Shown here: piece after piece, positions 1-31,243 of the stretch
Layout: each line of letters starts with the position of its first letter
How positions within the stretch are numbered: position 1 is the first letter of the stretch
Origin: a virus
Taxonomy: Duplodnaviria; Heunggongvirae; Uroviricota; Caudoviricetes
Strand: one strand, 5' to 3'
DNA length: 31,243 bases
Virus record (IMG/VR): IMGVR_UViG_2585427771_000003
Coordinates: 1 to 31,243 of that record
The notes under the pieces: model-generated
What the model saw: only the letters and a program-made list of their open reading frames with translations
The model's database searches: none
What the model was told of the DNA's origin: nothing
Position numbers and translations under genes: made by a program

Positions 1-1143
1 CTATGCTGTTTTGATATCTACGATAATCCAGTCTTTACCACGATCATCATTGTATCGGTCGGTCATTTTTCTGGATTTATGACCTAACAACTTTTGCGTA
101 TCCAGACCCTGTTCCCGATATAACCGTTCTGACAGAGATCGCTGCTCATGAAATGTGGGCGCAGTTCCTGGCTCCCATTTTATGCCACATTTTTCCCTGG
201 CCTTTTTAAAAGCCGTTGTAAGAGTATTTGCAGAAACCTGGTCTCCTCTGTTTGCTTGAGAGGTAGTGTGACGGTAATGGACCAGATATTTACTAACAAC
301 AGCATCCCTGCACTGAGATATAACTTCACGAAGGGTAATATTCAGAGCATCGCATTTCAGGCTAAGCGGAATAGCAAGTTTTGAACCGGTTTTTTCCTGA
401 GTAATGTGCAACATGTCGTCCCATATATCAGAGAATTTCAAATTGCAGATATCGCCTAAACGTTGTCCAGTAACAAGAGCAAGTAGCATGCCGCATTTTA
501 AATAGGGCTGCCGTCTGCTTACGCTTTCAAATATTGCCTGCCATTCGGGCAGTGATAATCTTTGGCGGTTTACTCGATTTCGCGGTTGTTTTGTTGCCTG
601 CGCTGGGTTAAATCCTGGCGGAACATGTCCTGCGTGTTGTGCTTCTTTGAAGACGTCGATCAACACCATTCTCACGACTTGCGCCATCCTGTTATGACCT
701 TCAGCCTTTACAGCATCAATTATTTCGGCAATATCAAGTGCGGTAATATCCTTGAGGTGTTGCATTCCACAATGCTCACGGAAAAGACGAATGGGTTTAC
801 CTTTTTGCCGATAGGAGTTGGGTTTTAGTTCATTATGTTGCAGCCTGTCCTCCTGGATAGAAATATATTTATCAAGCCATTCTGTCACCGTAATGTCTGA
901 ACGCCTGCCTTTCATTCTTTCTAGACGCTCATTGACGCTTAATATTTGTCGGGTACGTTGTTCAGCAATAATGGTATTTGCTTCAGTAGCAACTTGTTTT
1001 GCTTCATTCTCATCAGTTCCTAAGCTATGAAAACGACCGGATAGTGGATGTTTGTATTGCCAATATACCTTTCCGGTTCGCTTATCTAATTTGCAATATA
1101 AATTGGGTATAGAGATTTTGTGAGATCGGGGTCTAGCAGCCAT
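1..1143 (-). CDS. int: Tyrosine integrase, lambda Int family (380 aa)
   Basis: Complete ORF on the - strand ending at window position 1. The N-terminus (RSHKISIPNLYCKLDKRTGKVYW) resembles the lambda Int arm-binding segment, and the C-terminus carries HEQRSLSERLY and LLGHKS...RY motifs matching the lambda Int catalytic region. Its 5' end is overlapped by the excisionase gene, as in lambda. Confidence 0.9.
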   Translation of the reverse strand: MAARPRSHKISIPNLYCKLDKRTGKVYWQYKHPLSGRFHSLGTDENEAKQVATEANTIIAEQRTRQILSVNERLERMKGRRSDITVTEWLDKYISIQEDRLQHNELKPNSYRQKGKPIRLFREHCGMQHLKDITALDIAEIIDAVKAEGHNRMAQVVRMVLIDVFKEAQHAGHVPPGFNPAQATKQPRNRVNRQRLSLPEWQAIFESVSRRQPYLKCGMLLALVTGQRLGDICNLKFSDIWDDMLHITQEKTGSKLAIPLSLKCDALNITLREVISQCRDAVVSKYLVHYRHTTSQANRGDQVSANTLTTAFKKAREKCGIKWEPGTAPTFHEQRSLSERLYREQGLDTQKLLGHKSRKMTDRYNDDRGKDWIIVDIKTA

Positions 1144-1369
1144 CAGCGATTATCCGTTGGAGTTTTGGGTTTGCGTTTATTGGGAGTTGCGGTTCTGCAA
1201 GCGTTCCTACAAAACGGGAATTTCGGTCAATCATCCAGTAGCGACCAACTTTTATAGCGGGTGGGGCCATCATTTTCCCTTGCGCGTATTTTTTCAGAAC
1301 TCGCTCACTTGGTGCTAAGTCCCCAAATTCTTCTTTAGCCCAGTCCTGTAAAGTGATTAGTCGAGACAT
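1133..1369 (-). CDS. xis: Excisionase-like protein (78 aa from internal ATG)
   Basis: ORF 1133..1432 on the - strand. The ATG at 1367-1369 is preceded by a GGAGG Shine-Dalgarno (reverse complement of 1371-1380) and gives MSRLITLQDWAKEEF..., a small basic protein. It overlaps the int start by 11 nt, the typical xis-int arrangement. Confidence 0.7.
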   Translation of the reverse strand: MSRLITLQDWAKEEFGDLAPSERVLKKYAQGKMMAPPAIKVGRYWMIDRNSRFVGTLAEPQLPINANPKLQRIIADGC

Positions 1370-1507
1370 TTGTCCTCCTCTTACTGCTGAGGGAGTTTGT
1401 GACCGATATATCTGACATGATATTAAGCTCATGGCAGGTACATCTCTTGACTGGTCATAGAGATAAATTTAATGCTGAGAAATGCAGTATTGAATTTATC
1501 AATTTTT

Positions 1508-1747
1508 CTATTTCCTGCGTATGGCACGTAACTTCTTAATGTGTTCTGCTGTATCGATCTCTTCGGCTATCCGATCTGCATCAGCTTTATTCACAGGTTC
1601 AAAGTCATGATTAAAGCGGAACATGCTGGCGATACATGTTCTGCCTTTTTGGATGTAGTGAACTTTGTTGTGGGTAGAACGCAGGATTTTGCAGGGAGTG
1701 CCGTGGTGGTCGACGTACCAGGTGTTAGGAAAAATGATTCTGAACAT
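1508..1747 (-). CDS. Hypothetical early-left protein (79 aa)
   Basis: ORF with ATG at 1745-1747 preceded by a GAGGTG Shine-Dalgarno; sits between xis and the TraR-like gene in the same leftward operon. No family recognised. Confidence 0.5.
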   Translation of the reverse strand: MFRIIFPNTWYVDHHGTPCKILRSTHNKVHYIQKGRTCIASMFRFNHDFEPVNKADADRIAEEIDTAEHIKKLRAIRRK

Positions 1748-1794
1748 TTTTACACCTCAGTTGGACGATGTTGAAATTTGCTGCTTTGAGGCCA

Positions 1795-2013
1795 TTACAA
1801 TCCCCATTGTTTGTTCTTAAGTTCGATCTCCTCCTGGCAACTTGCACAAGTCCGACAACCCTGAACGGCCAGGCGTCTTCGCTCATCTATGGGATCGCCA
1901 CACTCACAACAATGAGTGGCAGATATAGCCTGGTGGTTCAGGCGGCGCATTTTTATTGCTGTGTTGCGCTGTAATTCTTCAATTTCTGATGCTGAATCAA
2001 TGATGTCTGCCAT
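1795..2013 (-). CDS. TraR/DksA-family C4 zinc-finger protein (lambda Orf73-like, 72 aa)
   Basis: Translation contains CCECGDPIDERRR...CRTCASCQ, the four-cysteine pattern of TraR/DksA zinc fingers. Position between xis and exo matches the lambda TraR homologue. Confidence 0.75.
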   Translation of the reverse strand: MADIIDSASEIEELQRNTAIKMRRLNHQAISATHCCECGDPIDERRRLAVQGCRTCASCQEEIELKNKQWGL

Positions 2014-2111
2014 CTTCCATTAATCCCTGAATTGTTGGTTAATACGCTTGAGGGTGAATGCGAATAATAGAAAAGGAGCCTGTAGCTCCCTGATGATTTT
2101 GCTTTTCATGT

Positions 2112-2327
2112 TCACCGTTCCTTAAAAACGCCGTTTAACATGCCGATCGCTAGGCTTAAATGAGTCGGTGTGAATCCCATCAGCGTTACCGTTTCGCGGT
2201 GCTTCTTCAGTACGCTACGGCAAATGTCATCGACGTTTTTATCCGGAAACTGCTGTCTGGCTTTTTTGATTTCACAATTAGCCTGACGGGCAATGCTGCG
2301 AAGGGCGTTATTATGTTCTATTGTCAT
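2112..2327 (-). CDS. Hypothetical small protein (71 aa), homologue of a small ORF in the lambda xis-exo interval
   Basis: Internal ATG at 2325-2327 with an upstream GAGG; translation MTIEHNNALRSIARQANCEIKKARQQFPDKNVDDICRSVLKKHRETVTLMGF.... The longer 117-aa reading in the ORF track would overlap the upstream gene and is less likely. Confidence 0.55.
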   Translation of the reverse strand: MTIEHNNALRSIARQANCEIKKARQQFPDKNVDDICRSVLKKHRETVTLMGFTPTHLSLAIGMLNGVFKER

Positions 2328-2334
2328 ATTGGCC

Positions 2335-3087
2335 TCACACTTCGAATGCCAACTGAGGGGTAAAGACGTCCCGTTCAGCGTTGTAATTAAGTGAACTGGC
2401 ACTGTTGAATGATTCAATGCGTTCCACAAGAACTTGCGTACGGGTTTCTTTACTTGCGGGAGCATATGGCGAACCTACCCAGGATTTGTCGATGCCTATA
2501 TTTCTTGCGACGTTCGTGCTGTCTGCAGACGAAAGCGGTACATGAGTAAAAATGTCTTTATTTAACATCCGTAACCCATGAATCTTGGTGATTGGGTAGC
2601 CGTACTGATCTACAACATGACGTATAAGATCGCGTAGTTTAGCCCGACACGCTCTCGGTCGTTTTGCATCGTATCCCCCCATCGAGCCGATGCAGACGCG
2701 GGGAAACTCATGGCACAGACGAATAAATCGCTCATCTGGTTCGTTCATGTGCCACACCGGAGCACCAATAAATTTACCGTGAGGCCATGCCGCAATCAGG
2801 GCGTCATTCTCTTCACTGGTTCCGCCGATAACATCCGGGATAACCGCGAATGAGAAACGAGGGTGATTACCCCAGCGTTCAACAAATCTGTAATATTCAT
2901 TCCAGTCTACGGCCTTGTTTTTTGTCCAGAATGTGAATGCACCATTATCAAGAGCAAATGATTGGGTGACTTCGGAAGCCAGATCAATCTGAGCTGGATT
3001 AGCAAAACTGATGAATGCGTGTCTGCCTTTCCAGGCTTTCAACGCACAGGTATCGGGAGTTATTGGACCACCGTGAAAATGAATCAT
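2335..3087 (-). CDS. TGT-like / DpdA-like TIM-barrel protein (candidate DNA-guanine transglycosylase, 250 aa)
   Basis: Motifs read from the translation align with remembered signature segments of bacterial tRNA-guanine transglycosylase: AFISFAN (cf. IILGNT), LDNGAF (cf. TDSGGF), VIPD (cf. IFDE), CIGSMGG (cf. AVGGL), SSADSTNVARNIG (cf. PTRNARNG). There is no CxCxxC...H zinc-binding tail. The ATG at 3085-3087 is preceded by GGGAGAG. The gene lies immediately upstream of exo in the same operon. Confidence 0.5.
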   Translation of the reverse strand: MIHFHGGPITPDTCALKAWKGRHAFISFANPAQIDLASEVTQSFALDNGAFTFWTKNKAVDWNEYYRFVERWGNHPRFSFAVIPDVIGGTSEENDALIAAWPHGKFIGAPVWHMNEPDERFIRLCHEFPRVCIGSMGGYDAKRPRACRAKLRDLIRHVVDQYGYPITKIHGLRMLNKDIFTHVPLSSADSTNVARNIGIDKSWVGSPYAPASKETRTQVLVERIESFNSASSLNYNAERDVFTPQLAFEV

Positions 3088-3238
3088 ACACTCTCCCGTT
3101 TATTATTTATCTCCTCAGCCAGTCGCTGGGCTTTCAGCGGATTTCGGATAACAGAAGGCCCGGGAAATACCCAGCCTCGCTTTGTAACGGAGTAGACGAA
3201 AGTGATCGCACCTACCCGGATATTATCGTGAGGATGCT

Positions 3239-3919
3239 TCATCGCCATTGCTCCCCAAATACAAAACCAATTTCAGCCAGTGCCTCGTCCATTTTTTCGA
3301 TGAACTCCGGCACCATCTCGTCAAAACTCGCCATGTACTTTTCATCCCGCTCAACCACGACATAATGCAGTCCTTCACGCTTCATACGCGGGTCATAGTT
3401 GGCAAAGTACCAGGCATCTTTTCGCGTCACCCACATGCTGTACTGCACCTGGGCCATGTAAGCTGACTTTATGGCCTCGAAACCACCGAGCCGGAACTTC
3501 ATGAAATCCCGGGAGGTAAACGGGCATTTCAGTTCAAGGCCGTTGCCGTCACTGCATAAACCATCTGGAGAGCAGGCGGTACGCATACTTTCGTCGCGAT
3601 AGATGATCGGTGATTCAGTAACATTCACGCCGGAAGTGAACTCAAACAGGGCTCTGGCGTCGTTCTCGTACTGTTTTCCCCAGGCCAGCGCTTTAGCGTT
3701 AACTTCCGGAGCCACACCGGTGCAAACCTCAGCAAGCAGGGTGTGGAAGTAGGACATTTTCATGTCAGGCCACTTTTTTCCGGAGCGGGGTTTTGCTATT
3801 ACGTTATGAACTTCTGAAGCTGTGATGACGCCGAGCCGTAATTTGTGCCACGCATCATCCCCCTGTTCGACAGCTCTCACGTCGATCCCGGTACGCTGCA
3901 GGATAATGTCCGGTGTCAT
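3239..3919 (-). CDS. exo: Lambda exonuclease (Red-alpha, 226 aa)
   Basis: Translation [44 protein letters not shown]... is essentially the lambda Exo sequence as I remember it. Confidence 0.97.
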
Positions 3920-4701
3920 GCTGCCACCTTCTGCTCTGCGGCTTTCTGTTTCAGGAATCCAAGAGCTTTTACTGCTTCGGCCTGTGTCAGTTCTGACGAT
4001 GCGCGAATGTCGCGGCGAAATATCTGGGAACAGAGCGGCAATAAGTCGTCATCCCATGTTTTATCCAGGGCGATCAGCAGAGTGTTAATCTCCTGCATGC
4101 TTTCATCGTTAACCGGAGTGATGTCGCGTTCCGGCTGACGTTCTGCAGTGTATGCGGTATTTTCGACAATGCGCTCGGCTTCATCCTTGTCATAGATACC
4201 AGCAAATCCGAAGGCCAGACGGGCACACTGAATCATAGCTTTATGCCGTAACATTCGTTTGGGATGCGACTGCCACGGTCCCGTGATTTCTCTGCCTTCG
4301 CGGGTTTTGAATGGTTCGCGGCGGCATTCATCCATCCACTCGGTAACGCAGATCGGATGATTACGGTCCTTGCGGTAAATCCGGCATGTACATGATTCAT
4401 TGTCCTGCTCAAAGTCCATGCCATCAAACTGCTGGTTTTCATTAATGATGCGGGACCAGCCATCAACGCCCACCACAGGAACGATGCCGTTCTGCTTATC
4501 AGGGAAGGCGTAAATTTCTTTCGTCCACGGATTAAGGCCGTACTGGTTGGCGACGATCAGCAATGCGATGAACTGCGCATCGCTGGCATCACCTTTAAAT
4601 GCCGTCTGACGAAGAGTGGTGATCAGTTCCTGTGGGTCGACAGAATCCATGCCGACACGTTCAGCCAGCTTCCCGGCTAGCGTTGCGAGTGCTGTACTCA
4701 T
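3916..4701 (-). CDS. bet: Single-strand annealing protein Beta (Red-beta, 261 aa)
   Basis: Translation [66 protein letters not shown]... matches lambda Bet; its stop overlaps the exo start. Confidence 0.97.
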
Positions 4702-4706
4702 CCGTT

Positions 4707-5003
4707 TTATACCTCTGAATCAATATCAACATGGTGGTGAGCAATGGTTTCAACCATGTACCGGATGTGTTCTGCCATGCGCTCCTGAAACTCAACATCG
4801 TCATCAAACGCACGGGTAATGGCTTTTTTGCTGGCCCCGCAGCGTTGCAAATGATCGATGCAGAGTGATTCAAACAGGTGCTGTGGAAGACCTTTTTCCA
4901 TGTCGTCTGCCAGTTCTGCCTCTTTCTCTTCACGGGCGATCTGCTGGTAGTGACGCGCCCAGCTTTGAGCCTCAAGACGATCCTGAATGTAATAAGCGTT
5001 CAT
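4707..5003 (-). CDS. gam: Gam RecBCD inhibitor, short form (GamS-like, 98 aa)
   Basis: Translation [54 protein letters not shown]... matches lambda Gam from Met41 onward. Upstream in frame the sequence reads ...FRSSA but reaches a TAA with no ATG, so the long GamL N-terminal extension is not encoded. Confidence 0.9.
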
Positions 5004-5078
5004 GGCTGAACTCCTGAAAATGGCTGTGAAAATATCGCCCGCGAAATGCCGGGCTGATTAGGAAAACAGGAAAGGGGA

Positions 5079-5489
5079 TTAGTGATTCAGGCCGTTGCCG
5101 CGCCCGTCGAGAAAAACTTCCACGAGCAAATCACGGGTATAAGTGCGCTCGATGCCGCGATGCAGATAAAGCCGTCCGCGTAAATTAGCTGATGCAGTCC
5201 AGGTACCATCTTTGTGTTTGACCAGCATTCCTGGCATGACCGCACCTCGATTAACGGTCTGCGTTCCGTAATGTTGATGAACCATAAAAACTCCTGCCCG
5301 TAAGCTGGGCTGCTGAACATATAGAGACTTCTGCGCGTATTCAGGCGGTGGATGGCCGCCGGTTGTCATAACTAAGCCGCCTCGTTGAAACGACTGAGGT
5401 ATGAAGTGTTGAGTTGATTTCAGCTGGTCACACCGACGTTCACGCGTCCGCTTCACCCCTCGCACTTCCCGAAGCCTGCTGAAATTCAA
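5079..5489 (-). CDS. Hypothetical basic protein in the N position; possible N-like antiterminator with an arginine-rich N-terminus
   Basis: First ORF downstream of the presumptive pL. The longest reading starts at a TTG (5487-5489) and gives ...[17 protein letters not shown]..., reminiscent of the arginine-rich motifs of lambda and P22 N proteins. An alternative ATG at 5367-5369 would give a 96-aa product lacking that motif. Start codon and function are uncertain. Confidence 0.3.
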
Positions 5490-5539
5490 GCTGCGGACCT
5501 AAGCGGTCATCGCAACGGTGAATCAGGTGGTTGCCGTAT

Positions 5540-5660
5540 CGTTGTGTTGTTGCGATGAATTTATTTAAAACTATAGTTGTTTTGTTGTCAACAACAAAAG
5601 TTGTTTTATTGGTTGTTTTAGATGTAACTGGTTGTATTTAGGATGGGTTTATTTTGTGAC
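5540..5660 (-). promoter_or_regulatory. Putative OL/pL early-left control region
   Basis: AT-rich intergenic segment with inverted repeats built from GTTGTT/AACAAC arms (TTGTTGTCAACAACAA, AACAACAAAAGTTGTT, TGGTTGT), related to the ACAACC/GGTTGT half-sites seen in the cI-cro operator region. Position corresponds to OL/pL of lambda. Confidence 0.4.
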
Positions 5661-5732
5661 TTGCATCGCATAGCGATAACTGAAGGGAGATTGTGGTGGT
5701 TTTTTGAACGGTATACGTGATGAGGGGAGGGG

Positions 5733-5761
5733 ATAAAAGAAAACCCGGCACGGTGGCCGGG
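5733..5761 (-). terminator. Rho-independent terminator downstream of the rex-position gene
   Basis: Hairpin CCCGGC-ACGGTG-GCCGGG at 5744-5761, followed on the - strand by a T-rich tract (reverse complement of taaaagaaaa). It starts 6 nt after the stop of the 5767..6720 gene and resembles the terminator that follows rexB in lambda. Confidence 0.7.
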
Positions 5762-5766
5762 TATCT

Positions 5767-6720
5767 TTATTCGAATGGAAGATCTATTTGCCTTTGAGGA
5801 TTCAACTGTTTTTTTACATGCTCAATTTCGAATATGGTTTTTATGGCATCTCCGATCATATATTGAGTTACTTTTAAATCTACAAGTAACATATCACCTT
5901 TAGAAAAATTTAAGGTGTTGTTATCAATATCGCTGATGAATTTCTGGTCTTTTATTTCAGCCAAAAAGCTACTGGCACCATCAGAAAACCGCCACCGGCT
6001 TCCTTCATTGAAGGAAATATTTTTAATTTGAAGGGCTTTCTCTACTGTGTACTCTGAAATTATTGATTCTGCTGGTAGATTGACTTTGAAATAATGTGCT
6101 TCTTGCTTGTTGATCGTCATGAATGTCAAACCATCATCGACAGTAGAGGCAAAGCTGTCAATGCCTTCCTGCTCTAATGGCTTACTTATAACTTCTTGTA
6201 ATGAAGAGCGAAGTTTAATATTTTTATAAAGTTCAATAACGTTACTGTCGTAGATCTCGCTTTCGTCATCAACAAAGACTTCGATGTTGCTATCAGGCAA
6301 ATTGTGTAATTTTTTTATTTTCCTTGGACCTATCCATTTTATCAGTTGAATTAGGCCTTTGCATATTTTTTCTTTAGAACCAGGACAGAGTCCAATAAAA
6401 GCAATCAAATTCGCAGCGGCTGTTGCTGAATCGCCGGATAAAAAATCAACAGCCTGTTTGAACCAAGATGTAGATGAGGCAACCAGATCTATTCCAAATG
6501 AGCCAGCTTTAAATGATGCATTGACTTTTACAGAAACAACAGTCTTGTTTCCGTAGAGAGTTTTACCGGCTTCCTCTAATGCATCTGATAGTGATAGAAG
6601 GGCAGGAGCAAGGTCTCGCACGTTCATTTCATGCGTTTCCAGTGCCGGACCGTCGTATACTATCCTGAACTTCATATCATTGGTTTCCGAATTGTTGCCC
6701 GCATCCATTATGGCATTCAC
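5767..6720 (-). CDS. Unknown 313-317 aa protein in the rexAB position (candidate superinfection-exclusion or anti-phage defence gene)
   Basis: Long ORF directly downstream of cI on the same strand, separated by about 60 nt and closed by a terminator. The DNA is visibly AT-rich compared with the flanking lambda-like genes. Start is ambiguous: GTG at 6720, ATG at 6708 (preceded by AGGTG), or ATG at 6675. No transmembrane segment or recognisable catalytic motif, and no resemblance to RexA or RexB. Confidence 0.6.
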   Translation of the reverse strand: MNAIMDAGNNSETNDMKFRIVYDGPALETHEMNVRDLAPALLSLSDALEEAGKTLYGNKTVVSVKVNASFKAGSFGIDLVASSTSWFKQAVDFLSGDSATAAANLIAFIGLCPGSKEKICKGLIQLIKWIGPRKIKKLHNLPDSNIEVFVDDESEIYDSNVIELYKNIKLRSSLQEVISKPLEQEGIDSFASTVDDGLTFMTINKQEAHYFKVNLPAESIISEYTVEKALQIKNISFNEGSRWRFSDGASSFLAEIKDQKFISDIDNNTLNFSKGDMLLVDLKVTQYMIGDAIKTIFEIEHVKKQLNPQRQIDLPFE

Positions 6721-6781
6721 CTGATCACATATACAGTTAATTTACGATATTGTCTTAAATCTTAAAACTTCTATTGTATGG

Positions 6782-7471
6782 CTACCCATGCTTCCTATAC
6801 GTCTGCGGCATGCTCCCAATAACCTTACCGAAGATGAACACCCGGTTCATCTCGTCTTTCTCGATCGGGTCCCAAGGTGAGTAGCTCTTGTTATCAGAGA
6901 TAACCAGCAGCTTATCCTTCATCATTTGCAGACGCTTTACATGGGCTGTGTCGTCGTACAGAAACGCATAGATACCATCACCGTCGAAAGATTTAACCGT
7001 GATATCAACGAACAGCAGATCACCTGGTTCGATCGTTCCTGACATGCTGTCACCGCGTACGTTAATGATACGGATATTTTCCGCCTTCCTGCCATCGAAC
7101 ATGTGACGAGCATCGTCAAACGAATACTCAACCGAACGTAGAACTTCTACAAACTCACGGTTGATGACTCCCGGCCCGGCACTCACTTCGATATCAAGAA
7201 CGTCAATCTTAAAGTATTTGGAATGGCTGACAGTTGTTTGTATTGGTTGCACTGTACTGTCTGACATATTTCCAACGCCAGAAGATAACCATTCTGCGCG
7301 CACACCCAAAGCGTTCGCGATCTCCACGATTTTAGTTGTTTGGTTAGCTTTCCCTGTTTCGATTTTCTGAATAGCTGCTTGGCTAACCCCGACCAAATCC
7401 CCAAGCGCCTTTTGTGTAAGGCCTCGCGCTAATCTGGCTTCTTTAAGTCTTTCTGAGAGTGTTGTTTTCAT
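6782..7471 (-). CDS. cI: CI-like prophage repressor (HTH_XRE N-terminal domain plus LexA/S24-like C-terminal domain, 229 aa)
   Basis: From the ATG at 7469-7471: MKTTLSERLKEARLARGLTQKALGDLVGVSQAAIQKIETGK (helix-turn-helix), with a C-terminal GDSM...K segment typical of self-cleaving S24 repressors. Divergent from cro. No Shine-Dalgarno precedes the ATG, consistent with a leaderless pRM transcript as in lambda. Confidence 0.85.
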   Translation of the reverse strand: MKTTLSERLKEARLARGLTQKALGDLVGVSQAAIQKIETGKANQTTKIVEIANALGVRAEWLSSGVGNMSDSTVQPIQTTVSHSKYFKIDVLDIEVSAGPGVINREFVEVLRSVEYSFDDARHMFDGRKAENIRIINVRGDSMSGTIEPGDLLFVDITVKSFDGDGIYAFLYDDTAHVKRLQMMKDKLLVISDNKSYSPWDPIEKDEMNRVFIFGKVIGSMPQTYRKHG

Positions 7472-7575
7472 AGTCCAAATGTACAACCAAGGTTTTATTT
7501 CATCAAACGAAAATGGTTGTTGACTAAAAACAACCATGGTTTTAATCTTGATTCAAATTAACCACGGAGGTTGTT
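7472..7575. promoter_or_regulatory. OR operator region with divergent pRM/pR promoters
   Basis: Intergenic region between cI and cro containing ACAACCAAGGTT (7483-7494), the inverted repeat GGTTGTT-N7-AACAACC (7515-7535) and the perfect palindrome AACCATGGTT (7532-7541). TTGACT at 7520-7525 is a plausible pR -35; the -10 could not be placed confidently. Confidence 0.6.
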
Positions 7576-7806
7576 ATGAACCCAGCCATCAAAACAGCGA
7601 TCAATATCGTTGGTTCACAAAAGAAACTAGGCGCTGCCTGCGAAGTTTCACAGCAGGCCGTCTATAAGTGGCTTCACAACAAAGCAAAGGTATCCCCTGA
7701 ACATGTCGGCAGCATTGTTACGGCTACTGGTGGAGTAGTGAAGGCATACCAGATTCGCCCGGATCTTCCGAAGTTGTTTCCACACACTGAAAAGAACGCA
7801 GCTTAA
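7576..7806 (+). CDS. cro: Cro-like HTH regulator (76 aa)
   Basis: Small ORF divergent from cI, with GGAGG 6 nt upstream of the ATG; translation MNPAIKTAINIVGSQKKLGAACEVSQQAVYKW is helix-turn-helix-like. Confidence 0.7.
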   Translation: MNPAIKTAINIVGSQKKLGAACEVSQQAVYKWLHNKAKVSPEHVGSIVTATGGVVKAYQIRPDLPKLFPHTEKNAA

Positions 7807-7875
7807 ATTTCCATTTCACGCTCTTTAACAATAAGCAATCAACTTAACAGTCAATTCAAACTAAAGGAGTCAATT

Positions 7876-8415
7876 ATGCAACCACTTACATACCAACAGA
7901 CTAGCGGATTTAGCCCGACTGCGGTGATAAATCGTTCTCAAACAAAACAAGCTCCAGGCCACGAAAAAATCCGTGATGCCGTCCGCGCCTGGTCGGCTGT
8001 AGATAATCAGGATGTCGTTGCCGCACTCATTGTGAATGAGTATCGGGAGCAGGGCGGCGGCACCATCGATTTCCCTGATGATGTCAGCCGTGCACGCCAG
8101 AAGCTGTTCCGCTTCCTCGATAACAAATTCGATTCTGAAAAATACCGAAATAACGTGCGTGAACTGACCCCGGCAATTCTGGCGGTACTACCGCTGGAAT
8201 ATCGCGGTTACCTAGTTGAGCAGGATAGCTTCATGGCTCGGCTGGCTGAAATGGAAAAGGAACTCAGTGAGGCAAAGCAGGCGGTCATTCTCAACGCACC
8301 ACGCCACCAGAAACTGAAGGAGATGAGTGAAGGCATTGTGTCGATGTTTCGAGTGGACCCGGATCTGGCTGGTCCACTGATGGCGATGGTCACCACCATG
8401 CTGGGGGCAATATGA
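7876..8415 (+). CDS. YdaT-like regulatory protein in the cII position (179 aa)
   Basis: AAGGAG Shine-Dalgarno upstream. Segments EYREQGGG and TPAILAVLPLEYR resemble what I recall of Rac YdaT (EYLRQGGG, IPAILAILPRELR). Sits between cro and O. Confidence 0.55.
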   Translation: MQPLTYQQTSGFSPTAVINRSQTKQAPGHEKIRDAVRAWSAVDNQDVVAALIVNEYREQGGGTIDFPDDVSRARQKLFRFLDNKFDSEKYRNNVRELTPAILAVLPLEYRGYLVEQDSFMARLAEMEKELSEAKQAVILNAPRHQKLKEMSEGIVSMFRVDPDLAGPLMAMVTTMLGAI

Positions 8416-8501
8416 CAGGTTCAGAAATGGCGAAAGCCGGTCTGCTGGAACAGAACCGACTTTCAGGTGCAAATCGTAACACACTCATTGCGGGAGGAAT
8501 T

Positions 8502-9431
8502 ATGGCAAACACTGCTGAGATATTCAATTTTCCAGTGCCGGATGCGGCACAAAAGGAGCCGCGCGTGGCAGATCTCGATGATGGTTATACGCGCATTGCA
8601 AATGAGTTGCTGGAAGCTGTGATGCTGGCCGGATTAACACAGCACCAGCTTCTGGTCTTTCTGGCTGTCATGCGCAAAACATATGGCTTTAATAAAAAAC
8701 TGGATTGGGTTAGCAACGAGCAACTTTCCGAATTAACCGGGATATTGCCGCACAAGTGTTCTGCTGCAAAAAGTGTTCTGGTAAAGCGTGGGATTTTTAT
8801 TCAGAGCGGGCGGAATACCGGCATTAATAATGTGGTCAGTGAATGGTCTACATTACCCGAATCAGGTAAGAAAAATAAAGTTTACCTGAAAGAGGTAAAT
8901 TTACCTGAATCAGGTAAAAAAAGTTTACCCAAATCAGGTAAAGGCGTTTACCCGAATCAGGTAAACACAAAAGACAAACTAACAAAAGACAATATAAAAC
9001 CTTTTTCGTCCGAGAATTCTGGCGAATCCTCTGACCAACCAGAAAACGATCTTCCTGTGGTGAAACCGGATGCTGCAATTCAGAGCGGCAGCAAGTGGGG
9101 GACAGCAGAAGACCTGACCGCCGCAGAGTGGATGTTTGACATGGTGAAGACCATCGCGCCATCAGCCAGAAAACCGAATTTTGCAGGGTGGGCTAACGAT
9201 ATCCGCCTGATGCGTGAACGTGACGGACGTAACCACCGCGACATGTGCGTGCTGTTCCGCTGGGCATGCCAGGACAACTTCTGGTCCGGTAACGTGCTAA
9301 GTCCGGCCAAACTCCGCGACAAGTGGACCCAACTCGAAATCAACCGTAACAAGCAACAGGCAGGCGTGACAGCTAGCAAACCAAAACTCGACCTGACAAA
9401 CACAGACTGGATTTACGGGGTGGATCTATGA
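8502..9431 (+). CDS. O: Replication initiator O (lambda O family)
   Basis: From the ATG at 8502 (GGAGG upstream): MANTAEIFNFPVP...RVADLDDGYTRIANELLEAVMLAGLTQHQLLVFLAVMRKTYGFNK matches the lambda O N-terminal domain, and the C-terminus WACQDNFWSGNVLSPAKLRDKWTQLEINRNKQQAGV matches the lambda O P-interaction region. The ORF is open from 8412, so the start is somewhat uncertain. Iterons lie inside the gene. Confidence 0.9.
   Translation: MANTAEIFNFPVPDAAQKEPRVADLDDGYTRIANELLEAVMLAGLTQHQLLVFLAVMRKTYGFNKKLDWVSNEQLSELTGILPHKCSAAKSVLVKRGIFIQSGRNTGINNVVSEWSTLPESGKKNKVYLKEVNLPESGKKSLPKSGKGVYPNQVNTKDKLTKDNIKPFSSENSGESSDQPENDLPVVKPDAAIQSGSKWGTAEDLTAAEWMFDMVKTIAPSARKPNFAGWANDIRLMRERDGRNHRDMCVLFRWACQDNFWSGNVLSPAKLRDKWTQLEINRNKQQAGVTASKPKLDLTNTDWIYGVDL
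8855..8965 (+). repeat. Origin of replication: five iterons followed by an AT-rich tract, inside O
   Basis: Five copies of an approximately 18-bp unit, TTTACC(T/C)GAATCAGGTAAA, each an internal inverted repeat (TACCTGA / TCAGGTA), at about 8855, 8881, 8900, 8924 and 8947. An AT-rich stretch follows at 8966-9005. Architecture is the same as ori-lambda. Confidence 0.85.
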
Positions 9432-10129
9432 AAAACATCGCCGCACAGATGATTAACTTTGACCGTGAGCAGATGCGCCGGATCGCCAACAACATGCCGG
9501 AACAGTACGACGAAAAGCCGCAGGTACAGCAGGTAGCGCAGATAATCAACGGTGTATTCAGCCAGTTACTGGCAACTTTCCCGGCGAGCCTGGCTAATCG
9601 TGACCAGAACGAACTGAACGAAATCCGCCGCCAGTGGGTTCTGGCTTTCCGGGAAAACGGGATCACCACGATGGAACAGGTGAGCGCCGGAATGCGTGTT
9701 GCCCGTCGGCAGAATAGACCATTTCTGCCATCACCCGGGCAGTTTGTTGCATGGTGCCGGGAAGAAGCATCCGTTACCGCCGGGCTGCCAAACGTCAGCG
9801 AGCTGGTTGATATGGTTTACGAGTATTGCCGGAAGCGTGGTCTGTATCCGGATGCAGAGTCTTATCCGTGGAAATCAAACGCGCACTACTGGCTGGTTAC
9901 CAACCTGTATCAGAACATGCGGGCCAATGCGTTGACTGACGCGGAATTACGGCGCAAGGCTGCCGATGAACTGTCCTGTATGACCGCGCGAATTAACCGT
10001 GGTGAGGCGATACCTGAACCAGTAAAACAACTTCCTGTCATGGGCGGTAGACCTCTAAATCGTGCACAGGCTCTGGCGAAGATCGCAGAAATCAAAGCTA
10101 AGTTTGGGCTGAAAGGAGCAATTGTATGA
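9428..10129 (+). CDS. P: Replication protein P (DnaB helicase loader, 233 aa)
   Basis: Translation MKNIAAQMINFDREQMRRIANNMPEQYDEKPQVQQVAQIINGVFSQLLATF... is near-identical to lambda P as remembered; start overlaps the O stop. Confidence 0.95.
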   Translation: MKNIAAQMINFDREQMRRIANNMPEQYDEKPQVQQVAQIINGVFSQLLATFPASLANRDQNELNEIRRQWVLAFRENGITTMEQVSAGMRVARRQNRPFLPSPGQFVAWCREEASVTAGLPNVSELVDMVYEYCRKRGLYPDAESYPWKSNAHYWLVTNLYQNMRANALTDAELRRKAADELSCMTARINRGEAIPEPVKQLPVMGGRPLNRAQALAKIAEIKAKFGLKGAIV

Positions 10130-10428
10130 CGGGCAAAGAGGCAATTATTCATTACTTGGGGACTCATAAGAACTTCTGTGCGCAGGACGTTGCCGCGGTA
10201 ACAGGTGCAACCGTAACCAGCATAAATCAGGCTGCGGCTAAAATGGCGCGGGCAGGAATCCTGGTCGTTGATGGTAAGGTCTGGCGAACGGTGTATTATC
10301 GGTTCGCTACCAGAGAAGAATGGGAAGGAAAGGTGAGCACGAATTTGATTTTTAAGGAGTGTCGCCAGAGTGCCGCGATGAAACGGGTATTGAGGGTATA
10401 TAAAAGAACATCAATGGGTACACAATGA
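10126..10428 (+). CDS. ren: Ren exclusion protein (100 aa)
   Basis: Translation MTGKEAIIHYLGTHKNFCAQDVAAVTGATVTSINQAAAKMARAGILVVDGKVWRTVYYRFATREE matches lambda Ren. Confidence 0.9.
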   Translation: MTGKEAIIHYLGTHKNFCAQDVAAVTGATVTSINQAAAKMARAGILVVDGKVWRTVYYRFATREEWEGKVSTNLIFKECRQSAAMKRVLRVYKRTSMGTQ

Positions 10429-10495
10429 TGAAACAGGTGAGTTGAGTTCAAACTGTAGTACAATTCTCTCCAGTTTGAACAGGAAAGAATATGCT

Positions 10496-10828
10496 ATGAA
10501 TCCTTATATTTATCTTGGTGGTGCAATACTTGCAGAGGTCATTGGTACAACCTTAATGAAGTTTTCAGAAGGTTTTACACGGTTATGGCCATCTGTTGGT
10601 ACAATTATTTGTTATTGTGCATCATTCTGGTTATTAGCTCAGACGCTGGCTTATATTCCTACAGGGATTGCTTATGCTATCTGGTCAGGAGTCGGTATTG
10701 TCCTGATTAGCTTACTATCATGGGGATTTTTCGGCCAACGGTTGGACCTGCCAGCCATTATAGGCATGATGTTGATTTGTGCCGGTGTGTTGGTTATTAA
10801 TTTATTGTCACGAAGCACACCACATTAA
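10496..10828 (+). CDS. emrE: SMR-family multidrug efflux transporter EmrE (110 aa)
   Basis: From the internal ATG at 10496: MNPYIYLGGAILAEVIGTTLMKFSEGFTRLWPSVGTIICYCASFWLLAQTLAYIPTGIAYAIWSGVGIVLISLLSWGFFGQRLDL..., matching E. coli EmrE, which is a known DLP12 prophage cargo gene. Confidence 0.93.
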   Translation: MNPYIYLGGAILAEVIGTTLMKFSEGFTRLWPSVGTIICYCASFWLLAQTLAYIPTGIAYAIWSGVGIVLISLLSWGFFGQRLDLPAIIGMMLICAGVLVINLLSRSTPH

Positions 10829-11083
10829 AAATAATTTGTTTTTAAACGACTAAAATATGGAGGCTCGTATATTTATATGGGCCTCGTTTTATGCTTTTTG
10901 TTAATGTCTTTAGTTTTTATTCATTCTTTTGTGCTTTCAAGATTATGGTGTAAGAAAATTGCAATGCGATTATTGTTGTATATTCAAAATAATGTGACCT
11001 TAATTGTCTTTTTAAATAAAAATTAAACAAAAATCATATCTCACCACTAAGGTTTATAAAAGCATACTTTAGCAGGTGTCACC

Positions 11084-12610
11084 ATGAAAAAAGCCATAGC
11101 ATATATGCGATTTTCATCACCAGGTCAGATGTCTGGTGATTCATTAAACCGCCAGAGAAGGCTTATTACTGAATGGCTAAAGGTAAATAGTGATTATTAC
11201 CTTGATACCGTAACGTATGAAGATTTGGGGTTAAGCGCATTCAATGGAAAGCATGCACAATCAGGAGCTTTTTCGGAATTTTTAGATGCTATAGAACATG
11301 GTTATATATTGCCAGGGACTACATTGTTAGTTGAAAGTCTGGACAGACTTTCAAGAGAAAAAGTCGGTGAAGCGATTGAGCGTCTGAAATTGATTTTGAA
11401 TCACGGTATTGATGTTATAACTCTTTGCGATAATACAGTCTATAATATTGACTCATTGAATGAGCCATATTCATTAATAAAAGCCATACTTATAGCACAA
11501 AGGGCAAATGAAGAAAGCGAGATAAAGTCAAGTCGGGTTAAATTATCATGGAAGAAAAAACGGCAGGATGCACTGGAGTCAGGCACGATTATGACGGCTT
11601 CTTGTCCGAGATGGCTCTCATTGGATGACAAAAGAACGGCTTTTGTTCCAGACCCCGACAGGGTGAAAACTATTGAGCTAATTTTTAAACTCAGGATGGA
11701 AAGGCGCTCATTGAATGCAATAGCCAAGTATTTAAATGATCATGCTGTAAAGAATTTCTCAGGAAAAGAAAGTGCATGGGGACCTTCTGTAATTGAAAAA
11801 TTATTAGCGAATAAAGCTCTGATAGGTATATGCGTACCTTCATATCGTGCAAGAGGGAAAGGGATAAGTGAAATCGCTGGCTATTATCCCAGAGTCATAT
11901 CAGATGATTTGTTTTACGCTGTACAGGAAATTCGGTTGGCACCTTTTGGTATTAGCAATAGTAGCAAGAATCCTATGCTAATAAATCTACTTCGAACAGT
12001 TATGAAGTGTGAGGCTTGTGGTAATACCATGATTGTTCATGCGGTATCTGGAAGTTTGCATGGCTATTATGTTTGTCCGATGAGAAGATTACATCGATGT
12101 GACAGACCATCAATAAAAAGAGATTTGGTTGATTATAATATCATTAATGAATTGCTTTTTAATTGTAGCAAAATTCAACCAGTTGAAAACAAGAAAGATG
12201 CTAATGAAACTTTAGAGTTAAAAATTATTGAGCTTCAGATGAAAATTAATAATTTAATCGTTGCATTGTCTGTCGCGCCTGAAGTTACCGCTATAGCAGA
12301 GAAAATAAGACTATTAGATAAGGAATTACGAAGGGCTTCGGTATCATTAAAAACTTTGAAGAGTAAAGGGGTGAGTTCACTTGGTGATTTTCATGCTATT
12401 GATTTAACCAGTAAAAATGGGCGAGAGCTATGTCGTACACTTGCCTATAAAATATTCGAAAAAATTATAATTAATACAGATAATAAAACCTGTGATATCT
12501 ATTTTATGAATGGCATTGTTTTTAAACACTATCCTTTAATGAAAGTAATATCCGCCCAGCAGGCGATAAGTACTCTTAAATATATGGTTGATGGTGAGAT
12601 TTATTTTTGA
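11084..12610 (+). CDS. ybcK: Large serine recombinase, YbcK-like (508 aa)
   Basis: N-terminal resolvase-type catalytic region with the serine in AYMRFSSPGQ, and a long C-terminal extension. Visibly AT-rich. Same position as ybcK in DLP12. Confidence 0.85.
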   Translation: MKKAIAYMRFSSPGQMSGDSLNRQRRLITEWLKVNSDYYLDTVTYEDLGLSAFNGKHAQSGAFSEFLDAIEHGYILPGTTLLVESLDRLSREKVGEAIERLKLILNHGIDVITLCDNTVYNIDSLNEPYSLIKAILIAQRANEESEIKSSRVKLSWKKKRQDALESGTIMTASCPRWLSLDDKRTAFVPDPDRVKTIELIFKLRMERRSLNAIAKYLNDHAVKNFSGKESAWGPSVIEKLLANKALIGICVPSYRARGKGISEIAGYYPRVISDDLFYAVQEIRLAPFGISNSSKNPMLINLLRTVMKCEACGNTMIVHAVSGSLHGYYVCPMRRLHRCDRPSIKRDLVDYNIINELLFNCSKIQPVENKKDANETLELKIIELQMKINNLIVALSVAPEVTAIAEKIRLLDKELRRASVSLKTLKSKGVSSLGDFHAIDLTSKNGRELCRTLAYKIFEKIIINTDNKTCDIYFMNGIVFKHYPLMKVISAQQAISTLKYMVDGEIYF

Positions 12611-12933
12611 GTAATAATCACTTTTTCAACCGTGCTATGGTATGAAAGTAAAGTGACTAATATGATATTAACTATCTTGAACGAAGCGCCCTGAGCTATA
12701 GTTTTACTATAGGCACTGCCACTGGATGTTGGCATTCTTGCTCTAGTAGCTCAACAATACCCAATCACAAAACAATTCACTGATAACAAACTTTGTGCAC
12801 GTGCTTGGTTATGGCGAACAGGTGATGTTAACCTCTTGCCTGAATGCCACTCCACTTCATTAAGTATCTGAGCACCGAGAGGCTGGTCACGCCCCCATTA
12901 AAAATAATTTCTTTTGAATCGAGTGAAATAGGT

Positions 12934-12960
12934 TAGCCCGCATAAGTGCGGGCTGCTTTT
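12934..12960. terminator. Hairpin terminator between the convergent ybcK and esterase genes
   Basis: Stem AGCCCGCA / TGCGGGCT with loop TAAG, followed on the + strand by GCTTTTT. The T-run abuts the esterase stop codon. Likely terminates ybcK transcription and may act in both directions. Confidence 0.5.
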
Positions 12961-14003
12961 TACAGGTCAGCGTTTGTTTTTTGTTGTTGGGTAGCGGTTT
13001 TTATGGGGGTTCCCAGGTTTTTAGTAAACCACTCAACAACTCTGTTTATAATAATTGGCTGATACCATGTATTATCGCCATGCTCAGCCCCTTCTACCAG
13101 AACGTACTCAGCGTTATCGCCGTTCTTCTTCAACATCCTGAATAGTTTGGCGCTTTGCTCAGGTGAAACCAGAGTGTCTTTGCTACCATGCATAATAAGA
13201 AATGGGGGTTTTACTCCTTTCATATGTCCGATTGGACTGGCGTTTAGCGCTTTTTCTTTTGACGCTGTTATGGGGGCTCCCGCAAAACTTCTGAATGCAG
13301 GGCCATTGATCATTAAGGCTTCGGTTACGGCAGGAGATCGATGAACCTCCTGCACTGATTCAGGGAACCCCTCGCCAATATTCAACAAGTCAGAAATCCC
13401 ATAAAGTGTGGCAACTGCCTGAACATCTGCTGATTGCTGAAGAAAGTCACCTTTATTAAAGGTTTTGTCACCATTTGTAGTTCCCATCATCTGGGCAAGC
13501 CATCCACCGGCAGAGTCACCCAGAACTCCGATTCTTTGAGGATCAATCCCATAATCGCTGGCATGTTCTCTCAAGTAACGTATTGCAGCTTTCCCATCCT
13601 CAACTGGTGCTGGAAATGTATCAGGAATTGTTCTGTATTCTACAGCGGCCACAACAAAACCAGCTTCAGCCAGAGCCATTCTCATTTCAATAAATTTGTC
13701 ATGTTCAGAAGACATGAATCCGCCGCCGGGATAATAAATAATGGCTGGTCTTAAATCATTTGTTCGCGGGACAAGAACTGACATGTGAAGCTGTCTGACA
13801 GAACGAGTTCCTTTTATCTGGGAATAAACAACATCACCAATGAGATCGACCTGGTTTCTGGTGGGTGAAACACTAATGATATCTGCACCCGGGGTGTAAC
13901 CAGGAAGATTAGTCTGGACAGGTGTTGCACAACTCCCGACCGACATGGCCATTGACATACCATACAATAGTGTTGCAGATGATAATATCTTGTTAATTTT
14001 CAT
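12960..14003 (-). CDS. Secreted alpha/beta-hydrolase esterase or lipase, probable lipoprotein (347 aa)
   Basis: N-terminal signal peptide with a lipobox-like MSVGSC; GDSAGG nucleophile elbow (G-x-S-x-G) and a downstream HGSKD segment typical of the alpha/beta-hydrolase fold. Lies where DLP12 of E. coli K-12 carries ybcL and ybcM. Confidence 0.7.
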   Translation of the reverse strand: MKINKILSSATLLYGMSMAMSVGSCATPVQTNLPGYTPGADIISVSPTRNQVDLIGDVVYSQIKGTRSVRQLHMSVLVPRTNDLRPAIIYYPGGGFMSSEHDKFIEMRMALAEAGFVVAAVEYRTIPDTFPAPVEDGKAAIRYLREHASDYGIDPQRIGVLGDSAGGWLAQMMGTTNGDKTFNKGDFLQQSADVQAVATLYGISDLLNIGEGFPESVQEVHRSPAVTEALMINGPAFRSFAGAPITASKEKALNASPIGHMKGVKPPFLIMHGSKDTLVSPEQSAKLFRMLKKNGDNAEYVLVEGAEHGDNTWYQPIIINRVVEWFTKNLGTPIKTATQQQKTNADL

Positions 14004-14352
14004 GTTTTACATGCCTTGACTTATCGGATGAAATTCTCTTACTGAATTTAACGGCAGTTTAATAGCAGTACAACTCGTGGTAGCTAGGGAAATATCCCAG
14101 TCGTGGTTAAGGTTGTACTTGACGGCTATTATTTCAACAATGCTTAAAGTGAGAGCTTAAGGTTATGCGTATGTTTTACAGTCCGAGTAGATTCTGACCA
14201 ATAGCTTCTTTGTATAATTCTGTCAGAAATAAATCTTGGCTTGCATGAAGTTTGAGACCTTATCTTGTTTGATTATGAATAATCAATTCGCCATAATTGT
14301 ATCACCGGAGCCTGAACAACTCCTGTGACTTCTGCGCTAAACGGGGACGTTT

Positions 14353-14454
14353 ATGCGCACATACAATCCAACCTATCTTCTCCATTCACAGATGCAGAAA
14401 TGCACCTGCGATTTTTTGCATCCAGCGTTTGGCCTCTGCGGAGGTGAATCGTGA
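14353..14454 (+). CDS. ylcH: Small ORF, YlcH-like (33 aa)
   Basis: ATG at 14353 to TGA at 14452-14454, translation [33 protein letters not shown]; overlaps the GTG start of ybcN. The match to YlcH is from memory of DLP12 gene order only. Confidence 0.35.
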
Positions 14455-14906
14455 ACCTCCCACAAGATGGCATCAAATTGCATCGCGGCAACTTCACCGC
14501 TTTCGGCCAGCAGATCCAGCCTTATCTGGAGGACGGAAAATGCTTTCGCATGGTGCTTAAACCGTGGCGTGAGAAACGCAGTCTTTCCCAGAATGCACTC
14601 AGCCATATGTGGTACAGCGAAATCAGTGAATACCTCATCAGCAGGGGGAAATCGTTCGCTACCGCAGCATGGGTAAAAGATGCTCTCAAACACACATACC
14701 TCGGTTATGAAACCAAGGACCTGGTTGATGTCGTAACCGGCGAAATCACTACTATCCAGTCGTTACGCCATACCTCCGATCTTGATACCGGAGAGATGTA
14801 TGTCTTCCTGTGTAAGGTTGAAGCCTGGGCGATGAATATTGGCTGCCACCTGACTATTCCGCAGCGCTGCGAGTTCCAGCTGCTGCGCGACAAGCAGGAG
14901 GCGTAA
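14451..14906 (+). CDS. ybcN: YbcN-like DNA base-flipping protein (151 aa)
   Basis: GTG start with GGAGGTG Shine-Dalgarno at 14440-14446; translation [61 protein letters not shown]... matches DLP12 YbcN as remembered. Confidence 0.8.
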
Positions 14907-15076
14907 TGGCTACACCGCTTATTCGTATCATGAACGGACACATCTACAAAGTACCAAATCGTCGTAAGCGTAAACCTGAGCTGAAGCCATCCGAAATACC
15001 AACACTGCTCGGGTATACCGCCAGCCTGGTTGATAAAAAATGGTTGCGACTGGCAGCAAGGAGGAATCATGGCTGA
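14906..15076 (+). CDS. ninE: NinE-like protein (56 aa)
   Basis: ATG overlaps the ybcN stop (TAATG). Translation [56 protein letters not shown], a basic small protein resembling lambda NinE. Too short to appear in the ORF track. Confidence 0.7.
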   Translation: MATPLIRIMNGHIYKVPNRRKRKPELKPSEIPTLLGYTASLVDKKWLRLAARRNHG

Positions 15077-15359
15077 TTTGAGAAAAGCAGCGCGTGGTCG
15101 GGAATGCCAGGTAAGAATCCCTGGCGTATGTAATGGCAATCCTGAAACGTCAGTACTGGCACATATCCGGCTGGCTGGATTGTGCGGTACCGGTATCAAA
15201 CCGCCAGACCTGATTGCCACCATTGCATGTTCTGCCTGCCACGACGAAATCGACCGTCGCACGCATTTTGTTGACGCTGGATATGCAAAAGAATGCGCGC
15301 TGGAAGGTATGGCGAGAACACAGGTTATCTGGTTGAAAGAGGGGGTTATTGAGGCGTGA
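15069..15359 (+). CDS. ybcO: YbcO-like protein (DUF1364, putative nuclease, 96 aa)
   Basis: From the ATG at 15069: [64 protein letters not shown], cysteine-rich and matching DLP12 YbcO; sits immediately upstream of rusA. Confidence 0.8.
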
Positions 15360-15718
15360 ATACCTACAGCATCACATTACCTTGGCCTCCGAGCAATAAT
15401 CGCTATTACCGCCATAATCGTGGGCGCACGCACGTCAGCGCAGAGGGGCAGGCATACTGCGATAACGTCGCCCGAATCATTAAAAACGCAATGCTGGATA
15501 TCGGCTTGGCTATGCCAGTGAAAATCCGTATTGAGTGCCACATGCCGGATCGCCGTCGCCGTGACCTGGATAATCTGCAAAAAGCCGCTTTTGACGCACT
15601 CACCAAAGCAGGTTTCTGGCTGGATGATATTCAGGTCGTTGATTACCGTGTTGTGAAGATGCCCGTTACCAAAGGTGGGAAGCTGGAGCTGACCATCACC
15701 GAACTGGGAGATGAATGA
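15356..15718 (+). CDS. rusA: Holliday-junction resolvase RusA (120 aa)
   Basis: Translation [91 protein letters not shown] matches E. coli RusA. Confidence 0.95.
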
Positions 15719-15855
15719 TGTTTGAGTCTTATATGGCAGAGCGTCTTCGCCGCCGCTGGGTGCGCCTGCGCTTATATCGTTTTCCTGGTTCTGTTTTGAC
15801 CGATTACCGAATACTGAAGAATTACGCCAAAACCCTGACAGGAGCAGGAGTATGA
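15715..15855 (+). CDS. ylcG: YlcG-like small protein (46 aa)
   Basis: ATGATG start overlapping the rusA stop; translation [46 protein letters not shown]. Too short for the ORF track; identity is from memory. Confidence 0.5.
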
Positions 15856-15940
15856 AGTCAGAGATAACAATCAACTAATACTGTTTTGTTGATTTTTGCT
15901 TGTAATTGGCGTTCTGGTCTGATTTTTGTGGAGTAAGTTG

Positions 15941-16324
15941 ATGCGTGATATTCAGATGGTTCTTGAGCGTTGGGGAGCGTGGGCGGCTAATAATCATGAA
16001 GATGTGACCTGGTCGTCCGTTGCCGCCGGTTTTAAGGGATTAATTCCTTCAAAAGTAAAATCTCGCCCGCAATGTTGTGACGATGACGCGATGATCATTT
16101 GCGGGTGCATGGCCCGTCTGAAAAAGAACAACAGCGATTTACACGATTTATTAGTAGATTATTATGTATGTGGTATGACATTCATGTCACTGGCAAGTAA
16201 GCATTGCTGCTCGGATGGTTATATCGGGAAAAGGTTACAGAAGGCTGAGGGCATAATTGAAGGGATGTTAATGGCATTAGATATCCGGTTAGATATGGAT
16301 ATCGTTGCTAATAATTCTAATTGA
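15941..16324 (+). CDS. quuD: Late-gene antiterminator Q (QuuD / phage 21-82 type, 127 aa)
   Basis: ATG at 15941 with GGAG upstream; translation [60 protein letters not shown]..., a cysteine-rich Q-type antiterminator, in the expected place before the lysis genes. Confidence 0.8.
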
Positions 16325-16344
16325 TATGCAATTGTTTACTAAAA

Positions 16345-16375
16345 GTTATTAAAAATGGGGCGTGGAAACGCCCCC
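16345..16375 (-). terminator. Candidate terminator for the porin gene (- strand)
   Basis: Hairpin GGGGCG-TGGAAA-CGCCCC at 16357-16375; on the - strand it is followed by ATTTTTAATAACTTT. Confidence 0.45.
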
Positions 16376-16460
16376 AAAATAAAGGGTAATATATAACAGA
16401 AGGTTTATATAGTAAGAAGCAAGGTAGTGCTTCTAAAGGAAGTGGCTTGAGGGCTCCACT

Positions 16461-16501
16461 TATATGTTGCGGAGGCAAAGCCTCCCGCAACATATCTTTT
16501 T
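16461..16501 (+). terminator. Rho-independent terminator downstream of Q (candidate tR')
   Basis: Long perfect inverted repeat TATATGTTGCGGAGGC-AAAG-CCTCCCGCAACATA followed by TCTTTTT, about 140-180 nt after the Q stop, where pR'/tR' and the short late leader RNA are expected. Confidence 0.65.
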
Positions 16502-16512
16502 CGTAAGTCAGA

Positions 16513-17595
16513 TTAGAACTGATAAACCAGACCTACAGCGACGATGTCGTCGGTATCAATACCAGCTGTTTTGGTAAACTTACTATCGTCAATTAAGTTG
16601 ATTTTGTAATCAACAAAAGTGGACATGTTTTTATTAAAGTAGTAAGTAGCACCGACATCGACATACTTGACTAAGTCTCGGTCACCATGAACACCAAGGT
16701 CTTTACCTTTTGACTGAAGGTAAGCAACAGATGGTCGCAGACCGAAGTCAAACTGATATTGTGCTACTGCTTCAAAGTTTTGTGCTTTGTTTGCAATATG
16801 GTTATTACCAAAAACGGTCATATTCTGAGTTTCAGAATATGTGGTAGCCAGATAGATATTGTTCGCATCATATTTCAGGCCTGCAGCCCATACTTCCGCA
16901 TTTTTGCCGGAGGCATTGAATTTGCTCTTACCATAGGCGACCTGACCGTCAGTGCGATCTGATTTAGCATAGGTTGCACCCACGCCGAATCCTTCATACT
17001 CATAAGTAGTGGAGAAACCGAAACCATCACCATTGGCTTCAGTTACGTCAGTGCGGTCATTTTTACCCTGATACTGAGCAGCAAAGTTCAGGCCATCGAC
17101 CAGACCAAAGAAGTCGTTGTTACGATAAGTTGCAACACCAGTAGTGCGACCAGTCATGAACACATCTGTTTGGGTCCAGGTATCACCACCGAATTCTGGC
17201 AGGACGTCAGTCCACGCACCGATGTCGTATGCTACACCGTAGTTACGGCCGTAATCGATTGAGCCGTAATCACCAAATTTCAGGCCTGCAAATGCAAGAC
17301 GGGTTTTGTCTTTGGAAGAACCTTGAGATTCAGCACGGTTGCCTTTGAATTCATATTCCCACTGACCGAAACCAGTCAGTTGATCGTTGATTTGGGTTTC
17401 ACCTTTGAAGCCAAGACGGGCATAAGTAGTATCACCATCATCTGCATCATTAGAGGAAAAGTAGTGCTTGGCATTAACTTTCCCGTATAGATCCAGCTTG
17501 TTACTGTCTTTATTATAAATTTCAGCTGCCTGAGCAGACATCGCCATCAGTACTGATGCAGCTACAGCAGAAATTGCCACTGTTAATTTTTTCAT
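16513..17595 (-). CDS. nmpC: OmpC-family outer-membrane porin, NmpC/Lc-like, apparently intact (360 aa)
   Basis: Signal peptide [23 protein letters not shown] followed by [19 protein letters not shown], with aromatic/glycine-rich beta-strand character and a C-terminal ...VGLVYQF typical of general porins. On the - strand between Q and the lysis genes, as in DLP12 and PA-2. Confidence 0.85.
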
Positions 17596-18022
17596 TGTAC
17601 GCCCTTTTTTTTGAACTATTATTAAAAAATGATGTCACTGCGCGATAAATATTCATCTAATCAATGCGATTATTTCAAGATGTAAGTTTTAGTTTCTCAT
17701 TTAATTTGTGAAGTAGATCTCTATTTTTATCTGAACCTTTTCTATCTAATCCTATTCATGGCTCTTGTTTGAACGAAAATAAATCTATTAGCTAATTTAT
17801 ATTAATGGCACTTATTTATAAGCGCTCTATAATTCTTTAGCTTAATTTAAACAAACTAAAAATAACATCGGAAATTATTCATTGGTTATTTGTTGAAGTT
17901 TTCTTATGTATTTGTGGTGGTGTTTTGAACACTCGGTGGCATTCTCACAAATATCATTTAGTAGTTTACGTACGTAAAAAATTGGTTATGCTGTTAAGAG
18001 TGGTTACTTCGTCACACAGCTT

Positions 18023-18055
18023 AAACCCGCCGTCGAGCGGGTTTTTCCATTTTTT
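18023..18055 (+). terminator. Hairpin terminator upstream of the lysis cassette
   Basis: Stem AAACCCGC / GCGGGTTT with loop CGTCGA, followed by TTCCATTTTTT. Confidence 0.55.
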
Positions 18056-18184
18056 GAGTCTCGATATTAGCTGATAACCCAATACCTGAGTTATTCACTG
18101 ACTCCAAATCTGTTACGTTTCTGCCTTTATTGCGATACGTAGTATCCCCTTAATTTACACCCGCTTTGTCTGCGAGGTGGGGTT

Positions 18185-18400
18185 ATGAAATCCATGGATA
18201 AGTTAACAACGGGTGTCGCCTATGGCACCTCAGCAGGTAGTGCCGGTTACTGGTTTTTACAGCTGCTCGATAAAGTCACGCCCTCACAGTGGGCAGCAAT
18301 AGGTGTGCTGGGTAGCCTGGTATTTGGCCTGCTGACGTACCTGACAAACCTTTATTTCAAGATTAAAGAAGATAAGCGCAAGGCTGCGAGAGGTGAATAA
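18185..18400 (+). CDS. essD: Pinholin, S21-like (71 aa)
   Basis: Translation [71 protein letters not shown] matches the phage 21 holin. Met1 and Met4 give the dual-start motif typical of holin/antiholin pairs. Confidence 0.9.
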
Positions 18401-18897
18401 TGTCGCCATCATTACGCAAGGCTATTGCTGCTGCTATTGGTGGTGGGGCTGTTGCCATAGCGTCTGTGCTCATCACTGGTCCGAGTGGTGACGATGGCCT
18501 GGAAGGTGTCAGCTACATACCATACAAAGATATCGTTGGCGTATGGACTGTATGTCACGGACACACCGGAAAAGACATCATGCTCGGTAAAACGTATACC
18601 GAAGCAGAATGCAAAGCCCTCCTGAATAAAGACCTTGCCACTGTCGCCAGACAAATTAACCCGTACATCACAGTCGATATACCGGAAACAACGCGCGGCG
18701 CTCTTTACTCATTCGTTTACAACGTGGGCGCTGGCAATTTCAGAACATCGACGCTTCTTCGCAAAATAAACCAGGGCGATATCAAAGGCGCATGTGATCA
18801 GCTACGGCGCTGGACATACGCTGGCGGTAAGCAATGGAAAGGGCTGATGACTCGCCGTGAGATTGAGCGTGAAGTCTGTTTGTGGGGGCAACAATGA
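18400..18897 (+). CDS. rrrD: SAR endolysin (lysozyme, R21-like, 165 aa)
   Basis: N-terminal glycine/alanine-rich signal-anchor-release segment ([20 protein letters not shown]) followed by a lysozyme domain; matches the phage 21 endolysin. Start overlaps the holin stop. Confidence 0.9.
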
Positions 18898-18985
18898 GCA
18901 TGATTTGCTTTTTCATGGCAGCGTTGCTCGCATTCAATGGCAACGATGCGTGGCCGTGGTTTCTGGCTGTTGGAGTGTTGATGTC

Positions 18986-19447
18986 ATGAGTCGGTTAACC
19001 GCGATTATCTCCGCTCTGCTCATCTGCATCATCGTCTGCCTGTTATGGACTGTTAATCATTACCGTGATAACGCCATTACCTACAAAGCCCAGCGCGACA
19101 AAAATGCCAGAGAACTGAAGCTGGCGAATGCGGCAATTACTGACATGCAGATGCGTCAGCGTGATGTTGCTGCGCTCGATGCAAAATACACGAAGGAGTT
19201 AGCTGATGCGAAAGCTGAAAATGATGCTCTGCGTGATGATGTTGCCGCTGGTCGTCGTCGGTTGCACATCAAAGCAGTCTGTCAGTCAGTGCGTGAAGCC
19301 ACCACCGCCTCCGGCGTGGATAATGCAGCCTCCCCCCGACTGGCAGACACCGCTGAACGGGATTATTTCACCCTCAGAGAGAGGCTGATCACGATGCAAA
19401 AACAACTGGAAGGAACCCAGAAGTATATTAATGAGCAGTGCAGATAG
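18986..19447 (+). CDS. rzpD: Spanin inner-membrane subunit Rz (153 aa)
   Basis: From the ATG at 18986: [55 protein letters not shown]..., an N-terminal transmembrane helix then coiled coil. Confidence 0.9.
19206..19388 (+). CDS. rzoD: Spanin outer-membrane lipoprotein Rz1 (60 aa), embedded in Rz in the +1 frame
   Basis: Translation [52 protein letters not shown]: lipobox VVGC and a proline-rich tail, entirely inside the Rz coding region. Confidence 0.8.
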
Positions 19448-19478
19448 AGCTGCCCATATCGATGGGCAACTCATGCAA

Positions 19479-19772
19479 TTATTGTGAGCAATAGACACGC
19501 GCTTCCAGCGGAGTATAAATGCCTAAAGTAATAAAACCGAGCAATCCATTTACGAATGTTTGCTGGGTTTCTGTTTTAACAACATTTTCTGCGCCGCCAC
19601 AAATTTTGGCTGCATCAACAGTTTTCTCCTGTCCAATTCCCGAAACGAAGAAATGATGGGTGATGGTTTCCTTTGGTGTTACTGCTGTCGGTTTGTTTCC
19701 AACAGTAAACGTCTGTTGAGCACATCCTGTAATAAGCATTGCCAGAGCGGCAGAAAACAACATTTTTTTCAT
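19479..19772 (-). CDS. borD: Bor serum-resistance lipoprotein (97 aa)
   Basis: From the ATG at 19770-19772: MKKMLFSAALAMLITGCAQQTFTVGNKPTAVTPKETITHHFFVSGIGQEKTVDAAKICGG... with lipobox ITGC; matches lambda Bor. Confidence 0.9.
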   Translation of the reverse strand: MKKMLFSAALAMLITGCAQQTFTVGNKPTAVTPKETITHHFFVSGIGQEKTVDAAKICGGAENVVKTETQQTFVNGLLGFITLGIYTPLEARVYCSQ

Positions 19773-20250
19773 CTTATTATCCTGCATTGTTAAAAACGGC
19801 AGAATCCTATGTGACAACAATTAAACGATAGTTAAATGGATTGATGAAAATTAAAACTATATAGGTGGATGCTCAGCCTATTGGAGGAGGGAGGCACTCA
19901 GAATCCTGTGGAATGAAATAAACCGCTCTATCTGTCCATTACCCTTTTAGCTGCGCTGTATCGTCGCCGTATTCCCGCATTAACCATGACCGTAGCCCGA
20001 CGGGGAATTCCTTCTGCGTGAGTGTGCGGGAATAATCAAAAACGATGCACACCGGGTTTTTACCGCGTTTATGGTTCGCGGGGGGGGGGCCCTCATGCTC
20101 GCCAGTCCTGTGCGGGGGTGGAAGAAACAGGACGTGTATTCAGGTCTGTGTGACTGTGGTCGCAAGACTTTTGTCGTTCAGCTATTAAATCCCATTACGA
20201 AGTAGACCAGAACTGCCAACGGGTCCTTTCCGGCGATCCGACAGGTTACG

Positions 20251-20262
20251 GGGCGGCGACCT
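20251..20262 (+). other. cosN cohesive-end site (GGGCGGCGACCT), with cosB extending toward nu1
   Basis: Exact lambda 12-nt cohesive-end sequence, embedded in ...CGACAGGTTACG-GGGCGGCGACCT-CGCGGGTTTTCGCTATTTATGAAAATTTTCCGG..., which matches the joined right and left ends of lambda as I remember them. The terminase small-subunit gene starts about 180 nt downstream. Confidence 0.85.
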
Positions 20263-20439
20263 CGCGGGTTTTCGCTATTTATGAAAATTTTCCGGTTTAA
20301 GGTGTTTCCGTTCTTCTTCGCCGTAACCTAATGTTTTTATTTAAAACACCCCCTGAAAAGAAAGGAAACGACAGGTGCTGAAAGCGAGCTTTTTGGCCTC
20401 TGTCGTTTCCTTTCTCTGTTTTTGTCCGTGGAATGAGCA

Positions 20440-20959
20440 ATGGAAGTCAACAAAAAGCAGCTGGCTGACATTTTCGGTGCGAGTATCCGTACCATTCAGA
20501 ACTGGCAGGAACAGGGAATGCCCGTTCTGCGAGGCGGTGGCAAGGGTAATGAGGTGCTTTATGACTCTGCCGCCGTCATAAAATGGTATGCCGAAAGGGA
20601 TGCTGAAATTGAGAACGAAAAGCTGCGCCGGGAGGTTGAAGAACTGCTGCAGGCCAGCGAGACAGATCTCCAGCCAGGGACTATTGAGTACGAACGCCAT
20701 CGACTTACGCGTGCGCAGGCCGATGCACAGGAGCTGAAAAATGCCAGAGACTCCGCTGAAGTGGTGGAAACCGCATTCTGTACTTTCGTGCTGTCGCGTA
20801 TCGCAGGTGAAATTGCCAGTATTCTCGACGGGATCCCCCTGTCGGTGCAGCGGCGTTTTCCGGAACTGGAAAACCGACATGTTGATTTCCTGAAACGGGA
20901 TATCATCAAAGCCATGAACAAAGCAGCCGCGCTGGATGAACTGATACCGGGGTTGCTGA

Positions 20960-20985
<26 letters not shown>
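20440..20985 (+). CDS. nu1: Terminase small subunit Nu1 (181 aa)
   Basis: Translation MEVNKKQLADIFGASIRTIQNWQEQGMPVLRGGGKGNEVLYDSAAVIKWYAERDAEIENEKLRREVEEL... matches lambda Nu1 (N-terminal winged HTH). Confidence 0.95.
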
Positions 20986-23154
<2,169 letters not shown>

Positions 23155-23434
23155 GGGGGCTGCCGCAATTACAGGAATGTATGGTGCGGGGGCCAGTATG
23201 GTGCTCGGTGGTGTGGCGCAGATGCTGGCACCGAAAGCCAGAACTCCCCGTACACAGACAACGGATAACGGCAAACAGAACACCTATTTCTCCTCACTGG
23301 ATAACATGGTTGCCCAGGGCAATGTTCTGCCGGTTCTGTACGGTGAAATGCGCGTGGGGTCACGGGTGATTTCGCAGGAGATCAGCACGGCAGATGAAGG
23401 AGATGGTGGTCAGGTTGTGGTGATTGGTCGTTGA
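23155..23434 (+). pseudogene. I: Tail assembly protein I, C-terminal remnant
   Basis: In the frame of ORF 23081..23434 the translation ends ...MVLGGVAQMLAPKARTPRTQTTDNGKQNTYFSSLDNMVAQGNVLPVLYGEMRVGSRVISQEISTADEGDGGQVVVIGR, which matches the lambda gpI C-terminus. No proper start codon; it abuts the B remnant. Confidence 0.7.
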
Positions 23435-23491
23435 TGCAGAATGTTTTGTGTGAAACCGCCTCAGGGCGGTTTTGTCGTTTCTGGAGCGTGA

Positions 23492-26889
<3,398 letters not shown>

Positions 26890-26956
26890 ATTTTATAACC
26901 CCAATACGGGCGTCAGAAATGACGCCTTTTTTATTGCAGAAAAGCGAGAGGTAATT

Positions 26957-27556
26957 ATGCGTAAATTATGTGCTGTTATTCTGTCCGCAGTAGTCTGGCT
27001 GGTTGCCGCTGGTACGCCAGCGAGCTCAGCAGAGCATCAGTCCACACTAAGCGCCGGGTATCTTCAGACCCATACTGATATGCCAGGCAGTGATGACCTG
27101 AAGGGCATTAACGTGAAATACCGTTATGAATTTACGGACACGCTGGGGCTGGTGACGTCATTCAGTTATGCAGGATACAAGAATCGTCAGCTGACCCGTT
27201 ACAGCGATACCCGCTGGCATAAAGATTCCGTGCGTAACCGCTGGTTCAGCGTGATGGCGGGGCCGTCTGTGCGCGTGAATGAATGGTTCAGCGCGTATGC
27301 GATGGCGGGTATGGCTTACAGCCGTGTTTCGACTTTTTCCGGGGATTACCTCCGCGTAACTGACAACAAGGGGAAAACGCACGATGTGCTGACCGGAAGT
27401 GATGACGGTCGCCACAGCAACACGTCTCTGGCGTGGGGAGCTGGCGTGCAGTTTAACCCGACCGAATCCGTGGCCATTGATATTGCTTATGAAGGCTCCG
27501 GCAGTGGTGACTGGCGCACTGACGGTTTCATCGTGGGTGTCGGTTATAAGTTCTGA
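26957..27556 (+). CDS. lom: Lom outer-membrane protein (Ail/Lom family, 199 aa)
   Basis: Signal peptide, then beta-barrel-like sequence with INVKYRYEFTD and the C-terminal IAYEGSGSGDWRTDGFIVGVGYKF matching lambda Lom; GAGAGG Shine-Dalgarno upstream. Confidence 0.9.
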   Translation: MRKLCAVILSAVVWLVAAGTPASSAEHQSTLSAGYLQTHTDMPGSDDLKGINVKYRYEFTDTLGLVTSFSYAGYKNRQLTRYSDTRWHKDSVRNRWFSVMAGPSVRVNEWFSAYAMAGMAYSRVSTFSGDYLRVTDNKGKTHDVLTGSDDGRHSNTSLAWGAGVQFNPTESVAIDIAYEGSGSGDWRTDGFIVGVGYKF

Positions 27557-27582
27557 TTAGCCAGGTAACACAGTGTTATGAC

Positions 27583-27610
27583 AGCCCGCCGGTTCAGGCG
27601 GGCTTTTTTG
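27583..27610 (+). terminator. Rho-independent terminator after lom
   Basis: Stem AGCCCGCCGG / (C)GGCGGGCT with loop TTCA, followed by TTTTTTG. Confidence 0.75.
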
Positions 27611-27620
27611 TGGAGTGGAT

Positions 27621-30020
27621 ATGGCAGCAGTAAAAATCTCAGGTGTGCTGAAAGATGGTGCGGGAAAACCAATACAGAACTGCACTATTCAACTGAAGGC
27701 AAAGCGTAACAGCACCACGGTACTGGTGAACACGGTGGCCTCTGAAAATCCGGATGAAGCCGGGCGTTACAGCATGGATGTTGAGTATGGCCAGTACAGC
27801 GTTATCCTGCTGGTTGAAGGTTTTCCGCCTTCACATGCCGGGACCATCACCGTGTATGAAGATTCTAAGCCGGGGACGCTGAATGATTTTCTCGGTGCCA
27901 TGACGGAAGATGATGTCATGCCGGAGGCATTGCGTCGTTTTGAGGAAATGGTGGAAGAAGCGGCACGCAACGCTGAAGCCGCCTCTCAGAGCGCAGCGGC
28001 GGCAAAGAAATCCGAAACAGCAGCGGCATCATCGAAGAACGCGGCGAAAACCTCAGAAACGAACGCAGCTAACAGCGCACAGGCGGCAGCGGCCTCACAG
28101 ACTGCATCGGCAAACTCCGCGACTGCAGCCAAAAAATCAGAAACCAACGCGAAAAACAGTGAGACAGCCGCAAAGACGAGCGAAACCAACGCGAAGTCCA
28201 GCCAGACGGCAGCGAAAACCAGCGAAACGAATGCCAAAGCCAGTGAAACTGCGGCGAAAAGCAGTCAGGATGCAGCAGCTGAAAGCGAGAGTGCGGCGGC
28301 CGGTTCTGCGACTTCAGCAGCCGGATCAGCAACTGCTGCGGCTAACAGCCAGAAAGCTGCGAAGACGAGTGAAACTAACGCAAAGTCCAGCCAGACAGCA
28401 GCGAAGACCAGCGAAACGAATGCCAAAGCCAGCGAAACTGCGGCGAAAAGTAGTCAGGCTGCAGCAGCCGAAAGCGAGAGTGCTGCAGCTGGTTCTGCAA
28501 GTGCGGCGGCTGCTTCTGCCACTGCATCAGCTAACAGTCAAAAAGCAGCAAAAACCAGTGAAACCAACGCAAAGGCGAGCGAAACAGCGGCTGCGAACTC
28601 AGCGAAAGCATCGGCAGCAAGCCAGACGGCAGCTAAAGCAAGCGAAGATGCAGCCAGAGAGTACGCAAGCCAGGCTGCGGAGCCGTATAAATATGTCTTA
28701 CAGCCGTTACCTGAGGTGTGGATACCGTTTAACGATTCACTGGATATGATTACCGGGTTTGCTCCTGGATATAAGAGCATCACAGTTGGTGACGATGTTA
28801 TTGCATTGCCGTCTGAAAAGGTTGTTTCATTTACCAGGGCGTCAACTGCAACGTATATAGATAAGTCTGGGTGTTTTGCTGAATCAGCGATAAATGAACC
28901 ACGTTTTGAAAAAGATGGTCTGCTCATTGAAGGTCAGAGAACGAATACTTTTTCTTATACGAATACACCAGTATCGTGGAACTATGACACTGCTAACTTA
29001 ACTATTACCACGGGAGTTGATGAGTATGGTTTCAGTTATGGTTTGTTTGGCGTTAAAGAAACATCCACAACTGAAAGGGCGACATTAATTTCTACTGGAT
29101 ATACCAGGGTTATTTCAGTTTCGGCAAATGAATCAGTTACTTTATCCTGCAGAGTTAAAAAAGTAAGTGGGGATGGTATTATCACGTTGCGTCCAAGAAT
29201 ATCATATGTTAACGACGATGGCTCAAGTAACACACTGACCGCTGGCGCATATATTGATTGCGAGACTGGCGATATGTTGAGTTATTCTGGAGGTGAGGCG
29301 GCAACTTATAACATATTCAGAGAGTCTAATGGATGGATTCGTGTTGAGTTTACCTACAAATCACCAGAAGCAAAAAATATGTATGGGCGTTTTGAGTTTG
29401 GAGCACATCAACGATCAATCAAGTCTGGCGATAAATTAATGTTAACAACCCCTCAATTCGAAAAGGGACTAAACGCGTCATCTTTTATCATCACAACAGA
29501 GGTCGGTGCCACGAGAGCAAGTGACCAGGTAATCATACCTATACCTTTCAATTGGGCAACTCCACCAGTTAGTGTTCTCATGGAAGTTAATGTTAATTGG
29601 GATTCTGAAATGCCTAATTTAGAAGGCTCTGCGCGTTTGCTTAATATCTCAATTACAGGGGCGACGACTGAAGTTTCTGATGAAAGTTATATGTATTTTG
29701 GTTTTACCACTCGTGGTAAAAGGCTAATTATCACCAATGGCAAAGGAACAAAAACAGAATATAAAGCATATGGGAATAGAGAGAAAAGGAAATTTGTTAC
29801 TGGCTTTAAGTTTACAGAAGATAAACAGTTGCAGGTTGTTGTTGATGGAATTTTAGGTGGCAGCTCCCCGTCTCTGCATACATTGCAACGTTATACTGCC
29901 GGTAATATTAATATCGGTGGACAATCATCCAGTGGCAACAGACACCTGTTCGGTCATGTGAAAAATTTACGCATTTGGCATAAAGAATTAACTGAGGCAC
30001 AAATGGGGGAGTCAATCTAA
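27621..30020 (+). CDS. stf: Side tail fibre protein, mosaic: lambda Stf-like N-terminus, repetitive Ala/Ser/Thr-rich shaft, divergent C-terminal domain (799 aa from ATG 27621)
   Basis: N-terminus (M)AAVKISGVLKDGAGKPIQNCTIQLKAKRNSTTVLVNTVASENPDEAGRYSMDVEYGQYSVIL matches lambda Stf. The middle is a KTSETNAK/ASETAAKSSQ-type repeat region. The last roughly 400 aa are visibly AT-rich and unlike lambda Stf, ending ...GNRHLFGHVKNLRIWHKELTEAQMGESI, a lectin-like (concanavalin/LamG-type) ending by impression only. GGAG lies 5 nt before the ATG at 27621; the ORF is open from a GTG at 27615. Confidence 0.8.
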   Translation: MAAVKISGVLKDGAGKPIQNCTIQLKAKRNSTTVLVNTVASENPDEAGRYSMDVEYGQYSVILLVEGFPPSHAGTITVYEDSKPGTLNDFLGAMTEDDVMPEALRRFEEMVEEAARNAEAASQSAAAAKKSETAAASSKNAAKTSETNAANSAQAAAASQTASANSATAAKKSETNAKNSETAAKTSETNAKSSQTAAKTSETNAKASETAAKSSQDAAAESESAAAGSATSAAGSATAAANSQKAAKTSETNAKSSQTAAKTSETNAKASETAAKSSQAAAAESESAAAGSASAAAASATASANSQKAAKTSETNAKASETAAANSAKASAASQTAAKASEDAAREYASQAAEPYKYVLQPLPEVWIPFNDSLDMITGFAPGYKSITVGDDVIALPSEKVVSFTRASTATYIDKSGCFAESAINEPRFEKDGLLIEGQRTNTFSYTNTPVSWNYDTANLTITTGVDEYGFSYGLFGVKETSTTERATLISTGYTRVISVSANESVTLSCRVKKVSGDGIITLRPRISYVNDDGSSNTLTAGAYIDCETGDMLSYSGGEAATYNIFRESNGWIRVEFTYKSPEAKNMYGRFEFGAHQRSIKSGDKLMLTTPQFEKGLNASSFIITTEVGATRASDQVIIPIPFNWATPPVSVLMEVNVNWDSEMPNLEGSARLLNISITGATTEVSDESYMYFGFTTRGKRLIITNGKGTKTEYKAYGNREKRKFVTGFKFTEDKQLQVVVDGILGGSSPSLHTLQRYTAGNINIGGQSSSGNRHLFGHVKNLRIWHKELTEAQMGESI
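28188..28565 (+). repeat. Tandem direct repeat, two copies of 189 bp, within the stf shaft region
   Basis: The 63-aa unit NAKSSQTAAKTSETNAKASETAAKSSQ(D/A)AAAESESAAAGSA...ANSQKAAKTSET occurs twice in tandem (second copy begins near 28377), with near-identical DNA. More degenerate heptad-like repeats flank it. Confidence 0.8.
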
Positions 30021-30301
30021 TGAAAGATTTAACACTCAAATTTGAAGACAGGGCCGACTTTTCGGCCTTTATGGAGAGTATTGGCTATTATGATGACGAG
30101 TCGATGCAGGATGATATTCTTATCGACGTGATAGGTAACGTGTACAAAGAAACCGGAGAACTGACTGAAGATGGCGAACCGGTATGTGTTAAGGAAGACG
30201 GATATTTTGTAAACGTGCGCATCATTAATGATTCGCAAATATCGTCATTATTCGATGAATACGTGGTTGCTGTTGAGCATCAACTTCGTGGCTGGATGTG
30301 A
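30020..30301 (+). CDS. Hypothetical acidic protein (93 aa) translationally coupled to stf; candidate fibre chaperone or accessory protein
   Basis: ATG overlaps the stf stop (TAATG) with GGGGGAG 8 nt upstream. Translation MKDLTLKFEDRADFSAFMESIGYYDDESMQDDILIDVIGNVYK... does not resemble lambda-type Tfa. Confidence 0.5.
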   Translation: MKDLTLKFEDRADFSAFMESIGYYDDESMQDDILIDVIGNVYKETGELTEDGEPVCVKEDGYFVNVRIINDSQISSLFDEYVVAVEHQLRGWM

Positions 30302-30310
30302 GGAAGAAAA

Positions 30311-31243
30311 ATGGCTACATCGACAGTAATTCCTGATGACATCAAAACGCTAAAATCCGACGTTAGCAAATTAAAAAACGATCAAGGAAGCTACGCAACA
30401 AAATTATATGTAGACAGCAAAGATGAAATCGTTGGTGACTGGTCTGCTTCATGGTATCAGCAGGTATTGCCAACTAGCGGAGCTATATTTGGGAGAAAAC
30501 TCCGCTCAACTCACAGGACGGCAGGTGTTGAGGATGCGTATTGCGAACTATACCTCAAAAAATGGATAGACAGTCCAGGTAACGCAATGGCGCGCCTTAA
30601 CCTGAACGATAACGGGACAAACATTTGCTGGGACTTTACCAACCTTTATGGCGGTACGATGATTTTTCCCGGTGACAGCGGATACCTCAAAATGGGTAAC
30701 TGCCTTATGTCATACAGCAAGCGTGGAAGTAACGCGCTTATTAAATTTGATTACACCGACACATTACAGATCAAATATGCCAATCATGGGTCAACCATGA
30801 CATTAAACACACAGGGAACCGCTCATTCTGGCGCTACTACTAGTTTGTGGGGTAACTCTACCCGTCCGGTTGTATATGAAGTTGGTGCTGATGGTGGCGC
30901 GTATATGTTCTATGCGCAGAAAAATACCGATAACACCTATATGTTAAGCGTTAATGGTGCATGTCATGCCACCGCATTTAACCAGCATTCCGACCGGGAT
31001 CTGAAAGACAACATTCAGGTGATCGATAATGCAACCGACCGCATCCGTAAAATGAACGGCTATACATACACGCTTAAAGAAAACGGTATGCCCTATGCTG
31101 GTGTCATTGCACAGGAAGCACTGGAAGCAATCCCAGAAGTTGTAGGTTCCGCAATGAAATATCAGGACGGTGCAGGCGGATCGGAAGGTGAAGAAGGTGA
31201 ACGTTATTACACAGTAGATTATTCTGGTGTTACTGGCTTGCTT
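30311..31243 (+). CDS. Tail fibre-like protein with a C-terminal intramolecular-chaperone (peptidase S74-like) motif; 3'-truncated by the window end
   Basis: ATG at 30311 preceded by GAGGAAG; open to the last base of the window (311 codons), so it is absent from the ORF track. Translation MATSTVIPDDIKTLKSDVSKLKNDQGSYATKLYVDSKDEIVGDWSASWYQQ... and, near the end, ...NQHSDRDLKDNIQVIDNATDRIRKMNGYTYTLKENGMPYAGVIAQEALEAIPEVV, which resembles the self-cleaving chaperone domain of T5-type and endosialidase-type fibres. Confidence 0.6.
   Translation, partial: MATSTVIPDDIKTLKSDVSKLKNDQGSYATKLYVDSKDEIVGDWSASWYQQVLPTSGAIFGRKLRSTHRTAGVEDAYCELYLKKWIDSPGNAMARLNLNDNGTNICWDFTNLYGGTMIFPGDSGYLKMGNCLMSYSKRGSNALIKFDYTDTLQIKYANHGSTMTLNTQGTAHSGATTSLWGNSTRPVVYEVGADGGAYMFYAQKNTDNTYMLSVNGACHATAFNQHSDRDLKDNIQVIDNATDRIRKMNGYTYTLKENGMPYAGVIAQEALEAIPEVVGSAMKYQDGAGGSEGEEGERYYTVDYSGVTGLL

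Follow-up and report, generated by a model that had tools for sequence, protein, structure and literature searches.

Between the recombination genes and the xis/int end of a lambdoid prophage lies an open reading frame of 250 codons, which raises two questions: whether it encodes a DNA-guanine transglycosylase of the DpdA type, and where such an enzyme would obtain its base. The window analysed here covers positions 1 to 31,243 of IMG/VR record IMGVR_UViG_2585427771_000003; it holds a lambdoid prophage, inserted beside icd, that is 99.9% identical to prophages of ExPEC and commensal strains, for example MS20658, UPEC132 and NC101. In the ORF listing the dpdA-like reading frame runs from ATG to stop at 2335..3087 on the minus strand, and direct reading of the sequence places a Shine-Dalgarno element, GGGAGAG, 5' of the start codon at 3091..3097 (-). 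The original prediction had described a gene of this length and position, with four quoted motifs resembling those of tRNA-guanine transglycosylase (TGT), and had proposed a phage DpdA enzyme. Both gene and motifs are present as it described them.

The family assignment is carried by significant matches to phage DpdA proteins, as that prediction had anticipated. At E=6e-99 the product falls in PHROG 887 (phrog_887, 'queuine tRNA-ribosyltransferase'). A profile of 54 diverse family members aligned by hhalign with the DpdA of phage CAjan over residues 23-195 with 98.8% probability (E=7.7e-17), pairing LDNGAF of the window family with LDSGAF, VWH with CFH, KIHGL with KLHAF and SADST with SCDSS of CAjan, and BLASTP against CAjan DpdA gave E=2e-5. 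A tblastn search recovered the DpdA of MED16, a Pantoea phage, at 38% identity (E=8e-37) and that of the Salmonella phage 7-11 at 36% (E=2e-27), and weakly reached mycobacteriophage DpdAs adjoining GTP cyclohydrolase. As judged by these matches the product is a member of the phage DpdA family, in the singleton subgroup of DpdA1 in its broad sense. The family comprises 6,182 clusters at 90% identity (E<=1e-3) and, at 50% identity, 911 representatives. The window gene shares only 70-76% of its nucleotides with homologues whose proteins are 85-91% identical to its product, with dN of 0.07-0.16 and saturated synonymous sites; in these pairwise comparisons the values indicate strong purifying selection on dpdA. 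Several 'UNVERIFIED' phage records of the collection (OR850331.1, OR844993.1, OR846599.1 and the MT83xxxx series) look bacterial or mis-assigned: a 1.7-kb 'Staphylococcus phage' entry encodes a 67.6% homologue of this enterobacterial gene, and others hold ordinary bacterial tgt genes.

The expected profile matches to both TGT and DpdA were borne out in part, for phage DpdA but not for canonical TGT models. Searches of Pfam, NCBIfam and PDB sequences with the single protein returned no match, and PDB profile searches with 54- and 7-sequence alignments returned only spurious matches, for example to GCN4 and to designed repeat proteins. When all 54 family members were scanned against Pfam and PADLOC, no TGT, DpdA or Cap10 model was matched, and PADLOC gave no match of any kind for them. 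The family profile did not match E. coli Tgt alone by hhalign, nor an 8-sequence bacterial TGT profile assembled from tgt genes in phage-collection records. Because the validated CAjan DpdA, used as positive control, also failed against that profile, its negative result says nothing on membership. Canonical TGT, bacterial DpdA (bDpdA) and Cap10 models therefore do not detect the product by sequence, and the link to TGT itself rests on fold, motifs and the intermediate DpdA sequences. Identity with the Pfam TGT family (PF01702) was ruled out, there being neither a family-model match nor a zinc motif.

The motifs of the product are AFISFAN (residues 24-30), LDNGAF (46-51), CIGSMGG (132-138) and SSADSTNVARNIG (186-198). 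The four TGT motifs that had been set beside them for comparison are all found in E. coli Tgt, as IILGNT (53-58), TDSGGF (88-93), AVGGL (211-215) and PTRNARNG (268-275), and the product shares with Tgt the spacing D-x5-R-N after the last aspartate (DSTNVARN here, DCVMPTRN in Tgt). The zinc-binding tail is indeed missing: the product has no CxCxxC motif and its only cysteines are at positions 14, 125, 132 and 147, whereas E. coli Tgt carries CDCYTC at 302. Structure prediction had been suggested as a check for a TIM barrel and catalytic aspartates; a barrel and candidate catalytic aspartates were found. The AlphaFold2 (AF2) model (mean pLDDT 79.7, pTM 0.79, with low confidence after residue 190, in the C-terminal 60 residues) has eight beta strands alternating with helices in the manner of a TGT-type (beta/alpha)8 barrel, and the aspartates of LDNGAF and SSADST are invariant. 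A BFVD search gave 28 viral matches with E of 1e-3 or lower, and many of these bear the name queuine tRNA-ribosyltransferase.

Two alignments were used for the active site, one of 54 diverse homologues and one that includes CAjan DpdA. D47, H170, D189 and S190 are invariant in the first, down to 31% identity, and D85, H113 and G134 are conserved there in at least 90%; all of these residues are common to CAjan DpdA. All of them also sit at the C-terminal ends of barrel strands in the AF2 model. In bDpdA, D95 acts as general acid/base, D130 and H181 recognise the base and D256 is the nucleophile (Gedara et al. 2023, PMC10164549), and probable counterparts of these four residues are present in the product. 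We place D47 of LDNGAF (codon 2947..2949, minus strand), at the end of strand 43-47, as the putative general acid/base and, from its motif and PMC10164549, as the probable counterpart of bDpdA D95 and of the aspartate in Tgt TDSGGF. D85 of IPDV (codon 2833..2835, minus strand), after strand 78-82 and invariant in the alignment with CAjan, is the proposed base-recognition aspartate and counterpart of bDpdA D130. H113 of VWH (codon 2749..2751, minus strand) lies at the end of strand 5, is likewise invariant in the alignment with CAjan and aligns there with CFH. D189 of SSADSTNVARN (codon 2521..2523, minus strand), at the end of strand 187-190 and invariant in both alignments, is the proposed nucleophile and counterpart of bDpdA D256 and E. 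coli Tgt D264. H170 of KIHGL (codon 2578..2580, minus strand), also invariant in both, stands 19 residues before D189, and this pair resembles, and may be equivalent to, the H226/D248 pair described for Cap10 (bioRxiv 10.1101/2025.04.06.647259). The one-to-one mapping to bDpdA residues follows motif and residue order rather than coordinate superposition, and is to be read as provisional.

Comparison with characterised systems narrows the identity further. CAjan DpdA shares the homologous core, with the positions of D47, D85, H113, H170 and D189 kept, and has no zinc motif either; it differs in being 306 aa long with a longer, different C-terminus, and identity is only ~20%. The nearest relatives with any chemical data are the DpdAs of MED16 and 7-11, which are 36-38% identical over ~78% of the length and are likewise singletons needing host precursor; these phages differ from the present one in being lytic, and their genes in genome context and C-terminal regions. 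The bDpdA of the Salmonella Montevideo dpdA-K island (PDB 7UI4) has 413 aa against 250 aa here, with a CXCX2CX22H zinc site, a large helical insertion, Ins8, and a requirement for the DpdB ATPase (PMC10164549). Identity as a bacterial DpdA was ruled out, since the product has no zinc site and no Ins8 and the prophage has no ParB-like DpdB. Cap10 of type IV CBASS (PDB 9NTN), which binds a CD-NTase at its deazaguanine-modified N-terminus and acts together with Cap9 (bioRxiv 10.1101/2025.04.06.647259), resembles the product in fold only, at 10% sequence identity. It too was rejected as an identity, the prophage having no Cap9 QueC-like gene and no gene for a CD-NTase with a glycine-rich N-terminus, and the family having no PADLOC match.

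These comparisons bear on whether DNA is the substrate at all. An active TGT-fold enzyme could instead work on host or phage tRNA, or on a protein-attached deazaguanine as is thought for Cap10 in type IV CBASS. The name queuine tRNA-ribosyltransferase is an automatic annotation transfer, and the zinc subdomain and the insertions with which TGT holds tRNA are missing. The prophage offers neither a Cap9/QueC-like gene nor a CD-NTase, the family has no PADLOC match, and sequence comparison detects no relatives other than phage DpdAs that are tied to DNA modification. We regard a substrate other than DNA as very unlikely.

The operon setting indicates when a DpdA-type enzyme would be made. On the minus strand, PGAP annotation of the prophage gives the order gam, bet, exo, DUF1317, dpdA-like gene, 71-aa gene, DksA/TraR zinc-finger gene, DUF4222, xis and int. 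The original prediction had placed the gene upstream of exo; by transcription (gam, bet, exo, DUF1317, dpdA) it lies downstream. The exo, bet and gam genes, at 3239..5003 (-) as annotated by PGAP in an identical prophage, are upstream genes of the same early-left transcription unit, and the intervening gene of 54 aa at 3084..3248 (-) matches DUF1317 (Pfam PF07026, E=1.5e-32). Its stop codon overlaps the dpdA start codon as ATGA in the sequence, an overlap that implies likely co-translation in one operon. A consensus scan of the minus strand from 5800 to 1400 revealed no sigma-70-like promoter. Since dpdA has no promoter of its own and shares overlapping stop and start codons with DUF1317, it is assigned to the early-left (pL) transcript. 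The 71-aa gene 3' of dpdA (2112..2327, minus strand, from PGAP and phage 4A7 gene calls) has no assigned function and no Pfam or PADLOC match, and it is a variable neighbour, found beside dpdA in only 22 of 81 loci. A longer ORF of 117 aa at 2112-2465 (-), annotated in phage SfI as gp33 and overlapping the last 131 nt of dpdA, was dropped in its favour, as PGAP and the 4A7 annotation start the gene at 2327, which is the more likely reading. The first ~8 codons of the 71-aa gene differ between phages with and without dpdA because the boundary of the dpdA cassette falls inside them.

The flanking DNA had been likened to the lambda xis-exo interval, which needs correcting at one end: the int/xis end of the window is of the phage 21 type, which integrates at icd, and not lambda's own. 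The further statement that the gene is not part of lambda is confirmed by related phages. Megablast of window positions 1-5100 finds ~98% identity, outside dpdA, with phages 4A7, 21 and Perceval and some 20 more. By megablast, the 4A7 annotation and pairwise alignment, a mosaic cassette of ~0.8 kb at roughly 2302..3094 stands where these otherwise 98%-identical phages have ~0.3 kb with a DUF1382 gene. As read from these alignments, the exchange of dpdA for DUF1382 is ordinary lambdoid mosaicism. Effectively the same gene occurs in SfI (99.5% nucleotide and 99.6% amino acid identity), after exo and DUF1317 in the same slot between recombination genes and xis/int; SfI differs in being a serotype-converting phage with gtr genes, whereas the window is an icd lambdoid prophage with a 12.2-kb structural deletion. 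P22-like phage BTP1 carries a homologue of 67% amino acid identity in the equivalent early-left slot, adjoining an Erf/Abc recombination module, and HK106 one of 37% amino acid identity in the equivalent slot between recombination genes and xis/int. Among 5,426 complete E. coli genomes, 100 hold the dpdA gene at >=99% identity, under the PGAP label 'hypothetical protein'.

The window copy of the prophage, a point that the original prediction had missed, is damaged. Relative to the intact copy of MS20658 it is short of 12,236 bp between the portal gene and the tail assembly genes, with a junction at 23151-23154 marked by GGTT microhomology, and the deletion takes out the genes for portal, protease, capsid, tail tube and tape measure. 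The loss of 1 bp at window position 25942 frameshifts gpJ, leaving ORFs at 23495-25960 and 26077-26889 in place of one 1131-aa gene. On this reading of the sequence the copy is defective and cannot make virions, and because it is defective, the dpdA of this genome could not serve virion DNA without a helper phage. A further 1-bp deletion relative to MS20658, at 1384 just upstream of the annotated xis start, lengthens the xis-frame ORF to 99 aa (1133-1432), the PGAP excisionase gene being 237 nt. The right half of the prophage holds DLP12-like cargo at 10497-10829, 11084-12610, 12960-14003 (-), 16513-17595 (-) and 19479-19773 (-), which includes emrE, the ybcK recombinase gene, genes for a BD-FAE alpha/beta hydrolase (PF20434, E=3.4e-44) and an OmpC-type porin, and iss, a serum-survival lipoprotein gene. 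An ORF of 317 aa at 5767-6720 (-) comes right after the cI-like repressor, where lambda has rexAB. It has no Pfam domain and falls in PDC-S42, a candidate defence family of PADLOC (E=3.4e-86); a hairpin resembling a bidirectional terminator follows it at 5743-5762, and the ORF is probably a defence gene expressed in the lysogen.

The source of the base was sought next to the gene. The claim that the window contains no preQ0 genes agrees with both PGAP annotation and tblastn with CAjan proteins. In the intact prophage copy PGAP annotates no folE, queD, queE, queC, queF or transporter gene, and tblastn queries with CAjan FolE, QueD, QueC, QueE and YhhQ, DMCA QueD and the Pam5 VUT protein found no match in the window. 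In 80 IMG/VR loci, taken as those with homologues at >=65% identity, the same queries had no match up to 10 kb from the gene. With no preQ0 genes in the prophage or in the 80 related loci, any activity must draw on host precursor. The window gene is not linked to genes of 7-deazaguanine synthesis or uptake, an absence that defines the published 'DpdA-only' group. Nor does dpdA have a fixed partner gene: the 71-aa gene, DUF1317, exo, the DksA-like gene and DUF4222 each accompany it in only 18-37 of 81 loci. Two homologues of 39-42% identity, in temperate-type phages of distant hosts, have more telling neighbours. That of Caulobacter phage DMCA (L008, 5705-6726) directly follows a short QueD-like gene of 98 aa, and that of Pseudanabaena phage Pam5 (L009, 4989-6468) is two genes from a transporter of the VUT/YhhQ family; these neighbours are partial modules of precursor supply or uptake and not a full preQ0 pathway.

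Such neighbours speak to the direction of the reaction. The TGT mechanism begins with base excision via a covalent intermediate (PMC10164549), so that the product might act as a DNA guanine glycosylase or base-exchange enzyme that does not protect its own DNA and instead attacks incoming deazaguanine phage DNA or interferes with a host defence. Defence genes are common cargo of temperate phages, the PDC-S42 candidate is 2.7 kb away, and there are defence glycosylases that attack DNA containing deazaguanine. Yet the homologues beside QueD and a precursor transporter point to insertion of a base rather than its removal, dpdA has no PADLOC match, and its place in a lytic early-left operon, with no promoter of its own, is not the layout for expression in a lysogen. 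A role in excision, defence or anti-defence is, in our estimate, highly improbable.

A DpdA that inserts bases from host precursor has precedents of differing effect. Neither phage 9g, CAjan nor the window has a DpdB partner, and 9g DpdA works alone: expressed in E. coli it introduced dPreQ0 into plasmids (790 per 10^6 nt), so that precursor from the host suffices. Deletion of dpdA in CAjan abolishes dPreQ0 (PMC6884629); there, dpdA belongs to a folE-queD-queC-queE-transporter cluster and ~32% of guanines are replaced, whereas the window gene is a singleton of a temperate phage. Among phages with DpdA only, 7-11 carries dADG at about 0.02% and MED16 at about 0.13% of guanines, the level in MED16 barely affected the restriction enzymes tested, and the singleton phage Orion, whose host is without the pathway, had no modification.

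The low levels in these phages, together with the unmodified Orion and the loss of portal-to-tail genes and the gpJ frameshift in the window copy, would suit an intact and conserved gene without real effect in E. coli, where free preQ0 might be too scarce, the DNA left essentially unmodified and dpdA no more than neutral cargo of a defective prophage. QueF competes for preQ0 in E. coli. Against a gene of no consequence stand the strong purifying selection across about 6,000 homologues, the recurrence of the gene at an unchanged place in the operon of phages whose recombination modules are unrelated, and the modification of DNA in E. coli by 9g DpdA alone from host preQ0. We consider absence of effect unlikely.

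The analysis shows that the product belongs to the phage DpdA family and has a TGT-type TIM-barrel fold and the conserved residues of the active site, and that its gene is a singleton in the early-left operon under strong purifying selection. With somewhat better than even confidence, we read the product as a compact enzyme without a zinc site that would carry out sparse deazaguanine exchange in DNA from host precursor. To judge from the layout, it would be made as a delayed-early pL product with the Red genes after prophage induction or infection. By homology, D189 would attack C1' of a target deoxyguanosine in double-stranded DNA and displace guanine, with D47 as general acid/base; D85 and the conserved histidines would hold the incoming 7-deazaguanine base, and the free base would resolve the covalent intermediate, as in the double-displacement route of TGT. 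Since the prophage and its close relatives are without folE, queD, queE and queC, the base would come from the host queuosine pathway, most likely as preQ0 and possibly ending as ADG. The modification would be sparse and probably motif-specific, at well under 1% of guanines and not a bulk replacement, and its likely benefit would be to shield replicating phage DNA in part against restriction or other defences that target DNA.

The identification as DpdA is correct but was already known, which the original prediction did not recognise. SfI gp34 (YP_009147480), which RefSeq names queuine tRNA-ribosyltransferase, was catalogued in 2019 in Supplementary Data 1 of Hutinet et al. (PMC6884629) as a DpdA of a phage without preQ0 or G+ genes. 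The same authors noted that members of their gamma-proteobacterial 'singleton DpdA' cluster might have diverged in function and that the role of the cluster 'will require more studies' (PMC6884629). Our literature search found no paper on a lambdoid DpdA, and the BTP1 transcriptome paper contains nothing on its dpdA homologue.

For the gene now labelled 'hypothetical' by PGAP in ~100 complete E. coli genomes, DpdA-family DNA-guanine transglycosylase is a better name and one backed by published work. We put forward more tentatively, and as somewhat short of an even chance, that lambdoid and P22-like phages of Enterobacteria may bear an undocumented, sparse and motif-specific 7-deazaguanine mark in their DNA, installed from host queuosine precursor by a stand-alone DpdA that is made only during lytic growth and measurably altering sensitivity to restriction or DNA-sensing defences. 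Phages so marked may include SfI, BTP1, some Stx1a phages and the ExPEC prophage family described here. Should the enzyme prove active, temperate phages that serve as models, among them relatives of lambda, P22 and the Stx phages, would carry a so-far unmeasured DNA modification that draws on the queuosine pathway of the host, with a bearing on how these phages cross restriction barriers, on the behaviour of their DNA in nanopore and SMRT sequencing, and on defences that sense deazaguanine.

Follow-up and report, generated by a model that had tools for sequence, protein, structure and literature searches.

What serves early-left transcription in a lambdoid prophage without a canonical N gene, and what is the basic reading frame that lies where N would be expected? 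Both questions were raised by positions 5004-5660 of a viral DNA of 31,243 nucleotides (the whole stretch analyzed, hereafter the window). The initial annotation gave the gap between gam and the rex-position gene as about 760 bp, in agreement with the 763 bp that we measured from the start of gam (5003) to the stop of the 317-aa rex-position ORF (5767). The sole ORF of at least 40 aa running through this gap (5079-5489, minus strand, TTG start, 136 aa) and its arginine-rich string were confirmed as facts of the sequence, and the in-frame ATG of the 96-aa version was read directly at 5369.

We propose, with a probability of about 0.7 for the explanation as a whole, that this region serves an N-less lambdoid prophage as its left early control region. 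The finding as first posed is ordinary: kil is a gene that RefSeq already calls, and no protein corresponds to the arginine-rich motif.

The kil gene and its in-frame upstream extension

The features of the reading frame, all on the minus strand, are as follows.

5079-5285: kil, FtsZ/cell-division inhibitor gene of the phi80/HK225/Rac KilR type, 68 codons
5291-5294: Shine-Dalgarno sequence GGAG, read directly, with a spacing of 5 nt to the kil ATG downstream
5286-5489: in-frame "N-terminal extension" with the arginine-rich string, assigned to the non-coding leader
5342-5407: conserved RNA module, consisting of CAUACC, HP1, GUUAUGA, and HP2
5398-5372: hairpin HP1 of the module, supported by covariation
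5369-5367: AUG of the invariant GUUAUGA, between HP1 and HP2
5360-5344: hairpin HP2 of the module, GGCGG-CCAUCCA-CCGCC

The 136-aa ORF had been put forward as a possible N-like antiterminator; its last 68 codons are kil, and its arginine-rich part falls in the non-coding leader. The 68-aa protein gave a confident, full-length match to a family unrelated to N (PHROG_294, E = 2.5e-38, profile positions 4-80 of 83). Its residues 1-68 also aligned with positions 1-70 of the 73 in the NCBIfam profile NF008465, "FtsZ inhibitor protein" (E = 1.8e-17), an alignment that begins at residue 69 of the 136-aa ORF; the score of 60.7-63.1 bits is below the curated cut-off of 92 for the Rac KilR subfamily, and the prophage protein is thus related to Rac KilR without being its equivalog or a member of that subfamily. 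Aligned end to end from the same Met, it is 85% identical to HK225 Kil and 42% identical to phi80 Kil. The RefSeq CDS call covers exactly these 207 nt (5079-5285, 68 aa), and Kil is annotated also in phages Perceval and HK225. Lambda Kil (47 aa) is unrelated in sequence to Kil of the phi80/HK225/KilR type. The gene product is a small early-left protein, encoded downstream of pL and upstream of gam-bet-exo, and it is predicted from its family membership to block the FtsZ ring and cause filamentation.

To compare the two parts of the frame, we used 103 related loci, gathered via an exact 19-mer and including 74 distinct relatives. The kil frame from ATG 5285 is open in 103 of 103 loci and has 68 codons in 102; in the remaining locus the stop codon has been lost and the frame extends to 104 codons. 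The frame from the TTG, in contrast, is interrupted in 19 of the 103 (~18%) by indels of 1, 2, and 5 nt and by stop codons; among these are a 1-nt insertion inside the arginine-rich motif and a 5-nt duplication after it. An excess of variation at third codon positions is present in kil (diversity 0.080 versus 0.013 and 0.018 at the other two positions) and in gam; no such excess is seen in the extension, where the variable sites are distributed 7/6/6 over the codon positions and the diversity is 0.014/0.024/0.015. The GGAG before kil is altered in just 1 of the 74 distinct relatives, and the weak AGG before TTG 5489 is AGA in 73 of the 74, so that in those 73 the TTG has no Shine-Dalgarno sequence. 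Residues 1-68 of the long ORF had no match in Pfam, PHROG, or NCBIfam. A search of the extension against 5.8 billion (5.8e9) proteins gave 38 matches, 35 of which span its last 28 aa only and none of which is named N. By these alignments and frame comparisons we consider the identity and start site of kil, as well as the non-coding nature of the extension, to be established, and we are highly confident of the combined assignment, a 68-aa kil preceded by an in-frame non-coding stretch. The arginine-rich "motif" is what chance gives when a G-rich stretch of the leader is translated on paper, not a protein.

Part of the extension belongs to a conserved RNA module, which starts with an invariant CAUACC. 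In an alignment of 15 sequences, HP1 showed compensatory changes in 6 of its 8 pairs, with 97.5% of the cells pairing, and none of 500 shuffles matched this; with 21 sequences in an alignment fitted to the model, 7 of the 8 pairs showed compensatory changes. We regard HP1 as a real hairpin on the strength of this covariation. An outer helix enclosing it (UCAUA/UAUGA, 5404-5400 with 5370-5366) is predicted in the window's own fold. The covariance model of the module (R2) scored 87 bits in the window, and the module is present as a single copy per phage. It lies directly after an intrinsic terminator in phi80, HK225, HK639, and 11 of the 12 Enterobacteriaceae prophage loci inspected; in the window it is preceded by the leader segment core A (described below), without a terminator. 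The module had no match in Rfam, and a literature search on its sequence and on "tL1B" gave nothing relevant. Phi80-like phages across Enterobacteriaceae carry this covariation-supported RNA, which has no Rfam family, in their early-left operons.

Two longer proteins have to be weighed against the 68-aa Kil. Kil could be made as a 96-aa isoform from ATG 5369, as in some annotations; this start is used for IdasGreatGrand and in many gene calls, and all 15 of the diverse sequences compared have kept its AUG, with GAG(G) 10 nt upstream. However, the frame between 5369 and 5285 is interrupted in 11 of the 103 close relatives, and in phi80 and HK225 the ORF that begins at the equivalent AUG has just 21 codons and ends far short of kil. 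Downstream of the AUG, indels (2, 3, and 5 nt) alter the peptide yet preserve HP2, the AUG itself sits within the predicted outer helix, and the NCBIfam profile, phi80 Kil, and HK225 Kil all align from Met69 of the long ORF, not from the 96-aa start. We thus consider the 96-aa isoform quite improbable. We also rejected MTTGGHPPP, with its polyproline stall, as a candidate for a conserved leader peptide: its frame is not kept across genera, though the hairpin is.

That translation from TTG 5489 would give a divergent N-like antiterminator, or in a variant of this reading a bifunctional N-Kil fusion, is hardly credible and already contradicted by the comparative data: the KRTRERR string resembles the arginine-rich RNA-binding motifs of lambda N and P22 N, the ORF is the first after pL, its frame is uninterrupted in 84 of the 103 loci, and the Perceval annotators called a 139-aa form, but against this stand the frame breaks beside an intact kil, the lack of codon periodicity, of a Shine-Dalgarno sequence, and of any N relative, the absence of boxA and boxB upstream, the RefSeq call of 68 aa, and the overlap of residues 41-68 with the covarying module, which is intergenic in phi80, HK225, and HK639. 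For annotation, the long and 96-aa "Kil" calls in several phage records should be read with caution, as they run into the RNA of this module.

The left promoter, the immunity block, and the leader

Upstream of kil we recognized the following features.

5743-5762, minus strand: intrinsic terminator of the cI/rex-position-gene transcript, just upstream of oL
5557-5650, no strand assigned: oL/pL immunity-specific block, with GTTGT/ACAAC at 5576, 5584, 5591, 5600, 5612, and 5631
5563-5591, minus strand: pL, with -35 TTGACA (5591-5586), a 17-nt spacer, and -10 TTAAAT (5568-5563)
5522-5556, minus strand: probable 5' end of the pL transcript, rich in C (C/G about 2) and shared by two of the three immunity types
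5406-5521, minus strand: leader core A, 116 nt, phage-group-specific

The density of GTTGT/ACAAC pentamers around 5500-5650 (6-8 per 100 nt) is the maximum of the 31-kb window, where the background is 0.22; the cI-cro gap comes second, with 5 pentamers in 126 nt. pL and pR have in common GTTGTTGAC-N5/6-AACAAC-yATrGTTTTAA, and the inverted oL matches oR over 19 nt at 89% and over 29 nt at 72%. The left operators had been placed at 5540-5660, which is essentially right, except that the immunity-specific block is narrower (5557-5650) and that CAACAACACAAC at 5541-5552 lies inside the transcribed leader, not in the operator block, and is kept in the heteroimmune phage Perceval. Perceval differs from the window exactly at 5557-5650, both flanks matching and the alignment being conserved again from 5556. 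In the L012-type relatives the block is likewise exchanged between conserved flanks, the difference reaching down to ~5521. From these exchanges we consider the position of the immunity block to be established.

The layout of pL matches that of pR (TTGACT, 7520-7525); a consensus scan missed pL because its -10 has no A at position 2. By promoter geometry, transcription probably starts near A5556. The terminator at 5743-5762 (a 7-bp GC-rich stem and UUUUCUUUU, dG -14.4 kcal/mol) is conserved in relatives. In the proposed mechanism, CI (6782-about 7471) would bind the GTTGT/ACAAC-type operators in 5557-5650, which overlap pL; on derepression, RNA polymerase would start near 5556 and produce an untranslated leader of ~270 nt, after which kil (5285-5079) and then gam, bet, and exo would be read. 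The nucleotide sequence of the leader is under constraint and includes the covarying hairpin module; we infer that the leader most likely acts in cis by tuning the expression of the toxic kil, via translation or Rho access.

Core A sits where phi80 has nutL, N, and tL1A. It hardly varies (diversity 0.012) and is found behind three distinct promoter/operator types; for the leader the diversity is 0.012-0.013, versus 0.068 in the spacer between kil and gam and 0.044-0.080 at third positions of codons, a low value to which recent spread and the gathering of relatives by an exact 19-mer may have contributed in part. No homologue of core A was found upstream of kil in other genera (35 species searched), and the window has no second copy of core A or the leader, the best other match being a 15-mer (E = 1.6). 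The fold energies of core A (z = -0.05 and -0.96, not significant) and of the nutR region (z = +0.89) leave structure unsupported by energy alone. An Rfam scan of 4500-8600 (E up to 10) gave two chance matches only, none in the leader.

Several candidate elements in the leader were rejected. As nutL/nutR pairs, the shared 15-mer CGCAGCTT(G/A)AATTTC (5495-5481 and 7797-7811) and a 13-mer (5419-5407 and 7837-7849) are at chance level (E = 1.6 within the window; by our own estimate, ~0.3 and ~3.5 expected, respectively). T/C 5472 and A/G 5467 are not a compensatory pair, as all four combinations were found among the relatives, and an RfaH ops site reached just 7 of 12 matches by eye. A long-range pairing of AUUUCAGC (5485-5478) with GCUGAAAU (5424-5417) is perfect in the window, and its variation is uninformative.

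Early-left transcription without N, nutL, and put

The absence of a canonical N held throughout: no N or Nun homologue was detectable anywhere in the 31-kb window by Pfam, PHROG, and NCBIfam profile searches, and tblastn gave chance-level matches only, both with phi80 N (record sequence) and with lambda N, P22 gp24, and HK022 Nun. The identical E. coli prophage and Perceval each have a single annotated antiterminator, Q. The minus strand of 5286-5556, the expected place of nut elements, has no boxA (none at two or fewer mismatches to GCTCTTTAACAA or one or fewer to CGCTCTTA) and no boxB-type hairpin. The sole hairpin at 5490-5560 has a 10-bp stem and a 32-nt loop, and its 5' arm is lost in one immunity type. 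For put, defined as a two-stem RNA with CGAACGGC / GUCGG / GGCG-GG / CAAU motifs, we built a covariance model (R1) from seven put sequences, which recovered the HK022 and HK639 puts at 60-95 bits. On the window, Perceval, IdasGreatGrand, and an L012-type locus its best E-value was about 4 or more, with no match in the leader, and no put-like pair was found downstream of pL and pR, the leader and the hairpin module being single-copy in the window. We take the absence of N, nutL, and put as established by these searches, and we think it probable that no N-type system acts at pL.

The order in phi80 is pL, boxA, N, tL1A, and then the hairpin module. At this place in the window the whole nutL-N-tL1 cassette of phi80 is missing, the antiterminator together with the first terminator that it would need to overcome. 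As both are missing, we think it most likely that early-left transcription extends through kil into the recombination genes with no phage-encoded antiterminator, and an N-independent early-left operon is the likeliest reading. The alternative that the initial annotation had allowed, namely that early-left antitermination works differently in this prophage, is consistent with all of the findings (Q present, N and HK022-type put absent) and also with the absence of the terminator that follows N in phi80. Whether dedicated antitermination is dispensable altogether seems to us an evenly balanced question. Rho-dependent sites are not predictable, and a long untranslated, partly C-rich leader is the type of RNA on which Rho loads, so some protection may be needed.

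Hairpins with U-rich tails are found on the leftward strand at 5054-5037, between kil and gam, and at 2091-2073, upstream of a DksA-like gene and xis/int; they count against the N-independent reading.

Alternatively, the leader (core A, alone or together with the hairpin module) could be an undescribed class of cis-acting RNA, which would render the polymerase resistant to termination or shield the transcript from Rho without any phage protein, a functional substitute for N/nut as put RNA is in HK022, but of an unrelated class. We consider this unlikely, while noting what speaks for it. Like putL, the leader would begin at the start of transcription; it is retained behind at least three operator/promoter modules, is as constrained as non-synonymous codon positions, and takes the place of nutL-N-tL1 in phages that have no N, yet need ~5.5 kb of transcription to reach int. 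Other authors have assumed that N-less lambdoid phages use RNA antitermination (PMC12315714). On the other hand, the leader has no similarity to put by covariance model and is single-copy, with no second copy in any of the pR operons searched (window, Perceval, and phi80), whereas HK022 has putL and putR; core A, moreover, has no significant predicted fold, and its covariation is uninformative because the relatives are ~98% identical. As the hairpin module occurs also in phi80, which has N, and in HK639, which has put, in both cases past the terminator, the module itself is not the substitute for N.

A still less probable explanation is that host Nus factors alone act via boxA RNA, in the manner known from rRNA operons and CRISPR arrays, with the boxA on the cro side shielding the rightward transcript from Rho and an unrecognized equivalent serving the left. 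The element in question is the following.

7820-7831, plus strand: perfect rrn-type boxA GCUCUUUAACAA at the nutR position, 13 nt past the cro stop, without a boxB hairpin

It lies on the sense strand of the pR transcript, in unstructured surroundings, and is the window's sole match at two or fewer mismatches on either strand; an exact 12-mer would be expected about 0.004 times by chance in 62 kb. Of 35 relatives that share the window's immunity type, 34 have kept it, and Nus-dependent anti-Rho activity of boxA alone is established in other systems (PMC7665894). However, GCUCUUUAACAA has a match in the right operon only and none in the early-left leader, and the early-left operon is thus left unexplained; the element is also absent (0/61) from the other two immunity types, which share the leader and kil, and so is not the general solution of the group. 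In addition, the target of the Nus complex is Rho-dependent termination, and the path from pR to Q has two strong intrinsic terminators (10860-10885 and 12934-12955).

Distribution and comparison with known systems

The arrangement occurs in 2252 of 5426 complete E. coli genomes (~40%) and in isolated, plaque-forming phages with Q and without N; Perceval, IdasGreatGrand, PhiR47_2, 4A7, and others are viable members of the group. We found no description of the early regulation of these named phages in the literature. A very common group of E. coli lambdoid phages lacking both the nutL-N-tL1 cassette and put is thus demonstrated by comparison, and the elongation of its early operons is therefore a testable question. 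A cis-acting leader RNA, if true, would explain how a prophage family found in ~40% of complete E. coli genomes manages without N, nut, and put.

Compared with pL-nutL-N-tL1 of lambda, the region has the same position left of the terminator of the cI operon, a repressor-controlled promoter whose repeated operators have mirror counterparts at pR, a long stretch of leader ahead of the first gene, and gam-bet-exo downstream. In contrast to lambda, it has no N, its leader has neither boxA nor boxB, no terminator follows the position of the first gene, and the first gene is kil. The Kil proteins of phi80 and HK225 and Rac KilR resemble the prophage Kil in length (68-73 aa), start, and early-left site adjoining the recombination genes; however, kil is preceded by N, a terminator, and two small ORFs in phi80 and by three ORFs and a terminator in HK225, whereas it is the first gene after pL here.

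HK022 and HK639 are likewise N-less lambdoid phages with a conserved RNA from at or near the start of the pL transcript, but the leader studied here has no match to the put model and no partner in the pR operon, and there is no Nun gene. The boxA of rrn operons and CRISPR leaders, which acts with NusB-NusE-SuhB, shares with the candidate after cro the exact 12-nt consensus and a location downstream of a promoter on the sense strand (PMC7665894); the candidate differs in that it lies in the right operon, outside 5004-5660, and appears in one immunity type only.

An early-left gene for Kil

The prophage is lambdoid and resides in Escherichia coli, and its region 5070-5770 is 100% identical to the icd-adjacent prophage of strain KC-Dl-1. 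Its genes are arranged as follows.

1-1143 (-), int, followed by xis
between xis and exo in gene order, a DksA/TraR-like gene
3239-3919, exo
3916-4701, bet
4707-5003, gam
5079-5489 (-), the open reading frame (ORF) under study
5767-6720 (-), a 317-aa gene in the rex position
6782 to about 7471 (-), cI
7576-7806 (+), YdaS-type cro
7876-8415, YdaT-type cII
next in gene order after cII, O, P, a ren-like gene, emrE, and ybcK
near 15.9-16.3 kb (window coordinates), the Q gene quuD

A 250-aa early-left gene at 2335-3087 (-) matched PHROG_887 ('queuine tRNA-ribosyltransferase', E = 6e-99) and is called hypothetical in RefSeq. The rex-position gene, between cI and the left early promoter pL, matched the PADLOC defence candidate PDC-S42 (E = 3.4e-86). 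The same slot contains PDC-M11A/B in the related viable phage IdasGreatGrand (L002 4867-6295, -) and two unrelated genes in another, Perceval; from these sequences, it looks like a swappable defence-cargo slot within the repressor operon.

Between gam and the rex-position gene lie 763 bp, against about 760 bp estimated in the initial annotation. Reading the sequence confirmed that the ORF in this gap encodes 136 aa from a TTG start, and that an in-frame ATG at 5369 would give 96 aa. The proposal that it encodes an N-like antiterminator with an arginine-rich motif was refuted on the criteria that the initial annotation had set: the ORF matches Kil, and the leader upstream contains no nut elements. 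Residues 60-136 matched PHROG_294 ('Kil protein for bacterial septation inhibition', E = 2.5e-38). Positions 1-70 of the NCBIfam profile NF008465 ('FtsZ inhibitor protein', the Rac KilR model) aligned to residues 69-136, and the start of kil is therefore the ATG at 5285, 5 nt downstream of a GGAG. As the score was 60.7 bits against a curated cut-off of 92, the protein counts as related to Rac KilR, not as an equivalog. Over its full length, starting at the same methionine, the 68-aa product aligned with the Kil annotated in HK225 (85%) and in phi80 (42%), and the RefSeq CDS covers the same 207 nt ('phage encoded cell division inhibitor protein'). The kil gene is known and already annotated. 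Kil is called as 139 aa in Perceval (OV696612), as 96 aa in IdasGreatGrand (PP925829), and in the 68-aa form in RefSeq and HK225; the Perceval and IdasGreatGrand calls reach into the non-coding leader and its hairpin module.

Among the relatives, 119 IMG/VR loci contained the exact leader 19-mer, and all anchors could be placed in 103. The 68-aa frame was open in all 103 (68 codons in 102; a lost stop gave 104 in one), whereas the TTG frame was interrupted in 19 and the 96-aa frame in 11. The interruptions included a 1-nt insertion in the arginine-rich string itself, a duplication of 5 nt (CAACT) just past it, a 2-nt length change, point stops and, between 5369 and 5285, a 1-nt insertion and a 36-nt duplication. 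In 74 distinct sequences, the variable sites at codon positions 1/2/3 numbered 7/6/6 in 5489-5369 and 11/14/36 in kil.

Table. Nucleotide diversity by codon position
TTG extension (5489-5370): position 1, 0.014; position 2, 0.024; position 3, 0.015
kil: position 1, 0.013; position 2, 0.018; position 3, 0.080
gam: position 1, 0.011; position 2, 0.011; position 3, 0.044

In 73 of 74 relatives, the AGG that could serve as a ribosome site for the TTG reads AGA. Searches of Pfam, PHROGs, and NCBIfam with the N-terminal 68 residues gave no match. Against 5.8 billion proteins, this extension retrieved only 38 sequences, none of them named N; 35 touched only its last 28 residues (96-aa gene calls), and the other three were sporadic E. 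coli calls. It follows that the extension is leader RNA: its frame is broken in part of the loci and lacks codon periodicity, nearly all relatives lack the AGG, and no protein family matched it. The stretch under the arginine-rich string is G-rich (C/G 0.44), and the string is a by-product of that composition.

Left promoter and operators

The GTTGT/ACAAC repeats had been taken for the left operators, and the observations agree with this. Window-wide, these pentamers occur at 0.22 per 100 nt; only the stretch around 5500-5650 has 6-8 per 100 nt, and the cI-cro gap contains five in 126 nt. The best evidence is the comparison of immunity types (operator variants): in Perceval, whose repressor region is a different one, both flanks are about 97% identical to the window and the sequence exactly at 5557-5650 is unrelated, and in a third operator type, among the IMG/VR relatives, the sequence is replaced down to about 5521. 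Because this block is swapped while its flanks stay, 5557-5650 behaves as an immunity-specific promoter/operator cassette. In the sense of transcription, pL and pR align as GTTGTTGAC-N5/6-AACAAC-yATrGTTTTAA, with -35 elements TTGACA (5591-5586, -) and TTGACT (7520-7525), and the two regions share inverted matches, one of 19 nt (89%) and one of 29 nt (72%). As the swapped block ends at 5557, we infer a transcription start close to 5556, 7 nt past the -10 TTAAAT.

The sequence from the cI-operon terminator to the operator oL (5651-5742, -) is conserved in heteroimmune phages and contains a perfect inverted repeat, ATCGC-TAT-GCGAT (5677-5665), and an A-rich tract; it could be a pL upstream element or a protein site.

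The leader RNA and its hairpin module

The untranslated leader, about 270 nt between the pL start and kil, varies less than neutral sequence close by, with a diversity of 0.012-0.013 versus 0.068 in the kil-gam spacer, a difference to which the retrieval 19-mer and recent spread may contribute. Its elements are listed below.

5521-5406 (-), core A
5405 to about 5325 (-), hairpin module (two-hairpin span 5342-5407)
module element 1, invariant CAUACC
5398-5372, HP1, a 9-position hairpin with a conserved third-position mismatch and a UUC-N3-GAG loop
module element 3, invariant GUUAUGA, whose AUG is the '96-aa start'
5360-5344, HP2, GGCGG-CCAUCCA-CCGCC

Core A is confined to this E. coli phage group, where its sequence hardly varies behind three operator types. 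The window contains no second copy of it, and folding predicted no significant structure.

The module has intergenic homologues in phi80, HK225, and prophages of Enterobacter, Citrobacter, Lelliottia, Huaxiibacter, and Escherichia (copies in the compared sequences L003, 2497-2561 (-); L004, 2499-2564 (-); L128, 3643-3707 (+); and L141-L166). It is single-copy per phage, with no copy in the pR operons examined. In phi80, HK225, HK639, and 11 of 12 inspected prophage loci, it directly follows an intrinsic terminator, which is tL1A at the end of N in phi80 and the one annotated 3' of the put-like RNA in HK639. HP1 occurs with at least five different stem sequences, all retaining pairing. In 15 sequences, six of eight pairs were changed on both sides and 97.5% of cells pair, a covariation matched by 0 of 500 shuffles; slid registers pair at 28-54%. 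In 21 sequences, with the alignment fitted to a covariance model, seven of eight pairs had two-sided changes. Indels of 2, 3, and 5 nt past the AUG shift the frame yet HP2 is kept; the module is therefore an RNA element and not a peptide. It had no match in Rfam and, as far as Rfam and the literature searched show, is undescribed.

The invariant AUG opens an upstream frame (5369-5286, -), which runs in frame into kil here and stops after 21 codons in phi80 and HK225. A conserved upstream peptide, with a polyproline motif present, was ruled out, as the frame varies across genera. In the minimum-energy fold of the window, an extra outer helix (UCAUA/UAUGA) encloses the AUG.

Transcription of the early operons

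No N or Nun homologue turned up in the window when the early ORFs were searched against profiles and tblastn was run with phi80 N, taken from its record, and approximate lambda, P22, and Nun sequences. In the annotations of the identical E. coli prophage and of the curated Perceval genome, Q is the sole antiterminator. The nut elements sought in the left leader were absent: there is no boxA with two or fewer mismatches to GCTCTTTAACAA or one or fewer to CGCTCTTA, and no boxB hairpin. The region 5490-5560 has just one inverted repeat (10-bp stem, 32-nt loop), whose 5' arm one immunity type lacks. A covariance model of put, the HK022-type antiterminator RNA, built from seven put RNAs (HK022, HK639, CobraSix, S9-5, and phiEt88), recovered known puts at 60-95 bits and gave no match in the window or its relatives.

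On the right, positions 7820-7831 (+), 13 nt past the cro stop, match the rrn-type boxA exactly (GCUCUUUAACAA), with no adjoining boxB hairpin. It is unique in the window (about 0.004 exact matches expected by chance) and is kept in 34 of 35 relatives of the same immunity type and in 0 of 61 of the other two types. Since a boxA by itself is able to recruit Nus factors and to block Rho (PMC7665894), this boxA may aid rightward transcription in this immunity type as a Nus-factor-only anti-Rho site. It cannot account for the left operon, nor for the phage group in general. Between pR and Q, this phage without N has strong intrinsic terminators after emrE (10860-10885, +) and after ybcK (12934-12955, +), and an opposite-strand gene (12960-14003). 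One possibility is that Q is expressed from a separate promoter before ybcN/ninE.

On the simplest reading, early-left transcription would need no N as far as kil, gam, bet, and exo. The leader is long, untranslated, and partly C-rich. It may have a role in resisting or mediating termination: two weaker hairpin-plus-U sites remain further along the operon (5054-5037 and 2091-2073), Rho may act on the leader itself, and kilR of Rac is silenced by Rho. Early-left antitermination may work differently in this prophage, as the initial annotation had suggested as its alternative; we consider it improbable that the leader is a new cis-acting antiterminator.

Lambdoid phages without N have been described before (PMC12315714; PMC9378689); the arrangement lacking both N and put is undescribed in the literature searched. 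The most informative comparison is with phi80, whose N, nut site, and terminator to be passed are all three missing together from the window: the order is pL, boxA, N, tL1A, and the hairpin module in phi80, and pL, core A, and the hairpin module in this prophage.

Follow-up and report, generated by a model that had tools for sequence, protein, structure and literature searches.

The segment at positions 12887-14267 of the viral DNA analysed here (31,243 nucleotides; hereafter the window) is probably a moron, acquired by mosaic recombination in the nin-region hotspot of DLP12-like lambdoid phages and encoding a putative Sec-exported, Lol-sorted hydroxycinnamoyl or acetyl esterase. Alternative fillings between common genes mark a moron, and five such arrangements were seen at this slot. 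The window carries a lambda-like E. coli prophage that is DLP12-like, yet is not DLP12. In MS1494, whose genome is 100% identical, the prophage sits between icd and sitABCD without head genes, whereas DLP12 of K-12 lies at argU.

The gene order in the window is ren, emrE, ylcJ, ybcK, a minus-strand gene for a 347-residue α/β-hydrolase and ylcH-ybcN, with ren, emrE, ybcK and the opposite-strand hydrolase all lying where the initial annotation had placed them. The AT-richness noted there was also reproduced (38.8% GC over 10429-14352 versus about 50% in the flanks), and this composition is layered, with 35.5% GC in emrE-ybcK, 43.0% in the esterase cassette and 50-51% in the O-P-ren and ybcN-rusA flanks. 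GC at third codon positions likewise sets the cassette apart from the backbone (0.37 versus approximately 0.6 in the flanks). The product of emrE passed the NCBIfam EmrE model (240.6 bits, cut-off 226), in agreement with its description as an SMR efflux pump, and the gene is 98.8% identical to the K-12 copy at the nucleotide level. Canonical lambda, 434, 21 and 933W cease to be homologous inside the 3′ end of ren, and approximately 140 phages align no further than window position 10401 (query position 702); these alignments place the left edge of the DNA that is extra relative to lambda at about 10401, within ren.

Table 1. Features in and around the nin-region block of the window
Feature	Position	Strand	Basis or remark
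ren	10126-10428	+	phrog_142 Ren-like, 1e-41
emrE, SMR efflux transporter	10496-10828	+	NCBIfam SMR_efflux_EmrE; common to K-12 DLP12
Repeat copy 1	10820-10885	+	emrE stop codon, 15-nt core CATTAAAAATAATTT, terminator-like hairpin 10860-10885
ylcJ-like small ORF, 49 aa	10877-11026	+	RefSeq annotation of identical genome; Pfam YlcJ 1.7e-28
ybcK, intact large serine recombinase, 508 aa	11084-12610	+	Starts MKKAIAYMRFSSPGQ; phrog_95, Pfam domains
P22AR C-terminal-domain (antirepressor-like) gene remnant, non-coding	12650-12886	+	Annotation matches, in-frame stop codons
Repeat copy 2	12893-12957	+	Homologue of emrE stop/terminator module, hairpin 12934-12955
BD-FAE-family serine esterase, predicted lipoprotein, 347 aa	12960-14003	-	HMM, fold, residue conservation
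Region upstream of esterase, 264 bp	14004-14267	-	AT-rich (37.5% GC)
Right mosaic junction	14267/14268		K-12 and O104:H4 homology resumes at 14268
ylcH-like	14353-14454		Backbone gene right of junction
ybcN	14451-14906	+	phrog_72 NinB/Orf

The order of DLP12 in MG1655, emrE-ylcJ-ybcK-ybcL-ybcM-ylcH-ybcN, confirmed the earlier statement that ybcL and ybcM occupy this position in K-12; canonical DLP12 holds this pair there instead of the esterase gene, and alignment to K-12 supports an exchange of cargo. The exchange is narrower than the whole block to which it had been attributed. It covers only 12650-14267 relative to K-12 and only 12887-14267 relative to the O104:H4 allele, while emrE and ybcK, which K-12 has too (96.8% identical), drop out of the swap. 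Homology runs unbroken across 14268 in ST131, phage 4A7 and isolate F467, and the backbone from this point (ylcH-like, ybcN) is common to every allele examined. Between these common genes, the slot holds ybcK-ybcL-ybcM in K-12 and phage PhiR34_1, ybcK-esterase in the window and phage 4A7, an inverse autotransporter followed by the esterase in ST131, emrE-esterase in F467, and truncated emrE and ybcK with a P22AR pseudogene and a 169-residue hypothetical protein in O104:H4. The P22AR remnant of the window is not found in K-12; in O104:H4, the aligned locus extends it as a pseudogene. Its matches in other prophages bear the annotation "P22AR C-terminal domain-containing protein", as genes or as pseudogenes, with a pseudogene at the single locus inspected.

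The homology and structure searches that had been suggested for the hydrolase placed it in the BD-FAE family (Pfam PF20434, 151.4 bits, 3e-44, cut-off 26.8), with a further match to Abhydrolase_3 (PF07859, 81.5 bits, cut-off 25). An AlphaFold2 model (pTM 0.79) was matched by Foldseek at probability 1.0 to the closest solved structures, a rumen esterase (6NKF), BD-FAE itself (6TKX/6XYC) and a GH43-CE protein (6MLY). The triad Ser164/Asp276/His308 and the oxyanion loop PGGGF (residues 92-96) are invariant in 24 homologues, and the GDSAGG motif noted initially houses the nucleophile Ser164 and is intact on alignment. The alleles of ST131 and 4A7 likewise retain the ORF, lipobox and triad intact, with dN/dS of 0.13-0.45. 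Because every match to the NCBIfam esterase models fell far below cut-off, no specific activity was assigned. The proposed MSVGSC lipobox is formally valid in the prophage protein, as a PROSITE PS51257-type rule, applied as a regular expression, matches MKINKILSSATLLYGMSMAMSVGSC with Cys25, Ala at +2 and two Lys in residues 1-7, but this cysteine is not conserved across the family. It is present only in the E. coli alleles and the nearest relatives (plasmid pSCU-105-1 and homologues P0002 and P0005) and is missing from homologue P0004 and from every homologue more distant than these. The homologues without it, which are the majority, have ordinary signal peptides. On the minus strand upstream of the gene, no sigma-70 promoter reached 9/12 (best match 8/12); the 264-bp region at 14004-14267 is presumably the seat of the promoter. 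At the other end, the hairpin of repeat copy 2 abuts the esterase stop codon and has its T-run on the plus strand.

Clues to the substrate came from the relatives. The nearest non-phage copies, at 74-79% identity, are those of P0002, P0005 and pSCU-105-1, each of which follows a PF05870 phenolic acid decarboxylase gene at a distance of 13-33 bp. In two of these three contexts a LysR regulator gene is also present, divergently oriented where the contig reaches far enough. The decarboxylase linkage was seen in these three among the contexts examined, and the copies from Pantoea, Dickeya zeae, D. dianthicola, Klebsiella oxytoca and Enterobacter, as well as homologue P0003 (79%), are located elsewhere. 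Homology between the window and the decarboxylase-esterase operons is confined to the ORF (about 13006-14013), and no decarboxylase remnant was detected in 14004-14267. Homologues are concentrated in plant-associated Enterobacterales and rhizobia. One from Dickeya aquatica (P0080), named "Ferulate esterase" in its source, shows 62% global and 65% local (BLASTP) identity, and the neighbouring paralogue, linked to LysR, shares 47% identity with the prophage esterase. BD-FAE has both feruloyl and acetyl-xylan esterase activity (PMC8165983). Since the relatives follow decarboxylase genes and the Dickeya homologue bears the ferulate esterase name, our best guess is that the prophage protein is a periplasm-facing hydroxycinnamoyl or acetyl esterase, and its putative substrates are most likely plant phenolic (feruloyl-type) or acetyl esters.

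Other substrates were weighed against the same evidence. The enzyme might instead deacetylate bacterial or host glycans, such as O-acetylated O-antigen, capsule, peptidoglycan or sialic acids, and serve lysogenic conversion, superinfection exclusion or mucus foraging in the manner of the NanS-p esterases of Stx phages. This would agree with the predicted envelope location, with the opposite-strand orientation often found for lysogenic-conversion genes, with retention of the gene in ExPEC lineages including ST131, LF82 and APEC, with weak NCBIfam matches to acetyl esterase, pectin acetylesterase and acetylxylan esterase, and with the deacetylation that BD-FAE enzymes also perform (PMC8165983). 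However, the nearest relatives belong to phenolic acid decarboxylase operons and plant-associated bacteria, no glycan acetyltransferase or O-antigen genes adjoin the gene, and the protein has no SGNH/NanS-type domain; a comparison of the esterase, YbcK and EmrE with the PADLOC defence models likewise gave no match. We therefore regard a glycan substrate as unlikely. It appears improbable that the protein is a lipase or a virulence-type hydrolase that attacks host lipids or membranes. The closest solved relative was deposited as the lipase Lip_vut4, one 79% relative has a SPATE autotransporter and PerC nearby, and ExPEC and AIEC strains carry the gene together with iss and sitABCD, but a hormone-sensitive-lipase-like fold combined with GDSAGG usually marks short-chain carboxylesterases, and both the spread of the family among plant-associated bacteria and the decarboxylase operon context point elsewhere.

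The initial annotation had described ybcK as a large serine recombinase gene, which is correct: Resolvase (PF00239), Recombinase (PF07508) and Zn_ribbon_recom (PF13408) domains all scored above cut-off, and the YMRFSSPGQ motif supplies the serine nucleophile. Its protein is found at 98-99% amino-acid identity in phages 4C10, 3W, PhiR34_1 and PhiR70_1, and its relatives in other prophages occupy internal, non-integrase positions. In the search for flanking repeats that had been suggested, no att-like repeats beyond chance expectation bracketed 10402-14267; the insertion boundaries were defined by alignment. The sole meaningful repeat (D1) consists of two 52-nt copies, 77% identical over about 50 nt, which are homologous terminator modules; it brackets ylcJ-ybcK and leaves out the esterase gene, with copy 2 forming the left end of the esterase cassette. 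In F467, ylcJ-ybcK is missing exactly between the repeats, and the joint between the emrE and esterase flanks falls inside the identical 15-nt core.

Such a junction is what would be expected if the 2,073-bp ylcJ-ybcK-P22AR′ unit were an element mobilised by YbcK at the emrE 3′ end, with copy 1 as attL, copy 2 as attR, F467 as the empty site or excision product, and the esterase gene outside. Ccr serine recombinases similarly integrate SCCmec at rlmH, with direct repeats at the 3′ end of the gene. We nevertheless give this little credence: a short-homology deletion or an emrE-esterase parent phage yields the same junction, K-12 and PhiR34_1 hold copy 1 alone, the would-be right end coincides with a break within a P22AR-C pseudogene whose sequence runs on in O104:H4, homologous terminator modules are not typical att sites, and F467-like genomes number only about 2 of 174. 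The earlier suggestion that ybcK is left over from an element that brought in the entire block, esterase included, is favoured by an intact recombinase gene inside AT-rich DNA that is extra relative to lambda, but it is largely refuted and very improbable, because ybcK and the esterase gene assort independently (ybcK accompanies ybcL-ybcM without the esterase in K-12 and PhiR34_1, and the esterase occurs without ybcK in ST131, beside the inverse autotransporter, and in F467), and because the two modules differ in GC and GC3, bracketing repeats are lacking, ybcK is intact and conserved in sequenced phages, and its relatives sit at internal prophage positions.

On the favoured reading of a moron acquired by mosaic recombination, a single esterase gene, oriented against early-right transcription and closed by a terminator-like hairpin at its 3′ end, would have filled the slot that carries ybcL-ybcM in K-12. 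It probably arrived by illegitimate or short-homology recombination between phages, without YbcK, with nothing but its ORF picked up from an enterobacterial lineage of genes whose nearest members place the esterase after phenolic acid decarboxylase, with divergent LysR where visible. If expressed in the lysogen, the protein would be exported by Sec and lipidated at Cys25, and Lol would probably sort it to the periplasmic face of the outer membrane because of the Ala at +2. There, the Ser164-Asp276-His308 triad could hydrolyse small esters entering through porins, the likeliest being plant or dietary esters with hydroxycinnamoyl (feruloyl, chlorogenate-type) and/or acetyl groups.

Among 5,426 complete E. 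coli genomes, the esterase allele is carried by approximately 604 (~11%), ST131 included, ybcL-ybcM by 3,210, and the window-type arrangement by 172. Phage 4A7 shows the same gene order at 98.4% identity, and the gene is present in at least seven distinct sequenced phages (4A7, 4C10, D2, 1W, 3W, Perceval and PhiR47_2). The protein has its own PHROG family, phrog_3341 "esterase" (7e-129), under which the 4A7 copy is already annotated, and the feature is likewise annotated in RefSeq (hundreds of genomes) and in several phage records. This distribution does not support the view of the esterase as unusual prophage cargo.

The structure of the slot is ordinary lambdoid mosaicism, that is, routine cargo shuffling, and the window adds one more allele at this hotspot. 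It provides a compact example of independently assorting modules (emrE, ybcK, ybcL-ybcM, esterase and inverse autotransporter) exchanged at fixed junctions. Its modest value lies in a functional lead, a common, apparently selected and phage-transferable putative esterase in ExPEC/ST131 prophages, which derives from phenolic acid decarboxylase-esterase operons and makes strain-variable hydrolysis of plant esters in gut E. coli testable. More tentatively, the protein could be an active outer-membrane hydroxycinnamoyl (chlorogenate/feruloyl) esterase that frees caffeic or ferulic acid from plant esters of the diet in the ~11% of E. coli carrying it, a doubtful but conceivable extension. This would amount to a strain-specific, phage-transferable trait of ST131 and other ExPEC/AIEC lineages. 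Hydrolysis of chlorogenic acid is reported for some but not all E. coli isolates from the human colon (Couteau et al. 2001, as cited in PMC10340781), and the prophage esterase would then supply a gene for the activity reported in that citation.

Compared with known systems, the ybcL-ybcM cargo of K-12 DLP12 uses the same slot between ybcK and ylcH-ybcN and the same junction at 14268, but comprises different genes on the strand opposite to the esterase. Of the lambdoid morons bor/iss and lom, iss and lom are likewise aboard the window prophage, together with a porin gene. The NanS-p O-acetyl-sialate esterases of Stx prophages provide a precedent for E. coli prophage esterases as metabolic cargo, although they belong to the unrelated SGNH fold family, a domain that the prophage esterase lacks. 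BD-FAE (PF20434; 6TKX, 6XYC; PMC8165983) is similar in Pfam match and fold (TM-score 0.71-0.73, normalised to the target) but shares only approximately 26% sequence identity, and it comes from polysaccharide-utilisation loci of Bacteroidota, whereas the prophage protein is a predicted lipoprotein encoded by a single gene. The Dickeya enzymes FaeD/FaeT (CE10; PMC9007343, PMC10319131, bioRxiv 10.1101/568105) were compared through the two D. aquatica paralogues, candidate counterparts that both carry signal peptides; FaeD is secreted by the type II system (PMC9007343), in contrast to the lipobox of the prophage esterase. The decarboxylase-esterase operons of Enterobacterales, such as that of E. 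coli plasmid pSCU-105-1, keep the decarboxylase gene and in some cases LysR, both of which the prophage copy has lost, and the esterases of pSCU-105-1, P0002 and P0005 share its lipobox cysteine.

ORF mapping and domain searches placed the genes in the order O, P, ren, emrE, ylcJ-like, ybcK, esterase (minus strand), ylcH-like, ybcN, ninE, ybcO and rusA, which agrees with the order read in the initial annotation. The low GC content claimed for the block also held, with 38.8% over 10429-14352 versus 50-51% in the flanks, though the composition is layered: the emrE-ybcK module has 35.5% GC (GC3 ~0.29-0.33) and the esterase cassette (12887-14267) has 43.0% (GC3 0.37).

Features of the block and its repeats, with positions in the window
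Feature	Position	Strand	Basis or remark
ren	10126-10428		ORF map
emrE	10496-10828		passes NCBIfam EmrE model
52-nt repeat, copy 1	10820-10871		emrE stop codon and terminator
ylcJ-like ORF	10877-11026		ORF map and domain searches
ybcK	11084-12610		large serine recombinase; its three domains and YMRFSSPGQ motif
Short repeat pair I8 (example)	12597-12610 and 14223-14236		
52-nt repeat, copy 2	12893-12944		left end of esterase cassette
Esterase, 347-aa alpha/beta-hydrolase	12960-14003	-	Pfam BD-FAE (3e-44), Abhydrolase_3
ylcH-like ORF	14353-14454		ORF map
ybcN	14451-14906		ORF map and domain searches

E. coli MS1494 and MS1737 match window positions 10000-15000 at 100% identity, and LF82, NRG857c and others do so at 98.5% or more. 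The prophage in MS1494 begins beside icd and ends at sitABCD; iss, lom and a porin gene are present in it, and head genes are missing. On the basis of this position and the missing head genes, it is a defective lambdoid prophage that resembles DLP12 but sits at icd, and not DLP12 at argU. Two lysogenic-conversion genes were observed in the window: an OmpC/NmpC-type porin gene (16513-17595, minus strand), intact here and disrupted by IS5 in K-12 DLP12, and an iss/bor serum-survival lipoprotein gene at ~19479-19772. A 313-aa ORF of ~36% GC (5767-6708, minus strand), flanked by the kil/N side and the gene of the cI-like S24 repressor, matched PADLOC's candidate defence family PDC-S42 (E = 3e-86) and no Pfam domain; it is likely to be a defence gene that the prophage carries in its immunity region. 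A very strong AT skew, up to +0.60 at ~55% GC, over 27750-28750 overlaps two permease genes of the adjacent sitABCD operon, sitC and sitD, both on the minus strand; T-rich coding for membrane proteins on that strand is thus its probable cause.

The MG1655 DLP12 order, emrE-ylcJ-ybcK-ybcL-ybcM-ylcH-ybcN, shows that ybcL and ybcM had been correctly named as the K-12 occupants of the position taken here by the esterase. In BLASTN, homology between MG1655 DLP12 and the window is unbroken over 10215-12649 (96.8%) and resumes at 14268 (95.2%). The cargo swap proposed initially is thus real at the ybcL/ybcM slot but smaller than suggested, as only 12650-14267 is swapped relative to K-12, while emrE and ybcK match K-12 and are common backbone of this phage group. 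Homology to lambda, 434, 21, 933W and ~140 other phages stops at ~10401, within ren, and 10402-14267 is therefore entirely extra relative to canonical lambda, a stretch that the block coordinates first proposed fit well.

Five arrangements of the slot were found. K-12 and phage PhiR34_1 carry ybcK, ybcL and ybcM; the window shares the esterase allele with phages 4A7, Lambda_4C10, D2, 1W, 3W, Perceval and PhiR47_2; ST131 has an inverse autotransporter (1,421 aa) abutting the esterase, without ren, emrE and ybcK, its homology to the window beginning at 12956; O104:H4 carries a P22AR-C pseudogene and a gene for a 169-aa hypothetical protein, its emrE and ybcK both being truncated; and emrE and the esterase converge directly in isolate F467. 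Phage 4A7 matches window positions 7875-18900 at 98.4% identity and was the one in which the ybcK-esterase order was verified directly; YbcK in 4C10 and 3W is 99.4% identical. In ST131 strain 2017_APHA (locus L004, 2703-6968) the intimin/invasin-like inverse autotransporter, a large cargo replacing ren-emrE-ybcK, lies 36 bp from the esterase stop. Both the allele of K-12 and that of O104:H4 depart from the window and rejoin it at one shared right junction, 14267/14268, upstream of ylcH; homology runs through it without a break in the esterase-bearing 4A7, ST131 and F467. Among 5,426 complete E. coli genomes, the ybcL-ybcM segment was present in 3,210 and the esterase segment in 604 (coverage at least 80%), with some match to the esterase 3' part in up to 680; 172 had the window-type arrangement. 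Taken together, the slot is a cargo hotspot whose modules assort independently, and the swap is ordinary lambdoid mosaicism.

The initial annotation had also suggested that the serine recombinase could be a remnant of the element that delivered the block. Comparison does not support this idea: ybcK was seen with and without the esterase and the esterase with and without ybcK; YbcK is intact, with 98-99% conservation among sequenced phages; in other Enterobacterales its relatives (42-59% identity) occupy internal or cargo-type sites of P2/Mu-like and lambdoid prophages; and a search for att-like or inverted repeats around the block or the esterase returned only chance-explicable pairs of 12-24 nt. 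The esterase swap is unconnected to YbcK. YbcK-family recombinases in Atlantibacter, Yersinia and Pantoea (L026, L027 and L029) were also observed at positions that do not look like those of integrases, beside tail-fibre assembly genes or an autotransporter, or between replication genes and Q. A literature search returned no recombinase function for ybcK. What separates ybcK from the cassette, 12650-12886, is non-coding and is left over from a P22AR-C (antirepressor-like) gene. Similarly, a Pantoea ybcK relative in a lambdoid nin region has a weak KilA-N-domain gene after it, which loosely suggests that the recombinase and an antirepressor-like gene are an older pair.

A 52-nt direct repeat (77% identity between its two copies) contains a 15-nt perfect core, CATTAAAAATAATTT. 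After each copy comes a hairpin that has a T-run, and the two stems differ. Copy 2 occurs only where the esterase cassette adjoins emrE or ybcK and is absent from K-12, PhiR34_1, O104:H4 and ST131. Isolate F467 (locus L025, repeat at 3998-4049) is without exactly the 2,073 bp between the copies, comprising ylcJ, ybcK and the P22AR remnant, and its junction falls inside the 15-nt core. This gap fits a deletion by short-homology recombination, and F467 as the descendant of an emrE-esterase parent phage fits as well. Excision by YbcK is a third reading that fits, but it is disfavoured because its putative right end falls within a pseudogene that extends further in O104:H4 and the repeats resemble diverged terminator alleles. 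A diverged emrE allele in F467 was considered and rejected; the gene is 99.1% identical to that of the window and does not discriminate F467 ancestry. Along with the esterase, the repeat-bounded ybcK unit retains some small interest.

The functional lead is the esterase, a candidate hydroxycinnamoyl or acetyl esterase lipoprotein on ExPEC and ST131 prophages. The allele is already known, being common, present in sequenced phages and annotated as phrog_3341 'esterase' in PHROGs (7e-129), 'alpha/beta hydrolase' in RefSeq and 'esterase' in the 4A7 record. Its matches to NCBIfam esterase models were all far under their cut-offs, so that no specific enzyme name was given to it; a defence role was considered and rejected, as PADLOC gave no match for the esterase, YbcK or EmrE; and a literature search returned nothing on this prophage esterase. 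Sequence searches of solved structures matched the goat-rumen esterase 6NKF (1e-36), the Bacteroides GH43-CE protein 6MLY, and 6XYC and 6TKX, both taken as BD-FAE structures from their deposited names; Foldseek ranked the same relatives alike using an AlphaFold2 model (pLDDT 76.8, pTM 0.79). All 24 aligned homologues keep Ser164 (GDSAGG), Asp276, His308 and the PGGGF oxyanion loop unchanged. The N-terminus satisfies a PROSITE-type lipobox rule (Cys25, Ala at +2). This cysteine is found only in the closest relatives, pSCU-105-1 (FSTGC), P0002 (SAGC) and P0005 (STGC), more distant homologues having ordinary signal peptides, so lipidation is plausible but would be lineage-specific. The ORF, lipobox and triad are kept in the ST131, 4A7 and window alleles, whose few differences are mainly synonymous (dN/dS 0.13-0.45), consistent with a gene held functional by selection. 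No sigma-70 match of at least 9/12 was found upstream on the minus strand; a possible extended -10 (TGATACAAT) lies at ~14296-14304 (minus strand), ~290 nt upstream.

Homologues sharing 62-79% identity are found on chromosomes or plasmids of Dickeya, Pectobacterium, Pantoea, Kosakonia, Enterobacter, Klebsiella, Kluyvera, Rahnella and rhizobia. A phenolic acid decarboxylase gene (PF05870) lies 13-33 bp upstream of three of the nearest non-phage relatives, on plasmid pSCU-105-1 (75%) and in P0005 (74%) and P0002 (79%). A divergent LysR regulator adjoins the first two; the P0002 contig, which is short, yielded no such call. The linkage to the decarboxylase suggests a pathway of two steps, in which a hydroxycinnamoyl ester would give the free acid and the acid would give vinyl phenol. 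Only the ORF (~13006-14013) is common to the prophage copy and these operons; homology stops at ~14013, with no decarboxylase remnant upstream of the prophage gene. Because only the ORF is shared and other family members have unrelated gene contexts, a hydroxycinnamoyl-type substrate is put forward with moderate strength.

Two further contexts were observed. Homologue P0003 (79% identical; metagenome contig L014, 5001-6113) lies near a SPATE-type autotransporter (Peptidase_S6) and a PerC-family regulator, a virulence-island-like setting. In Enterobacter bugandensis (L016/L017, 5001-5957) a 73%-identical homologue sits at a chromosome/lambdoid border, with LysR, amidohydrolase, NmrA and HxlR genes on one side and a DinI-DUF1367-RusA-Q-lysis block on the other; the record 'phage PHB10' (L005) has the same chromosomal genes, which suggests a prophage-edge capture site or host DNA within that record.

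Hydrolysis of chlorogenic acid by three E. coli strains of the human gut is stated in a review (PMC10340781) that cites Couteau et al. 2001, and a strain-variable gene of this kind is a candidate source of that activity. BD-FAE itself acts as an esterase on both feruloyl esters and acetyl-xylan (PMC8165983). The genome paper of Dickeya aquatica lists ferulate esterases FaeD and FaeT for that strain; of these, the feruloyl esterase FaeD is secreted through the T2SS (PMC9007343). The D. aquatica homologue P0080, named 'Ferulate esterase' at its source, is 62% identical to the prophage protein in the alignment (65% over local BLASTP); its neighbour is a 47%-identical paralogue linked to a LysR regulator, and either may be FaeD or FaeT.
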